Positions 1-64,000 of a stretch of 64,000 nt of DNA are shown here, in pieces. The stretch covers positions 1,472,001 to 1,536,000 of the forward strand of contig CP122380.1 of NCBI GenBank assembly GCA_024650005.2, given 5' to 3'. Made by a program: the position numbers and the translations under genes. Each line of letters opens with the position of its first letter. Position 1 is the first letter of the stretch. Below the pieces are notes generated by a model. That model made no database searches. It saw only the letters and a program-made list of their open reading frames with translations, and was not told the origin of the DNA. Source of the DNA: Candidatus Bathyarchaeum tardum. GTDB taxonomy: Archaea > Thermoproteota > Bathyarchaeia > Bathyarchaeales > Bathyarchaeaceae.

Positions 1-854
1 TTTCTTTGTTCAGATAACTCGTTGATTATTTGTTGTTTTGATATTTTTGCATATTTTTTGTCCATTTCAAACCCTATGAAGTCAACGCCTAACCTTAGAC
101 AGGCAATTGCTGTGTTGCCGATTCCTATGAAGGGATCTAAAACTAGTTTGGTTTTTTCCAGTCCATGAAGTTTGATGCACATCATGGGCAGTTTAGGCGG
201 AAAACTAGATGGGTGAGGTCGTTGTTTTTTTCGGGACCAAATTGTTTCATAAGGTATAAACCAAGTGTCACCGCGGTCTCGGAGGTCTGTTGTTGCATTT
301 TTCCATCGCCCGATATTTGTTTTATCTTGGTAGGGAACTCCAACTGATAGTTTATCTACTTCCACGTTTCCGTTTTTGGTAAATTGAAAAATGTATTCGT
401 GGCACCTGTTCACGAAACGGGTACTATTAACTGGCTTGAAATGTCCTACTGCAATGTCACCAAGTATGTTTGGGTAGTTTCCTGTATCATCTTTAGGCAA
501 CGCAATGGATTTTATCCAATGAATAACGTTCTGCAATACAAAGTGTTTACGAAACCTGAAGGCTACTTCCCATGCCACCCAAGGATCCTTAGATTTATAA
601 CCAATATTCAAAAAAAAGGATCCTGAATCACTTAGAACCCGTTTGCACTCTTTTGCAAAGGATTCCATCCAAGTTAGATACTCTTCCCGAGAACAAGAAT
701 CATCATAAGAATTGTATCTAATGCCCAAATTGTACGGTGGAGAAGTTACAATAACATCTACTTCACCATCTTCAACAAACCGTTGCATTCCTTCCAGACA
801 ATCCAAAAGGTACACCTGATTCTTTTCGCAACGCACCAAAGCCACGCCAACCAT
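1..854 (-). CDS. Site-specific DNA methyltransferase (N4C/N6A, beta class), 3' end runs off the window
   Basis: Not in the ORF track. Manual translation from ATG at 854 gives DVIVTSPPY (motif IV), HPSSFP and LDPFIGIG (motif I), open to the window edge. Confidence 0.9.
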
Positions 855-954
855 CTAAACAACTAGAAAAACACGACAGACACTAATAACAATTAATCAT
901 TGAAGGAATGTTTTTCTAAAGAGCAAAAGTTCACATGTTCATTCAGATTATAAG

Positions 955-1032
955 TGGTGCTCCGGCCGGGATTCGAACCCGGGTCGGCGGCTCGAGAGGC
1001 CGTCATACTTAACCGGACTATACTACCGGAGC
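955..1032 (-). tRNA. tRNA-Glu (anticodon CTC), CCA encoded
   Basis: Reverse complement GCTCCGG...CT-CTC-GA...GGTTCGAATCCC...CCGGAGC-A-CCA forms a cloverleaf. Confidence 0.95.
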
Positions 1033-1188
1033 CCTGAACTATACTATTTTTTTACTTGCGTTTTCTACAGATAGTAACTTCATGTTTGTTGCTGTAACGC
1101 ACATATTCAAAGACAGCTTCTATAAGTTTGTTTTCCTCAGCTTCAGATAATATTGTCTAAATGAATAAAAAGGGCACAATTATTCTTT

Positions 1189-2316
1189 CTATGATTGGAG
1201 TTCAGTTCCATTCCAAAAAATCAGTTTCTCGTAAGGAAGGGTATTATTTGATTCCAGTGCATCTTCATAAATTATGTCCAAGGTTGTATTGTATTCTTCA
1301 AGTAAACCTCCGAGGGTTGCAGATAGTTGATAAGAAAAATCATCAGCTTCCCAAAGTCCCCAAATTTTGTCTTTGGGTCCTCTGAATCCGTATGCATAAT
1401 CTTTGGGAAGAACAAAGGCAACTCGTTTATTTTGTGTTTCTAGGGTTCGAGGGTTTTCTTGGGTATATTGCTAAAATTGTTTAATTGCTTGGATATGTTC
1501 GTCTTGTAAAATTCCTGCAGTGTAGGGTTCGTTTGAATCAAATATTGTGATGTATTTTGCTCCATTGTTGTAGGCTAAAATTAAGTCGTTATAAAGTTCT
1601 TCTCCGGATTCAATATGAGGGGTGTTAAGATAAGTCCAAGTAACTATGACACCCCAACTTTTGTCTTGAACAGTAGCGGCTCCTCTGCAAAGGGCGATAT
1701 TTAATTGTCTGCTTAGATTCCAGCCAAATTGAGCAAGCAAAACATCATACCCTGCTTCATAGTCGAACCAATAAAGAGCATAATCTGAGGTAAACAAAGA
1801 AGGACGAAAAGATTCAGTGAACCCACTGGTAAACCGATCTAATCTGTTAGTTATTCCTTGAACAAATTTGTCACTTGCATCAGTGATGTTTTCCGCCTCA
1901 GAAACCACAAATCGTACTTGGTCTAATTGGCGTCCTCCTGCTTCATCATAAGCATAATAACCTAAGAACAGATCACCCCACCGGTTTTTTGCAGTTTCAA
2001 TCCATCTTGTTTGAGGGGAATGTTCAGAATAAATAATAAAATACATTCCATGATCGTAAATATATTGACACGTTTCATCAAGTTTATTTTGATCATATGT
2101 TATGCCCGTGCAGCCAATAATAAACATGTTCGTGTGTGATTTTAGTTCAGTAATGAGTTCTTTGATTGCTGGAAGGTCATCGTAAGCTGCATCTATGCCT
2201 ACGTAAACATCTGGTGTTTCGGCTGTAAATGGACGTGTTACTAAGAAAGTTTGTTGCAAAGAGACGCCAACAAGCAATAAACAAGCAATTAAGGGAAAAA
2301 GGTGTTGATATTTCAT
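1189..2316 (-). pseudogene. Secreted/membrane-anchored hypothetical protein interrupted by an in-frame TAG at 1471-1473
   Basis: N-terminal hydrophobic signal. The 281-aa ORF is followed in frame by 93 more sense codons (QYTQENPR...KDYAYGFRGPKDKIWGLWEAD...IFWNGTELQS*). Confidence 0.65.
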
Positions 2317-2578
2317 GTACGTTTAAAGCAATACGTATAGTGCAACATAAATTTTTTTCAAAATTAAAGAAATATTAACTGTAAATTTTTGTTGGATAAA
2401 CTAAAGTTAGTATTGTGTTGTTTTTTTGCTTTTACGGTTTCGAAACACTTAAAATAAATATTGAGTTTATTCAAGCATCAAGTTCAATTAATATTTGGGT
2501 TGTGTTGTTCGGTATCTTTGGTCTGCACAGAACGTTAACGAATTATTGAACTTGAGTTTGTTGTAAAGGAAAAAGAAG

Positions 2579-3496
2579 ATGAGAGAGAATATGAGTTCAG
2601 GTTGCGCTGAAAAATGTAACGAGTGTGGCGCGTCATTGCTTGTTCGTGATCCAGAAACAGGTGAAGTTGTTTGTGCAACATGCGGAGTGGTAGTATCCAC
2701 ACAAGTAACAGACTTAGGACCAGAATGGCGAGCTTACACGCCCCAAGAAACCAAAGATAAAAGACGAGTCGGAGCGCCCCAAACTTTATCACTTCATGAT
2801 AAAGGACTTAGCACAAACATTGACTGGCGTGACATAAGCGGTTTTGCCCCAGAAAAAAGAGCCCAACTGCAACGTATTCGACAATGGCAACAAAGAAGCC
2901 GTGTTTCCAGCTCTTCAGAAAGAAACCTTACCATTGCATTGTCAGAAATCAACAGAATATCAGACAAACTGGGTCTGCCAAAGAACATCGTGGAAACTTC
3001 TTCAGTTGTTTACAGAAAAGCAGTCAACGAAAAACTAATTCGGGGACGATCAATCCGGGGAATGGCCATAGCATCAACATATTTGGCGTGCAGACAAAAC
3101 AAACTTATCCGAACCATTTCAACAATGTCGGAAGTCACAGGAATACCCACAAAAGAAATTGCAGCTAACTACAGATATTTAGTAAGGCAACTGAAAATTT
3201 TTGTGCCCATAGTAATGCCAAACCAGCACATCACCAAGTTATCTAACAATCTGGAACTAGACGGAATAACAGAAGGCATAGCTCATCAAATTCATTTAGG
3301 AGCAAAAAAACAAAAACTAACTGCAGGAAGAGGCGCAAAAAGTATCGCAGCAGCAGCCTGCTACATAGCTGCCAGAATAGTTGGAAATTACAGGACCCAA
3401 AGGGAAGTTGCAGACGCCGCTGAATTAACAGAGGTCACTATCAGAAACAGGTACAAAGAAATGATGAACCAACTAACAATAGTCGTTAACCTCTAA
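2579..3496 (+). CDS. tfb: Transcription initiation factor IIB (TFB)
   Basis: Zn ribbon CxxC...CxxC, GPEWRAY, HDKGLST, two cyclin repeats, TQREVA..TEVTIRNRYKE. Confidence 0.95.
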   Translation: MRENMSSGCAEKCNECGASLLVRDPETGEVVCATCGVVVSTQVTDLGPEWRAYTPQETKDKRRVGAPQTLSLHDKGLSTNIDWRDISGFAPEKRAQLQRIRQWQQRSRVSSSSERNLTIALSEINRISDKLGLPKNIVETSSVVYRKAVNEKLIRGRSIRGMAIASTYLACRQNKLIRTISTMSEVTGIPTKEIAANYRYLVRQLKIFVPIVMPNQHITKLSNNLELDGITEGIAHQIHLGAKKQKLTAGRGAKSIAAAACYIAARIVGNYRTQREVADAAELTEVTIRNRYKEMMNQLTIVVNL

Positions 3497-3786
3497 TCGT
3501 TTACCTAATTTTGAAAATTTGGTCCTTTTAGTTGAACCATTTTTGTGCACAAACAAAAAATAAATACAAAATGTTGTTCAACACAAAAATGAAAAACAAG
3601 CAAAGCTAAAGGCTAAAGGGTTTATTAATGGGGAAGAGAATTCTAGAATAGGTTTACACAGCAGTTCCGTTAACATTTGATTTTGTTTTTGTGACTGTGT
3701 ATAGATTGTAAGAATTATCTTACTGGTCTGTTTCGTGTTCTCCAGACAGCAAAATAATGGTTTACTAGAAAATTGGAGGTGAAAAT

Positions 3787-3975
3787 ATGCCATCACACGG
3801 TTCGTTATCTAAAGCAGGGAAAGTAAGATCGATAACCCCAAAAATCGAAGGGCGAGAAGTACATTCAAAGGGTCCAAGGGTCACTAATAGTAATATTTTT
3901 CATAAACGAGTGGAACTTGACCGCGGCGTAGGTCAATACAAACCAGGTCAACGAAAACGCAGACGACGCAGATAA
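3787..3975 (+). CDS. rps30e: 30S ribosomal protein S30e
   Basis: [19 protein letters not shown] signature; GGAGGTGA SD upstream. Confidence 0.95.
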
Positions 3976-4080
3976 CTCAAATCACAACTAGTATTTTTGA
4001 AGCCTCATTTAATTTTTTGAATTTTTTGAGGTTCTAGGAATCCCTAGGTTCATAACTAAGGAAAATATCCAATGCAAACT

Positions 4081-4923
4081 TCAAATTTGTTTTTGTTTTT
4101 GGGTGCTCCAATGTTCAGCTAAAGCTTTCAAAGTTTCATTAAACAGATATTTTTTAGGCATCACGTCAACTCTTAAACCTAATTTTGTCAGCGAATCAGC
4201 AGTAAATGGACCGATGGCTACAATTGTTAAGTTATTGTTTAACAAGTTTTGCAACTGTTCTTGAGAAATAGTGTCGCTTAACATTTTAAACAAGTTTTTT
4301 GCACTAAGGGAACTGCCAAAAATTATTGCATTAACAGATCCAGCTTGCAAATCTTTAACAAATTTCTGCATTAAATCATGATTAATTGGAAGTAAAGACT
4401 CATACACATACAACTCATGAACAAGAGCCCCCAAGTTCCTGAGATTTTTAGCCAAATCGGGTGTGGCATCTTTAGTCCGTGGAATGTAGACAGTTTTGTT
4501 TTTTATTTCATAATGCTTTAGGCATTCAACTATTCCTTCTGAACTGTATTTTGTAGGAATTAAATTCACAGACACGTCGTAATAACTGAGTTCTTGGGCG
4601 GTTTTTGGACCTACAGCCAACACTACAACTTTTTTTATGCTCTCCAAAAGTTGTGTTTTCAGACCCAAACGGTCGACACAACTATTCAAGTAACGGATTC
4701 CATTCACGCTCATGAACAAAACGTAATCAATTTTGTTGGATTCTAATTCAGCAATAAAATGTTTCACAGATTCAACATCACAGGTTTCTTTTATCTCAAT
4801 AGAAGGAATAAAGTATGGAACTCCTCCGTAGCGGGTTATAAGTTTCCCTGTTTCTTCTGCTTGGTCCACGGGTCTAGTAATGGCAACGGTTCGCCCTTTC
4901 AGACTAAAGTTGTCTTGAACCAT
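4081..4923 (-). CDS. hemD: Uroporphyrinogen-III synthase
   Basis: VAITRP, FMSVNG, AVGPKTA, AIGPFTA motifs; hem operon. Confidence 0.9.
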   Translation of the reverse strand: MVQDNFSLKGRTVAITRPVDQAEETGKLITRYGGVPYFIPSIEIKETCDVESVKHFIAELESNKIDYVLFMSVNGIRYLNSCVDRLGLKTQLLESIKKVVVLAVGPKTAQELSYYDVSVNLIPTKYSSEGIVECLKHYEIKNKTVYIPRTKDATPDLAKNLRNLGALVHELYVYESLLPINHDLMQKFVKDLQAGSVNAIIFGSSLSAKNLFKMLSDTISQEQLQNLLNNNLTIVAIGPFTADSLTKLGLRVDVMPKKYLFNETLKALAEHWSTQKQKQI

Positions 4924-5654
4924 GAGAGCTTACTTCCTAACCGTACAACTTCTCCAATAATAACAACAGCAGGAGGTTTCACACCCTTCTCCTGAGCTAG
5001 TTCTACAATAGTACCTAAAGTTCCAATCAAACATCGTTGGTTTTTTGTAGTACCCCATTCAACTATAGCCACAGGCAAATTTGGATTTAAACCGCCTGCT
5101 ATCAAAGAATTTGTAGTTGATTGTAACGAGGCAACACCCATCAAAACAACAATAGTATCTACAGAACCTGCAAGTTTTCGCCAATTAATGGTTTTTTGGG
5201 GGTCGACAGCCTGATGACCAGTAACAACAGCAAAAGAGGAAGCATAATCTCGATGAGTAATTGGAATTCCTGCATAAGCTGCAACAGCAACTGCTGAAGT
5301 AACACCTGGAATAACTTCAAACTCTAAGTTGCGGTCAGCAAGGGCTTCTGCTTCTTCTCCTCCTCGACCAAAAACGAAGGGGTCACCACCTTTAAGGCGA
5401 ACAACAATTTTGCCTTTCTGGGCTAAATCAACTAATAACTGATTGATTTCTTGTTGAGAAAGCTCATGTTTCTCTGGACTTTTTCCCACATAGATTTTTT
5501 GAACACTTTTTGGAGCAAAATCAAGAATCAATTCAGAAACTAAGCGGTCATAGACCACAATTTCAGCGTCGCGTAATGCCTCAACAGCCTTCAAAGTTAC
5601 AAGTTTGGGGTCACCAGGACCGGCGCCAACCAAAAACACCTTACCACGTGCCAT
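4899..5654 (-). CDS. cobA: Uroporphyrinogen-III C-methyltransferase
   Basis: LVGAGPGDP, RLKGGDPFVFGRGGEE; start placed at ATG 5654. Confidence 0.93.
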   Translation of the reverse strand: MARGKVFLVGAGPGDPKLVTLKAVEALRDAEIVVYDRLVSELILDFAPKSVQKIYVGKSPEKHELSQQEINQLLVDLAQKGKIVVRLKGGDPFVFGRGGEEAEALADRNLEFEVIPGVTSAVAVAAYAGIPITHRDYASSFAVVTGHQAVDPQKTINWRKLAGSVDTIVVLMGVASLQSTTNSLIAGGLNPNLPVAIVEWGTTKNQRCLIGTLGTIVELAQEKGVKPPAVVIIGEVVRLGSKLSWFKTTLV

Positions 5655-6573
5655 ATTTTTCCCTCCATTCTGCTTCAAACTTCTTAGCGCCCTTGGCTAT
5701 GAGATCTTGGGCAACTTTTTTGCCTAAATCCTGAGCGTCTGCAAGGCTGCCTTTTGCTGAAGAAAAAATCTTTTTTTGACCATCCAAAGAAAATACACAA
5801 GCAGAAAATAATAACTGGTCACCATTTGCACGTCCAATTGTTCCAATTGGGACTCTGCAACCGCCTTCAAGGGCAAGCACTAAGTTTCGTTCAGCAGTTA
5901 TTTCGGCATGAGATGGAACATGATCTACTGATTCAAGAACTCTAATCACAGATTCGTTATCCTGTTTTACAGCCAATGCTAAGGCGCCTTGTCCAGCAGA
6001 AGGAGAAAACTGATCCAACGAGAAACGCTCAGTAATTTTGTTTTCTAAACCTAGCCTGTTAAGCCCAGCTTCAGCAACAACAATCGCATCAAAGTCACCA
6101 TTATTCACTTTTTTTATTCTCGTGTCAACGTTGCCACGTATCGGTTTAATCTGCAAATCAGGTCGAAGATACTTAACCTGAGCCATTCGTCGTAAACTGC
6201 TGGTTCCAATTACTGCACCTTCGGGCAATTCGGCAAACGAAAGTTTATTCTTTGAAATTAGCACGTCATGAGGTGAATTGCGTTCAGGTATCGCAACAAT
6301 CATTGTTTGAGAGTGTTCTAGAATGGGAACATCTTTAAGGCTGTGAACAGCGAAGTCGACTTCTCCTTTTTCGATTGCTTGGTCGATTTCTTTTTCAAAT
6401 ATGCCTTTTCGGTCAAGGGAAAAAAGTGACTGGGACTGGTCTTTGTCCCCTAAGGTTTTGATTATTTTTACGTCAAATTGGACGTGAGGATTAAGGGAAT
6501 GAAGACGTTTCAAAACAGTGTTTGTTTGCATCAACGAGAGTTTACTTCCACGGGTACCAACAGTCAAAATCAA
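5641..6573 (-). CDS. hemC: Hydroxymethylbilane synthase
   Basis: GTRGSKL, VHSLKD, GTSSLRR, LEGGCRVPIG. Confidence 0.95.
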   Translation of the reverse strand: MILTVGTRGSKLSLMQTNTVLKRLHSLNPHVQFDVKIIKTLGDKDQSQSLFSLDRKGIFEKEIDQAIEKGEVDFAVHSLKDVPILEHSQTMIVAIPERNSPHDVLISKNKLSFAELPEGAVIGTSSLRRMAQVKYLRPDLQIKPIRGNVDTRIKKVNNGDFDAIVVAEAGLNRLGLENKITERFSLDQFSPSAGQGALALAVKQDNESVIRVLESVDHVPSHAEITAERNLVLALEGGCRVPIGTIGRANGDQLLFSACVFSLDGQKKIFSSAKGSLADAQDLGKKVAQDLIAKGAKKFEAEWREKYGTW

Positions 6574-7889
6574 TGAACAGTGCCTCCAGTAGTTGAGACT
6601 TTACGCAGAGCATCATCAATAGCATCTACAGTCTGTTCCAAGTCTTCTTGGCTGTGAGCAGTAGACAAGAAACAGGTTTCAAACTGGGACGGAGGAATAA
6701 ACACTCCTTGATTCAAGAGTTCATGGAAATATACTGAAAACTTTTGGATATCAGATGCTTTGGCGCTGTTGTAATCTGTAACTGGGGTAGTAGAAAAGAA
6801 AATCTGAAACATAGATGCAATGTTTTTTACTTGAGCAGGTATGTGATAGTGTGAAGCTAGTTCAGTAATGGCATTTGATAATTGTTGGCAGTTGCGTTCA
6901 AGTTTAGGATATATTTCATCCTTGTTTTTCTGTAAAGTTTGAAGAACAGCGTAACCTGCAGCCACAGAAACAGGGTTGCCGCTGAAGGTGCCTGCTTGAT
7001 ACACCTTGCCCACAGGAGAAAGGTTTTGCATTATGTCTTTTCTTCCACCAAAGGCGGCTATTGGAAATCCACCCCCAAGTATCTTGCCTAAAGTAGTAAT
7101 ATCAGGGTGTATTTCGAAACGTTCTTGGGCGCCTCCTAGGGCAAGCCGAAAACCTGTGATGACCTCATCAAATATCAAAAGAACCCCATAAGCTTGAGTT
7201 AAACGCCGAATCTTGTTTAGATAATCATTGCTTGGCAGTATGAGACCAGCATTTCCAATCACGGGTTCAACGATAACTGCTGCAATTTCATAGCTTTGCC
7301 GTTTAATGGTTTCTTCCAAAACAGGATAGTTGTTGTAGGGCATAACGATAGTGTTTTGAGCAGTTTCTTTAGGAATTCCAAGAGAATCTGGAGTTCCAAA
7401 AGAAGTTGCACCTGAACCTGCTTTTACCAAAACGTAATCATGTGCTCCATGATAGCAACCCTCAAATTTTATGATTTTTTGTTTTCCAGTAAAGCCTCTA
7501 GCAAGGCGTATTGCATGCATCGTAGCTTCAGTGCCGGAGTTTACAAGGCGTATCATTTCCATGCTTGGATACAGTTCGTTAATAAGTTGGACAAAGTTGA
7601 GTTCAATTTCTGTTGGAACCCCATACAGAGTACCTCTTGGCAGTTGCTGTTGTACTGCGTTTAGTATTCCTTCAAAGGCGTGACCAAGAATTAAAGGTCC
7701 ATAACCCAAACAGTAGTCCAGATATGCTTTGTCATCCACACTGTACAACTTTGAGGCTTTAGCCTGTTTAACAAAGAAGGGATACGGTTTGAACGCTCTA
7801 ACAGGACTGTTTACGCCCCCAGGTAAAATGGTTCGAGATTTGTCAAAGAGACGTTCTGAATTGGTTTTACTTACTGCTGGTTGAGCCAT
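6570..7889 (-). CDS. hemL: Glutamate-1-semialdehyde 2,1-aminomutase
   Basis: PGGVNSPVRAF, NSGTEATM, FDEVITGFR, GKILGGG. Confidence 0.97.
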   Translation of the reverse strand: MAQPAVSKTNSERLFDKSRTILPGGVNSPVRAFKPYPFFVKQAKASKLYSVDDKAYLDYCLGYGPLILGHAFEGILNAVQQQLPRGTLYGVPTEIELNFVQLINELYPSMEMIRLVNSGTEATMHAIRLARGFTGKQKIIKFEGCYHGAHDYVLVKAGSGATSFGTPDSLGIPKETAQNTIVMPYNNYPVLEETIKRQSYEIAAVIVEPVIGNAGLILPSNDYLNKIRRLTQAYGVLLIFDEVITGFRLALGGAQERFEIHPDITTLGKILGGGFPIAAFGGRKDIMQNLSPVGKVYQAGTFSGNPVSVAAGYAVLQTLQKNKDEIYPKLERNCQQLSNAITELASHYHIPAQVKNIASMFQIFFSTTPVTDYNSAKASDIQKFSVYFHELLNQGVFIPPSQFETCFLSTAHSQEDLEQTVDAIDDALRKVSTTGGTVH

Positions 7890-8854
7890 GATTCAACATC
7901 CTTAGCAAAATATGTGATAATAATGTCTGCACCTGCCCTTTTGATTCCAGTTAACATCTCTAGACCAGCAGCTTTTTCATCAATCCATCCGTTCTGGGAG
8001 GCAGTTTTAATCATAGCATATTCTCCGCTTACGCTGTATGCAGCTATGGGTAAACTAAAGTTGGATTTTGCCATACTAATGATATCCAAGTAAGCCATTG
8101 CAGGTTTGACCATCAAAATGTCTGCACCTTCGTTTGCGTCTAATTCCATTTCACGCAAAGCCTCATCAGAACCCTTGGCGTAGCTCATTTGGTAACATTT
8201 TCGGTTTCCAAAACTTGGGGCAGAATCCACAGCTTCCCTAAAGGGACCATAAAAACTAGACGCATACTTTGCGGAATACGCCATTATCCCAACATTACCA
8301 AAGCCAGAGTCATCTAACGCTTGGCGAATAAACATCACTTGACCGTCCATCATGCTAGATGGAGCAACAATGTCTGCTCCTGCTTCTGCGTGGCTAACAG
8401 CCATTTTCTGCAATAATTCTAAAGTAGAATCATTTAGTATCTGGTTGTTTTTTACAATTCCACAGTGCCCATGATTTGTATATTCACAAAGACAAACATC
8501 AGTCATAACAACCAGTTCATCACCAAATTCAGTTTTCAGGTTATGGACTGCTTTTTGAACAATCCCAGATTTATTAAAAGCTTCAGAGCCTTTTTCGTCT
8601 CTTGTTTTGGGCACCCCAAAAAGAAGAACAGAATTAACACCATTCTCTAGAATTTGTCTGGCTTCATCAATTACATGATCAAGAGGCAATCTACAACATC
8701 CAGACATACAAGAAAGAGGAACAGATGACTTGGCGTTTTCGTCAATAAACAAAGGCTGAACCAGATTACTAGGATGAATCCTAACAGTAGTAGTTAAAGC
8801 CCGCAAAGCAGGAGTCCGACGCAGTCGCCTCATTCGAATTGATGGAAAAGCCAC
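7871..8854 (-). CDS. hemB: Porphobilinogen synthase (Zn-type)
   Basis: DVCLCEYTNHGHCG, YGPFREA, LMVKPA. Confidence 0.97.
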   Translation of the reverse strand: MAFPSIRMRRLRRTPALRALTTTVRIHPSNLVQPLFIDENAKSSVPLSCMSGCCRLPLDHVIDEARQILENGVNSVLLFGVPKTRDEKGSEAFNKSGIVQKAVHNLKTEFGDELVVMTDVCLCEYTNHGHCGIVKNNQILNDSTLELLQKMAVSHAEAGADIVAPSSMMDGQVMFIRQALDDSGFGNVGIMAYSAKYASSFYGPFREAVDSAPSFGNRKCYQMSYAKGSDEALREMELDANEGADILMVKPAMAYLDIISMAKSNFSLPIAAYSVSGEYAMIKTASQNGWIDEKAAGLEMLTGIKRAGADIIITYFAKDVESWLNQQ

Positions 8855-8856
8855 AC

Positions 8857-9531
8857 TTAACCCTCCGTATGATTAGTAGTTGGTTCTTGAAAGCTTTTTG
8901 TAATATCTAATGCAAATTGTTTTGCTTGGTCCATATCACCTTTTTTCAACATTTTTTGTATGTGAGTGTCTTGAAGAATTTCGGTCATGACAATTTTTCT
9001 GATTTTTTGGTCAGGGATCATCTGTTTTAGCTCACCCCTTACATATTCTTGTAACTTGATTTGAAGCAAATCTTGTTTAGTTATCATTTTTTCAATTCGT
9101 TGCCGTAGAACTCGAGCCATTGAAGGACTTTTGCCACTTGTAGATACAGCAATTCTTACGTCATCTATTTTTGCTAATGCAGGAAGCATAAAATCACTAA
9201 TTTTGGTATTATCCACGGCATAAACCATGGACCCTGCAGTTTTAGCACGTTTAACGAGCTGTGCATTGAGTTCATGGTCATTTGTTACAGCAACCAAAAC
9301 ATCAGGCACCTGTTTGAAACTGCCAATAAATGAGTTGGCATCTTTGATGTTTTTTTGGCATAATTCGATTTTTTTTAGTTCATGTAAGTTATGAATTTCA
9401 TCCAGAAAATTCTGGCTTACAACCAAGATTTTTGATCCTGCATCTAAAAAACTCATGATTTTTCGGTGGGCTTCAGGTCCGCCACCAACGATAACAACTT
9501 GTTTGTTTTTTAGGTCAAGATCTAAAATCAA
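8857..9531 (-). CDS. sirC: Precorrin-2 dehydrogenase (SirC / CysG N-terminal type)
   Basis: VVIVGGG Rossmann motif, AVSTSGKSP. Confidence 0.88.
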   Translation of the reverse strand: MILDLDLKNKQVVIVGGGPEAHRKIMSFLDAGSKILVVSQNFLDEIHNLHELKKIELCQKNIKDANSFIGSFKQVPDVLVAVTNDHELNAQLVKRAKTAGSMVYAVDNTKISDFMLPALAKIDDVRIAVSTSGKSPSMARVLRQRIEKMITKQDLLQIKLQEYVRGELKQMIPDQKIRKIVMTEILQDTHIQKMLKKGDMDQAKQFALDITKSFQEPTTNHTEG

Positions 9532-9533
9532 GT

Positions 9534-11093
9534 TCAGTTTGCATCTCCAGTTGTTTCATCGAGGGCAAAGCCAGTATCAAGTAATTGTTTAAACTTCTTC
9601 AAAACTGTTTCATAACTAACCGAAGACCGTACAGGAGGAGCAGCAAGGCGTATCAGGGCATCTAAATCTAAAGATTCCTCGATATTTTTGATTGCTTGCT
9701 CGCCAAATTCTTTGTAATCTATTTCAATTTCAGGAATTGCTCCCCGTCCTTCCAGTTGTATTTTTGGAATTATTCCAATTAATACAACACCAACATTGTT
9801 GAAAGCAGATTCTACAGAGTCTCGGATTTTGGGAGTAAAATAGCTCGTGTGAACCTTGTTTAAGATAATGCCCACTACTTTGATTCCAAGTGTTTTCAAC
9901 AGATTAACATAACTTAATCCAATTACTGTTGCACCTTCAACCCCTGCCTTGTCACAGGCAACAACTACAACAGTTGGAACACCCAAAGCAACAGCAATTT
10001 CCGCTGTTGTCGCAGGGCGCTTCACAGTTTCATTCAAGAACCCAGTGAAAGGTCCCATGGCACCTTCAATTACAAGAAAATCATAGTCTTTGCTTGCGTT
10101 GTTTACAGCTTCAAAAATTGGGGTCCACCCACTGTTTGCTAAACGCAACGAAGAATAGGGTTTCATAGATTCTTTAATTAAATACAACGCCGGAACAATG
10201 TCTCGTATGTCTCCTCCTATTTTCAGCAAACCTAAGTTTATTCCACGTTTCTTTAAAGCCCCAGCAACGCCAGTAACAATGAAAGTTTTACCGGATCCAC
10301 TGCCAGTCGCAGTGGTAAACAAAATAACAGGAACTAGGGAAGGCTTTGGATACTTTTTTTCAGGCTGCAGGTTGATTGAAACTCCGATTTCGTTCTTCAC
10401 CTTTTGCACCAACAATGAATTGGCAGTTTTTATTTTTTGCAAGTCTTTAGGTGATATATCTAACGATTTTATGATACTTTGAACAATAACAGGGTTTTCA
10501 TCCAACAAACCATGAGTTAAAATTCCAACCACGTTGCCTTCTTTGTTACTGAAGCCTGAAACAAAATCCTGCGGATTACTACGGTAATTAAAACGCTGAA
10601 TACGAGAAACAATTATCGGTCGTGCTTGTTTACCAGGAACGATTTTACCGTATGTGTGACAATGAAAACCAGTAACTGTTTCCCCGGGGGGGTTAGTTAT
10701 GAAACTTTTTCCAATAATTGTAGCCTTGACGCGGTCAGTGCATATCAAGGGTTGAAATTGTACATCTAACAATCCAAGCCCTTTTCGCATAATTGGCGTA
10801 GGAGATAGTCTCCCAATGTCGGTTGCGTTCGAAAGTATCTGAAAACCTGAACAAATTCCCAGAACAAACTTGCCAGCATCAGCCATTTTAATTATTTCTT
10901 TTTGTATGTTAGTGTTTATGCTTTGGGATTCAACCAAACTGCCGCCGGGAACGATCATCATATCCAGAACGTCGGATGCAGGTTTACCATCAACTAAGGC
11001 ATCTTCCTGAACTAGATCTGTTGGCAGGTTTCCGAAGCTTTCAAAGCAAGGTAATGCCCCAGAAACATATACTAATCCAATTCGGTGCCCCAA
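9534..11093 (-). CDS. Corrin amidotransferase-like protein: N-terminal class I GATase plus C-terminal CbiA-type P-loop synthetase
   Basis: GICSGFQIL, THGLLD, then TGSGSGKT and VIEGAMG; TTG start at 11093 follows an AGGTGA SD. Confidence 0.75.
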   Translation of the reverse strand: MGHRIGLVYVSGALPCFESFGNLPTDLVQEDALVDGKPASDVLDMMIVPGGSLVESQSINTNIQKEIIKMADAGKFVLGICSGFQILSNATDIGRLSPTPIMRKGLGLLDVQFQPLICTDRVKATIIGKSFITNPPGETVTGFHCHTYGKIVPGKQARPIIVSRIQRFNYRSNPQDFVSGFSNKEGNVVGILTHGLLDENPVIVQSIIKSLDISPKDLQKIKTANSLLVQKVKNEIGVSINLQPEKKYPKPSLVPVILFTTATGSGSGKTFIVTGVAGALKKRGINLGLLKIGGDIRDIVPALYLIKESMKPYSSLRLANSGWTPIFEAVNNASKDYDFLVIEGAMGPFTGFLNETVKRPATTAEIAVALGVPTVVVVACDKAGVEGATVIGLSYVNLLKTLGIKVVGIILNKVHTSYFTPKIRDSVESAFNNVGVVLIGIIPKIQLEGRGAIPEIEIDYKEFGEQAIKNIEESLDLDALIRLAAPPVRSSVSYETVLKKFKQLLDTGFALDETTGDAN

Positions 11094-11145
11094 ATTTATC
11101 ACCTGTTGTGTACAGGCGAAAAGTATGCGAACTCTTATATTTAAG

Positions 11146-11162
11146 TTGGAAGGAGTATCCAT
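11146..11162. promoter_or_regulatory. Palindromic operator copy (TTGGAA-N5-ATCCAT) at the hem/cbi divergent promoter
   Basis: Lies between TTATATTTAA (TATA-like) and the hemA ATG at 11165. Confidence 0.6.
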
Positions 11163-11164
11163 CC

Positions 11165-13525
11165 ATGGAAGCATCTGCTGGTAACAGCCACATAATGAAC
11201 ATAAGAATCACACATCAAAAATCAGGCATCAACTTAATTGAAACTGCCGCAGTCAAAGACCTACAAAACGCTCTAAAACAATTTCATGCCAATGATGAGA
11301 TTGATGAATGTGTAATACTTCAAACTTGCAACCGCACAGAAGCATACGTGGTCAGTAAAGAGCCAGAAAAGGCATCAGAGAAACTTAAAGAACATTTACT
11401 AAACAGATGCAAAACAAAATCAGCAGAAACAAAAAGCGCAATTGAAATTTGTTCAAACCAGGACGCTCTCAAACATCTTCTCCGAGTTAGTTCAGGACTA
11501 GAATCAATGGTCATAGGGGAAGACCAAATCTTAGGTCAAGTATGGGATGCTTACAGAGTAGCAAAGTCTGCAAAAACTGTTGGTCCTGTACTAAAAACTG
11601 TGTTTACTCGAGCAGTTAGTGTTGGAAGGCGAGTAAGAAATGAAACAAAAATCAACCGAGGGGCAGTGTCAGTAGGTTCTGTTGCTGTTGAGTTAGCAGA
11701 AACGCTGTTAGGAAACCTGTGCGGGAAAACAGTTCTAATCATGGGAGCAGGAGAAACAGGAACTCTCGTAGCCAAAGCATTAGCAACACGCTGTCCTAAT
11801 GCAATTTTCATTGCTAACCGAACATATGAACGGGCAGTAAAACTTGCAGATGAGCTTCAGGGTAAAGCTGTGAAATTTGACAAACTAGAAGATGTTCTTA
11901 AAGACGCCGATGTTATAATTTGTTCTACTTCTGCACCTCATTATCTTTTGAAAAAAGAGCCAGTTTCCAAAATCATGGAACAGAGAGTTAACAGAAAAGG
12001 GTTAATGATTATCGATATTTCCAACCCCAGAAATGTCGAAAGGTCAGTTCAAGAAATTGATGGGGTAAACCTGTACAATATTGATGATCTTCGAGAAATA
12101 GCAGACAGAAATAAAGATAAACGAGCAGAAAAAGCAGAAAAGGCTTCAAAAATCGTTGATGAATCGTTGTTTTTGCTTGAACAAGATCTGAAAGCCCAGT
12201 CTGTAAGTGATATAGTTGCTTTCCTGTTTGCGCATGCTGAAGAAATTCGCCAAAAAGAGTTGACAAAAGCACAATCCATGTTGGGCAATCTGGATCCGAA
12301 AAAGAAGGGGGTTATTGACAGCTTAACTTTTGAAATAGTTGAACAAACGTTGGTTCCCATCGTAGCTAAACTACGCAATGCAGCAGTCAACGGGGACAAA
12401 CAGATGATAGATGCTGCAACTGAATTATTCAAATTAAAAAACAAAAACAAGAGTGGAAAAAAATTGGAAAAAACAGCCTTGATTCTTATTGGACATGGCA
12501 GCAAGCTTCCACACAACAGGGAAACATTAGATAAACTGGCAGAACAGATTAGGAACCATTCAAAGGTTGACACAGTGGAAATTGCGTTCATGGTGAGAAA
12601 CAAGCCAACAATTCCAGAAACACTAGAGAGTGCCGTAAAAAATGGTGCTAAAAAAATTGTAATGATTCCAGCATTCATTGCTCACGGGGTTCATACAAAG
12701 GATGAAATTCCTGAGATAATTAAAACAAAACAGGAAGAGTTGGGGTTAAAGGCAAAAGGGGTTGAAGTAATATACGGAGAACCTTTGGGAGCAGACGAAA
12801 GAATAGTTGAAATAATTGAGGACAAAGCCCTGACTCTACTGGGTCAAGAAAGCAATGATGTTAAAAAAGTCCAAGAAGCCCGTAATTTGAAGGCTTCAAC
12901 TAAAATGTATAACACCAGCATAAAGATACTCAGACCTTTCATTAAAGACATTATAGAAAAAGCTCCAGAAACAGATATACCAATAATTGAGCGTGTGGTT
13001 CATACTACTGCAGATCCAGAATTTGCCAAGCTTTTGGTTATCAACAAAAACGCGGTAAAAAATGGGGTTGCAGCCATCAAAGCGGGGGCAAAAATTGTTA
13101 CAGACGTAAAAATGGTTCAGGCGGGAATTAACAAGACTCGAATCAAACGGTTTGGGGGACAGATTCTTACGTATGTAGATGATAGACGTGCCATAGAACT
13201 GGCAAAACAAGAATCAATTACAAGGTCTGCCGCTGCAATGCAGTTAGCAGTGAAAGATGGTTTAGATAACTCGATTGTTGTTATTGGGAATGCGCCAACT
13301 GCAGCTTTTGAAATTGCAAAAGCAGTTAAACAGGGTTTAACTAAACCTGCACTGATTATCGCAACTCCAGTAGGCTATGTAGAGGCAGCAGAATCAAAGG
13401 AAGAAATTGCAACTTTATCGGTACCCTTTATCATAATTAAAGGACCTAAAGGCGGAAGCGCTTTGGCAGTAGCAATTTTTAACGCAATTCTTGGAATGGC
13501 AGAAACAGATGGAAACGTCGCTTAG
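11165..13525 (+). CDS. hemA: Fusion of glutamyl-tRNA reductase (HemA), sirohydrochlorin cobaltochelatase (CbiX) and cobalt-precorrin-8 methylmutase (CbiC)
   Basis: LQTCNRTE, GEDQILGQV, GAGETG; then IGHGS...AFIAHGVHTKDEIP; then RVVHTTAD, TDVKMV, IGNAPTA, PVGYV, GPKGGS, all in one frame. Confidence 0.88.
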   Translation: MEASAGNSHIMNIRITHQKSGINLIETAAVKDLQNALKQFHANDEIDECVILQTCNRTEAYVVSKEPEKASEKLKEHLLNRCKTKSAETKSAIEICSNQDALKHLLRVSSGLESMVIGEDQILGQVWDAYRVAKSAKTVGPVLKTVFTRAVSVGRRVRNETKINRGAVSVGSVAVELAETLLGNLCGKTVLIMGAGETGTLVAKALATRCPNAIFIANRTYERAVKLADELQGKAVKFDKLEDVLKDADVIICSTSAPHYLLKKEPVSKIMEQRVNRKGLMIIDISNPRNVERSVQEIDGVNLYNIDDLREIADRNKDKRAEKAEKASKIVDESLFLLEQDLKAQSVSDIVAFLFAHAEEIRQKELTKAQSMLGNLDPKKKGVIDSLTFEIVEQTLVPIVAKLRNAAVNGDKQMIDAATELFKLKNKNKSGKKLEKTALILIGHGSKLPHNRETLDKLAEQIRNHSKVDTVEIAFMVRNKPTIPETLESAVKNGAKKIVMIPAFIAHGVHTKDEIPEIIKTKQEELGLKAKGVEVIYGEPLGADERIVEIIEDKALTLLGQESNDVKKVQEARNLKASTKMYNTSIKILRPFIKDIIEKAPETDIPIIERVVHTTADPEFAKLLVINKNAVKNGVAAIKAGAKIVTDVKMVQAGINKTRIKRFGGQILTYVDDRRAIELAKQESITRSAAAMQLAVKDGLDNSIVVIGNAPTAAFEIAKAVKQGLTKPALIIATPVGYVEAAESKEEIATLSVPFIIIKGPKGGSALAVAIFNAILGMAETDGNVA

Positions 13526-13544
13526 AACTAAAAAAGGGTTTGTT

Positions 13545-14630
13545 ATGCGAAGAGTTCTAAAATACGGCAACACAACTGGAGCATATGCTACAGCTGTTGC
13601 AAAAGCTGCCGTAATTACTTTGCTGGATAAACCCGTAGACCATGTAGGAATACCTAGCCCGTTAGGTATTCGTTTTGAAATTTTGGTTAAAGACTGCAAA
13701 AAAATCAATGATGACACCTCCATAGCATGTGCAATAAAGGATGCTGGAGAAGACATAGATGCAACAGATAAAATCGAAATTTTCGCTAAAGTGAAATTAA
13801 CAGATAACGGCAAGATTACCATTTCAGGTGGCAAAGGGATTGGTGTTGTAACCAAAGAGGGGTTACCAATTCCGATCGGAGAAGCTGCAATCAATCCTAC
13901 TCCACGGAAAATGATAAAACAAGCTATCTGGGAAGTTTTGCCAAAAAATAAAGGAGCAGAAGTAACCATATATGTTCCCGAAGGGGAAACAGTTGCTAAG
14001 AAAACTCAAAACGCAAAACTAGGAATCATAGGTGGAATATCGATTCTTGGCACAACAGGAGTGGTTAGACCCTTATCCAGTATGGCATACAAAAGTTCTC
14101 TTGTTCCTTCCCTTGAGGTTGCCCTTGCCCAAAAATATGAACAGATTTTTTTGGTTCCAGGAAACATTGGAGAAAAGCTTGCAAAGAAAGTGTTTGCAGT
14201 TCCTGAAGACGGCATAGTTCAAACTGGAGACTTTATGGGATACATGTTGGAAAAAGCCGTTGAAAAAGGGGCAAAAAAGATAGTTATTTTTGGACACCCC
14301 GGAAAATTAGTTAAACTGGCTGCAGGGATATTTAATACTCATCACAAAATGGGGGACGCCCGAATGGAAGTCATAGCAGCTTATGCAGGAGCTTCGGGTG
14401 CAGAAACAAATCTTATCCAAAAAATTGTTCAGGCTAACACAACTGAAGAAGCCGTAAAGTTTCTAGAACCAGCCAAACTGGTTCAACAAACTTTTGATCA
14501 AATTGCTGAACAAGTTTACATACGGGCAGTAGAAAAGACAGAAAACAAAGCAGAAATCAAAGTAATTATGGTATCCATGAATGGAACTATTCTGGGAACA
14601 AGCAAAAACGCTAGGAGCATGATAAAATGA
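13545..14630 (+). CDS. cbiD: Cobalt-precorrin-5B C1-methyltransferase
   Basis: KYGNTTG, KDAGEDIDAT, GGISILGTTG, AGIFNTH; start uncertain. Confidence 0.93.
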   Translation: MRRVLKYGNTTGAYATAVAKAAVITLLDKPVDHVGIPSPLGIRFEILVKDCKKINDDTSIACAIKDAGEDIDATDKIEIFAKVKLTDNGKITISGGKGIGVVTKEGLPIPIGEAAINPTPRKMIKQAIWEVLPKNKGAEVTIYVPEGETVAKKTQNAKLGIIGGISILGTTGVVRPLSSMAYKSSLVPSLEVALAQKYEQIFLVPGNIGEKLAKKVFAVPEDGIVQTGDFMGYMLEKAVEKGAKKIVIFGHPGKLVKLAAGIFNTHHKMGDARMEVIAAYAGASGAETNLIQKIVQANTTEEAVKFLEPAKLVQQTFDQIAEQVYIRAVEKTENKAEIKVIMVSMNGTILGTSKNARSMIK

Positions 14631-15280
14631 GCAAACTCAAACTAGTAGGAATGGGACCAGGCTCACCAGAGTATATCACTCCAATAGCAAAAAAACTCGT
14701 AAAAAACGCCGAACTAGTGATAGGCACAAAACGGGCATTAGACTTATTTCAAGAGTATATCAAAGGCGAGACTCTTCTATTGACAGCAACAAACTTAAAA
14801 GAGGGACTTAAACAAGGAGTTGAATCTGCCCAAGAAGGAAAAAACGTTGTAATCCTCTCAACCGGTGACCCAGGTTTTTCGGGTTTGTTACGTTCTCTGG
14901 TTAAAGTGGCTGGAAAAGATGTTGACGTGGATGTTATTCCGGGTGTTAGTTCAATTCAGGTTTGTGCAGCGAGACTTCGAATGCGTTGGGATAGTGCTGA
15001 TTTGATTAGTTTTCATGCTGAAGTAACTAATGAGAAGAAAAACATGATGGTTGAAGCACTGAAAAAAGGTAAACCTGTTATGCTTCTTCCCGACCCAAAG
15101 ACCTTTAATCCATGTAATATTGCACAGTTTCTTATTAGACAGGGAATCTCAAAGGTAACTCCAGTGGGTATTTGTGAAAATTTAACCCTAGAAAATGAAA
15201 GGATTGTTGTTTCTACGTTGGGGGAAATTTTGGAACAACAGTTTGACATTATGTGTGTATTGGTTGTAGGAGCAAATTGA
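14627..15280 (+). CDS. cbiE: Cobalt-precorrin-7 C5-methyltransferase
   Basis: VGMGPG, STGDPGFSG, PGVSSIQ, CENLT..NER. Confidence 0.9.
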   Translation: MSKLKLVGMGPGSPEYITPIAKKLVKNAELVIGTKRALDLFQEYIKGETLLLTATNLKEGLKQGVESAQEGKNVVILSTGDPGFSGLLRSLVKVAGKDVDVDVIPGVSSIQVCAARLRMRWDSADLISFHAEVTNEKKNMMVEALKKGKPVMLLPDPKTFNPCNIAQFLIRQGISKVTPVGICENLTLENERIVVSTLGEILEQQFDIMCVLVVGAN

Positions 15281-15903
15281 ACAAAAAGGAAGATACAGAA
15301 ATCATGGTTAATGCAGTAAGTTACACAACGGGCATTCCAGATTCAGAGTTTATTCAAAACGACAAGGTTCCAGGTCCCACCAAAGAAGAAATTCGTGTAA
15401 TTTCCCTTTCTAAGGCAAAGTTGTTTGAAGGCGCTTACGTTATTGATGTTGGCTGTGGCACAGGGGGATTAACTGTTGAAGCAGCTCTGCAAGTTAAAGA
15501 GAAGGGCAGAGTTTTTGCATTAGACCAAAACAAGGAAGCTGTTGATTTAACAGAACAGAATGCGGCAAAGTTTGGGGTGCAAAACACAGTTGAGATAATT
15601 TGTGGGCAAGCGTTGGAAGCATTACCGAACTTGCCTCAGGTGGATGCAGTTTTCATTGGTGGCAGCAAGTCGTTAAGGGAAACGATACAGCTTGTTTACA
15701 AAAAACTAAAGGTGAAAGGCAAAGTTGTCGTAAATTCCATCCTGTTAGAAACGGCAGTTAATGCTGTTGATGAAATCAGGAAGGTTGGCTTCAAAGATGT
15801 TGACGTAGCCCAGATTTTTGTTGTTAAAGGAAAACAGGTTCCGTCAGGTACAATGATGTTAGCACGAAATCCAATCACAATAATTTCTGCAACTAAAAAA
15901 TAG
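15277..15903 (+). CDS. cbiT: Cobalt-precorrin-6B C15-methyltransferase (decarboxylating)
   Basis: GIPDSEF, TKEEIR, DVGCGTG, MMLARNPI. Confidence 0.93.
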   Translation: MNKKEDTEIMVNAVSYTTGIPDSEFIQNDKVPGPTKEEIRVISLSKAKLFEGAYVIDVGCGTGGLTVEAALQVKEKGRVFALDQNKEAVDLTEQNAAKFGVQNTVEIICGQALEALPNLPQVDAVFIGGSKSLRETIQLVYKKLKVKGKVVVNSILLETAVNAVDEIRKVGFKDVDVAQIFVVKGKQVPSGTMMLARNPITIISATKK

Positions 15904-16650
15904 GTGAAAAAAATGGTTCAAGGAAAATTTGTCGGTGTTGGTGTTGGTCCAGGTGATCCCGAACTGATTACTGTAAAGGCTGTAAAAGTTTTGAAAACTG
16001 CAGACATAATAAGCATTCCAAAGGCTCACGAGAATAAGCCAAGCATTGCATTATCTATAGTTAAGGACATATTAGAGGAAAGAAAAACTGCTCCTGAAGT
16101 TCTTGAGCTAGTTTTTCCAATGATAAGTGATAAAAAAGAACTCAAAGACGCATGGAGCGAAAACGCCAAAATCGTTGCCCAGAAAGCAAAAACGGGCAAA
16201 ACAATTGCCTTCATCACTTTGGGTGATCCTATGTTTTTTAGTACATTCATTTATCTTTGTCAAAGAATGAAAGAGGAATATCCCGAAGTCGAACTGGAAA
16301 TTATTCCAGGTGTTACTTCATTGACTGCTTGTGCTGCTGTTTCTAAGATACCCCTTGCAGAAAAAAGTGAAGTGGTGGCAATTATTCCATCCAGTGTAGA
16401 TTCAAACAGGATTGGAGAAATTGCCAAGCATGCAGACAGCCTAGTTTTGATGAAGGGAGCAAAACGGCTAAAGGAGCTTATTCCAGTTTTGGAGAAATCT
16501 GGTTTCAGCAAGAACTCTATTATTACAGTAATCAGGAGATGCACCATGCCTGACGAGAAGGTTATTGTTGGCACAGTAGATGATATTAAAAACTGGGATA
16601 TTCACGAAGATTATTTTTCGATTTCAATGATAAAGGGGAACAAAAAATGA
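15904..16650 (+). CDS. cbiL: Cobalt-factor II C20-methyltransferase
   Basis: GVGVGPGDPELIT, LVFPM, TLGDPMFFST. Confidence 0.92.
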   Translation: MKKMVQGKFVGVGVGPGDPELITVKAVKVLKTADIISIPKAHENKPSIALSIVKDILEERKTAPEVLELVFPMISDKKELKDAWSENAKIVAQKAKTGKTIAFITLGDPMFFSTFIYLCQRMKEEYPEVELEIIPGVTSLTACAAVSKIPLAEKSEVVAIIPSSVDSNRIGEIAKHADSLVLMKGAKRLKELIPVLEKSGFSKNSIITVIRRCTMPDEKVIVGTVDDIKNWDIHEDYFSISMIKGNKK

Positions 16651-17420
16651 AACAAGTAATTTTTATTGGAGCAGGTCCCGGAGACCCTGAACTAATTACT
16701 CTTAAGGGTAAAAAGAATCTAGAAAAAGCCGATGTTGTAATCTATGCGGGGTCTTTGTTAAATCTGGAAATTCTTGGTTACGCAAAAAATGATGCAAAAC
16801 TTTACGACAGTGCCAAAATGACCTTGAAGGAAGTTCTTCAGGTTATGGTGGATTCAGTTAAAGAAGGAAAAGTTGTTGCCAGATTACACGATGGCGATCC
16901 AAGTTTTTTTGGGGCAATAACTGAGCAGATGGATTATCTTGATGAACAAAAAATTGAATATGACGTGATTCCCGGAGTAAGCTGTCTGCAAGGTGGATCA
17001 GCAGCCCTTAGAAGAGAATTAACGCTGCCTAACGTTTCTCAGAGTATAATAATTACTAGACCAGAGGGTAGAACCCCGGTTCCTGAACGGGAAAGTATTC
17101 GAGAACTAGCTAAACACGGAACAACCATGGTCATTTTTTTGGGCATACAGCACGTGGAAAAGGTCATTGAAGAATTGAAAATTGGCGGTCGTCCACTAGA
17201 TACTCCAGTTTCAGTTGTGTATCGGGCGACATGGAAACAGCAAAAAATTGTTCGAGGCACCATAGATGACATAGTAAAAAAAGTCAAAGAAGCAGGGATA
17301 ACCAGGACTGCTCTGATTTTTGTTGGTGAAGTGTTTAACCCAAAGGCTTACGATTTTTCGAAGCTGTATGACCCCAAGTTTACTACAGGTTACCGTAAAG
17401 GCGAAGATGATGTTTCCTAG
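16647..17420 (+). CDS. cbiF: Cobalt-precorrin-4 C11-methyltransferase
   Basis: YAGSL, RLHDGDPSFFGAITEQ, SKLYDPKF. Confidence 0.93.
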   Translation: MKQVIFIGAGPGDPELITLKGKKNLEKADVVIYAGSLLNLEILGYAKNDAKLYDSAKMTLKEVLQVMVDSVKEGKVVARLHDGDPSFFGAITEQMDYLDEQKIEYDVIPGVSCLQGGSAALRRELTLPNVSQSIIITRPEGRTPVPERESIRELAKHGTTMVIFLGIQHVEKVIEELKIGGRPLDTPVSVVYRATWKQQKIVRGTIDDIVKKVKEAGITRTALIFVGEVFNPKAYDFSKLYDPKFTTGYRKGEDDVS

Positions 17421-18489
17421 GGGCGTAGCAATTTTCGCCATTACTAGGCAAGGGGTTGAAACTGCAGCAAAAATAAGGGATGCCTTAAAAGAAAATGGGA
17501 TAAAAAGCCAAATTTATGCTCCTGAAAGGTATGCTCAAAATGGGGCTGTCCCAATAAAAAGGACAAAAGATGCGATTAAACAAGTTTTCAGCGATGTTGA
17601 CGGAATAGTTGCAGTTATGGCTACAGGTATTGTTGTAAGGACAATTGCTCCGTTGTTGAAAAGTAAACTTAGTGACCCCGCAGTTGTATGTGTAGATACT
17701 TCAGGAAAGTTTGCAATTAGTTTACTGTCTGGACATTACGGTGGAGCTAACAAGTTAACAAAATTAGTTGCTAAGGGTTTGGGGGCAACTGCGGTTATTA
17801 CTACTGCTTCAGATGTTTTGGGTAAACAAAGCATTGATGAACTAGCCAAAAAGTTGCATTGCATCATATTGAATTCACAAAGTTTAGTTGGGGTTAATTC
17901 TGCGTTAGTTAATTCAGAAAATTTGGTTTTGGTTTTGTCAGGAAAGGTTAAGATTCCGTCGAGTCGAATTAGGGACTATAAAGTAAGAACAACAAAAAAC
18001 ATAGACCAAGCAATTGATATCGTGAAAAGTTTTGATGGCGGTGCCATAATTTCAACGGAAATTGTTCCACAAAATAGTTTGAAAAATGTTACTTTCCTGA
18101 AGCCAAAAACAGTAGCTGTTGGTATTGGTTCCCGAAAAGTTGTCAATGAAAAAGACATTGTTGAGTTAGTGACTTGTGCATTAACTCAACTGGAAATTCC
18201 GTTGGAACGTGTTGACAAGTTAGCTACGGTTGACATTAAGAAGGATTCTGAAAGCATGCTAAAAGCAGCCAAGAAGTTGGGGTTGAATCTAGAATTCGTT
18301 AGTATTGATGAGCTTTGCAGGTTTAGTCATGAGGACCTTTCTGTTGATTCACAGTTAGTTAAGGAAAAAATTGGAGTTGGAGGAGTATGCGAACGAGCAG
18401 CGTTGATAGTTGCAGGAAAAAATGCGAAACTATTGCTAAAGAAAACCAAAGCGAAAGGCGTGACCGTGGCAGTAGCCGAGGCCGAATAG
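17407..18489 (+). CDS. cbiG: Cobalt-precorrin-5A hydrolase
   Basis: MATGIVVR, DPAVV, LLSGHYGGAN, GVCERAA. Confidence 0.92.
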   Translation: MMFPRGVAIFAITRQGVETAAKIRDALKENGIKSQIYAPERYAQNGAVPIKRTKDAIKQVFSDVDGIVAVMATGIVVRTIAPLLKSKLSDPAVVCVDTSGKFAISLLSGHYGGANKLTKLVAKGLGATAVITTASDVLGKQSIDELAKKLHCIILNSQSLVGVNSALVNSENLVLVLSGKVKIPSSRIRDYKVRTTKNIDQAIDIVKSFDGGAIISTEIVPQNSLKNVTFLKPKTVAVGIGSRKVVNEKDIVELVTCALTQLEIPLERVDKLATVDIKKDSESMLKAAKKLGLNLEFVSIDELCRFSHEDLSVDSQLVKEKIGVGGVCERAALIVAGKNAKLLLKKTKAKGVTVAVAEAE

Positions 18490-19211
18490 CTGTAATTGGC
18501 ATTGGTCCAGGTGCCCTTGAGCATATGACCCTTAAAGCCAAACAAGAAATCGAAAACGCCGACGTTATTGTAGGCTACAAAACGTACGTAAAACTAATTG
18601 AGCAAATCATAAAACCCGACACAGAAGTGTTCAGCGGCAACATGGGACAAGAAGTAGACAGAGCCCGAAAAGCCATCCAAAAAGCCCAAGAAAACAAAAA
18701 AGTAGCAGTTATCAGCAGTGGTGATGCTGGAGTTTATGGAATGGCAGGCGTAGTTTTGGAAACTGCAGCCCATGAAAAAGCAAAAGTTTCCATAGAGGTT
18801 GTTCCGGGGGTAACTGCTGCTACTGCTGCAGCTGCAACATTGGGTGCACCATTGGTAGGAGATTTTGCTGCCATTAGTTTGAGTGATATTTTGACTCCAT
18901 GGGACCTGATTGAGAGGCGATTGCGGGCTGCTGCAGAAGCAGATTTTGGGATTGTTTTGTATAATCCTCAAAGCATGGGACGAAAAATGCCGTTGGAAGA
19001 AGCGCATAAGATATTGTTGGAGTACCGCGACCCAAAGACCCATGTGGGCATAGTAAAGAACGCTAAAAGGGCTGGAGAAAAAGTTACAATTACTTGTTTG
19101 AAAGAAATGATGAACTTTGAAATTGACATGGCGACAATTTTGGTTATTGGAAACTCTAAAACTTACGTAATTGACCATAAACTGGTTACCCCTAGGGGTT
19201 ATAGTTTCTAA
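18486..19211 (+). CDS. cbiH: Cobalt-factor III C17-methyltransferase; start codon unclear
   Basis: VIGIGPG, SSGDAGVYGMA, SLSDILTPW, TPRGY. Confidence 0.9.
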   Translation: MAVIGIGPGALEHMTLKAKQEIENADVIVGYKTYVKLIEQIIKPDTEVFSGNMGQEVDRARKAIQKAQENKKVAVISSGDAGVYGMAGVVLETAAHEKAKVSIEVVPGVTAATAAAATLGAPLVGDFAAISLSDILTPWDLIERRLRAAAEADFGIVLYNPQSMGRKMPLEEAHKILLEYRDPKTHVGIVKNAKRAGEKVTITCLKEMMNFEIDMATILVIGNSKTYVIDHKLVTPRGYSF

Positions 19212-19235
19212 ACAAAAAAGGGAAGAAAAAATTCT

Positions 19236-19982
19236 TCATACACTGGAGCGTTTTAGTGCAACCATAGACATTGCAAAGAAGAATCCTGCATAACATAGAA
19301 GGGCAACTATAGAAAGCCAAGGGAAAGCTTGTTGTAAAGTTATTGCTCTTAAAGATTCGCTGGCGTGGGTCAAGGGCAAGAAGTATAGAACGATTTTGAG
19401 GGCTTCAGGAATTTGGGTTAACGAGAAGAAGGTTCCGCTAAGGAAGGTCATAGGTAATAATACTAGGCTGCTGACGGTGCTCATGTCTTGGTGGGATTTT
19501 GCCAAGAAGGAGACAAGGACTCCAAAGAATGAGAAAACAAAGCATGCGAGAACTAAAACTGTCATGAAAGCTAGGTCAATGTGAAGGGTTGGTGAAAGTA
19601 GAAAACCTACCAGTAGAAACGCAGTTGAAGTGAACAAGCCCCGTACTACGCCGATTAGGGCTTTTCCAATTATTATTGAGTATACGCTCACGGGTGACAT
19701 TAGGCATTCGTCAAAGGATCTGAAGAACAAGCGGTCAACGTTTAGTTTTTGTCCTGCACCACCAAAGCTGACCGACATTGAAGTTAATGCAATTATACCC
19801 GGAATAACAAATTCTAGGTAACTGTAGCCGTCAAAGTTGATTCCTTGACCTAATCCAAAGCCAAATGCTACAAGATACAAAAGGGGATTGATTAGGCTAG
19901 TAGAAAGGGTTCGAACCCAACGTCGCCTAAGGACACGCAGGTCCACCCATAAAACAGAATAAATATCGGTTAACATTCTCAT
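19236..19982 (-). CDS. ABC-2 type exporter permease
   Basis: Six TM segments, FVIPGI, FLSGTFF, LPLTH. Confidence 0.88.
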   Translation of the reverse strand: MRMLTDIYSVLWVDLRVLRRRWVRTLSTSLINPLLYLVAFGFGLGQGINFDGYSYLEFVIPGIIALTSMSVSFGGAGQKLNVDRLFFRSFDECLMSPVSVYSIIIGKALIGVVRGLFTSTAFLLVGFLLSPTLHIDLAFMTVLVLACFVFSFFGVLVSFLAKSHQDMSTVSSLVLLPMTFLSGTFFSLTQIPEALKIVLYFLPLTHASESLRAITLQQAFPWLSIVALLCYAGFFFAMSMVALKRSSV

Positions 19983-19987
19983 TTTTT

Positions 19988-20851
19988 TTAGCCCTCAATT
20001 ACTTTTTGTCCAGTTAATTCAACAAACACATCTTCCAGGTTTGATTCCCGAATGATGATAGTTTTCAAGTTCTGAGGCAACATTTGAACATAGTTTTTTG
20101 CTGCCGTTTCATCAGGAAAATAGTTGTATTGCGCACCTAGGTCTGCATCTAAGGTTTCCACTGCAAACAACCCAAGTTTTTTCCGCAGTTCCAAAGGCTT
20201 ACCAACGGTTACCAGTTTTCCTTGATGAAGGACTCCAACGCGGTTGCATAATGCTTCGGCTTCTTCGATGTAATGGGTTGTAAGAAAGATTGAGGTTCCA
20301 TCACGGTTTAGTTTGCGTATTAGTTCCCAGATTTTGCGGCGGGTTTGGGCGTCTAACCCTACTGTTGGTTCATCCAAAAACAGTATTTTTGGGCGATGAA
20401 TCAAAGCCCGAACAATCATGGCACGTTTTTTTAACCCCCCAGAAAGGGTCATGACCATGCGGTCTGCATATTCAGTTAAGCCAACAAATTCAAGCAATTC
20501 TTCGATACGTTGTTTGCGTTCAGCTCCTCTAATATGGTGCAAACGAGCATGCAGTTCCATGTTTTCCATTACGTTCAAGTCGCGATCCAGACTCATGTGC
20601 TGTTGAGCAATTCCGAATTCTTGTTTTACCTTATTGGATTGTGCTACTACATCAAAACCATTTACAATCGCCCGACCAGAAGTTGGCTTAGTCAAAGTGG
20701 TTAACATACGAATGGTAGTAGTTTTACCAGCACCGTTAGGACCTAAGAACCCAAAGACTTCTCCTGAATGGATGCTCAGATTCAAGTCTCGAACTGCTTT
20801 TACTTTGCCATAGTTTTTTGTTAAATTCTCTGTTACGATTATATCGTTCAC
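19988..20851 (-). CDS. ABC exporter ATP-binding protein (DrrA-like)
   Basis: GPNGAGKTT, LSGG, LFLDEPT. Confidence 0.92.
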   Translation of the reverse strand: MNDIIVTENLTKNYGKVKAVRDLNLSIHSGEVFGFLGPNGAGKTTTIRMLTTLTKPTSGRAIVNGFDVVAQSNKVKQEFGIAQQHMSLDRDLNVMENMELHARLHHIRGAERKQRIEELLEFVGLTEYADRMVMTLSGGLKKRAMIVRALIHRPKILFLDEPTVGLDAQTRRKIWELIRKLNRDGTSIFLTTHYIEEAEALCNRVGVLHQGKLVTVGKPLELRKKLGLFAVETLDADLGAQYNYFPDETAAKNYVQMLPQNLKTIIIRESNLEDVFVELTGQKVIEG

Positions 20852-20879
20852 TAATCAACTACTCCAGTTTGATTCAATC

Positions 20880-21656
20880 CTAAGCTTTTTTCATTCTTGC
20901 AACCCAAGCATCATGCTTTTTTATTGTCTCTGCAACGGCAACTTTGGTTGAAGCACCAATTAATTCCCCCAACTTTGTGTGCCCACCGGTATGCCGAACT
21001 TTTTTGTCAGGATCTGTTCCAGAAACAACAATCATGTTGTCCGTTCCTGTTCCTGTTGCCTGGTTTTGCGGAGAAACAGAGCTTCTGGCGTCCATGTCCT
21101 GAAGGGCAGCAGTTTTTGCTTCGGTACCAGTTATGATGCTTCGGGCAAGGGCACCATCAGTTAATGTAACGTTAGTTAACAAAATGATGTTGATAGTTCC
21201 AAGGGTGGTTAAATATTTTCCATCTTGTTCTATCCAGTTTGCCCCATCCACGCCAGACCGTAAAGCGTTACCTACTCCGCCAGTAGCTAAACAGCAAACA
21301 GTGCGGTCTTTGAAGGATTTTTCACATAATGCTAAATTGTTCATGTTTGCGCCAGTGCTCAAAAAGGTCAAGTCGTCATGGGTTAGTCCCAATAGACCAG
21401 GGAATCTTTCAGCAAAGGCATCATAATCTTTCATGGTGCTTTTTGACAGTTCAAAAGGTTGATAATGATTAGCCACATGGCGTACTTCTCGGTAACCTTC
21501 CAAAGTTGAAATAACGCGACGTTTTTGGTTAAAAGAAACAAGTAAAGTGTTAACGTCAACGTTTTGATAATTATGGTAAAGAACTTCTGCCTTCACATTT
21601 TCTAGGTTTAGCTTGATTTCTTTTCTGTTCATTTTTTCTGCCCCAAATGTTACCAA
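20880..21656 (-). CDS. cbiZ: Adenosylcobinamide amidohydrolase
   Basis: GTINIIL, TEAKTAALQD, ATGTGTD, GGHTKLGELIG. Confidence 0.88.
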   Translation of the reverse strand: MVTFGAEKMNRKEIKLNLENVKAEVLYHNYQNVDVNTLLVSFNQKRRVISTLEGYREVRHVANHYQPFELSKSTMKDYDAFAERFPGLLGLTHDDLTFLSTGANMNNLALCEKSFKDRTVCCLATGGVGNALRSGVDGANWIEQDGKYLTTLGTINIILLTNVTLTDGALARSIITGTEAKTAALQDMDARSSVSPQNQATGTGTDNMIVVSGTDPDKKVRHTGGHTKLGELIGASTKVAVAETIKKHDAWVARMKKA

Positions 21657-21718
21657 AGTTTGTTTTTGATTGTTTTAATATTAACTGAGAAGATTATTGT
21701 CTTTTTAGTTTGGGCATG

Positions 21719-22543
21719 TTAAGCTTTTGTCATAATTTTTGGTGGCAGAATGTTTTCAAGATTTACAGTTTCTGATTGTAAAGGTGTAACTTGGGGTTGA
21801 CCAACAATAGATTTTGTTACTTTGGATTTTATTCCGTAAACTGCTTGGATGTTTTCTTCGGTCATCACAGTTTCTGGAGTTCCAACAGCAAAAACTGAGC
21901 CGTCTTTGAGCAACAGCAACCTGTCAGAGTACCTACATGCAAGGTTTAGGTCGTGTATTGAAATGATTACAGAGCAGTGTTTCCGTTCAGCTAAGGTCCT
22001 TAGAATGCATAAGATTTCTAGTTGATGTCGAATATCTAACGAACTTGTTGGTTCATCCAAAAGCAAGATTTCGGGTTGTTGAGCTAAGGCGCGGGCGATG
22101 ATGACTTTTTGTTGTTCGCCACCACTGAGTTCATTAAAGTAGCGCATCCCCAAGTGACCAATACCAAGATAGTCTAAGATTTTAGCAACGATTTCTTTGT
22201 CGTTTCTGCCTAGACTCCATTGAATATATGGTCTTCTGCCCATTAAAACAACATCAAAAACAGTGAAAGGAAAAACATTCTTAGAACTCTGGGGAACATA
22301 ACCCATCACCTTGGCTAATTCTTTGAGTCCAATTTTTGAAACATCTTGGCCATCAATTAGTATCGTGTTTTGTTCAGTTTTTAGGACTCGGTTCATGCAT
22401 TTTAGTAGAGTACTTTTTCCAGAACCATTTGGACCTACAATACCCAATACTTCACCAAATCTTACATTTAGGTTTAATTCGTTTAAGACAGAATTTCCAT
22501 TGTAGCTAAACGATAGATTGTTTATTTCTAGTTTCAACCCCAA
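21719..22543 (-). CDS. Cobalamin/iron-chelate ABC importer ATPase (BtuD/FepC-like)
   Basis: GPNGSGKST, LSGGEQQ, LDEPTSSLD..HQ, HDLNLA. Confidence 0.9.
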   Translation of the reverse strand: MGLKLEINNLSFSYNGNSVLNELNLNVRFGEVLGIVGPNGSGKSTLLKCMNRVLKTEQNTILIDGQDVSKIGLKELAKVMGYVPQSSKNVFPFTVFDVVLMGRRPYIQWSLGRNDKEIVAKILDYLGIGHLGMRYFNELSGGEQQKVIIARALAQQPEILLLDEPTSSLDIRHQLEILCILRTLAERKHCSVIISIHDLNLACRYSDRLLLLKDGSVFAVGTPETVMTEENIQAVYGIKSKVTKSIVGQPQVTPLQSETVNLENILPPKIMTKA

Positions 22544-23610
22544 CTTTGCCTCCTTCTACTTAACAATATGTAAATGAAGAACGGGACACCCAACAGTGAA
22601 GTGATAATTCCAACAGGAAACTCCACAGGGGGCATAACTGTTCGTGCTAATGTATCCGCTGCTAAAAGCAAACAAGCACCAATGCCAGTACAGCAAGGTA
22701 AAAGGAATCTGTGGTCGCTGCCGATTATCATTCTAGCGAGGTGAGGAGAAATCAAGCAGATAAAACCAATGACTCCTGTAAATGATACTATAGTTGATGT
22801 TGCAAGAGTTCCTAAAATCATGGAAAGCAGTAATACTCGTTTAGAGTTAACTCCAAGACTAGTTGCTACATCTTCTCCTAGACTCATGACGTTAAGGTCC
22901 CATGACTGCTTCATCATCAAAAGGATAGAAAACAGCACAATAGGAACAGTAATTATAACACTAGTCCATGACGCTTTTTGGAAAGAACCTAAAAGCCAAA
23001 AAACCACAGCTCGAACTGCTTCGTGTTCGGGAGCCAAGAATTGAATTAATGAAAGTAAAGCAGAAAACAAGAATCCAACTGCTACACCTGCTAAAATTAC
23101 GGTTTCAGAGGAGATTCCCCGTATACGAGCAATACCTAATACTAAAAGCATTGCAAGAAAGCTAAAGAAAAATGCGTTAATAACAGTCACGTAATTGGCA
23201 TATTGTGACAACACGCCCACACCAAATACGATTGATAACGCTGCACCGAATCCTGCTGCTGAAGAAATCCCCAAAATATAAGAAGAAACCAAAGGATTTC
23301 GTAAGACTCCTTGCATTACAGCACCAGAAGCTGCAAGACCAGCTCCAGCAATTATTGCCAATACAATTCTGGGAAGTCTAAGGTCCATAATAATTATCTG
23401 GGTAATTGTTGACTCGAGGCTAAAATCGAAAGATGGAAAAATTTTATGCATAATAACATTGAAAGCTTCATCAAATCCTGGTGATCCCGCACCAAGGCTA
23501 ACTGCAACAACAGCAGTTACAGCTAAAACTACTAAAATACAAATAATTGCAAGAACCTTGCGGCTCCTGCCTTTGGAATAAAGGGTTTCTAATTCGGCAG
23601 CTGTACTCAT
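22534..23610 (-). CDS. Cobalamin/iron-chelate ABC importer permease (BtuC/FecCD-like)
   Basis: LRLPRI, MQGVLRNPL, ATSLGVN, GVPFF. Confidence 0.9.
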   Translation of the reverse strand: MSTAAELETLYSKGRSRKVLAIICILVVLAVTAVVAVSLGAGSPGFDEAFNVIMHKIFPSFDFSLESTITQIIIMDLRLPRIVLAIIAGAGLAASGAVMQGVLRNPLVSSYILGISSAAGFGAALSIVFGVGVLSQYANYVTVINAFFFSFLAMLLVLGIARIRGISSETVILAGVAVGFLFSALLSLIQFLAPEHEAVRAVVFWLLGSFQKASWTSVIITVPIVLFSILLMMKQSWDLNVMSLGEDVATSLGVNSKRVLLLSMILGTLATSTIVSFTGVIGFICLISPHLARMIIGSDHRFLLPCCTGIGACLLLAADTLARTVMPPVEFPVGIITSLLGVPFFIYILLSRRRQSWG

Positions 23611-26597
23611 GGATAAGCATAGACTCCAGGTATGTCAGTTCCAAAGAATTGTTGATTAAGTTCATCAATTACAGTTGCAGGATCAATGTCTTCAAACAGA
23701 GTTGGCTGGCACCATTTTGCCCAGTAAAGATAACCAATGACACATCGTATTCCGCCCCGAGCAACAAAATCGTAAATGTAGACTTGTTCATTTTCGATCG
23801 CAGTTACTCCGCTTAATTCAGGACGGCTGAAGATTTCAGCCCTCATTGCAATAAAATCTGCTTCATCATGTTCAGTGCTACTGATTGCACGGATGATTAT
23901 GTCAGGATTTTGTTCTACCACAAATTCTGCACTTAAGGTTGGGGCGTACTCAGTTTGGTTTTCGGCAATGTTTATTCCTCCTGCTTGATCTAAACCAGGA
24001 GTAACAAAAGTCTGGTAAGGTTGATACCACTCAAGCAAAACTTTAGGCATTTCAGCTTCAGTTAAGTTTTCTAGGCTTTCTTGAACCAAAACATTGTAGT
24101 ATTGTACGTAATCGATGTATTCGTTTGCTGTTTCTTCTTCTCCAACTATTTTGGCGATTGTGCTAACCAATTTACAGGTAAAATCTATTACAGTTTCATT
24201 GGACTCAGCAGAAGGTTCAGGATCGGAAGGGTCAGCAATGAAAACAGTTAGACCCGCAGCTAAGAGTTGGTCGTAAAGTTCTGTATTATAAGGCAGCATT
24301 GCATCAGCAAATAGTACGTCGGGTTCTAGTTCAAGTATCAACTCCACATTAGGCATATAAGAGTTGTCAGCAACAACAGGTATGTCCAAAACAGAAGGAG
24401 GCAGAGTAGAGCTTTTGTCACGACCTACGATGATGTTTTCGCATCCGAGGGCAGACAGAATTTCAGTTAACCCAGAATTGATGCTTACTACACGTTCCAC
24501 AGGCAGATTAAGGGTCATTTCTGTATCGTTGCCATCTACAACTGTAACAATTTCGGGGTAAGCATAAACATCGTCAATATCTTCTCCAAAGAATTGTTGA
24601 ATCATTTCTTCATGTATTGCACCGGGGTCAATGTCTGCAAACAGGCTAGGATTAAACCATTTCGCCCAATATAGCAATCCAATGGGGTATCGTAGTCCTT
24701 GAAAAACTACAGAACCATAAATGTAAACGCGATCTTCTGAAACTGCAGTTGTTCCGCTTAATCCTGAACGGGAAAGTAGTTCTGCGCGTAGACTTTGAAT
24801 TCCAGTGAAGTTACTTCCGGAGCTTGCCATTCGAATTATTACATCAGGGTCTTGTTCGGTTACAAATTCGGGACTTAATGTGGGAGAAGAATCATCTGAA
24901 TTCCCAGAAGCAATGTTTATTCCCCCCGCCTTAAGGATAATTTCATGACTGGAACTGCCTTCAGCAAAACTTAGCCATTCGTTGTTCCATTCAATGTAAA
25001 CTTTAGGTTTCTCGCTTTCTTCTAGAGTTTCTGTACGGTCAATAACTAGGTTTTCGTATTGTTCCATGAAATCAATTATGCTTTCTGCGTTTTCGGAGTT
25101 TTGTAAGATGTTACCAAAGTATGTAACCATTTCAGGCAATCGGGTAAAATTGCTAGAGGATTCCATGATAACAGGTATACCTGCGTTTCGAATTGTTTCT
25201 AGTTCTTCGGTTTTATAGGATAACATGGTATCAGCAATCAACAAATCAGGGTTTAATTCTAGAATCATTTCGAGATTTGGAGTGTATGAAGTTCCACCAA
25301 CTACAGTTGCATCCAAAATAGATTCAGGGAAAAGAGAGTTTTCATCTCTTCCAACTATGCGGTCGTCGCCACCTAGGGCACACAAAAGTTCAGTTAATCC
25401 AGGGTTCATACAAACTATTGTTTCCACAGGAAGAGTGAGTTCAACTTGATTTCCTTTTGCGTCCACAATCAAAAGGGTTTCAGGTACACTAGGTTCAGTT
25501 GGTTCAGTAGGTTCTACGATTTCTTCCGGGTAAACAAACACCCCAGAAACGCTTGCGCCAAAGAATGTTTGAACATATTCTTGATGTATTACAGCAGGAT
25601 TGATGTCTTCGAAAAGGGTGGGATGAAACCATTTTGCCAGATACAATAAACCAATTGGTCGTCTTCCAACTAAAGCGGTGTTTTTGATGATATATACGTC
25701 TTCATTTTGTACTGCAATTGTGTCTTCTAATCCGACACGATTCATAAGACCCTCATGTAAAGCTTGAAAATCATCTAGTGTTTCTCCGTCGTAGAAAGTT
25801 AACATTCGAACAATCATGTCAGGGTTGGATTCTGCAACAAACTCGGCACTTACATCCATGGATGAAACTGGCTGGTCACCGGCGATGTTAATTGCTCCAG
25901 CGGTGATAATCATCTCTGTGTATGAGCCGTTGGCTCCACTGCTGTACCAATCTTTGTACCATTCAAAGTACACTGTAGGTTTTTCTGCATCGGTCAAATT
26001 TGCGACCCGGTCTTTGATAAGGTCTTCATAGTAGGCCTCAAATTCAAGAAAGTTGTTAGCTTCGTCTTGTGCATCTAAAATCAAGCCAAGATTCTGAAGG
26101 TAAGTTTCTCGTCGGGGATAAGTAGAACTTTCTTCAAGAACTGCAACTCCTGCGGCTTCAAGAGCTGCTCTGTTTTCGTCAGATAGTCTTTGGCTGGCAA
26201 TTACCAGATCGGGTTCAAGTTCCAGAATTAACTCCAAATTTGCAGTGGAATCAGTATCTCCAACAATAGGTAAATCCACAACAGATTGGGGAAGAATTGC
26301 TTCTTCATCAGTAGTTAGTTTTACACGTCCCACAATTTTGTCTTGACAACCTAAAGCACTAATGAACTCAGCACCAATCATCGCAACTATACGATTGACA
26401 GGCTTTGTTATTGTTACTTCAGTGTCACTTACATCAACAACGGTAACTGTCACGGGTTCAGGTTCATTATACTCAGGCGTTGGTTCAGTTCCTGAAAAAA
26501 AGTGACTGTAAGCGCCATAAGAGCTGCCAATAATCACTACTATAAGTATTGCACCTAAGATAATTTGTCTATTTTTTGTGTTTACAAATCTACTCAT
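23607..26597 (-). CDS. Membrane-anchored substrate-binding protein with three tandem BtuF-like domains
   Basis: N-terminal TM helix; three ~310-aa repeats, each with ILELxPD and ending YxAKWxxPxLFxDIxP...YP. Confidence 0.88.
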   Translation of the reverse strand: MSRFVNTKNRQIILGAILIVVIIGSSYGAYSHFFSGTEPTPEYNEPEPVTVTVVDVSDTEVTITKPVNRIVAMIGAEFISALGCQDKIVGRVKLTTDEEAILPQSVVDLPIVGDTDSTANLELILELEPDLVIASQRLSDENRAALEAAGVAVLEESSTYPRRETYLQNLGLILDAQDEANNFLEFEAYYEDLIKDRVANLTDAEKPTVYFEWYKDWYSSGANGSYTEMIITAGAINIAGDQPVSSMDVSAEFVAESNPDMIVRMLTFYDGETLDDFQALHEGLMNRVGLEDTIAVQNEDVYIIKNTALVGRRPIGLLYLAKWFHPTLFEDINPAVIHQEYVQTFFGASVSGVFVYPEEIVEPTEPTEPSVPETLLIVDAKGNQVELTLPVETIVCMNPGLTELLCALGGDDRIVGRDENSLFPESILDATVVGGTSYTPNLEMILELNPDLLIADTMLSYKTEELETIRNAGIPVIMESSSNFTRLPEMVTYFGNILQNSENAESIIDFMEQYENLVIDRTETLEESEKPKVYIEWNNEWLSFAEGSSSHEIILKAGGINIASGNSDDSSPTLSPEFVTEQDPDVIIRMASSGSNFTGIQSLRAELLSRSGLSGTTAVSEDRVYIYGSVVFQGLRYPIGLLYWAKWFNPSLFADIDPGAIHEEMIQQFFGEDIDDVYAYPEIVTVVDGNDTEMTLNLPVERVVSINSGLTEILSALGCENIIVGRDKSSTLPPSVLDIPVVADNSYMPNVELILELEPDVLFADAMLPYNTELYDQLLAAGLTVFIADPSDPEPSAESNETVIDFTCKLVSTIAKIVGEEETANEYIDYVQYYNVLVQESLENLTEAEMPKVLLEWYQPYQTFVTPGLDQAGGINIAENQTEYAPTLSAEFVVEQNPDIIIRAISSTEHDEADFIAMRAEIFSRPELSGVTAIENEQVYIYDFVARGGIRCVIGYLYWAKWCQPTLFEDIDPATVIDELNQQFFGTDIPGVYAYP

Positions 26598-28618
26598 GCA
26601 TTTTCACAACCAAAATTTGTGTTTATTATTCCATAATTTTGAGGCAAATTGCTACGAACTGCAGAAGCAATTGGTGCGGCACTCAATTCTTCTAAGCGCA
26701 GATATTTTCCACCCATTTCAGAACATATCTGGTTCACCAAACCAAAGGAAATAAAATCCCGTTCGGTATCAATGGCAATTGATTTAATTCCAGCAGATTT
26801 GATTGCACGAGCCATTGTTTTTGCTTCTTCTACGGGGTCGCCATCATACATGTTGACGTTTGCTCGACCATCAGAAACTAAAGCCAAAAGAGGAATTGCT
26901 TCTTTGTCTCTTCGCATACAGTCACGGATAGTGTCTAACCCAGACTTCAAGCCATGAGCAAGGGGCGTACGACCACCAGTAGGAAGTCGTGCTAAACACT
27001 TTTGGGCTAATTCCACACTGCTGGTTGGAGGAAGAATAACTTCAGCGCAGTTTTTCCGGAAAGCAATCATTCCCACTCGGTCACGACGTTGATAAGCATC
27101 AATCAAAAGAGACAAAATAGCACCTTTAGTTGCAACCATACGTTCTTGGGCAGCCATTGAACCGCTAGCGTCAACAACAAACACGATTAAATTGCCCATT
27201 TTCTTTTCTCGAACTTTCTGGCGAAGATCAGATTTTTCAATAAGCAACACATTTTCGCTGTTAGATTCTTCTCTTCTCCTGTTTTGACAAAGAGCAGCAG
27301 CCCGCAAAGTAGCATCAAAAGCAAGGTCAGTAACTTTTCCTTTAGGAATTGCACTAGAAACATAACGACCAGATTTTGAATTGGTTCTAGTTTTTGACCT
27401 TCGACCTGAGCCACTGCGTTGCATCTCATCCAAAACTGGAGTTTCCAAAGGCTTCACTTTTCCGGGAGAATCAGCTTCGAAAACTTGTTCCTGTTGTGGC
27501 TGTTCATTTTCTAAAGGGGAATCAGACGAGGAATCTTCCTGAGGGGAATTACTTTCAGAAGGGGATTGTTGCTCTTGGTTTTGTTTCCATTTATTGATGT
27601 TGTCTTGAATTTGCTGTTGTTCTTGTTTTGGTTCCTCAAAGGGTTGACGACGAAGACGATGAGGAAGTGCCAGTTCTGCAGCTTCACGGACATCTTCTTC
27701 GGTTACTTCGGTTCTTCCTCTGAAGGCGGCTATTGTGCATGCAGTTTTGTAGATTGTAATGTCTGCCCGGTGACCATCAACAGCAAAGTCTACACAGATT
27801 TGAGTAATCAAGTCAAGCAAATCATCATTTAATTTAACTTTGGGCAAAAGATTGGTTGCATCAACTATCTTTTTGCGCATCTTTTCTTGTTCTTCATGAC
27901 AACTATCAACAAACCCTTGAGGATCAAATTCAAAGGCTACCCGCCTTCGGACGATTTCTGCGCGGGCTTCACGGTATGGAATGCCTTTTACTTCAACTGT
28001 TAATCCAAAACGGTCTAGAAGTTGGGGGCGAAGGTCTCCTTCTTCAGGGTTCATTGTTCCTACTAAAACAAAATGGGAAGGATGACTGAAAGAAACTCCT
28101 TCTCGTTCGACAAAGTTAATGCCCATTGCGGCAGCGTCCAAAAGAACGTCAACAAGGTGGTCATCTAGCAGGTTTACTTCGTCTATGTAGAGTATGCTTC
28201 GGTTAGCCTCGGCTAGAAGTCCTGGTTCGAAATGTTTTTCTCCAGTTTTTATTGCTTTTTCGATGTCAATTGTACCTACGAGGCGGTCTTCTGTTGCGCC
28301 TATAGGTAAATCAACAACAGATACTGACCGTTTTCTAACGGGGAGTTTTTTTCCTTTGGCAAGTTTGGTGCTACAGCTATCACACATTTCTTTTTGGTTA
28401 ATGGGATCACAATGGAAAGGGCAATCAGCAACTACATCGACTTCAGGCAATAGATGGGCTAATGCTCTTACTGCCATTGATTTTCCAGTTCCTTTTTCCC
28501 CTCTTAGTAAGACTCCGCCAATTTTTGGGTTTATGACGTTAAGTATTAATGCCATTTTCATGGTTTCTTGTCCGACAATTGCGGAGAAGGGGTATACTGT
28601 TTTGGTTCGCCAGCGCAT
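26594..28618 (-). CDS. Chelatase medium subunit (ChlD/ChlI-D type, AAA+ plus vWA), probable CobN partner
   Basis: YPFSAIVGQ, GEKGTGKS, YIDEVNLL, Q/S/E-rich linker, DASGSM MIDAS motif. Confidence 0.9.
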   Translation of the reverse strand: MRWRTKTVYPFSAIVGQETMKMALILNVINPKIGGVLLRGEKGTGKSMAVRALAHLLPEVDVVADCPFHCDPINQKEMCDSCSTKLAKGKKLPVRKRSVSVVDLPIGATEDRLVGTIDIEKAIKTGEKHFEPGLLAEANRSILYIDEVNLLDDHLVDVLLDAAAMGINFVEREGVSFSHPSHFVLVGTMNPEEGDLRPQLLDRFGLTVEVKGIPYREARAEIVRRRVAFEFDPQGFVDSCHEEQEKMRKKIVDATNLLPKVKLNDDLLDLITQICVDFAVDGHRADITIYKTACTIAAFRGRTEVTEEDVREAAELALPHRLRRQPFEEPKQEQQQIQDNINKWKQNQEQQSPSESNSPQEDSSSDSPLENEQPQQEQVFEADSPGKVKPLETPVLDEMQRSGSGRRSKTRTNSKSGRYVSSAIPKGKVTDLAFDATLRAAALCQNRRREESNSENVLLIEKSDLRQKVREKKMGNLIVFVVDASGSMAAQERMVATKGAILSLLIDAYQRRDRVGMIAFRKNCAEVILPPTSSVELAQKCLARLPTGGRTPLAHGLKSGLDTIRDCMRRDKEAIPLLALVSDGRANVNMYDGDPVEEAKTMARAIKSAGIKSIAIDTERDFISFGLVNQICSEMGGKYLRLEELSAAPIASAVRSNLPQNYGIINTNFGCENA

Positions 28619-28790
28619 TAGTAATCTTCCTTTTTGTTTTCTGGAGTTTGCATTGAAAGGTAATCATCAACAAAATATCGTGCATAATTTGTGTTAGCAC
28701 AGATTAAACAAAAATGAAGTGGGGTAGGCACCATTTTGTAGAGGGATAGTTGATGTTTTGTTTGTTTTTCTTTCAATGCAACCCATCCAG

Positions 28791-28807
28791 TTGGATGGTT
28801 TATCCAA
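28791..28807. promoter_or_regulatory. Palindromic operator TTGGAT-N5-ATCCAA at the chelatase/btu operon promoter
   Basis: Perfect inverted half-sites, just downstream of a minus-strand TTTATTAA box. Confidence 0.7.
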
Positions 28808-29056
28808 TACACAGTTAATAAAACTTTGTTTAACCTAGGTTGAATTTGAGTTGAATAAATCATAATTGAAAGACCAATAGAATTAGTAAAAACAAAAGCA
28901 ATATAATAATCAATATTCAAAACATTTTAGAAAAACAGAGAACACCAACAATATTAAGAATCATTAACTTGCACAAAAATACATATCGCACAAAAAAGAA
29001 ATGTAAAAAACTTAAGGATAACATCAAAAAATAAACATGACATCAGCCAAACATTT

Positions 29057-29073
29057 TTGGATGGCTAATCCAA
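29057..29073. promoter_or_regulatory. Palindromic operator TTGGAT-N5-ATCCAA at the regulator promoter
   Basis: Perfect half-sites abutting a BRE/TATA-like CCAAAAACTTATAT. Confidence 0.7.
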
Positions 29074-29138
29074 CCAAAAACTTATATTTTGATAAACTAC
29101 ACCTAAAAGAAGGTTGAAAGCATAAACAGGTATCCATA

Positions 29139-29954
29139 ATGAATCTACTAAGGGATAAGGGCGAGTTAACAAAATTTCAGATTCTTTTTGAAATAAAACG
29201 AAAACAACCCCATGTCAAACAAGACGATATCAGCAAGACCCTAGGAATAACAGTGCAAGCAGTTTCAAAGCATTTTAAAAAACTCATCAATGAAGGGTTA
29301 ATCGAACCCGGAGCTGACAAAGCAAACTATATGTTAACTCCCAAGGCCATCGAAAAATTACAGGAAGGAGCCAAAAGCCTAGAAAGATATGCCCTTAGAA
29401 TAGAAAGCGGATTAAAAATTGAACGAGTCTGGCCTGCCCTTGCAGCCCAGCCCATAAAAGCTGGAGACCAAGTCGGAATCATAATGAAGGAAGGCATAGT
29501 TTATGCAGTGCCTGCTGACCATTCTGATGCCAAAGTTTTTGGAGTTGCAACAACGGACGCAAAAACAGGGGAAGATTTGGGTTTTGAGTACCTAAAAGGA
29601 AAAGTCAAAGTTGAACGTGGAAGAATCCTAATAGTCAAACTGCCCAGCATAAAAGAAGGGGGTTCCAGATCTGTTGATTTTGCTAAAGTGAAGAAACTCT
29701 ATAAAGAATTTCAGCCCGACAGAATTGGGGTCATGGGTTCTGTGGGAAGAGCCGTTTTAAATAAACTGGAACTCAAAGCAGACATCGAATTTGGCATTAA
29801 CCGAGCAGCAGCTATTGCAGCTTTGCGGGGTTTAGATGTTTTTGTTCTTGTTGTTGGCAGAATGGCGAACCGAATGATAGAAGAAATTGACGAAATGAAC
29901 ATCAAGCGCACAATTAACATACCGTATGAGATGAAAGACGGGAGAAAAACATGA
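29139..29954 (+). CDS. Winged-helix (MarR-like) transcriptional regulator with a large C-terminal domain (archaeal COG1497-like)
   Basis: TKFQILFEI, DISKTLGITVQAVSKHFKKL HTH, Y.LT wing. Confidence 0.75.
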   Translation: MNLLRDKGELTKFQILFEIKRKQPHVKQDDISKTLGITVQAVSKHFKKLINEGLIEPGADKANYMLTPKAIEKLQEGAKSLERYALRIESGLKIERVWPALAAQPIKAGDQVGIIMKEGIVYAVPADHSDAKVFGVATTDAKTGEDLGFEYLKGKVKVERGRILIVKLPSIKEGGSRSVDFAKVKKLYKEFQPDRIGVMGSVGRAVLNKLELKADIEFGINRAAAIAALRGLDVFVLVVGRMANRMIEEIDEMNIKRTINIPYEMKDGRKT

Positions 29955-30676
29955 GCGAGAGCCAAAGCTCCTTTCAAACCCAAAGAAAAAATTTAGAATC
30001 AACTAGTTTTGATGATGAAACAAACCAAGAATCATGTTCCGAACTTTTAGATGCCTTAGAAAAAATTAAAAGCAAAATTGCCCGTGGACCTGCACCCGCC
30101 TTTACTGAAGCCCACGTGATTAAAACGGTGGAAATTATTGCCAATTACAAAATAGTAGGACGAACAATCCTGTCAAATAAACTTGAACTGGGAATTGGAA
30201 CCACTAGAACTATTTTGAAGCATCTCAAAAACTATGGATATATCGCCAGTTCAAAGTTTGGTTTTGAGTTGTCACCAAAAGGAAAAAAACTATTTTCACA
30301 AATTCAATCAAAAATCAGCCAACGAATCCAAGTACCAAAAAATCAGTTAGCTGTCGGTCCCGTAGTTGTTGCAGTTTTAGTAAAAAATGCAGGTCACAAA
30401 GTAAACAAAGGAATCGAACAAAGAAACACCGCAATAAGGGCAGGAGCAGCAGGGGCAACCACATTAGTTTATTGTGACAACAAAATAGTCATGCCTTTAA
30501 AGAAAAAACACAGCACCAAAGGCCTAAAACAAATACAACAAACAGCGACCAGCAAACTAAACCCTCAAAACAACGATGTAGTAATTCTAGGTAGCGGAAC
30601 AACTCCAACAAACGCAGAAATCGGAGCTATAATGGCAGCAATAAAACTACTAAAAAACAACAACATAAACAAATAA
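29951..30676 (+). CDS. wHTH protein with a DUF4443-like C-terminal domain
   Basis: GRTILSNKLELGIGTTRTIL HTH; GIEQRNTAIRAGAAGATTL; ATGA overlap with the upstream gene. Confidence 0.65.
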   Translation: MSESQSSFQTQRKNLESTSFDDETNQESCSELLDALEKIKSKIARGPAPAFTEAHVIKTVEIIANYKIVGRTILSNKLELGIGTTRTILKHLKNYGYIASSKFGFELSPKGKKLFSQIQSKISQRIQVPKNQLAVGPVVVAVLVKNAGHKVNKGIEQRNTAIRAGAAGATTLVYCDNKIVMPLKKKHSTKGLKQIQQTATSKLNPQNNDVVILGSGTTPTNAEIGAIMAAIKLLKNNNINK

Positions 30677-31134
30677 CATCTTCAACTAGGTTACGAATTG
30701 TTATCTTGAAAGATTATAGAGCGTTGGTCAAAACAAAAATAGAACCATACCTCGGATTCTTACATTCAGTTCAACACGGAAAACCTAGTTTAGTTTGTGA
30801 CAATCAAGATGTTTACAGATACCTGATTGATGACTATCTCATTGAACATGAACAAAAACTATGTAAGAAAGATTTTGTTGTTGTCACTGATTTTCTGATG
30901 CGCCTAAAAATGGGAAAACGAGTTCACTTATGCGGATACGAAGCTGATGCCCTAGCAGCAGATGGATTAAACAAGTTATTTGAAAAAAGGGTTGAAATTC
31001 CAAGAATCAAACATGGCAAACGACAAACATTGGACACTTTGATTACCGAAGAATTAATTCTATTAGCTAAATATTTGCGAAACGAAAGAAAACAATGGCA
31101 ATCAAGAATTGCACAAATAGGTTTAGCTTTATAA
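30675..31134 (+). pseudogene. cas1: Decayed C-terminal fragment of a stand-alone Cas1
   Basis: EPYLGFLH...KPSLVCDNQDVYRYLID motif; upstream NIFN(L)GYELLS*KI(Y)RAL can be rebuilt only with two frameshifts and a TGA. Confidence 0.75.
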
Positions 31135-31176
31135 TCCAATGAAATTTAATATACTTTTGACAATTCTTATCTAGCA

Positions 31177-31848
31177 ATGTCCGTATTATTTGAAAAATAT
31201 TTGTCTAATTATGGTGGTGTAAATGATTGGTATCTTCAATCATTTAACCGGTTAAAGGAAAATTTTTTTCTGAATAATATTCTGTATGCTGGAAGTTGGA
31301 TTCACATAACACCGTCTCTAGTGTTCCCCAGGGTAGTTTATGTAGATATTTTTTCAAAGATGAAACAGTTTTTCACTAACCCAGAAGTAATAAATTACAT
31401 AACAAAAAACGCAACAACAAAAAACAAACCCGAAATAGTTTTTCATCAATCAGATTATACCAAAGATTTTGGTGAGGCAAAAAATAGCTTTGATTTACTC
31501 ATATCATTGAACAGCGGTTTTGTCTCTCAAGCTTGTTCATCGTACTTGAAAAAAGATGGTTTACTTTTCGCAAACAATGAACATTTTGACGCCATTACAG
31601 CTTATGTTGACCCCAAATTCAAAGCCATAGGTATATTTACGAAATCAAACAAATTAATTCAAACAAAAAGAGAAGTTGAAACTTATTTTATTACAAAAGA
31701 AGGCTCACCAATAACCCGTGAAATGGTTGAAGAAAACAAAAAAGGTCACCTTCAAAAGCTAAATTCAAATTGGAAAAAAAAGCCCAACTATATCTTTTCC
31801 AAAAACTTGGATAATTGTAACCTCAATTTCTTTATCACATGTGTGTGA
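31177..31848 (+). CDS. Hypothetical protein, SAM-dependent methyltransferase-like fold; possible frameshift near 31740
   Basis: ILYAGS, VYVD, FDLLISL, YLKKDGLLF. Confidence 0.55.
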   Translation: MSVLFEKYLSNYGGVNDWYLQSFNRLKENFFLNNILYAGSWIHITPSLVFPRVVYVDIFSKMKQFFTNPEVINYITKNATTKNKPEIVFHQSDYTKDFGEAKNSFDLLISLNSGFVSQACSSYLKKDGLLFANNEHFDAITAYVDPKFKAIGIFTKSNKLIQTKREVETYFITKEGSPITREMVEENKKGHLQKLNSNWKKKPNYIFSKNLDNCNLNFFITCV

Positions 31849-32083
31849 GTTTTTTGATATTGTATTTCGTTTTGTGTATTGTGAAAAGATGAGTAGATAT
31901 TGGTAGGGGAGTAGAGTTAAACAGAAAGAGAAAGGGTAAAAAGGTTAAATTTTAACTCTAGAACTCAAGGTCTTCTTGTGAGTTATGTAGTTTTATATGA
32001 AAAGTATGAAATTACTTAAAATGGAGTTCTGAGGATTATTTTAACTCACTAGTGTTAAGGGTAAAAATTGAGTTTGCTGATTA

Positions 32084-32524
32084 ATGGTTAGTTGTTTGCT
32101 TTGCGGAAAAGAGTATAATACACAACGAGGCTTGTTTTCACATTTAACTAGGGTCCATGATGTCCGGGACCAAAAACAAAGATTGTCCCTTTATGTTATT
32201 GCTGATTTTTTCCCCTTAATTGACAAAAGAAGTTGGACTAAAGCTGAAACATTACTGCAAGAACTAAAAAAGGAAATAAAAAACAACGAATGGACAATGG
32301 GGTACATTCTCGCCTTGGAAGGCATGATTTCTGCATTAAAAGAAGACAGCTCTCAGGAACCCTACATTTATAGTTTAAAAGACTGCAGCTACAAACAACT
32401 CCAAGAAGTAAAAACAAACTTTAGTGAATTCAACAAAAAACTCGCACCCAAAATCGATTTTGATGCAGCTTATTTTCAAGCATGGAACGACTTCACATAC
32501 TACAAAATGAACTCAAAAATCTGA
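32084..32524 (+). CDS. Hypothetical protein with N-terminal C2H2 zinc finger
   Basis: CLLCGKEYNTQRGLFSHLTRVH (Cx2Cx12Hx4H). Confidence 0.65.
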   Translation: MVSCLLCGKEYNTQRGLFSHLTRVHDVRDQKQRLSLYVIADFFPLIDKRSWTKAETLLQELKKEIKNNEWTMGYILALEGMISALKEDSSQEPYIYSLKDCSYKQLQEVKTNFSEFNKKLAPKIDFDAAYFQAWNDFTYYKMNSKI

Positions 32525-32819
32525 AACAAGAATGAAGAAGTATCATACCGAAAAACAACTTTCACAGCTTTTTCGAGACTTTTACGGACGTTTACAGCCT
32601 TTTACAGCAGAATCTAAACTTAAAATAAACCCAATTAGAGCTCTATTTCCAAAAATAAGCCCAAAAATCAAATCAATAACAAAAATTTTTTTCTGAAATC
32701 GTCACAACAACTACTTCATTCATGAAAAATCGGAACATAATAATAAATAGATTAGAAAAGATTAAATCATTCAAAAATGTATATAACTACAAATACTAGT
32801 ATAGATTTGAGGGAATAAA

Positions 32820-33602
32820 ATGAAAAAAACCGTATTAATTCTCACTTTAGTGCTGGCATTAAGCCTTAGTCTTAACGGTGCACTTTATTTTTTTATAACT
32901 GAAAAAGACTCAAACATTAGTTCCCTTGAACGAAAAATAGAATCCATAACAGACAAGTTTGAAGCTCTGACAAACGATTTTCAAGTCCTTAATTCAACTT
33001 TCCAAGAATACAAAACCAATCACAGCCACTCCAACATTGAATACGACGAACTAACGAGCAGCTACGAACAACTTACAGAAACATACGAAAATTATGTATC
33101 AAACCATACTTTTTCGAATTCACAATACACTACACTTCAAAACCAAGCTACAAGCCTTCAAAACCAATTAGATGAATTGAACCAAAATTATCAGGACATA
33201 ATTGAAGACTATGACAAATTGTTAGCTGATTATAGGTTGATTAATGGTCCTATTTCAGAATTTGATACAATAGATGATTTTGAAATTGAATTATACGTCA
33301 ACAAGACAATCTATTCGTATACAGACCCAATTTTTGGTAATTTGAGCGTCTATTACACCAACGGAACCGCTTTTCAGGGAAGTTTTTTCCTTGCCATATT
33401 TTATGAAGGTGGAGGAGCCTCGTCATCTGGAATGTTTGAAGTTAATGGAGATGGAGAATTCATTGTTGAACCCCCGTATTCATTTAACTTTGGACCCGGA
33501 GACTACACGATACATATTGGTCAACTTTTAAATGTTGATGGTTATTCTGTTGCAGTTTGGGATGAACTACAACATATAGCGGTTAGAGTTGAAGCAAAAT
33601 AA
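32820..33602 (+). CDS. Secreted/membrane-anchored coiled-coil protein with a beta-rich C-terminus
   Basis: Signal/TM helix, heptad pattern, acidic Ig-like tail. Confidence 0.7.
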   Translation: MKKTVLILTLVLALSLSLNGALYFFITEKDSNISSLERKIESITDKFEALTNDFQVLNSTFQEYKTNHSHSNIEYDELTSSYEQLTETYENYVSNHTFSNSQYTTLQNQATSLQNQLDELNQNYQDIIEDYDKLLADYRLINGPISEFDTIDDFEIELYVNKTIYSYTDPIFGNLSVYYTNGTAFQGSFFLAIFYEGGGASSSGMFEVNGDGEFIVEPPYSFNFGPGDYTIHIGQLLNVDGYSVAVWDELQHIAVRVEAK

Positions 33603-33651
33603 GTTTCATAATATTCTGCTAAACTACCCAGTTCTCTCAAAAGTTAGTGTA

Positions 33652-36600
33652 TTATTCGTTTGCTCCTTCTAGTACACCTTCGATTTCTAAGTAGAGTCGT
33701 TGGAGTTCTTTTTTCATTTCTTCAGTTGCGTTCCATAGGTTTCGGTTGATGGTTTCTAAAAGGCGTTCAAGCATGTTTTGTAAAGCATAGGGATTGACTT
33801 CTTTGAGCCATTCTTGCATTTTTTTGTCTAAAACATACTTGTTGGCCAAGTCTTCGTACATCCAGTCTTCAACAACTTCAACGGTGGCATCCCAGCCCAT
33901 AACATCATCAAGAGTCTTGGATAAAGTACCAGCACCAGCATAACCATGACGGACCATACTATCAATCCATTTAGGATTCAAAAGACGGGTACGAAAAACA
34001 TGGCACGTTTCTTCAGCAGTGGTCCTAATTTTTACCCTGTCGGGGTCGGAACTGTCCCCACAAAAAGAGCGGGGCGCCGTTCCAGTTAACGTTTTAACAG
34101 AAACAATCATGCCCCCATGAGCATCATACCAGTCATCACAATCCAAAATGTCATATTCTCGGGAATCTTGATTTTTTACAGTTGCTTGAATTTCACTAAG
34201 ACGGGATTTGAAACGCTCAGGCACTGATTCACCGTAAACTTTTCTGCTGTAAGCATAACTGCCCCAACTGATGTATATATCACTGAGATCTTCTTGGTTT
34301 TCCCAATTCTTGGAACTAACCAACTCACTTACGCCACAACCATATGCTCCCGGGCGGTCCCCAAAAACACGGTAATGAGCTTCTTCCCGAGCTTGATTCT
34401 CATCAACTCCTTCCGTGACACGTTCACGAACTTCATTTTCCACGTGTTTTCTTACAAAATTTTGGTCCAAAGACTCATCAAGACCTGCAACCAAAGCCAC
34501 TGCATCATCAATAAGATGAACAATATTAGGAAAAGTGTCCCGGAACAAACCACTAATCCGAACAGTAGCATCAATTCTAGGACGTTTAAGCTCTTCAAGA
34601 GAAATAAGCTCTAAACCTTTTACCCGACCACTGGATTCTTCCCACACTGGTTTTACACCCATTAAATACAAAATTTCTGCAATGTCGTCCCCTTTTGTTT
34701 TCATGGTATCTGTTGCCCACAAAATAGTGCCAACACTTTCAGGATAACTACTCTCCTCCTTCAAATAACGTTCCAGCAAACCCTCAGCCAATGCAACACC
34801 CACACGCCAGGAAGCAGGAGAAGGAACAGCACGGGGATCAACAGAATAAAAATTTCTGCCCGTCGGCAAAACATCCGCCATGCCTCTTGTAATAGAACCA
34901 GAAGGACCTGGAGGAACAAAACCAGCTTCAAAAGCAGAAATAACATTGAACAATTCATCAGTAGTTTTTTTCAACGCAGGAACTAGAAAATTGGCTACAT
35001 ATTCCAAACACTGTTTCACTTTCGGGTCACTGCAACCAAGCACATCTAACAGAATGGCATCAATTTTAGATTCAGCAAAACCCTTTGCATTGAACTGTTT
35101 CATTAACTCCAAAGCAATACCGTTCATTTCTCTGATCACGTCACCATTTGTCCGCCCATCAGAACGAAACTTTCCCTTGTTCGCAAGCAAATCCTCATAA
35201 TCGTAGCCTTTCAACTCAGCAAGAGACTGCCGCAAAGACGGAGTAGAACCATTGCTTAACCGAGTTAAAGTAACCAAAAACTCTTCTAAACGCTCACCAA
35301 CAGGGGGCTGACCAAGAGTATGTAAACCATCCCGAAGCTGAGCATCAGCCAAATCATGCAAATAAGAATGCAAGGTTTCTAAGAAGGCATCAAAATCAGC
35401 AAAAACAACATCTGAAGTTACGTCCAGATCATGATCCAGCTTGCCTGCAACAACGGTTTCCCAAATCACTTTTTGCAAAACAGGCAACTTTTCTTCATCT
35501 ACAAGCTTCGCATGATAATATTCCTGTAGATGAACTTCAAGTTCTGCTGTTTCTTCATATGAGTCAGCGTTATGCATTACAGGAATCAAGTAATCAACAA
35601 TACAACAGTAACTTCGCCGCTTTGCCTGTGTGCCCTCCCCAGGATTCGTAATAACATAAGGATACACGTTAGGCAAATCAGAAATTGCTACATCGGGAAA
35701 ACAAGAACCAGACAAACCTACAGATTTACCAGGCAACCACTCCAAGCTTCCATGGGTTCCAACATGAATCACTACGTCTGCTTTAAACACATCCCGAATC
35801 CAACGGTAATATCCGTAATAATGATGAGACAACGAAAGATCTGGACTGTGATAGCTTGCTGAGTCATCCCCCAAAGTACCTCGTGGAGGCTGAAGGCCAA
35901 GGAAAATGTTACCGTTGATTATTCCAGGCACAATCAAATTATTTTGATAACTAAAAAGCTTGCCTAGGGGCTCGCCCCATTTTTCCGTCATTTTTTCTTT
36001 AGCATCAAAAGGCAATTCGTTAAACCATTCAAGATATTGTTTACTTGATGTTTTTCCAACTGCACGTTTTGCAAGCTCTTCGATGCTCAACCACCGTAAG
36101 TCGTTAGTCAAACCATTGATTATCCCATCAATCAATTCTTGTCCACTGTCAGGGATATTATCCAAAGTATAGCCTGCATTTTTCATATCAATTAACAAGT
36201 TCAAAACCGAAACAGGAGTATCTATTGCAAAGGCTTTGCCGATAGTGTCATTTCGCGGAGGATAATTATGAAAAATTATTGCAATTTTTCGTTCCCTATT
36301 GGGAACATGTTTTAGTTTAGCCCAATTAATGCTTAATCGCGCAACTTTGTCCACACGTTCAGGAATCGGTTCAAATTGAAGGATTCTAGTTCCAGTAAAA
36401 GAGCTGATTTTAGTTGAATCCATTGCCGCCGTAGGCACAGTGACAAGAAAACCATCAAACTCGGGCATAACTACACTAGGGGGAATGTCGATGAAACTTA
36501 ATCCCTGCATAGTGTCACGCCAGTTTTCAAAACTATTGACTGTTGTTATCGCCTTAATTAGGGGAACATTAAGCTTAGCTAAAGCCTCAGAAGCTTTACT

Positions 36601-37350
36601 ACTTGAAGAAGTCAACGAAAAACTCAAAACACTGACTATCGCGTCAATGACTGGTTTTCCGTTTTTCATGAAAAAATTCTCAATAGTATTAACCAGATTG
36701 CCCCCATGGGATACTGCAATAGCGTTTGCACCATGATGCTCAATAGATGCAATTAAACTGTCAACAAAACTGGTGTTTTCTCCACGCAGCTGAGTAATAT
36801 GAAATAAAATACCGACAGTGGGCTTCCCAGATGTAAGTTTTGTTTCAAAATATTCGTCCAAAGAAACAATCTTGTCAAAATCAGGATGATAAACACCTTC
36901 CCATTGAATTTTTTCTGGAGGGCAAACATCATAATTAGCACCAGTAAAACGATTGACCAAATACAATAGTAGATTCTCAAAATTCTTTTTTCCATTATAC
37001 TGAAGATACTTCAAAATTCGCTGCTTATCTTTTTGCTCAACATTACATACGCTGGGTTGATCCTTGTTTGGAGAAATAATTAATGTTGGAACATTTGAGC
37101 TGTTTAATGTTGCTACAAATCGTTCATAATCGGGAAATTCACCCATCAAATGGGCGATAGCTATATGAGATTTTTTGGAAAAATCAAGAAAATCGTCCAT
37201 CTTGCGGAAGTTTTCACCAGATATTCCTGTTTGGATACGAACATCCACTATGTCGCCAAATTGTTGGTTTACAGATTTTACTGCTGAAACAAGAGGTACT
37301 GTATCAGTTATTACTGTTGCAACGTAAACCAAACGGAGTTTAGTCACCAA
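33652..37350 (-). CDS. cobN: Cobaltochelatase large subunit CobN
   Basis: HNYPP, HVGTHGSLEWLPGK, GEGTQAKRR, LPTGRNFY, RLLNPKW; TTG/GTG start after GGAGGT. Confidence 0.95.
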   Translation of the reverse strand: MVTKLRLVYVATVITDTVPLVSAVKSVNQQFGDIVDVRIQTGISGENFRKMDDFLDFSKKSHIAIAHLMGEFPDYERFVATLNSSNVPTLIISPNKDQPSVCNVEQKDKQRILKYLQYNGKKNFENLLLYLVNRFTGANYDVCPPEKIQWEGVYHPDFDKIVSLDEYFETKLTSGKPTVGILFHITQLRGENTSFVDSLIASIEHHGANAIAVSHGGNLVNTIENFFMKNGKPVIDAIVSVLSFSLTSSSSKASEALAKLNVPLIKAITTVNSFENWRDTMQGLSFIDIPPSVVMPEFDGFLVTVPTAAMDSTKISSFTGTRILQFEPIPERVDKVARLSINWAKLKHVPNRERKIAIIFHNYPPRNDTIGKAFAIDTPVSVLNLLIDMKNAGYTLDNIPDSGQELIDGIINGLTNDLRWLSIEELAKRAVGKTSSKQYLEWFNELPFDAKEKMTEKWGEPLGKLFSYQNNLIVPGIINGNIFLGLQPPRGTLGDDSASYHSPDLSLSHHYYGYYRWIRDVFKADVVIHVGTHGSLEWLPGKSVGLSGSCFPDVAISDLPNVYPYVITNPGEGTQAKRRSYCCIVDYLIPVMHNADSYEETAELEVHLQEYYHAKLVDEEKLPVLQKVIWETVVAGKLDHDLDVTSDVVFADFDAFLETLHSYLHDLADAQLRDGLHTLGQPPVGERLEEFLVTLTRLSNGSTPSLRQSLAELKGYDYEDLLANKGKFRSDGRTNGDVIREMNGIALELMKQFNAKGFAESKIDAILLDVLGCSDPKVKQCLEYVANFLVPALKKTTDELFNVISAFEAGFVPPGPSGSITRGMADVLPTGRNFYSVDPRAVPSPASWRVGVALAEGLLERYLKEESSYPESVGTILWATDTMKTKGDDIAEILYLMGVKPVWEESSGRVKGLELISLEELKRPRIDATVRISGLFRDTFPNIVHLIDDAVALVAGLDESLDQNFVRKHVENEVRERVTEGVDENQAREEAHYRVFGDRPGAYGCGVSELVSSKNWENQEDLSDIYISWGSYAYSRKVYGESVPERFKSRLSEIQATVKNQDSREYDILDCDDWYDAHGGMIVSVKTLTGTAPRSFCGDSSDPDRVKIRTTAEETCHVFRTRLLNPKWIDSMVRHGYAGAGTLSKTLDDVMGWDATVEVVEDWMYEDLANKYVLDKKMQEWLKEVNPYALQNMLERLLETINRNLWNATEEMKKELQRLYLEIEGVLEGANE

Positions 37351-37477
37351 TTTACCTCCAAGCAATGAAACAATTAAAAGTAATTATGTGTAAAATATCG
37401 CTAAAGCATCCACATACATTATTCATGTTTTTTGTAAGTATCCATTTCTTCAACAGATATCAACCCAGTTATTGCGG

Positions 37478-37494
37478 TTGGAATAACCCTCCAA
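37478..37494. promoter_or_regulatory. Operator copy TTGGAA-N5-CTCCAA at the cobN promoter
   Basis: Directly downstream of minus-strand AAAAAAATGTTATATT (BRE/TATA-like). Confidence 0.6.
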
Positions 37495-37589
37495 GAATAT
37501 AACATTTTTTTCAAACAAAGTTAACCAAGGGTTGAATAGCTTGTGCTAAATTCATTTAAATTTGAATGCTGGTATCCGAAAAATTTGTC

Positions 37590-37606
37590 TTGGATAATCC
37601 ATCCAA
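37590..37606. promoter_or_regulatory. Operator TTGGAT-N5-ATCCAA at the cbiB promoter
   Basis: Perfect half-sites abutting ATATTTATAC. Confidence 0.7.
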
Positions 37607-37768
37607 ATATTTATACGGCACCACATAACGATAAACAATTCATGAGCAACAAAAACGATGACAGATCGGTTGATATTTCAAACCCATTGAAAAGGAAGTA
37701 GCCTTTGATGTTCAAACGTGTAATGAGAATAAGAACATTAGTTAGTTGTAGACGTAGTTGGTTGTAAC

Positions 37769-38731
37769 ATGTTTGAAGGAAATATTTCGTTTCTTTTTGA
37801 TTCTTTGTTAGTATTTATTTTGGCATTTTTGATTGACATACTTTTTGGCGAAGCTCCAGACCGGTTTCATCCAACCCTATGGATGGGAACCATTGCAGGG
37901 CGCCTTAAACCTAAATTAAGAAACGATAACCCTAAAATTGAAAAAATTAATGGAATTTTTCTTTGTTTAGGTCTTCTTGCCTTATTTGTAACTCCCACAT
38001 ATTTCGGGGTGTTATGGATTCGTGAATCATTCGGTTGGTTAGTTTACATTGTTGCCTCTGCTTTGATATTACAGACCACTTTTGCAATTAAGTGCATGAA
38101 ACAATACACTTTGCCTGTTGCTGAGGCAGTTGAAAAACAAGATTATGAAACAGCGAAACAGTATCTACCCTTTATTGTAAGGCGCAACCCAAACGGACTG
38201 ACTAGTCGTCACATTATTTCTGCAGCAGTGGAAACAATAGCAGAAGGAACCACCGACGGGATTACGTCACCCTTTTTTTATTTTGCATTGTTTGGAGTTT
38301 CAGGTGCAGTTGCTTTTAGGGTTATTAACACATTGGATTCAATGGTAGGATACAAAGATAAAGAACACATTAACATTGGTTGGTTTTCTGCTTCAATGGA
38401 CACCATAGTTAATTATATTCCAACCAGACTAACTGCAATTTTGATGGTTTTATCAGCATTCGTGTTAAGAAATGATTGGAAAAAATCATGGAGAATTTTG
38501 AGAAGAGATAATAAGAACACAATCAGCCCAAATGCAGGGTGGACAATATCAGCAATGGCTGGTGCGTTAAACATACAACTAGAAAAACCGGGTCACTACA
38601 TTATTGGAGATGAAAACAGTCTATTACCCATGCACATAACTAAAGCCCTTCAGATAATGCTAATGACTTCAATATTGTTTGTAATTTTTGTAGTGTTTCC
38701 TTTGTTGTTTTTGAGAGTAACAGCAATCTAA
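37769..38731 (+). CDS. cbiB: Adenosylcobinamide-phosphate synthase
   Basis: FGE...HP, AVETIAEGTTDG, INTLDSMVGYK, SPNAGW..SAMAGAL. Confidence 0.93.
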   Translation: MFEGNISFLFDSLLVFILAFLIDILFGEAPDRFHPTLWMGTIAGRLKPKLRNDNPKIEKINGIFLCLGLLALFVTPTYFGVLWIRESFGWLVYIVASALILQTTFAIKCMKQYTLPVAEAVEKQDYETAKQYLPFIVRRNPNGLTSRHIISAAVETIAEGTTDGITSPFFYFALFGVSGAVAFRVINTLDSMVGYKDKEHINIGWFSASMDTIVNYIPTRLTAILMVLSAFVLRNDWKKSWRILRRDNKNTISPNAGWTISAMAGALNIQLEKPGHYIIGDENSLLPMHITKALQIMLMTSILFVIFVVFPLLFLRVTAI

Positions 38732-38961
38732 AAAACAGAGTAGATTAGGAAAATCAAAACAACAAGGTTTTAAATAACATTTTCAAATATAAACAATCTA
38801 AAAATTAATCGTTTATGAGAAAAATCTGCCGTAAGAAAAAATTTTTCCATTTTTGTTTATTTTATTCATTATCACTATGAAATTGCCAATTTTTTCGATT
38901 AAAATAACCCCTCAGCCCCCAATCCAGCCCCCAAATTCGCATACTTAATAAAGCAGTAATT

Positions 38962-40587
38962 ATGCTTTTATCACCGATGTCTAACCCAGACCTTTGGAAA
39001 AAATACTGTAGTTTCTACGATAAATCTTTTCAAGAACAAGTTGAATACAACAACGAACGTCTTGAAACCTATTTTTCTAAATGGAAAAAGACTGATATTG
39101 CTAAAAAGTTAGACGAATCTTGCCTCAAAAACTTCAAGGATATCCCCATTACAGATTACAGCAATTATCCCATGTTGCACCATTTTGCAGCAGAGCTCGA
39201 ATCTGCAACAAAAATTAACTCCAGAGCAGAGACAGAGCCATTATCAGAATACTATCATCGAATCAGCAGCAAATTGGGTGAATCCCTTAACAGGTACATG
39301 ACTGAACCATATCACTTCTGTGCAACCACCACTGGCAGCACAGGTAAAAGTAAAATCATAGCAAATGGGGAAACATTCTGGAAAAACTTTTTCCAAGCTT
39401 CTTTAGCAACAGTTTTGGTTTCTTGCAGTGACAGTTGGGGAGAAACAAAACTCAAACAAGGGGATACCGCACTTAACATTAATGCTCCAGTACCTTACAT
39501 TTCAGGCTGGGGCGCGGATGCGTTCAAACACCATTTTAATATGATTCCCCCAATCGATGTCGCAGATAACCTCCAAAACATGAAAGAAAAATTTACGTAT
39601 GTTTTAAAAGCCATTGAAAAAGGGAAAAAAATTGATGTAGCTGGCGGCATTGGTTCCATGTTTTACATGATATGCAAATACCTTGTTGACCCAGAGGAAT
39701 TATTTTCAGAATATTATCGTGGAATGAGCTTTGGCTTGAAGAAAACGTTACTTGCAGTTAAGTTGCTTCAACTCAAGATATCGGGAAAAACAAAAAAACA
39801 GATTTCCGATTTTCTGCCCCTTAAAGGAATTATTGTTGGCGGAATGGATTCACAACTGTATATTGATTTCTTCAAGAATGAATTTAATTTTGAGCCTCTT
39901 CACGCATATGGTGCTACAGAAGCAGGAAATCTAATGAGAGGCGACCCTGACAGAAAAACAGACCTTGTCCCCAATATGATACCGTGCTTTTTAGAGTTCC
40001 AAACTGACAAGGGTGAAATGAAAAATATTGAAGAAATAAAAAAAGGAGAAACTTACAATCTAGTGATAACTCCTTTTGGGTCAATAGTTTTCAGGTATAA
40101 CATGGGAGATCTTTTCCGTGTTGTAGACTTTCGGGATGATGGAATGCCCGTGTTTTCGTTTGAGGGCAGAAAAACTTCAGTAATTGATGTTCTTGGATAT
40201 TATCGCCTGACTTCCAGAGCCATCGTTGATGCGTTATTTGCTGCGGGACTTCGAACTTCAGACAAATGGGCAGTAGCTAAACTTGTGGAACCAAAAGAAA
40301 AACTCTGTTTCCTTATGGAAAAGACATGGAGTTACACTGAAAAAGAAGCTGAAAAAAGAATTTTTGAAGCACTTCAAAAAACACAAAATGATTTTAAAAA
40401 ATACGTAACAGACTTTAACATTAAAGAACCTTCAGAAGCGGTCAAAGTAGAATACATCAGACACGGTGCCTTTCTAAGGTATTCTGCCTTGAAAGGCAAA
40501 ATGGGTGCACCACTAGGACAATACAAACCACCACAGTTGATTCCACCAGATAGAATGGAAATCTATGAAACCCTTAGAAGCTCTTGA
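38962..40587 (+). CDS. GH3-family acyl acid-amido synthetase (ANL adenylating enzyme); likely start at 38977
   Basis: IPITDY, TTGSTGKSK, YGATEAG, FRYNMGD, GQYKPP. Confidence 0.82.
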   Translation: MLLSPMSNPDLWKKYCSFYDKSFQEQVEYNNERLETYFSKWKKTDIAKKLDESCLKNFKDIPITDYSNYPMLHHFAAELESATKINSRAETEPLSEYYHRISSKLGESLNRYMTEPYHFCATTTGSTGKSKIIANGETFWKNFFQASLATVLVSCSDSWGETKLKQGDTALNINAPVPYISGWGADAFKHHFNMIPPIDVADNLQNMKEKFTYVLKAIEKGKKIDVAGGIGSMFYMICKYLVDPEELFSEYYRGMSFGLKKTLLAVKLLQLKISGKTKKQISDFLPLKGIIVGGMDSQLYIDFFKNEFNFEPLHAYGATEAGNLMRGDPDRKTDLVPNMIPCFLEFQTDKGEMKNIEEIKKGETYNLVITPFGSIVFRYNMGDLFRVVDFRDDGMPVFSFEGRKTSVIDVLGYYRLTSRAIVDALFAAGLRTSDKWAVAKLVEPKEKLCFLMEKTWSYTEKEAEKRIFEALQKTQNDFKKYVTDFNIKEPSEAVKVEYIRHGAFLRYSALKGKMGAPLGQYKPPQLIPPDRMEIYETLRSS

Positions 40588-40599
40588 GGATCATAAAAA

Positions 40600-42846
40600 T
40601 TGAGTCAAATTGCATGGTTTCTACAATATATCCTTGGTGGTTTTTTTGCACTTTTCGTTTCTGCATACATTTTTATGAAAGGTTCTTCAGAGAAAAAAAC
40701 CTGGGCATTAAAAGGATTTTTTGTATTTGGTTTATTGATAGCCGTTTGGGAGTTCGCAACTTATTTTCAAAGAACCGCTCCCAGTCCCGAACTTTCAGCT
40801 ATATTCTTCTATATTATCTTGATATCCAGTAGTCTAAGCCAGCCGACATATTTGATTACTGCACTGAACATTCAACGGCAAAAACCATATTTTCTTCTAA
40901 TTTTTATTCCAGCAATTATCCGGCTTGTTACTTTTCTTTTTGTTAACATAACATTTCAAATGACTGATTATGGGTGGACTTATGAGCTTTTAGTCTCTGG
41001 AATTCCCCTTGAAATAGGAACAGCAATATACTTTGGATACTACATTGCAACAATCGTCATTCTTTTTGGTCTTGCAAGAAAAGCAAGGTCGTCGACACTT
41101 AAGAAAAAATATTGGATACTTTTAGCAGGTTACACACTTTTCCAAGTTATAGGCTTCACGGTAACAAACTATTTTCTTACCATTGATCACAATTTTGCAC
41201 CCGTAGGGGGAATATTGCAATTTTTAACATTCATTACTATTGGATTTGCGTTTTCATTAAAGGAAACTAAATTGCCCTCACAAAAATCTGCTATTATCGG
41301 TTTCCCTGAAGTTTATTCATCATTCTTGACGAATTTCTATAATATGTCAACTGACACAAACCTTGGTGAAGCATCATTTAAGTTCCTTGAGTTCCTTAAG
41401 AAATCCCTGATTGCAGATAAGGTTTCGATTGGACCAGATGGGATTTCATTTGAAGCTCCAGATGATTCAAAAATGTTGGAAGTAATTAATCACAACTTGA
41501 ACTTTTTAGAGGAAGAAAAAAACAGTGAACTCACTGACAGCTATCTACGGGTTCTAAATTCTGCTCATTTGATGTTGGGTGACAGCTTCGACAAGGTAGT
41601 CATGAAAAATATTGAGTTTTTGAAAAAATCTGATTTAGTATATGGAATTTCCAACGGGGATTACTTGAGGCGAATAGATGAAGATAGAACATTGAATAAG
41701 TTAAGTGATGTTGAAGCATGTCTAAAAATCTACAAACGTTTACTTTTGGCGGTTTCAGATAAAATTTCGTTGCATGATTTTCAGAACAAACTTGCAATTT
41801 ATCAAAGCACCAAATCGGTTAAAGTGACAAAATATGGTGAAATTTCAATTGAAGCTACAAAAGAAGAAATTATTCGACTGCCCAAAGAGCAAAGATTGTC
41901 TGCAATCATCGAAAGTTTCACTCCTTTAACAAGTTGGATTTATTCACGATTAATTTCAAATTCCTATGTAGGGGATGCTGTTCTCGAAAGTTTGAAACAT
42001 GTTTTAAGATTAAATCGTGAACCTGCAATCGAACTTAGGGTTTACCCGACGCTGTTGGAACGATTAGCTGCCAAAGTCCCTCAAGGAGAAATTGAACAGT
42101 TGTATAATGAATATTTAGAGGAACTGATTGAATTAAAGTCTGATGAACTGCAAGAAGTAAGAGACCGTCTTATAGAAGCTGAACGGTTGTCCGCAATAGG
42201 TAGAACCACAGCAATGGTTGGGCACGATCTTCGCAATCCGCTTCAGGCGATAGTTAACACAATTCATTTGGCACGGATGAAACTGGAACTAATTCCACCT
42301 CAAATTGAAAAACAAGATCTTGAACAAATTTATGATAAAATTGAGGGGCAAGTATTGTATATGGATAAAATAGTTACAGACCTGCAGGACTTTTCCAGAA
42401 AGATAAACCTAAAAAAAGTACCAATAAACGTACAGAAATTAATCGATGAAGTTCTTTCTTCAATATCAATCCCTGGAACCATCAATGTTTCGGTGGATAC
42501 TAAAAATGAGTCTCCTCTGGCTTTAGCAGATTATTCATCAATGAAAAGAGTGTTCGATAATCTTGTTCGTAATGCCATTCAAGCTATGCCTGACGGAGGC
42601 AACCTCAAAATTGGAACAAAATCTTCTGATAAAGAAATTACTGTAATAGTTGAAGATACAGGAGTAGGGATTCCTGAAGATTACATATCAAAAATTTTTG
42701 AACCTTTCTTTACTACTAAAGCTCAAGGGCAGGGATTAGGGTTATCAATATGTAAAAAGTTTGTTGAGGCAAATGGGGGTAGCATAGAAGTTGAAAGTAC
42801 AGAGGGAAAAGGCACCATATTTACAGTTAAATTAAGCCGTGTATGA
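40600..42846 (+). CDS. Membrane sensor histidine kinase (N-terminal ~7TM, helical middle region, HisKA, HATPase)
   Basis: Seven hydrophobic segments; GHDLRNPL, NLVRNAIQA, DTGVGI, FFTTK, GLGL. Confidence 0.92.
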   Translation: MSQIAWFLQYILGGFFALFVSAYIFMKGSSEKKTWALKGFFVFGLLIAVWEFATYFQRTAPSPELSAIFFYIILISSSLSQPTYLITALNIQRQKPYFLLIFIPAIIRLVTFLFVNITFQMTDYGWTYELLVSGIPLEIGTAIYFGYYIATIVILFGLARKARSSTLKKKYWILLAGYTLFQVIGFTVTNYFLTIDHNFAPVGGILQFLTFITIGFAFSLKETKLPSQKSAIIGFPEVYSSFLTNFYNMSTDTNLGEASFKFLEFLKKSLIADKVSIGPDGISFEAPDDSKMLEVINHNLNFLEEEKNSELTDSYLRVLNSAHLMLGDSFDKVVMKNIEFLKKSDLVYGISNGDYLRRIDEDRTLNKLSDVEACLKIYKRLLLAVSDKISLHDFQNKLAIYQSTKSVKVTKYGEISIEATKEEIIRLPKEQRLSAIIESFTPLTSWIYSRLISNSYVGDAVLESLKHVLRLNREPAIELRVYPTLLERLAAKVPQGEIEQLYNEYLEELIELKSDELQEVRDRLIEAERLSAIGRTTAMVGHDLRNPLQAIVNTIHLARMKLELIPPQIEKQDLEQIYDKIEGQVLYMDKIVTDLQDFSRKINLKKVPINVQKLIDEVLSSISIPGTINVSVDTKNESPLALADYSSMKRVFDNLVRNAIQAMPDGGNLKIGTKSSDKEITVIVEDTGVGIPEDYISKIFEPFFTTKAQGQGLGLSICKKFVEANGGSIEVESTEGKGTIFTVKLSRV

Positions 42847-43071
42847 GGGTTTTGCATAGTTTTTCATTCAATTTTTTGCTCAAAAAAGCCTTGAAGTGCA
42901 TTTAAGCATGTTTTATCTTTTTTTTGTCTCAACATAACATACTAAGATGTACCCAACAATTAATTTCGGTATGAAGAAAATGCCAATTTTGTAAATGTTG
43001 AACTTAAATTGATTGGGAATTCACTTGAATATGTGTTCAAACTATTAGTTTCGGTAGGCATTAGATACTAT

Positions 43072-43193
43072 TGTGCTCTCGTCGAAAAGACCTGCTCTGC
43101 ACGCGTAAATCCCAAAATTGACGGCATCTCACAGCGAGATATCCAAAATTAGACTTTTCATGGGAAGCGTGGTACAGGCACGATGAGGGCACA
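43072..43193 (+). ncRNA. Candidate structured RNA, unknown family
   Basis: 13-bp closing helix with two G-U pairs, plus nested CCTG/CAGG, CACGC/GCGTG, TCCCA/TGGGA and ATCTC/GAGAT. Confidence 0.4.
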
Positions 43194-43234
43194 CCGTTTC
43201 ACCATGCAAAATCAGCAAGTCAGGTTCTTAATTT

Positions 43235-43957
43235 TTATTTTTCTTCAGTTCCTCTTACTTTTGTCGATGGAATTATTTTTCTAGCGCATGCAACAAACTT
43301 TTGCATTACATCTTCGGGTAATGTTTTTGTGTTGAAAGATGGATCTAAAACGACTTGTCCAATATTAACGTCAAATTTTTGTAGAACATATTTTTTGGAA
43401 CCTTTTAAAGCGTCGCATATCTGGACAATATCATCAGTTTCATGGATTGTAGGAACAACAGTTGTTCTAAACTCGTAATCAATATCTGAAGTCTTCAGCA
43501 GGTTTATGCTTTTTTTCACGTTTTCAAATAAAGTTTTGGCGTTAACACCAATTGCTTTTGAATAGTTTTCAACGGTTAATGGAGCTTTTACGTCCATGGC
43601 TATGTAATCTACCAGTTTTTTATCAATAAGCTTTTTGAGCATTTTTGGATTGGTTCCGTTGGTGTCCAGTTTAACTAAGAAATTCATCTTCTTTATTTTT
43701 GAGCATAAATCGGGCAAGTCACTATGAAGGGTTGGTTCTCCACCTGTGATGCAAACGCCATCAATCCAGTTTTTTTGTATAGTAAGTTGTTCTTCTAAGT
43801 TTTCAAAAGGGATCGTCTCAATGGTTTCAGGTTTTAGAACAAGATTTCTGTTATGACAGAATGGGCACCTGAAATTACATTTAGGCAAAAAAATTACTGA
43901 AGATACTTTTCCGTCCCAATCCACGAAGCTAATGTCAATGAAACCTTTTATGTCCAC
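43235..43957 (-). CDS. nrdG: Anaerobic ribonucleotide reductase activating protein (radical SAM)
   Basis: CNFRCPFCHN, TGGEPT, KLDTNG, EFRTTVVP. Confidence 0.85.
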   Translation of the reverse strand: MDIKGFIDISFVDWDGKVSSVIFLPKCNFRCPFCHNRNLVLKPETIETIPFENLEEQLTIQKNWIDGVCITGGEPTLHSDLPDLCSKIKKMNFLVKLDTNGTNPKMLKKLIDKKLVDYIAMDVKAPLTVENYSKAIGVNAKTLFENVKKSINLLKTSDIDYEFRTTVVPTIHETDDIVQICDALKGSKKYVLQKFDVNIGQVVLDPSFNTKTLPEDVMQKFVACARKIIPSTKVRGTEEK

Positions 43958-44018
43958 TTTTAATCCCGTTCTAAATCAAATAAAATGTTGGCTGTTTAAG
44001 TTATTTTAGGTAAACACT

Positions 44019-44876
44019 CTAAAAGTTAATGACAGTTCCCGTGTGAACAGAAACAAATCGGTCACCAAATTCTTCAGAAAATTTTTTTATCACATTTTTG
44101 CCAGTGCAATGGCATGGTGCAACAACAGTTGGGTGCAGGTTTTTTATTTCAGTAATTGTTTTTTGAATTTTTTCGTCATTTGCACCAATGAGATGAAAAC
44201 CGCCGACAACAGCATAGATTTTGTTGTTTCCAGTTATTTTTTGTGCATATTTTAGAGTGTTAATTATTCCTGAATGGGCACAACCTGTTATTACAATTAA
44301 ACCTTTGTTTTCAAGATCAATTACTAACGATTGGTCGTCAAGCATTACATCATTAATGAACTTGTTTTGGTGGATTGTCCAAAATCCGTTAACTTTTTCA
44401 AAATCGGTGATTCTGGGAACTTCACCTGTTGTTGTAATTCCCTCTGCAATTTTTACGGGATTTGATGCTAAAAGAGGTACACCACCAACCGTTTCAACAT
44501 CAGAACATTTGAAGGGTGCACCAATTAACCGCAAATGGGGCATCATGCTTAATTTTGGCTCAAAAACGGTTGGATATCCAATAACTGGAACACTTTTTCT
44601 CAGATTTTCGAGTAATTGGATTAAACCTCCAGTGTGATCGTAATGACCATGACTAAGGACAACTGCGTCAACAGATTCTAAATTGACGTTTAATTCAGTA
44701 ATGTTGCTAAGAAGTTTTTCTGGTGAAGCTCCAGTGTCCATTAACACCGTTACTTTATTGGTATCAACTGTTACAGTTACATAAACTGAAAGACCATGTT
44801 TAGCCTCCAATTTTGGGTTATTGCTATTCGTTGTGTTTTCAATTAAAACAGTTAGCTGAACATTTTTTACTGCCAT
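44019..44876 (-). CDS. MBL-fold metallo-hydrolase (COG1237-like)
   Basis: EAKHGLS, SHGHYDHTGG, GCAHSG, GGFHL, PCHCTG. Confidence 0.88.
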   Translation of the reverse strand: MAVKNVQLTVLIENTTNSNNPKLEAKHGLSVYVTVTVDTNKVTVLMDTGASPEKLLSNITELNVNLESVDAVVLSHGHYDHTGGLIQLLENLRKSVPVIGYPTVFEPKLSMMPHLRLIGAPFKCSDVETVGGVPLLASNPVKIAEGITTTGEVPRITDFEKVNGFWTIHQNKFINDVMLDDQSLVIDLENKGLIVITGCAHSGIINTLKYAQKITGNNKIYAVVGGFHLIGANDEKIQKTITEIKNLHPTVVAPCHCTGKNVIKKFSEEFGDRFVSVHTGTVINF

Positions 44877-44999
44877 TTTTTGATGTTACCTTTCTTTAGA
44901 TAATCAACAGTTGTGTTGACAGAAAGTTCTATGTAGCATTAACTAAAGAGACTTGTGTTTAGAAAATAAACAAGAAAAAATGAGCAGAATTTTGTCCAT

Positions 45000-45407
45000 T
45001 TATGAGCTGACTATTGTTGAACGGACCTGTTTTACACCTTTTCGGGTTGCTAGTTCTTGAGCTAGTTTTCGTATTTCTTTTGCATCCCCTTTAACTGCAA
45101 CTGCTTCAAGGCATTCTTTGTCACTTAAATGGACATGAAGCACTGAATTTATGACGCTCCGATGATGGTGCTGAGATTCAACTAGATCGTCTTCTAATCC
45201 TTTTACATCATGGTCGTAAACCATCACGAGCACACCAGCTTTTTTGCCTTCCTGTTTATGAAGTAATTTTTGTTCAGTAACAAACAGTGTCACTGCGTCT
45301 TGAATAGCCTTTGAACGGCTTTCATAACCAATGTTATCAATAATTTCATCTAGTTCAGCTAATAATTCTGGTGGAAAAGTAACTCCAACGCGGACAATCT
45401 TAGTCAT
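45000..45407 (-). CDS. nikR: Nickel-responsive regulator NikR
   Basis: RHH RVGVTFP...SRSKAI; YDH, QH, HVHL...CLE. Confidence 0.92.
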   Translation of the reverse strand: MTKIVRVGVTFPPELLAELDEIIDNIGYESRSKAIQDAVTLFVTEQKLLHKQEGKKAGVLVMVYDHDVKGLEDDLVESQHHHRSVINSVLHVHLSDKECLEAVAVKGDAKEIRKLAQELATRKGVKQVRSTIVSS

Positions 45408-45620
45408 AATCTGTTCCCAACTAACATCATATCGTATTACTCATAAAACGTTTATCACTATGTGGTTAAAAAATCTTGAAATAATTTTTTTGATATTTGA
45501 TTTTTGGATTTGATTGTAAAAAAGCGTGAACACAGTTCAGGTTACGTCTAAGTTCGGCAGTAAAATGCAGCAACATCAATAAATGGTTCAACAATACTGA
45601 AAGGAACAGTGCAAGTTGTG

Positions 45621-46505
45621 TTAGTTGAAGCTAATGAGGATAATTCCAGCAATAATCAGGAGTGCACTTGTAACAATGGAAAACGAGAATTTTTCTATTT
45701 TTCTTAGGAATATGTAGCTGAAAAGTAATATGAAAAGCAGTTCAGTTTGTAGCAGGGGTACAATTATTGAGACCATTTCTTGGCTTAGTGCAAGAAAGGA
45801 TAGTAACCATCCGGTTGCTATGCCTACTCCAGATTTCCAGAATAGTTTGAAGTCTTTTTTGGAAAACTTTGAAACATTATCAGTTTTAGAAAAGAATAGC
45901 ACAATCAGATAAAAAATTAGGGATGTTGTGTACCCAATTGCAACACCCAGAAGGGGTTGGTTGTAGATGTTCAGGCCTTCTTTGCGTATTATTTGAGAAA
46001 ATGCCATAGTGAACGAGCCGAGTACTGGAATAATTAATCCTTTTATTGTTGCATGTTTTGTTAGTGAACTTTTGTCTAATGTTTTGCTGATGAATATTAC
46101 ACCTGCTATTATGCATACTAATCCTATCCAGTTTTGTGTTGTTAGTACTTCTCCAAGAACAGTAACAGCTATGATTGATGTGTAAAGGGGATAAGTTGAA
46201 AAAATGGATGAGTTTACCGATATGCCTACGGTTTTCATTCCTTTGAAGTACACAAGTCGAGCCAGCCCAGGGGCAAGAAATCCAGCAAGCAAGAATAATA
46301 AGATTCCTTCAAGGTTTAACAGAGAAAAGTCAGTGTAAAGTATGGCTATTGGCCAAAGAACAATGTTACCCATTATTGTTACGGTTAAAGATATGTTGAG
46401 ATGATTTGATTCTTCAATGTTTTTTCTGATTATTATTTGGGATGCTGCAAAGGCCACAGAAGAAAGCAACGCCAAAATAATCGGTAACATATTAGCTTGA
46501 AACAT
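45621..46505 (-). CDS. EamA/DMT family transporter
   Basis: Ten TM segments, two EamA halves. Confidence 0.85.
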   Translation of the reverse strand: MFQANMLPIILALLSSVAFAASQIIIRKNIEESNHLNISLTVTIMGNIVLWPIAILYTDFSLLNLEGILLFLLAGFLAPGLARLVYFKGMKTVGISVNSSIFSTYPLYTSIIAVTVLGEVLTTQNWIGLVCIIAGVIFISKTLDKSSLTKHATIKGLIIPVLGSFTMAFSQIIRKEGLNIYNQPLLGVAIGYTTSLIFYLIVLFFSKTDNVSKFSKKDFKLFWKSGVGIATGWLLSFLALSQEMVSIIVPLLQTELLFILLFSYIFLRKIEKFSFSIVTSALLIIAGIILISFN

Positions 46506-46717
46506 TTTTGATGTTATTAAACAAAACCATTTGCATGTTCAAAAATGAAGAAACAGTAAACAAAGAAAGAGGCGCAACAGTGCCTTCAAACAGAGAAAAT
46601 TACAAAAAATTGGTTTCAGGCAACGTTGATTACATTTTTTTGGGTATGAATTTTCATTTTAAATTGTGATTTTAGTTTCATAAAGACTAAATTAGTCCAT
46701 ACTCAAACTTTCTAAAA

Positions 46718-47260
46718 ATGCTAATCATATTAGTTTTTGTCATGTCTTTCATTATCCTTTATAGTGTTACTTTGACGATAATTCCCAGCATGCCACCCGG
46801 AAAGTTACTCTTCGAAGTTTTTGGCAGCTCGGGAACAGATTTTACGATATTTGGAGTCTCAGCAGAGCTTCTTGTTTCAGGATTGATTAATGGCCTTATT
46901 TGGTCAGCAGTTATTGTGCTGGTTTATTCCTATTGGAGAGGCCCAGCAAAGTCAAATGTCAATTTGCCAATATGGGTTCCAGGATACACTACGTCACATA
47001 GTTCCACAGAAAAACCGCAGATAAAGAAACGCAAAGATCTTTCGTCGCCTCAAATAATTCAACAGCCCCAAAACATTGAGTCTATTCACGGTATTGGTTA
47101 CGTTTACGGGCGTAAACTTAGAACAATTGGAATCAGCACAGTAGATGAGTTATTGGAAAAAGGTTCGACAATATCTGGAAGAATTTATTTGGCAAACAGA
47201 TTAGAAGTAACAGAAGCAACAGTGCTTAATTGGTTACGCCAAGCAGAAATTCACAAATGA
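46718..47260 (+). CDS. Membrane protein with a C-terminal HhH (DUF4332-like) domain
   Basis: Two TM segments; IHGIG..YGRKL..IGI.TVDELL...WLRQA. Confidence 0.7.
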   Translation: MLIILVFVMSFIILYSVTLTIIPSMPPGKLLFEVFGSSGTDFTIFGVSAELLVSGLINGLIWSAVIVLVYSYWRGPAKSNVNLPIWVPGYTTSHSSTEKPQIKKRKDLSSPQIIQQPQNIESIHGIGYVYGRKLRTIGISTVDELLEKGSTISGRIYLANRLEVTEATVLNWLRQAEIHK

Positions 47261-47516
47261 AAACTTTTTTTCTAAAAGGATTTCAGCACAAGAATTGTTT
47301 AGCATATAAAGATCAGTTTTAAGATTGTTTTTTGATTATTCATAAAATACAATAACATGTCAGAAAAACATATTTTTACAAAATATATAAAATAATAACA
47401 TAGACAAATAAATATTATCAATTCAGAGGACTTAAATTAGGATTTTTAGGTTTTAGTTTTAAATCAAAGGTGGGAAACTGGAACTGCAAATCATAGACGC
47501 CATACTAAACTCCGGA

Positions 47517-47762
47517 GTGCTTATTCCCGCCATATGGTTAAGCTTGGGACTGGTTATTGCGTGGTTTTTGTTGTCTGCAAAACGGATTGTTCCATTAACT
47601 GAAAAAGAGGCTGAAACCTTATGGAAAGTTCATAAACAAAAAACACAGTGCACAGCTAAAGATTGGAAACACTTAACCCGTGGAACAGAAATAATTGGTT
47701 TTGAATGTGAATGTGGAGAAAAACACATACAAAAAAAACACATTATAACCATAAATGCATAA
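47517..47762 (+). CDS. Small membrane protein with a putative Zn-binding motif
   Basis: One TM; WKVHK..C...GFECECG. Confidence 0.6.
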   Translation: MLIPAIWLSLGLVIAWFLLSAKRIVPLTEKEAETLWKVHKQKTQCTAKDWKHLTRGTEIIGFECECGEKHIQKKHIITINA

Positions 47763-47767
47763 TTGGA

Positions 47768-48835
47768 TCATTTCATATTCAGGTTTTTCCCAAACAAAGA
47801 ATTCTTTAAAGAAACATCCTGTGAAGAGGCTCTAGCATCAGCTGCTTCAGTACGGTCAATTGAAATATACGCAATCTCATGGGCATGATGTTGTATTTGT
47901 TCAAGACCATCAAAAATCAAACGAAGGTTTGCTAAAGCCAAACTAGGAAGTTCTGATTCGCCATAAATTTTCAGACATTGACTCCACAAATCATCAAAAT
48001 CAAAACATCTATCCAAGACATTATTTGCCAAAGGAATATCTTTAGACAGCAAAGCCTGAACTGAGTCGTCATACATCTTTTGGATTGATTTACCGGTTTC
48101 AGCTAGGAGTTTAGTAAACTCTTCTGGCAGCTCTTTCCCAGTTAATGAGTCGATGTTCTTTGCAATTTTGTTTAAATTACCCGTTATTTCAGAAGTAACA
48201 TGAAGAATTTGAAGATAATCCACACAATCGATCAGGGAAATGGAATCGTTTTGAGATGGTTTGGGGAATAGAATAGAACTTCTTAACAAACGATTAGTAA
48301 CCAAAAGAAGCCGTTTAATGTCCCGAGTTCTTCGGGTTAAACCTTTAATCAGGTCAACATTCTGATTTTCAACAGCTGAAATCGTTTCACTAAACATAGA
48401 AATTATTACATTATGAATCCGTGTTACAGCTTTATTGACAGGCATAGTCTGCTTAAGCAAACAAACAATAGTCATTGTGTTTCCAGTAACTTCAATCAGT
48501 TCTAAACCAAACAAGCTGTCAATTGTTTCACGAATAGAATCATGTTGGTCTTCTGTAAAAGCGGTTTCAGTTTTAACCTTGATGGTGTCAAAACCATCTA
48601 AATATGCACCGATAATTCCCCTTTTAAGAGATTGGCTGGAGCTTTTACGAGTAACATTTAAAGTTATTTCTCGACGTTGATTGCTAACTTGAGGATAAAT
48701 CGAAATGGAACCATCTTGTTGCGTAAGTAAAGTAACTTTTTCTCCATGGTTTAGATGCAACTGGTCAGTCCAAGATTTTGGAATTGAAACATAAAGAGTG
48801 TTGCCAATTTTTTGGATTTTTCTTGTTTCGGACAT
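47768..48835 (-). CDS. Archaeal PhoU-family regulator with an AbrB-type N-terminus
   Basis: RKIQKIGNTLYVSIPKSW, IIGAYLDGFD, PhoU-like helices. Confidence 0.88.
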   Translation of the reverse strand: MSETRKIQKIGNTLYVSIPKSWTDQLHLNHGEKVTLLTQQDGSISIYPQVSNQRREITLNVTRKSSSQSLKRGIIGAYLDGFDTIKVKTETAFTEDQHDSIRETIDSLFGLELIEVTGNTMTIVCLLKQTMPVNKAVTRIHNVIISMFSETISAVENQNVDLIKGLTRRTRDIKRLLLVTNRLLRSSILFPKPSQNDSISLIDCVDYLQILHVTSEITGNLNKIAKNIDSLTGKELPEEFTKLLAETGKSIQKMYDDSVQALLSKDIPLANNVLDRCFDFDDLWSQCLKIYGESELPSLALANLRLIFDGLEQIQHHAHEIAYISIDRTEAADARASSQDVSLKNSLFGKNLNMK

Positions 48836-49003
48836 TGAAATTCCCGTAAATTAAATTCTTTTAGCTTTGTTTAATCTGATTGGTTATACTTATATCTTTA
48901 GATAAAAAAATTAAATGTTACAGCTTAAGATTATAAAGGAAATTAACACAGAATTAAATCAAAATAGAACATAAAAAAATAAAAGTTAAAAAAATCGTTT
49001 GGG

Positions 49004-49885
49004 TTATTTGACTATTAGAACTGAACTTCTTGCATATATGCTTATGTCGTCACTTACGCTACCGAGCAAATATCGACCTACGGTACTTAAACCTCTGCTT
49101 CCTACTGCTATAATGTCAACGTTTGCTTTTTTTCCTACTTTGATAATAACTTCAGCAGGACTACCGAGTTCCATCATTTTATCGATTGGTAATCCTTCAG
49201 TTTTTTGTGAAGCATCTCTAAGGATACATTCACCAACAGTACCAAGACAATCAACGACCTGTGGTCCTCCAATACGAACTAGTTTGTCTTCTTCAACATG
49301 CAACAGTGCTAAGCTTGCATTATATTTCTTTGCCAATTCAACAGAATAACTAAGGGCTTTTTCTGCATGTTTAGATCCATCAACAGCAACAAGTATTCGC
49401 TTAAGCTGTGGTTTTTTCTTAACTATGAGAACTGGACATACAGAATGCCTTGCAATTTTTTCAGTAACGCTTCCCAGAGAATATCGAGGAGACTGGCTGT
49501 CAGCCCGGTTTCCGATAACAACTAAATCGTATTTTTCTTTTTTAATAAACTCCAGCAAGAATTCTGCAGGGTCTTCATGGGTGACTAGTTTAGCATCAAC
49601 AACGATTTTTTTCTCTTCAAATAATTCTTTGGCGTTTTTTATGATCTTTTTACCAGCAGCCATGTAGGATTCGTCAAGTTTGTGTAAAATAGAATGAGGC
49701 AACTGATACTGGGCTTTGAGTTCAGGATGCATAAACTCATGGGAAATAACATGCACGACAGTTACTTTGGAATTGAATTTTTTAGCGATAGAAGAAGCAA
49801 AAAGTTTAGCATGAAGACACGAATGTGAACCATCAACGGGCACAAGAATTTTCTGAAAAATTTGTTGACTAGTCATTATTGTCAC
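49004..49885 (-). CDS. Universal stress protein (two USP domains)
   Basis: ILVPVDGS / ILVAVDGS; LGSVTEKI / LGSVSDDI. Confidence 0.92.
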   Translation of the reverse strand: MTIMTSQQIFQKILVPVDGSHSCLHAKLFASSIAKKFNSKVTVVHVISHEFMHPELKAQYQLPHSILHKLDESYMAAGKKIIKNAKELFEEKKIVVDAKLVTHEDPAEFLLEFIKKEKYDLVVIGNRADSQSPRYSLGSVTEKIARHSVCPVLIVKKKPQLKRILVAVDGSKHAEKALSYSVELAKKYNASLALLHVEEDKLVRIGGPQVVDCLGTVGECILRDASQKTEGLPIDKMMELGSPAEVIIKVGKKANVDIIAVGSRGLSTVGRYLLGSVSDDISIYARSSVLIVK

Positions 49886-49941
49886 ACTTACATCTAAATT
49901 CTAATGTGTATTTTAACTTTCTTGGCACAAAAATGGGCAAA

Positions 49942-51447
49942 CTAGGAACGGCCACTCAGTATGTGCCTAAGATCAGTTGTTGTTAATACTCCAAGGATTT
50001 TTTTGGGATTAGATTCTTCAACAACTGCAATTCGTCCAATTTCGTAGGTTCTCATCTTTTTGAAAGCATCTAAAGCATGCTCTTTAGGGTAACAGACAAC
50101 AGGGTCATCGTGAGCAATGTCCCTGACCAAAATTTCGTTCCGTTTAGCTTTCTCAACTTTTGCAGCATCTTGCAAAGTTACAACCCCTACAAAGTCCCCA
50201 TTTTCATCTACAACTGGATAGCCAGTGTAATGATACTTTGCCATGAAATCCAAAAGTTGACTAACTGTCAAATTCGGAGATACAGTTTGTAGTTTTTTAG
50301 TCATAACATCTTCAACGTTATACTTGGATAGAATAGCTATTTCGTTCAAAGGCTTGGTAGGAACAGGAACATATGCTTGTTTCATGTCGTTTAGTTCTTT
50401 GATGGCAGTTCGTCTTTTTTGTTGGGCTGCTTCGATAACTTGAGCAAAAGCATCGGGTTCAAGCTCGATTACTCCAGTATTAATCACGCCTGCTTCAACT
50501 GCAGAATAGAAAAAGTTCTCTCCTGCTTTTGTTCTAATTATAACTGTAGACCATTCCTTTAGAGGATACGCAGTTCCAACTGAAATGTCTGCAAGCTCTG
50601 AAGTAAAATCTGTACAAGTTTCACAGCTGGTCAAAATGTTTGGTTTAACTTCAGAAAGGGGAACAATTATTGTTTCTTTGTCTGTTTTCACATAAAGCTT
50701 ATCAACGATGTCTAAACGTTTGATGTCATCTTGGTCAAGATTGTATTTTTCTTTAAGATATTTCAGCATACTACCAAAAGAAAGGGTCCAAAAACAGAAA
50801 AGACCAATGATTACTTTCAGGTTTCCTGAAATTCTGTGTTCCCAAGCTTCAAGTTTACGTAAAGCCAAAACGTGACAAGGTACCCCAACAAAGGCAATGT
50901 TACCTTTTCCGTATTCGTAAACTGCACTTCCGTATGCTCGGGCAACTGATGATGGAAAGAATTTACTTCCAACAGCTGCAAAAATGTCGTCTGGAACAAC
51001 ACCAACTAGTGCTTTGGGTTTAATGGGAACGTCAGTTTCCGCTTGAGAGACAATTGCACTATCAATAATCCCAGTATCTATGGCATTTGTTAGAAGAGTG
51101 GTAACAACTCCACCGCCATGACCAAGTTTTCTTAGTTCGGGGTCTGCGGCTTGGGCAAGCAAAATTTTTCGGTAGTAGCCTAAGCCTTCTCGTTTTGTGG
51201 GTGAGTCAGAAACAAACTTGAGTGTAGCACGCATAAGGGTGTCAGAATGGGGACAAATCTCAAAACAGATTGGACAAGATCCTATATGTTCTGAGCAATC
51301 AAAATGTTCCACTTTTCCGTCTCCAACGGTTATTGCGTGAACAGGGCATGCGGCTTCACAGGCTCCGCAGAAGGTGCAAAAACCAGAATTAATGATTTTA
51401 CTTTCTAAATCATTGTATGCTATTGCATTTTCCTTTTTTGTTGCCAA
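49942..51447 (-). CDS. FrhB/FpoF-family F420-binding subunit with two [4Fe-4S] motifs, fused to a C-terminal CBS pair
   Basis: CTFCGACEAACP, GGGVVT, GVPCHV, GLFC, CETCTDF..ELADISVG; VEDVMT...GYPVVD, ILGVLTTTD. Confidence 0.88.
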   Translation of the reverse strand: MATKKENAIAYNDLESKIINSGFCTFCGACEAACPVHAITVGDGKVEHFDCSEHIGSCPICFEICPHSDTLMRATLKFVSDSPTKREGLGYYRKILLAQAADPELRKLGHGGGVVTTLLTNAIDTGIIDSAIVSQAETDVPIKPKALVGVVPDDIFAAVGSKFFPSSVARAYGSAVYEYGKGNIAFVGVPCHVLALRKLEAWEHRISGNLKVIIGLFCFWTLSFGSMLKYLKEKYNLDQDDIKRLDIVDKLYVKTDKETIIVPLSEVKPNILTSCETCTDFTSELADISVGTAYPLKEWSTVIIRTKAGENFFYSAVEAGVINTGVIELEPDAFAQVIEAAQQKRRTAIKELNDMKQAYVPVPTKPLNEIAILSKYNVEDVMTKKLQTVSPNLTVSQLLDFMAKYHYTGYPVVDENGDFVGVVTLQDAAKVEKAKRNEILVRDIAHDDPVVCYPKEHALDAFKKMRTYEIGRIAVVEESNPKKILGVLTTTDLRHILSGRS

Positions 51448-51497
51448 TCAATTCCCCACCATTATTTTGTATGTGATTTTTAGTTAAGATTTTTGGG

Positions 51498-52979
51498 TTA
51501 CACCGGCAACGATGTAGCAACCGATGAAACCAAACTCAATGCCAAATCTGGGAACAACCCCAGAACAACTATTATGACGACTAAACAGTATATTGGAATG
51601 AGCAACTTTTTGGGTTCTTCAATAGGTAAATCACTTTTTGCTGGTTTACCGTAGAAATAATGGATTACGCGTAAGAAATATGCAGATTGAAGAACAGACG
51701 TCAACACACCAACTATAGCTAACCATGAAACGCTTGATTGCAAAACAGATGTAAATACCATGTATTTTGCGATAAATCCTGCGAAAAGGGGCACACCCGA
51801 GAAAGACAAGGCTGCACATATAAATGCTAGACTTGTGAGGGGCATTCGTCGTCCCATACCAGACATGTCTTCTAATGTTTCAAAGCCGTTGTTTCTGAAA
51901 ACTCCAATTACCATGAAGGCCAAAGCAGTTTCTAGTGCTGCAACAAAGAAAAAGAACAAGTTGCCCATAAGACCAATAGAAGTTATACTTGTAATGGCTA
52001 TTAGGTTGTAGCCAATATCTGCGATGCAAACATAGGAAATCATTCTTTTTACGTTTTGTTGGGCTAGGGCGAACATGTTTCCTGCAATCATTGTAATTGC
52101 AGAGAAAACGGCCACAGTAAATCTCCAATCAATAACTGCTGTGGGGGTCAAGATAAACAACAAAACCCGCAGGATTACGTAGTAGCTGCCTTGGTCCACA
52201 ATGGCAGACAAGAAAGCTGAACCAGAGTCAGGAGCAGCAGTGTAAGCGTCAGGCATCCACATGTGAAAAGGAACAATTGCGGTTTCGATTGCATAGCCTG
52301 CAACAATGAAAGAAAATGCTATCAACAAAAGTGTTGGATTAGAAGTAGTTAACAGAACTTCTTTAACGGTCCAAAAGTTCAGAGAACCTGTCATACCATA
52401 AATTAATGATAACCCGTAAAGTGTGAAACCAGAAGCTATGATAACCATAACCAGATACTTCAATGCAGACTCTAAGGATTCACGAGATTTTCTGTAAGCC
52501 ACAATGAAACATGCACCTGCAGCGGCAGCTTCCCAAAATATGAAAAGGGTTAGCAGATCACCTGAAAAGGTAGCTGCAACTACAGCTCCAGTTACCATAA
52601 GCAATAGGGCATAGTATCTTTCAGATAAATTCTCTTTTGAATTAACGTGCAACACGCCATAAATGCAAGAAATGGATCCCACTACCATGTAGGCAATTAC
52701 CATGTAAACTGAGACCGCATCAATGAGAAAACTGCTAGATATGGAAGCAAATATAGTGTCACCCGAAGAAACTTGTATGAAAGCTTCAGGTTGACTGTAA
52801 AATTCAGTTGCTATTTGATAAACTCCCATTGATGCAGCAGCGAATGTGAGCAGTATCCAAACTACCATGAAGTGTTGTGAGTTAATTCTAGTTTTTCTCA
52901 CTATACGCAGAAGAGGTACAGTGAGTAAAGCACAAATCGTAAAGACTATTGTTGGCAATAGAACGTCGACAATATTCAT
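51498..52979 (-). CDS. nuoN: Antiporter-like membrane subunit N
   Basis: PFHMWMPDAY, KRMISY, many TM segments. Confidence 0.85.
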   Translation of the reverse strand: MNIVDVLLPTIVFTICALLTVPLLRIVRKTRINSQHFMVVWILLTFAAASMGVYQIATEFYSQPEAFIQVSSGDTIFASISSSFLIDAVSVYMVIAYMVVGSISCIYGVLHVNSKENLSERYYALLLMVTGAVVAATFSGDLLTLFIFWEAAAAGACFIVAYRKSRESLESALKYLVMVIIASGFTLYGLSLIYGMTGSLNFWTVKEVLLTTSNPTLLLIAFSFIVAGYAIETAIVPFHMWMPDAYTAAPDSGSAFLSAIVDQGSYYVILRVLLFILTPTAVIDWRFTVAVFSAITMIAGNMFALAQQNVKRMISYVCIADIGYNLIAITSITSIGLMGNLFFFFVAALETALAFMVIGVFRNNGFETLEDMSGMGRRMPLTSLAFICAALSFSGVPLFAGFIAKYMVFTSVLQSSVSWLAIVGVLTSVLQSAYFLRVIHYFYGKPAKSDLPIEEPKKLLIPIYCLVVIIVVLGLFPDLALSLVSSVATSLPV

Positions 52980-52992
52980 TGTTTTTGCCTCT

Positions 52993-54510
52993 TTACAATA
53001 TTGAAGTAACAGCGTGGATTAGGTCGATAAAGATTCCCGGATAAATACCAAGCAACACAACAAATGCTGCCAATGCAACCATCGAAATTGTAATCCAGAT
53101 TTTTGGGTCTTGGGTTTTATTCTTGTTTTCATCTTCGTCCAGTTCAGCGTCAGAGTGTGCAAAGTGAATTGGTTTTTCAGGGGCTGCTAAGAATACTTTC
53201 CAGAAATACCGCAAGACATAACCAAGACTGAAAACAGTTGCAATGAGCATCAGAATAGTTGGCAAGTAATAGGATGCGTCTGCTCCAGCTGCACCAACAG
53301 CTCCAACAAAAATGTGGAACTCGCTTATGAAACAGGCAAACGGAGGAATGCCCCCGATGCTAAAAGCAGCAATTGCAGAACATATGGCAGTTATGGGCAT
53401 CTTTGATGCTAAACCGCCCATTTCTTTGATGTTACGTACACCTGTTTGATGCATTACTGCACCTGCAGTTAAGAACAAAAGGCCTTTGCTTGCAGAGTGG
53501 TTAACTAAATGGAGTACACCTCCAGTGATTCCTTCAGTATTAGGAAACAAAGATAAAGCAAACAAGGTGTAGCCCATGTGGCTAATGCTTGAGTATGCGA
53601 TTATTCGTTTGATGTCTGTTTCTGCAATAGCAAGGAAAGACCCATAAAACGCGGATATAACTCCAAAGAAACTCAGCACAAGCAAGATTTGGTTTCCTGC
53701 GTTAGGTATGGCTGTGTAAACTGTTCCAAGAGCTATTCTTAGAATTGCGTATCCTCCAGCACCTATTATTACTCCACTGAGAAGGGCAGACATGGGTGCG
53801 GGAGCTTCACCGTGGGCGTCAGGAAGCCACATATGAAGGGGAACAATGGCCATTTTTACTGCGAATCCTGCAATAAAGGAAATTAGAATCCAAGTTAGAA
53901 TTGCAGGGTCTTTTGAAGCAAGTAAGACTTGTGCTTCAAATATGTCAAGGGTGCCAGTTAGCATGTAGATGGCGCCGATGCCCAGAAGTACGAAGATTGC
54001 TCCAGCATGTGTAAATATGAAGAATTTGAAGGCTGTTTTGAAAGAGTCCCTGTAGCCCCATCCTCCGATGATGAAGTACGTAGGAACAAGCATGAGTTCC
54101 CAACAGAAATAGAAGAGCAACAGGTTAGAGGTAATGAAAACTCCAATCAGTCCGATAGTAAGCAAACTTAGTAACGCGTAATATTGTGGAAGCGAGCTTT
54201 TTTCTTCCATGTAATTAATTGAGTAAATTACACAGGCTGCAACAAGTATCAATGTTGCAATGGTTAAAGACAAACTGATACCGTCAACAAAAAGCGTGAA
54301 ATCTGAACCTAATGTGGGAATCCAAGTGTAAGATTCAACGTATGCACCTTCGTCAAGAACAGTCGGTACTAAAGTTAAAAGCATCGACAAGCTAGCTATT
54401 GAAATTAAAGCTAAGAAAAGTGCACCAATTTTTGCAGATTTTTTACCAATGCCAAATACTACTGGAATAGCCAGAGCAGGCAAGATCAAAGCGATTAATA
54501 GTGTTTGCAT
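52993..54510 (-). CDS. nuoM: Antiporter-like membrane subunit M
   Basis: WELML.P, PLHMWLPDAHGEAP, IAYSSISHMG. Confidence 0.9.
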   Translation of the reverse strand: MQTLLIALILPALAIPVVFGIGKKSAKIGALFLALISIASLSMLLTLVPTVLDEGAYVESYTWIPTLGSDFTLFVDGISLSLTIATLILVAACVIYSINYMEEKSSLPQYYALLSLLTIGLIGVFITSNLLLFYFCWELMLVPTYFIIGGWGYRDSFKTAFKFFIFTHAGAIFVLLGIGAIYMLTGTLDIFEAQVLLASKDPAILTWILISFIAGFAVKMAIVPLHMWLPDAHGEAPAPMSALLSGVIIGAGGYAILRIALGTVYTAIPNAGNQILLVLSFFGVISAFYGSFLAIAETDIKRIIAYSSISHMGYTLFALSLFPNTEGITGGVLHLVNHSASKGLLFLTAGAVMHQTGVRNIKEMGGLASKMPITAICSAIAAFSIGGIPPFACFISEFHIFVGAVGAAGADASYYLPTILMLIATVFSLGYVLRYFWKVFLAAPEKPIHFAHSDAELDEDENKNKTQDPKIWITISMVALAAFVVLLGIYPGIFIDLIHAVTSIL

Positions 54511-54516
54511 TTTGTT

Positions 54517-56625
54517 TTACCTCAAAGATGTAAATAATAACAATATTACGATTATGATGAACCCAATTGCAGCTGCCAAAACAAAGTCTGGTAGGTGTCC
54601 TCGATGAATTTTCTTTAGTTTCTCGCCTTGTTTGACGGTGGTTCCAGCAAACAGATAGACCATTTTATTTAGGAAAGTGTCAATTGTTTCGTGGGTTACT
54701 CGGGCTGTTTTTACTGTTCCACCTGCTAGAATGTAACAGAAACGGTCAAGGAAAGCATCAAGATTTTCAAGAGTTTTATTAGCAATAACCACAGCAACCC
54801 CTGCAATAATGTACACGAACCTATCAAGGAAAGATTCAACATAGTTCAAGGTGCCAAGGACGAGTTTTGAAGCTACACCTGCAACAGCATATGGAAATTT
54901 TTGTATTGCAGCTGTTTCAACAAATTTGAACATGAAATGTGACAACCCCATTATTCCATTCAATATTTTATTGTAAACGGCATCAAAATAGTAACCATTA
55001 GATGTAACCAGATAAAATGGATGGTTTAAAAGACTTCTTGAGAAAATCAACGAAGTTGAGCGCCGTTTGTAGTAAAGATAGTAAGCTGTAGGAATTGCAA
55101 TCGCAAGAATAACTGCTGAAGTTTCGCTAGCCAAAAGCACTCCGGTTGTTGAAATTTCTGCATGTATTTGCAGATAGTGTTCAAGGGGTGCTTTGAAAAA
55201 GCCCATAATACATGAAGCAGCAGCCAATATGATGAGGGGCACATAGATTATTGGTTTTGGATCATGAAAGTGGTGGTCAGCTAGAAATTCAGAGCGTTTT
55301 CCAAGGAAAACTTTGCAGATCCAGCGTATGCTGTAGATTGCTGTTAGTAAAGATGTTCCAAAGATTAGTATGAACAAAGGAATGTTGTTGGCTTGAATTA
55401 TGGCTTCAAAGATTGTGTCTTTACTCCAGAAGCCACTGAAAGGTGGAATTCCTGCAAGTGAGAAGGCTCCAATAACGCTTACGATGAAGGTTATAGGCAT
55501 TGCTTTTCGTAGTCCACCTAAATGGTTCAGTTCAAGGGTGTGAGTGGCGTGCATTACAACACCGGCACAAAGGAACAAAAGTGATTTGAAAAGGGCGTGA
55601 CTAATTACGTGGAATTGGCTCGCGAACCATCCAAGTTCGGTCCCAATTCCCAGAGCGGACATTATCATACCCAGTTGGCTTATGGTTGAAAATGCCAAAA
55701 CTCGTTTCATGTCTGAGCTGGTTAAAGCCATTGTTGCTGCAAGAAATGCTGTGATTCCTCCAACATATGTGATGGTTGTTAACCATGGCGTAACAAATGA
55801 GAACAGAATGTAGATTCTTGCCACAAGATAGATTCCGGCTTTTACCATTGTTGCACCATGAATTAGGGCACTTGTTGGAGTGGGTCCTTCCATGGCGTTT
55901 GGCAACCACACATGCAATGGAACTTGGGCAGATTTGCCGACCGCTCCAATCAACATTAAAATGGATATTGCTAATGCAGGAACTGATACTTGTCCGGCAA
56001 GTATTAGTTCTTTTATTTCAAGGAAGTTGAAAGTGCCCGTGTTTACGTATAGTATCAGTATTCCGAGTAACAGAAAGATATCTCCGACACGAGTTACAAT
56101 GAATGCTTTCATGCCAGCTTTTGCGGCTTCTGTTCTGTTGTACCAGAATCCAATAAGGGAGTATGAACAGAGTCCAACGGTTTCCCAGAAGAAATACATC
56201 TGCAAGAGGTTGTTAGCCATTACTAAACCAAGCATTCCTCCGATGAAAAGGAGCATGAAGAAAAAGAATCGGGGTGTTGCTTTTTCTTTTTCCATGTAGT
56301 TTACTGAGTAAATCATGATCAGCAAACCAATACAGGCTGCGATGTTTGCCATCATAGTGCTTAAAGGATCGATAAGAACGCTAGCGTCAATGCCCATGGC
56401 AGGCATCCAAGGTATAGAAAACACCTCGGCTTCACCATGACCATTCAGAACGCCAGAGAGTAATGACAGGGTATTTATTACTGAAATCGCAGTTACAAAA
56501 ACTGCGTACCATCCAACCCATTTTCGGCGAAGTTTAGCAACTAAAGGTACAAACAGTGCAGCAAGAAAAGGAATTCCCCAACATAACCATGCAGCGTACT
56601 CTACAGGAACAAACACGTTAAGCAT
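54517..56625 (-). CDS. nuoL: Antiporter-like membrane subunit L
   Basis: KSAQVPLHVWLPNAMEGPTP, HALFK, GFWSKD. Confidence 0.92.
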   Translation of the reverse strand: MLNVFVPVEYAAWLCWGIPFLAALFVPLVAKLRRKWVGWYAVFVTAISVINTLSLLSGVLNGHGEAEVFSIPWMPAMGIDASVLIDPLSTMMANIAACIGLLIMIYSVNYMEKEKATPRFFFFMLLFIGGMLGLVMANNLLQMYFFWETVGLCSYSLIGFWYNRTEAAKAGMKAFIVTRVGDIFLLLGILILYVNTGTFNFLEIKELILAGQVSVPALAISILMLIGAVGKSAQVPLHVWLPNAMEGPTPTSALIHGATMVKAGIYLVARIYILFSFVTPWLTTITYVGGITAFLAATMALTSSDMKRVLAFSTISQLGMIMSALGIGTELGWFASQFHVISHALFKSLLFLCAGVVMHATHTLELNHLGGLRKAMPITFIVSVIGAFSLAGIPPFSGFWSKDTIFEAIIQANNIPLFILIFGTSLLTAIYSIRWICKVFLGKRSEFLADHHFHDPKPIIYVPLIILAAASCIMGFFKAPLEHYLQIHAEISTTGVLLASETSAVILAIAIPTAYYLYYKRRSTSLIFSRSLLNHPFYLVTSNGYYFDAVYNKILNGIMGLSHFMFKFVETAAIQKFPYAVAGVASKLVLGTLNYVESFLDRFVYIIAGVAVVIANKTLENLDAFLDRFCYILAGGTVKTARVTHETIDTFLNKMVYLFAGTTVKQGEKLKKIHRGHLPDFVLAAAIGFIIIVILLLFTSLR

Positions 56626-56950
56626 CCTCCTTTACTTGTTGTTTGTTTTGTTCCGTTTCTTCATCATTTGCTTCTGATAGGTCTCGAACGTTACTGATGT
56701 TTAGTTTTTTGTAAATTGTAATAGCAAGGGCAAGGGCAACTGCAGTTACGCAAGCGTCAACAGACAATGCAAGTATCAAAAAAGCTTGACCTAAAGAGTT
56801 GTCCATTAAAGAGCCGAATACAACAAAATTCATTGTTGCCGCTGCGGTAATCATTTCTATTGCAATTAGCATTTTGATTAGATCATGTTTTGTGACCAAC
56901 CCGATTATTCCAATTGCCAGAAGAGTAACAGAAAGAATGATGTAATCCAT
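56618..56950 (-). CDS. nuoK: Membrane subunit K
   Basis: Three TM segments, IKMLIAIEM. Confidence 0.82.
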   Translation of the reverse strand: MDYIILSVTLLAIGIIGLVTKHDLIKMLIAIEMITAAATMNFVVFGSLMDNSLGQAFLILALSVDACVTAVALALAITIYKKLNISNVRDLSEANDEETEQNKQQVKEDA

Positions 56951-57415
56951 CTATTTTTTCCTCCGTTCTTCGCGCAGCAGGAGAATTACACCAATTGCAG
57001 CAGTTAGTACAACTAAACCTTGAGCAAGAACGTCAATACCCCTCAAGTCCCAGATTGTTTGGGATAAAGAAATCTCCATTGATTGGATGGAAAAGTCTGT
57101 TTCCACGGTTCCAATAAGCATTGGAACACAAAGAACCAAAGAGGCAATTATCGCCAAAAACTTAGTTTTCAGGGATGTTTTTGCATCACGTTCAGTCGTT
57201 AAAGTATCACCAGCCAACAAGAAAATTGCGGCAGTTCCTGTGCCCAGTGCCAATTGGAAAATTGCAGCAAGGGGTGCATTTAAGTTGAAGTATAACAGGG
57301 CAAGTAAAAGCATCAGTGTGCTTAAGGACAAAACTGAAGCAATTGTTTCTTTAAGGTAAATCGCGAAAACTGCGGAAGTTATAATGCCAATAGCGAGAAA
57401 TGTTTCAAACAACAT
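56951..57415 (-). CDS. nuoJ: Membrane subunit J
   Basis: Five TM segments, operon position, WDLRGID..Q. Confidence 0.72.
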   Translation of the reverse strand: MLFETFLAIGIITSAVFAIYLKETIASVLSLSTLMLLLALLYFNLNAPLAAIFQLALGTGTAAIFLLAGDTLTTERDAKTSLKTKFLAIIASLVLCVPMLIGTVETDFSIQSMEISLSQTIWDLRGIDVLAQGLVVLTAAIGVILLLREERRKK

Positions 57416-57837
57416 TATTTTGTTCCCCCTTGTGATGCAGGTTTTCGTGCAGGCAAAAATTCTTCTGGATTTACTAACATGTCTTTTGTTTCTGTGGTTG
57501 ACATCTCATAATTTGTAGATAGTTCTATTGCAGTTCTTGGGCAAGTTTCTGCACATTGGTAACAGAATATGCAACGATCAAGGAAAAATTTTGGCATCCG
57601 TTTTCCAGAAACTTCTACAAGCTCGATAGCTTTTGCAGGGCAGTCGCGTTCACATAGACCACAACTGATGCATTTTATTGGGTCAAAGGTGTGTCGACCA
57701 CGGTATCCTTCAGGTGCTTGTACGGAGACAAATGGATACTCACGAGTAAAGGGCTTCTTGAAGAGACACGAGCCCATGTCTTTTATCAACGCTGGAAATC
57801 TTCGTTTTTTTGGCACAGCTTTTCCTCCGTTAACCAA
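57415..57837 (-). CDS. nuoI: 2[4Fe-4S] subunit I
   Basis: FT.EYP, YRGR, CISCGLCERDCP, CIFCYQCAETCP. Confidence 0.9.
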   Translation of the reverse strand: MVNGGKAVPKKRRFPALIKDMGSCLFKKPFTREYPFVSVQAPEGYRGRHTFDPIKCISCGLCERDCPAKAIELVEVSGKRMPKFFLDRCIFCYQCAETCPRTAIELSTNYEMSTTETKDMLVNPEEFLPARKPASQGGTK

Positions 57838-58822
57838 TCACCGACCGCAATAAGGGTTCAACGATTACAGTAAGAGCAAGGGAAAGAATCGACAATGGAA
57901 TCAACATTTGCCAATTCCCATGAACAACCTGATCGATACGCAACCGAGCGGAAACATTACCGACATACTCAAGAACAAAAACCACACCTAAGGTTTTTAC
58001 CATAAACCAGAAAGCATACCAAATTTCAGGAGGACCAAAAAAGATGGGTCCATGTGCGCCACCTAAGAACAACATAGTTACAAGAGAAGCGCCAATCAGA
58101 AACTGGAAATCTTCTGCAAGTTTTATGAAAGCAAGTTTTCTTCCACTGTATTCAGTTTCATAACCACCGACTATTTCAGTTTCTGCATGCGGTATATCAA
58201 AGGGGTCTTTTTCTAGTTCAGCTTGTAAAACAATAATGAATAATACACAACACCACGGTGCTAAAATAAGATAAGGAATGGGCTGATTTGCAGCGATCGT
58301 AGTGAGTGACAAACTTTTGGCCAGATAAGCAGGACCAGTTGCAAGAAGAATAAGAGGAATGTCATAACCAAGGAATTGGGTTAAAACTCGGGTTGCACCT
58401 ATTCCGCTGTAAGGGTTTAATGAAGACCAGCCAGAAAGAAAAAGTGCAAAGTTAGCAAGAGTCAATAAAAGCAAAACTAAAAGTAAATCCCCTTCAAAAT
58501 TTGAACCCAAAATGACGTTTGAACCATCAATTGGAATAAAGAAAATGGCAAACACATACAATGAAAAGGCAAGAAGGGGGGCTATGATGAATAATGTTTT
58601 GTTGGTTTGCTTTGGAGTGATGTCTTCTTTTGAAAACAATTTGATATAGTCAGCAATAGGTTGAAGAATTCCAAAGGGACCTGCATAGGTTGGACCCATA
58701 CGGTTCTGGAATCTTGCAGTTATTTTTCTTTCGAACCAGTCAAAGAAGAGCACAAGAATCAACAGAAAAAGGAAACCTGGAAATACCAGAATCCTTAGGA
58801 GAAAAACTAGATCAAGTGCCAA
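57830..58822 (-). CDS. nuoH: Membrane subunit H
   Basis: ERK..AR.QNRMGP, QPIADYIKL..KE, PFDIP.AE.EIVGGY.TEYSG. Confidence 0.92.
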   Translation of the reverse strand: MALDLVFLLRILVFPGFLFLLILVLFFDWFERKITARFQNRMGPTYAGPFGILQPIADYIKLFSKEDITPKQTNKTLFIIAPLLAFSLYVFAIFFIPIDGSNVILGSNFEGDLLLVLLLLTLANFALFLSGWSSLNPYSGIGATRVLTQFLGYDIPLILLATGPAYLAKSLSLTTIAANQPIPYLILAPWCCVLFIIVLQAELEKDPFDIPHAETEIVGGYETEYSGRKLAFIKLAEDFQFLIGASLVTMLFLGGAHGPIFFGPPEIWYAFWFMVKTLGVVFVLEYVGNVSARLRIDQVVHGNWQMLIPLSILSLALTVIVEPLLRSVIG

Positions 58823-60496
58823 CTAGATAAGCACCTTCCTGTTTTTTTGGTTGTTGACCTCGTCTAGGCTCCAGTGCCACTTTTGGTCAGAGTTAAGCTG
58901 AATAAATGCCATACGGTCAGTACAAGAAAAGCAGGGGTCCAAACTGCCCATAACCGAAGGAATGTCAGCAACGAATCCCCCTTTTATTGCATCTGGAAAT
59001 GCCATCAGGTTTGCCAATGTAGGTGCTCTGACTTTAACTCGGTATGGGTATGCGCTTCCGTCACTTTTAACGTAATGAATAAGTTCACCGCGAGGGGCTT
59101 CAACACGGCTAACTGCTTCCCCTTCAGGTATTTTTCGTTGAACTCTTACCCTTATTTTTCCTTCAGGAAGGTTATCAAGGGCATATTCTACTATGTTTAT
59201 ACTTTCCAGCACTTCGTCCGCTCTGACCATGAGTCGAGCCCACGTGTCACATTCATTATAGCTTATTACATTGAAAGGAATTTCGCCATATGCAGCATAG
59301 GGGTCATCTTTTCGGACATCAGACGCAACACCCGAAGCCCTCAAAACAGGACCAACCACACAAAGTTTCAAAGCGTCTTTTCTACTTAAGACACCAACTC
59401 CTTCGGTTCTCATTCGCAGGGTTGCATCTTCTTCGAATACTTTCTTGTAGAAATCTGCTCTTTTTCTTACGTCTTTAAGGGTTTTTAGGGTCTTTTCGAT
59501 TGTGCTTGGGGCAATGTCTCGTCTTACGCCACCAATGGTGTTGAATCCACTCATCAAACGGTTTCCAGTTATTCGTTCAACAATATCCATTACTGGTTCA
59601 CGGTCCCTCCAAACATGCTGGAATAATGATTCAAAACCCAGCAAGTGACCAGCAACCCCAAGTAACAACAAGTGGCTGTGAATACGGTTTAGTTCATGTA
59701 TAATTGTACGGTAATACTGTGCACGGGGTGGAGTTTCAACGTTTGCTATGTCTTCAACTGCTTGACAGAACACAGTAGTATGAGCAGCATTGCAAATACC
59801 ACAAATCCTTTCCACCAAGTACACATCTTGGAAATACATCATAGTTTCCGCAGCTTTTTCGATGCCGCGATGAACATATCCAAGACGGGCATCAACATCA
59901 ACGACTCGTTCACCATCAAGGGTGAAAGAAAAACGTTCAGGTTCATGTAAAACAGGATGCTGAGGACCCACAATAACATTAACTAATGATTCAGAAGCCC
60001 CACTTACTGATTTTGGTTTTGGCGCTTCTTCAGAAACAAAAATGTCCTCTTGGTTTTCCGGTGCTTTCCAATCTCTTCGAAGCGGATAATTGCCTTTAGG
60101 CCAACTTTCTGGAAGCAATAAGCGCTCCATGTTAGGATGCCCCTCAAAAGTTACGCCTAACAAGTCGTAGACTTCACGCTCATACAAGTTAGCTCCAGGA
60201 ATAAGGTCACAAATCGATTTCGTAACAGGTTTTATTTTTGGAACACGAATTTTCAGAGTAACGGTTCCGCCACAAATCATGTGATAATTTAATTCAATTT
60301 CGTTGCCTAAATCAGTTCCAGTTATTGTGGAAATTATTGTATCTTCAACCTGTTTTAGAAGCAAAGAAATTGCATCTCGGTGTTTTTCAGGTTTAAGAAA
60401 AACGTAAGCTTTCCTTGACCTAGGGACCTTTAACTCGACAATCGAATTGGCCAAATTATTTTTTAAAAGTTCTACAGCTTTGTCAAATTGTCCCAT
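58823..60496 (-). CDS. Group 4 [NiFe]-hydrogenase large subunit, NuoC-NuoD fused
   Basis: ERE..DLLG.F.GHP (C domain); GPQHP, ERICGIC and DPCFSCTDR Ni-binding motifs intact. Confidence 0.9.
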   Translation of the reverse strand: MGQFDKAVELLKNNLANSIVELKVPRSRKAYVFLKPEKHRDAISLLLKQVEDTIISTITGTDLGNEIELNYHMICGGTVTLKIRVPKIKPVTKSICDLIPGANLYEREVYDLLGVTFEGHPNMERLLLPESWPKGNYPLRRDWKAPENQEDIFVSEEAPKPKSVSGASESLVNVIVGPQHPVLHEPERFSFTLDGERVVDVDARLGYVHRGIEKAAETMMYFQDVYLVERICGICNAAHTTVFCQAVEDIANVETPPRAQYYRTIIHELNRIHSHLLLLGVAGHLLGFESLFQHVWRDREPVMDIVERITGNRLMSGFNTIGGVRRDIAPSTIEKTLKTLKDVRKRADFYKKVFEEDATLRMRTEGVGVLSRKDALKLCVVGPVLRASGVASDVRKDDPYAAYGEIPFNVISYNECDTWARLMVRADEVLESINIVEYALDNLPEGKIRVRVQRKIPEGEAVSRVEAPRGELIHYVKSDGSAYPYRVKVRAPTLANLMAFPDAIKGGFVADIPSVMGSLDPCFSCTDRMAFIQLNSDQKWHWSLDEVNNQKNRKVLI

Positions 60497-60500
60497 GATT

Positions 60501-60914
60501 TTATCCCTTCAGTTTTTCAAGCAGTTTGGCAATGCCTTGTAAGATGGCTTCTGGTTTTGGTGGACAACCCGGGACATAAACGTCGACAGGAATTATTTGA
60601 TCTAAGTGCCCACTTATGTTGTAACAGCCTTGGAATATTCCACCAGAACAGGAACATGCACCGACGGCTACAACAAATTTGGGTGAAGGCATTTGTTCAT
60701 AAATCATTTTGAGTCGAGGCGCGCATTGTCTTGTTACAGGTCCAGTTACTATCAAAACGTCCGCATGACGTGGGGAGGGTTCAAGTTTTGCACCAAAGCG
60801 TTCCACATCATATCTTGGGGTAAGTAATGAAACAACTTCAATGTCACATCCGTTACAGGCGCCAGTGTTGAAATGAAGCAACCAAGGTGAGTTTCGTCTA
60901 GCCCATTTCAGCAA
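60501..60914 (-). CDS. Hydrogenase small subunit (NuoB-like)
   Basis: GACNGCDIE, SPRHAD, GAC..SGG, PGCPP.P. Confidence 0.92.
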   Translation of the reverse strand: MLKWARRNSPWLLHFNTGACNGCDIEVVSLLTPRYDVERFGAKLEPSPRHADVLIVTGPVTRQCAPRLKMIYEQMPSPKFVVAVGACSCSGGIFQGCYNISGHLDQIIPVDVYVPGCPPKPEAILQGIAKLLEKLKG

Positions 60915-60931
60915 CCCTAGGTCGGGCGTCT

Positions 60932-61255
60932 TTAATTGCCTCCTAAAAGCAACAAGTCGGCTGCTAAGATTATTCCTAAGTAAATCAACAAGGTGAAAGG
61001 ATTGATCATTTCAAGGGCTAATGCAGCAAAGGCCAGAATCAATGCAGGTGAATCGATTATTACAAAGAATATTAAATATTTATAGAGAGTAACATTAACA
61101 AGCAATCGGGTAGAAGCAACTTTTTCTCCACATGCATACATTTCATTTTTTTCTGGGCTTTCAGGAGATTTAGGTGCCAGTAATTTGCTTGCTAAATAAA
61201 TCAATGACGCGAGGGCCAGAATGATCAGAAATGCAATAAGAGATTCGATCAGCAT
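60932..61255 (-). CDS. nuoA: Membrane subunit A
   Basis: Three TM segments, K..MYACGE. Confidence 0.8.
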   Translation of the reverse strand: MLIESLIAFLIILALASLIYLASKLLAPKSPESPEKNEMYACGEKVASTRLLVNVTLYKYLIFFVIIDSPALILAFAALALEMINPFTLLIYLGIILAADLLLLGGN

Positions 61256-61674
61256 TGTGTATATTCAACCATTCAAAGATTTTGTAAGGTATTTTCAGTA
61301 TCTAATGTTAACAAAACGTTTCCAATTGTAATATTAGTCTTCAAAGGTACTGTATTAAAACATTGTTTTGTCCCCAGTTTAGATGTAAACCAAAGTGTCA
61401 AGACAGTTATGGCGGTCACCATTGAGATTGTGAAAGACATTAAGTTTGCTTGCGTTCCTGATTACCTCCGCTTTTGGAACGGGAAGTAAAAACTTAGGAT
61501 TTAAGGGTTCCGTATAATAAAATTAAACTTGAATAATAAAATATAATAAATTAAATTAGATTAAATAAATCTGCAATTAAAGCGTGGTAAAAACATCAAC
61601 AACATTCAAAAAGAAAAACATACAAAAGACAAAGATATTCCAAATATCAAAAAGAAAAAGCATTAAAACACAAT

Positions 61675-62463
61675 CTAGTCCGAAAGAGAATCCAGTAGGC
61701 CTTTCATTGCTTTTGTGTTGTGGGGAAACTCTACTTTGATTGGTGTAACCGAAACATAATTGCCATTTTTTATGGCGTGCAAATCTGTTCCAGGGGCACC
61801 GTCAGGATAGTGGTGCAATGCCCAGCTCTTGATTTCATAACCGTCTGTGATTTCGTCATGTATATCACCATAGCCGTCATAACAAAGACTCGTTAATAGC
61901 ACGTTTTTTGGGTCAGCGTTTTCTGGAACGTTTATTGAAATAATGTCCACATCCGCAGGCATTCCAGATTCCAGCACATGCTTAGAGGCCTTGTATCCAA
62001 GATGGGCAGCTAATTCTAAGTCTTTCACGGAAAAATTGGTGTTTCCAAAGGTTTTGTCAGAGAGTTCAGACAAACAATAGGAAACAGCTATAGCAGGAAT
62101 ATTATGTATTGCAGCTTCAAAAGCAGCTCCAACAGTGCCAGAAGTAAGTAAGTCATCGATTCCAAGGTTTGGACCGATATTGATTCCCGAAACAAGCAGA
62201 TCAGGCATTTTTTTCAAAATTTTGTTAATAGCAATCAAAAATGAGTCAGCAGGAGTGCCCGTTGTTGCATATGCTGTAATACCATCACCAAGGTCAGCGT
62301 CACATATTTTGACTTGACCAATACTGATCGATTTTCCAACACCGCTTCTTTGGCATCCAGGAGTTACAACTACTACATCTCCAAGTTTTGTTAGCTGCTT
62401 TGCAAGAACTGACAAACCGATTGAGTCGACACCATCGTCATTTGTTACAAGTATTGTAGGCAA
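61675..62463 (-). CDS. surE: 5'/3'-nucleotidase SurE
   Basis: ILVTNDDG, GTPAD, SGINIGPN, SGTVGAA.EA, SVTP. Confidence 0.95.
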   Translation of the reverse strand: MPTILVTNDDGVDSIGLSVLAKQLTKLGDVVVVTPGCQRSGVGKSISIGQVKICDADLGDGITAYATTGTPADSFLIAINKILKKMPDLLVSGINIGPNLGIDDLLTSGTVGAAFEAAIHNIPAIAVSYCLSELSDKTFGNTNFSVKDLELAAHLGYKASKHVLESGMPADVDIISINVPENADPKNVLLTSLCYDGYGDIHDEITDGYEIKSWALHHYPDGAPGTDLHAIKNGNYVSVTPIKVEFPHNTKAMKGLLDSLSD

Positions 62464-62652
62464 TCTGTTTCCTCCGGTTGTTTTAGATACAATATCGAGT
62501 TATTTTAGGGTATTCTTAAACTGAACGTTCTTTAGTTGAAGCCCAGAAAAACAAGAAAACAGGTTATCAACATTAAAACATTAGAAAAATGATTAATTCG
62601 GATTAAATTTTCAATAAGTTTATATTGGAGCAAAGCTTTTTTCGCTCAACAT

Positions 62653-62768
62653 GGGATGGTGGAGGGACGCAGAGAAAATACCCCTATTCTCCAGTCGCCA
62701 AGAGACCTACCCTCTCCTTGCGCGATCGAAGGCGCATACGCGCGCATGCGCCAACGCCCCCACCTCCT
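62653..62768 (+). ncRNA. Candidate structured RNA (four-way junction), unknown family
   Basis: GC-rich island ~28 nt after TTTATAT; closing helix plus three hairpins. Confidence 0.42.
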
Positions 62769-63002
62769 CTTTCCTAATTTATCGAACAAAATTTGTGAAT
62801 TAACCAAATCTTCTGGCACATACCTAGGTTTAAAGAGAAATCCCAACTAACGGGAATTGAAGTGGATTGAATCTAAACAAAAACGTCTAAAAAACGAAAT
62901 GTATGTTGGAGTAACCCTACATATCAATGATAGAGAGGGTTCACAAGAAAATATTGAGGCTTTGGAGCTTACAGCCAAAAAGGAGTTTAGACAGAGGATT
63001 TG

Positions 63003-63704
63003 TCACCATGGTACAACGTAATCAGCAACAGTTATGTCCCAATCCGTCAGTACTTCACCAGCATAAAAGACGTTTTCGTGCACCAAAGAATTAGAACCTG
63101 CAGGGATATAACCAACCTCTATGAAAGTTTGGTTAGCGACCACGTCTCCTTGATAGAGAGTAACATTCAGTCTAACATTAGCAACATCTTTAATTCCTAT
63201 GTTTCGAACCTCACCAGTTATCCATAATCTCGGTGTACCATCAGTTCTAATATCTGTAGCACCAACAAGAAGGATGACCCCAGGATATCTTAAGTCATGT
63301 ATTTCCTCTTCTAATTTAAGTATCCATTCATCTCGTTCACCAATAACTGCAACCTGTGATTTAATGTATTCATCCCGTTCAGCTATAACAGCATCCTGAG
63401 CCTGGATGTATTCCTCACGTTCACCAATAACTGCAACCTGTGATTTAATGTATTCATCCCGTTCAGCTATAACAGCATCCTGAGCCTGGATGTATTCCTC
63501 ACGTTCACCAATAACTGCAACCTGTGATTTAATGTATTCATCCCGTTCAGCTATCAACATGTCCCTTTCATTTACTGCATTTTGTAGAGAAGTTATCTCT
63601 GAAGTATAGATGAACGCCATCCCAGATGCTGCAACCGAAAGTAGAACAATAATTGCCACCAAAATAATTGAGATTTTTCTGCTGGATTTTTTGTGCTCAT
63701 TCAT
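63003..63704 (-). CDS. Membrane-anchored coiled-coil protein with a C-terminal FxLYD-like Ig domain
   Basis: One TM, tandem heptad repeats, ITGEVRNIG...VRLNVTLY. Confidence 0.75.
   Translation of the reverse strand: MNEHKKSSRKISIILVAIIVLLSVAASGMAFIYTSEITSLQNAVNERDMLIAERDEYIKSQVAVIGEREEYIQAQDAVIAERDEYIKSQVAVIGEREEYIQAQDAVIAERDEYIKSQVAVIGERDEWILKLEEEIHDLRYPGVILLVGATDIRTDGTPRLWITGEVRNIGIKDVANVRLNVTLYQGDVVANQTFIEVGYIPAGSNSLVHENVFYAGEVLTDWDITVADYVVPW
63334..63554. repeat. Perfect 84-bp tandem repeat, about 2.6 copies, in frame
   Basis: Units start at 63334, 63418 and 63502; encodes AVIGEREEYIQAQDAVIAERDEYIKSQV. Confidence 0.95.
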
Positions 63705-64000
63705 TCAGTTTTTTCACCTCCATTTTTTTGACTACAGTCTTTAGAATGGAGAGCAACTCCTCAAGTTCGACGCGATGCTGAGCCATCTCCAGATGCAGAC
63801 CGTTAAGCTGACTTTTCAGGTCAAGGTTTTCCTCTCAGTTTATCGATATCTTTTTAGCGTATTCATGGCTTTAGGCGAAACTGACGGATTAAAGTTTAGG
63901 TAATTTAGTATACTTCAGGGCACCTTTCTCTAATCTCCAGTTCCAATGTTTGAAGGTAAACATGATTACTCATTGTAATGACTTTTCCCAACACATACTT

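Follow-up and report, generated by a model that had tools for sequence, protein, structure and literature searches.

In the LuxM/LuxN, CqsA/CqsS, LqsA/LqsS and RpfF/RpfC/RpfB systems, the gene of an enzyme adjoins that of a multi-pass membrane histidine kinase without a large extracellular domain. The ligands of these autoinducer and DSF systems are hydrophobic and are sensed within the membrane, and the adenylate-forming enzyme RpfB has the DSF signal as its target. In archaea, signalling clusters of KaiC, DUF835 and MEDS genes have reportedly been described. In the sections of Galperin et al. that deal with such clusters, DUF835 is presented as an inactive KaiC output domain and no GH3 partner is mentioned (Galperin et al., 2018; PMC5847659). 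The HisKA_7TM family (PF16927) of kinases and cyclases carries seven helices N-terminal to its signalling outputs, and the passages on this family in two articles report no ligand for any member (PMC5847659; PMC6944256). Prokaryotic GH3 proteins are numerous, and according to the part of the source that treats them, an activity has been demonstrated for one only, the GH3-like OlsH from Singulisphaera acidiphila. In an ATP-dependent reaction it couples a free acid to an amino acid, giving an N-acyl amino acid; with free fatty acid and ornithine the product is N-acyl-ornithine. Its operon, which serves the synthesis of membrane lipids, also encodes an O-acyltransferase of the alpha/beta-hydrolase type and a methyltransferase (PMC12493201).

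The locus described here lies in a stretch of 64,000 nucleotides, referred to as the window, and combines a GH3-family gene with the gene of a seven-helix (7TM) histidine kinase, a pairing for which no published description was found. As in the autoinducer systems, the genes of an enzyme and a polytopic kinase are adjacent and conserved as a pair. However, the archaeal enzyme belongs to another family, enzyme and receptor are to our knowledge unrelated in sequence to those systems, and DUF835 can take the place of the kinase. A link to the KaiC clusters is found in Hadarchaeum, where the pair is part of a cluster of KaiC, GH3, 7TM, DUF835, DUF835 and MEDS-PadR genes, whereas the window version uses a classical histidine kinase. 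Compared by description, the archaeal GH3 resembles OlsH, but its only conserved partner is a sensor; plant GH3 enzymes, in turn, are not encoded beside their receptors. The pairing points to an enzyme-plus-receptor signalling module that is new to the literature.

Locus layout and the GH3 enzyme

The following features were assigned, with positions counted in the window:

38945..38952, + strand: TATA-box-like element TTAATAAA, read from the sequence
38962..40587, + strand: gene of a GH3-family adenylate-forming amido synthetase (541-aa open reading frame with ATG; GH3_M match, PDB matches, motifs)
40588..40599, + strand: 12-bp gap separating the GH3 stop codon from the kinase start codon, read from the sequence
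40600..42846, + strand: histidine kinase gene (748 aa, TTG start)
40600..41265, + strand: 7TM sensor domain, residues 1-222 (hydropathy, model with pLDDT 93.4, fold comparison)
41290..42144, + strand: all-alpha cytoplasmic middle domain, residues 231-515 (model; no known family matched)
42199..42837, + strand: kinase core with HisKA (534-601) and HATPase_c (644-746) (domain matches)
42860..42925, + strand: oligo-T tracts (T5, T6, T8) 3' of the kinase stop, read from the sequence

The GH3 gene ends with TGA at 40585-40587 and the kinase starts with TTG at 40600, in agreement with the 12 bp given in the first-pass annotation, and a GAGGA at 40586-40590 overlaps the GH3 stop codon and is located 10-14 nt 5' of the TTG. 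The sizeable gaps noted earlier on both sides of the pair measure 230 bp upstream (38732-38961), 3' of CbiB, and 388 bp downstream (42847-43234), where a convergent radical-SAM gene follows. The two genes likely form an operon. The TATA-like element was placed by the archaeal promoter spacing rule, about 25-32 nt 5' of the ATG at 38977, and as a promoter it would give a leaderless transcript beginning at M6 of the GH3 frame. Transcription in archaea terminates at oligo-T, and the tracts behind the kinase are likely the end of the two-gene transcript. No response regulator had been seen in the window, and none was detected among the 55 window ORFs scanned; receiver domains gave 13 matches in the 2.15-Mb genome, with none inside the window.

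The true GH3 start is likely M6 (38977), resulting in a protein of 536 aa, because the homologs have this length and the Atlas entry runs from residue 6. The protein matched the Pfam model GH3_M with 29.2 bits (cut-off 23.6), the GH3 N-terminal and GH3_C models gave no match at E 0.01, and the nearest Atlas clusters were GH3 at 0.98. The only solved structures matched by the archaeal sequence are plant GH3 proteins (JAR1/GH3.11, GH3.12/PBS3 and GH3.5/6/8/15), which made up all eight phmmer matches in the PDB and all ten chains matched by a profile of 13 GH3 homologs (best E 1e-8). They also occupied ranks 1-19 (E 3e-14 to 4e-11) in a Foldseek search with a low-confidence GH3 model (pLDDT 57.8, TM-scores 0.28-0.40), followed by PaaK-type ligases from 1e-10. 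The identity to the plant enzymes is about 15%, and the N-terminal 300 residues of the archaeal protein are left unaligned by the HMM.

Plant and archaeal GH3 have three nucleotide-binding motifs and a C-terminal GQYK(T/P)P in common. Following the motif definitions in the respective section of PMC12493201, these motifs are TTGSTGKSK (123-131), YGATE (316-320) and FRYNMGD (377-383), of which the second and third align to JAR1, while the P-loop is one residue shorter than the plant SSGTSQGRPK. In 57 GH3 sequences with identities down to 38%, the G and K of the P-loop, YG..E, the D of motif III and the K of GQYKPP are invariant or nearly so, and the adenylation motifs are thus as intact as had been annotated. 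GQYKPP (519-524) aligns to GQYKTPR of GH3.12, and its invariant lysine K522 presumably has a catalytic role. With every ATP/AMP-binding motif kept, GH3 is predicted to be catalytically competent. Hydropathy analysis revealed no hydrophobic segment, and by its sequence the enzyme is cytoplasmic.

The seven-helix sensor kinase

The earlier description as a multi-pass membrane histidine kinase agrees with a confident model of seven N-terminal helices (2-27, 35-58, 63-92, 96-112, 135-161, 165-195 and 203-219), also supported by hydropathy, with the N terminus outside and the C terminus inside. Helices 4 and 5 are connected by an outer loop with a beta-hairpin (117-130) in which G125 and W126 are invariant and Y128 is present in 18 of 19 sequences, and seven of the nine most conserved 7TM positions are located in the outer half or the outer loops. 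The best VIA-align match was the designed GPCR-like fold 8oyx_B (Z 18.2, rmsd 3.0 over 206 residues). GABA-B, GPR156, mGlu and adhesion receptors appeared within the top 12 rows at Z 14.9-17.0, and the best 50 rows were all seven-helix membrane proteins, mostly GPCRs (Z 18.2-13.6). Foldseek alone with the 7TM model gave no match at E 1e-3 or better. As modelled, the domain is a GPCR-like seven-helix fold, and since its sequence identity to these structures is 6-12%, this supports a common fold and does not by itself imply homology.

The PF16927 model did not match window residues 1-230 even at E 10, and among the 72 closest relatives scanned 14 matched at E 1e-3 or better, two of them above the cut-off of 28.6 bits. 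In the reverse direction, the subfamily 7TM profile retrieved true PF16927 proteins with E 1e-12 to 1e-6, and 11 of 14 weaker profile matches that were scanned carry PF16927. These 11 canonical proteins, which contain PAS with GGDEF, EAL, SpoIIE or kinase outputs, share W50 (11), P104 (10), G125 (11) and W126 (10) with the window subfamily, and the hairpin G125-W126-x-Y128 is common to both. Specific to the window subfamily, in contrast, are Q9, K170, Y171, G203-G204 and F211, and the link to GH3 is seen for this subfamily only. Because of the profile homology and the signature residues, yet with the PF16927 model unmatched, the sensor is best classified as a divergent HisKA_7TM relative, which is no member by Pfam's rule.

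The first approximately 100 residues of the middle domain also occur in DUF835-type partners. The kinase core combines HisKA (E 9e-9) carrying the H-box GHDLRNPL with HATPase_c (E 5.5e-28), by which it is assigned to the class I sensor histidine kinases.

Conservation of the gene pair

Starting from GH3, a 7TM gene adjoins in 22 of 25 species-genome loci (13 codirectional, 9 divergent), and the contigs of the remaining three, from the divergent-type clade, break off 5' of GH3. In the metagenome loci of the family, 39 of 49 show the same neighbourhood, nine are truncated where the contig stops, and one, L106, is a true exception with GH3 but without a 7TM neighbour. Starting from 7TM, GH3 adjoins in all 18 loci, the window itself among them, and codirectional pairs in relatives are spaced by about 20-45 bp. 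Within the 1045 bp upstream of a further 7TM copy (G414:C98), GH3 gave no match. GH3 and 7TM are the only universal neighbours across the loci, and no exporter was a conserved neighbour of the pair in the loci compared.

At the genome level, 17 of the 401 genomes from the phylum encode 7TM, and GH3 was detected in exactly these 17, plus a fragment at a contig end and a weak, distant match. In the phylum of Hadarchaeum, 11 of 66 genomes carry 7TM, and the very same 11 carry GH3. The pair was found in Bathyarchaeia, Hadarchaeum, a Hydrothermarchaeota MAG and another family of the same phylum. The comparison of the adjacency across archaea, which the first-pass annotation had suggested, therefore revealed a pair that is conserved in several lineages and not unique to the source genome. 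From that annotation the gene identities, the likely operon and the conserved adjacency stand, and its proposal of an acyl-amide signal made or inactivated by the module is weighed below.

The pair is lacking in all three other genomes of the genus, in one of which a single 3986-bp deletion removed GH3 and kinase residues 1 to about 697 and left the kinase 3' end as a remnant. Both genes are broken in G451, and G111 contains two copies of each in the form of two adjacent pairs. GH3 and 7TM are near-obligate neighbours, which were gained, lost and decayed jointly, whatever the 7TM output domain. These outputs comprise HisKA-HATPase, PAS-kinase, DUF835/DUF7504/DUF7090, or a standalone 7TM followed by a DUF835 gene, with a histidine kinase in Bathyarchaeia and DUF835 elsewhere. 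Because other lineages have DUF835 in place of the kinase output, GH3 is paired with the 7TM input domain and not with the kinase, which fits a role of GH3 at the signal-input step.

Possible roles of the pairing

We tentatively regard the two genes as one signalling module in which GH3 makes an acyl-amide ligand for the 7TM receptor, and give this slightly less than an even chance. GH3 would adenylate a carboxylic acid, probably hydrophobic, with ATP and couple it to an amine that is probably an amino acid. The resulting amphiphilic acyl-amide would then enter the membrane and bind the 7TM bundle, presumably in the outer half below the conserved GWxY hairpin, where most of the conserved residues are located. 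Binding would set HisKA/HATPase autophosphorylation via the helical middle domain or, in other archaea, DUF835 signalling, and the phosphoryl group would be passed to a receiver protein encoded away from the pair, with the best candidate at genome position 705072-705512. Such a signal might act between cells, as in quorum sensing, or report the metabolic or membrane state of the cell that makes it. Several observations speak against such a ligand. Since GH3 is predicted to be cytoplasmic and the conserved receptor face external, the product would have to cross or enter the membrane, and no exporter is conserved beside the pair. L106 and G414:C98, in which one gene was found without the other beside it, also count against it. 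Archaea contain little free fatty acid, which makes the acyl substrate doubtful. N-acyl amino lipids are not known from archaea according to the part of PMC12493201 on these lipids, which adds to this doubt.

The near-obligate pairing offers a testable functional context for both families, with two genes, one product and one receptor. If GH3 makes the ligand, its product would belong to a chemical class new among archaeal signals and would offer one of the few entry points to signalling in sediment archaea that are uncultured, and the pairing of a small-molecule ligase with a seven-helix receptor would have arisen outside eukaryotes. It is somewhat unlikely that the ligand extends to a hormone-like circuit in several archaeal lineages (Bathyarchaeia, Hadarchaeum, the Hydrothermarchaeota MAG and an archaeon that is Asgard by database name only), in which cells release an acyl-amino-acid signal made by GH3 and perceive it through a GPCR-like receptor wired to histidine kinase or inactive-KaiC modules. 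If true, this would be dedicated synthase-receptor communication in archaea, with a conjugation chemistry shared with jasmonate and auxin signalling in plants, and would assign the first ligand to the HisKA_7TM superfamily.

Tight gene linkage is equally compatible with a protein-protein relationship. GH3 could act on or with the receptor, either as a stoichiometric co-sensor in the cytoplasm, with domain movements that are driven by its substrate and read by 7TM and the middle domain, or as a covalent modifier that acylates or adenylylates a cytoplasmic residue, for example as an adaptation mark; we consider this unlikely, and it would constitute a new mode of receptor regulation. The strictly one-to-one pairing, including the co-duplicated pairs in G111, and the neighbourhood held in codirectional and divergent arrangements alike agree with it, no exporter is required, and the GH3-linked subfamily has (near-)invariant K170 and Y171 where helix 6 ends on the cytoplasmic side, at positions for which 10 of the 11 canonical HisKA_7TM proteins, compared by sequence, have Q and mostly A. 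However, characterised GH3 enzymes use small-molecule amines (plant GH3 structures; for OlsH, the respective part of PMC12493201), and, as a weaker argument, the longer proteins yielded no GH3-7TM fusion. The full conservation of the catalytic motifs contradicts a purely non-catalytic co-sensor, but not a modifying enzyme. We rate slightly lower still the possibility of turnover or adaptation instead of synthesis, with a receptor for a carboxylic acid of external or metabolic origin and a GH3 that would remove, trap or inactivate this same compound by conjugation. Precedents are plant GH3, which inactivates auxin via IAA-amido conjugation, and RpfB, an acyl-CoA ligase beside the membrane kinase RpfC that acts in turnover of the DSF signal. 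On the receptor, the conserved residues point outward, compatible with an exogenous ligand, and the GH3 chemistry outlined in PMC12493201 uses up free acid. A detoxifying enzyme would, however, sometimes be expected without a sensor, whereas GH3 alone occurred in none of 467 genomes searched, except for the contig-end fragment and the weak distant match, and the conserved neighbours include neither an uptake transporter nor another catabolic gene.

Membrane homeostasis, with GH3 making a structural amino lipid and 7TM monitoring membrane composition to regulate it, would suit a polytopic sensor without an extracellular domain, and OlsH is a prokaryotic GH3 able to start amino-lipid synthesis (PMC12493201, in the part on this pathway). 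It is nevertheless very improbable, as neither an O-acyltransferase in the role of OlsI nor another lipid gene is a conserved neighbour, such lipids have no known archaeal occurrence in the same source, and the pair is patchy and dispensable, as its loss within the genus illustrates. That GH3 and 7TM are functionally unrelated and adjacent by shared locus ancestry only draws on the many loci from related Bathyarchaeia, which make the adjacency counts non-independent. This reading is strongly disfavoured and in our estimate extremely improbable: the surrounding genes vary between lineages while the pair stays, the two genes stayed side by side as a codirectional arrangement gave way to a divergent one, two phyla show identical patterns at the genome level, and the pair is retained at GH3 identities down to 38-46% in at least three named archaeal groups.

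Layout and inheritance of the pair

The first-pass annotation had placed a GH3-family gene 12 bp upstream of a membrane histidine kinase gene, with sizeable gaps on both sides, and this two-gene layout was confirmed in every particular:

38962-40587, + strand, GH3-family ORF (541 aa; TGA stop at 40585-40587)
40600-42846, + strand, histidine kinase ORF (748 aa; TTG start)

The 12-bp spacer runs from the GH3 stop to the kinase start, with GAGGA overlapping the GH3 stop codon. A gap of 230 bp separates the GH3 gene from the CbiB gene on its 5' side, and 388 bp with several oligo-T tracts lie between the kinase gene and a convergent NrdG-like radical-SAM gene. Since the GH3 homologs are 536 aa long and the Atlas entry begins at residue 6, the true GH3 start is probably the ATG at 38977, and TTAATAAA, located about 25-32 nt before this ATG, may represent a promoter element. 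An Rfam scan of 37000-45000 detected no riboswitch before the GH3 gene. A tmRNA-like Rfam match at 44183-44270 on the minus strand, inside a gene of the metallo-beta-lactamase fold, was sub-threshold (14.4 versus 47 bits, E 0.013) and was taken as chance.

That GH3 and 7TM-sensor genes are conserved neighbours across archaea was borne out by several sets of loci, which have lineages in common and cannot be counted as independent of one another. A GH3-based search with one genome per GTDB species yielded 25 species loci, 20 from Bathyarchaeota/Bathyarchaeia, three from Hadarchaeum and one each from a 'Thermoprotei archaeon' and Hydrothermarchaeota. A homolog of the 7TM domain, the N-terminal seven-helix sensor domain of the kinase (residues 1-222), directly adjoins the GH3 gene in 22 of them, codirectional and downstream in 13 and divergent and upstream in nine. 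In the remaining three (L006, L007 and L014), the contig ends inside the GH3 5' end or at most 158 nt from it; because the trio of small ORFs characteristic of the divergent-type clade is present there, the 7TM partner would lie beyond the contig. Searched from the 7TM side, 401 genomes of the phylum contained 18 loci in 17 genomes, the window included, and GH3 adjoins in 18/18. A GH3 search of the same genomes returned these 17 together with two further genomes: in G135 the gene is a fragment that stops where the contig ends, and in G336 the match is partial and weak (E 2e-14).

Metagenome contigs were scanned with the GH3 alignment; no 7TM stretch is conserved enough for such a scan. Two of the 51 loci obtained are partial matches at 24% identity and were not counted as family, and 39 of the remaining 49 have an adjoining 7TM gene (29 codirectional, 10 divergent), while nine are cut by the contig end on the relevant side. 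The one true exception is L106 (126-2924), where GH3 has a 193-aa PAS/coiled-coil protein before it and a UbiA-like membrane ORF after it, with no 7TM neighbour. The adjacency is not peculiar to the window's genome, as the pair occurs in Bathyarchaeia, Hadarchaeum and Hydrothermarchaeota.

Among 66 genomes of the Hadarchaeum phylum, GH3 and 7TM genes were found in the same 11, and their coordinates give direct adjacency in nine. The two genes lie at the ends of two contigs in G436, and in G414 a GH3 fragment adjoins the 7TM gene; a second 7TM copy in G414 has no GH3 match in the 1045 bp upstream. Both genes are broken in G451 and look like pseudogenes (C1:645649-647826), the 7TM gene containing an internal TGA and TAG and the GH3 gene being split over two frames. 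Over all these sets, about 100 GH3-7TM pairs were collected.

Closer to the window, searches of the three other genomes of the genus and of two other genomes of the family did not find the pair. In one congener (L081, G169:C32, 9770-10548), the CobN-CbiB flank and the opposite NrdG-MBL-NikR flank are collinear with the window, and 204 bp stand in place of window 38705-42690, which holds the whole GH3 gene and kinase residues 1 to about 697. As a remnant of the kinase 3' end (about 130 nt, with the last ~52 codons recognisable) is preserved between CbiB and NrdG within these collinear flanks, the pair is deleted in this sister lineage. Genome G111 contains two copies of each gene, arranged as two adjacent pairs. 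A GH3-type ligase and a GPCR-like sensor of the HisKA_7TM type are inherited, lost and rearranged as a unit.

Clustering of the ORFs from the 25 species loci identified only GH3 (25/25) and the 7TM protein (22/25) as universal members; the other neighbours are clade-specific, and no conserved exporter was found beside the pair in these loci. A link to cobalamin, prompted by the CbiB and CobN genes just upstream, was rejected because in the other 25 loci the pair does not lie beside these genes.

The GH3 and 7TM proteins

The identity of the first gene as a GH3-family member with intact adenylation motifs, as initially annotated, was upheld. Its only Pfam match is the GH3 middle domain (GH3_M, 29.2 bits, cut-off 23.6), and NCBIfam gave no match. 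The solved-structure matches are all plant GH3 chains, 8/8 with the single sequence and 10/10 with a 13-sequence profile (best E 1e-8). With the nucleotide-binding motifs as defined in the consulted part of PMC12493201, the P-loop reads TTGSTGKSK, YGATE and FRYNMGD align with YGSSE and YRYRLGD of JAR1, and the C-terminal GQYKPP aligns with GQYKTPR of GH3.12. Because 57 aligned GH3 sequences, with identities down to 38%, all retain the G and K of the P-loop, YG of motif II, the motif III D and the C-terminal K, the enzyme is, judged from the alignment, under selection as a catalyst. Having no hydrophobic segment, the protein should be cytoplasmic. The AlphaFold model from 13 sequences (pLDDT 57.8) is too poor for reading the substrate pocket; a Foldseek search with this low-confidence model, which is supportive only, placed plant GH3 proteins at ranks 1-19 (E 3e-14 to 4e-11), with PaaK-type ligases behind them. 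No fused, longer GH3 proteins were found in the search, which is weak evidence.

The second gene had been annotated as a seven-transmembrane histidine kinase, and both parts of this assignment held. The C-terminal third is an ordinary HisKA/HATPase_c core by Pfam, and residues 1-515, modelled with confidence from 66 sequences (pLDDT 93.4, pTM 0.88), have seven membrane helices with the N terminus outside and the C terminus inside, in agreement with the charged loops. The model also contains a beta-hairpin (117-130) in the loop that joins helices 4 and 5 on the outer side and an all-alpha cytoplasmic domain at residues 235-514. No Pfam family matched residues 1-230 or the middle domain (residues 231-515) of the kinase; across 22 members, Pfam matches to the middle domain were only scattered (E 0.003 or weaker). 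A sole PDB match to this domain came at E 0.03, and the Atlas had nothing above 0.76.

Foldseek had no match to the 7TM model that reached E 1e-3, and the fold was assigned with VIA-align, run against 48,161 chains. All 50 rows listed are seven-helix membrane proteins. The best match is a designed GPCR-like fold (Z 18.2, rmsd 3.0 over 206 residues), and GABA-B, GPR156, mGlu and adhesion-receptor bundles are among the top 12 rows with Z 14.9-17.0, values above the caution level of about 13 for helical bundles. At a sequence identity of 6-12%, this modelled similarity shows a shared fold only. Of the nine 7TM positions with the highest conservation in the 66-sequence alignment, seven (Y10, W50, A60, G125, W126, G203 and G204) lie in the outer half or outer loops, which suggests that a pocket is accessible from the exterior or through the outer leaflet.

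When 1.84 billion representatives were searched exhaustively with a profile, only 219 proteins reached E 1e-3, and 64 of these reached 1e-30. The Pfam scan covered 86 of the 150 listed matches, leaving out 18 of the first 104 (15 of them fragments below 200 aa) and all those weaker than match P0238. Of the 72 closest relatives scanned, kinase domains are present in 12 (some with PAS) and DUF835, DUF7504 or DUF7090 in 34; the other 26 have no recognised output, 15 of these being 293 aa or shorter. HisKA_7TM (PF16927) was weakly matched by 14 of the 72, two above the cut-off, and 11 of the next 14 weaker matches are genuine PF16927 proteins, whose outputs are PAS-GGDEF, EAL, SpoIIE or kinase domains. 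The GH3-linked subfamily shares W50, P104 and the hairpin G125-W126-x-Y128 with these 11 canonical members, whereas Q9, K170, Y171, G203-G204 and F211 are specific to it; position 170 is Q in 9/11 canonical members. Given these matches and the shared signature residues, the 7TM domain is, by sequence comparison, a divergent branch of the known sensor family HisKA_7TM, for which no ligand is known according to the consulted parts of PMC5847659 and PMC6944256.

Outputs and possible roles of the pair

The output of the 7TM domain is a histidine kinase in Bathyarchaeia and a fused DUF835 domain in Hydrothermarchaeota and many metagenome contigs; DUF835 is classed as an inactivated KaiC output domain in the part of PMC5847659 consulted. 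Another family of the phylum combines 7TM, the middle domain and a DUF835-like domain. In Hadarchaeum, a stand-alone 7TM gene is followed by two DUF835 genes within one cluster:

L022:5173-12219 (also L023 and L024), in order KaiC, GH3, stand-alone 7TM, DUF835 (295 aa), DUF835 (623 aa) and a MEDS-PadR regulator

The 246-aa 7TM protein and the 295-aa DUF835 protein of this cluster look like a split form of the fused proteins of about 525 aa. The first ~100 residues of the middle domain accompany 7TM in every form. Because the output varies by lineage while the pairing with GH3 stays, the partner of GH3 is the input module rather than the kinase.

The absence of a response regulator from the window, already noted on first reading, was confirmed, with no receiver domain among the 55 ORFs scanned and none of the 13 receiver matches of the genome lying inside. 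In the divergent-type clade (L005, L006, L007, L008, L010, L012-L015, L017, L018 and L020), three small ORFs are oriented towards the 3' end of GH3: a 171-aa stand-alone receiver just past it in 11/12 loci, and beside it two ORFs without family, of 135 aa (12/12) and 128 aa (11/12). Examples of these small ORFs are:

L005:7247-7654
L006:2211-2597
L015:6760-7275

In the window's genome (2,152,572 bp, a single contig), the best homolog of the receiver is encoded at 705072-705512 (51% identity) and adjoined by a homolog of the 128-aa ORF at 705625-705897; the 135-aa ORF has no match there. The receiver at 705072-705512 is a candidate for the cognate, unlinked regulator, as a lead only.

Both protein families are already known, as are bacterial signal modules of an enzyme plus a membrane kinase. 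No description of a GH3-7TM or GH3-kinase pair was found in the literature searched, and the pairing, its archaeal distribution and its interchangeable kinase and inactive-KaiC outputs appear to be new. In the reading we favour, with a probability somewhat short of even, GH3 would make an amphiphilic acyl-amide, which would bind the 7TM bundle, and this signal would then set the kinase or DUF835 output. An acyl-amino-acid product is chemically plausible by analogy, because OlsH, the only characterised prokaryotic GH3-like enzyme according to the consulted part of PMC12493201, makes N-acyl-ornithine from a free fatty acid. Against this reading stand the lack of a conserved exporter and the obscure nature of an archaeal acyl substrate.

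A partnership between the two proteins would account equally well for the tight linkage. That GH3 is a partner or modifier of the receptor is possible but rather unlikely, and K170/Y171, which is specific to the subfamily and lies where helix 6 ends on the cytoplasmic side, offers a concrete lead for it; a predicted complex of GH3 and the 7TM domain (alignments of 57 and 19 rows, respectively) scored 0.00 against a mark of 0.32 in a run without controls and has no bearing either way. It is unlikely that GH3 removes the acid which the receptor senses, and a function of both proteins in amino-lipid homeostasis is improbable. Mere coincidence of the two genes is scarcely credible.

Surroundings of the pair in the window

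The GC content of the pair is low (0.35-0.37; window elsewhere ~0.40), and the lowest of the window is found at 30001-34000 (0.336-0.344 versus ~0.40 elsewhere). A 142-aa ORF within this stretch (30706-31134) is likely a remnant, as its match to Cas1 is confined to the C-terminal part (positions 205-265 of the 283 in the profile). Upstream of the pair, a very large tetrapyrrole/cobalamin region spans 4081-38731, with genes for HemD, CobA-like methylases, HemC, HemL, HemB, a siroheme-synthase-like protein, CbiA/CobQ-like proteins, CbiD/CbiG/CbiZ, BtuCD-type ABC transport, CobN, a ChlI/VWA chelatase subunit and CbiB. Within this region are an 849-aa ORF (10976-13525) with Pfam matches to GlutR, CbiX and CbiC within one frame, and a 996-aa ORF (23607-26597) with three Peripla_BP_2 stretches (cobalamin/siderophore-type binding protein), adjoining FecCD and ABC ATPase genes. 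Downstream, a 355-aa protein (47768-48835) has an N-terminal domain of the AbrB/MazE type together with two PhoU domains, and 49942-61255 encodes an FrhB/FdhB-like protein that carries CBS domains and, after it, a Nuo/Mrp-like membrane complex of 11 genes.
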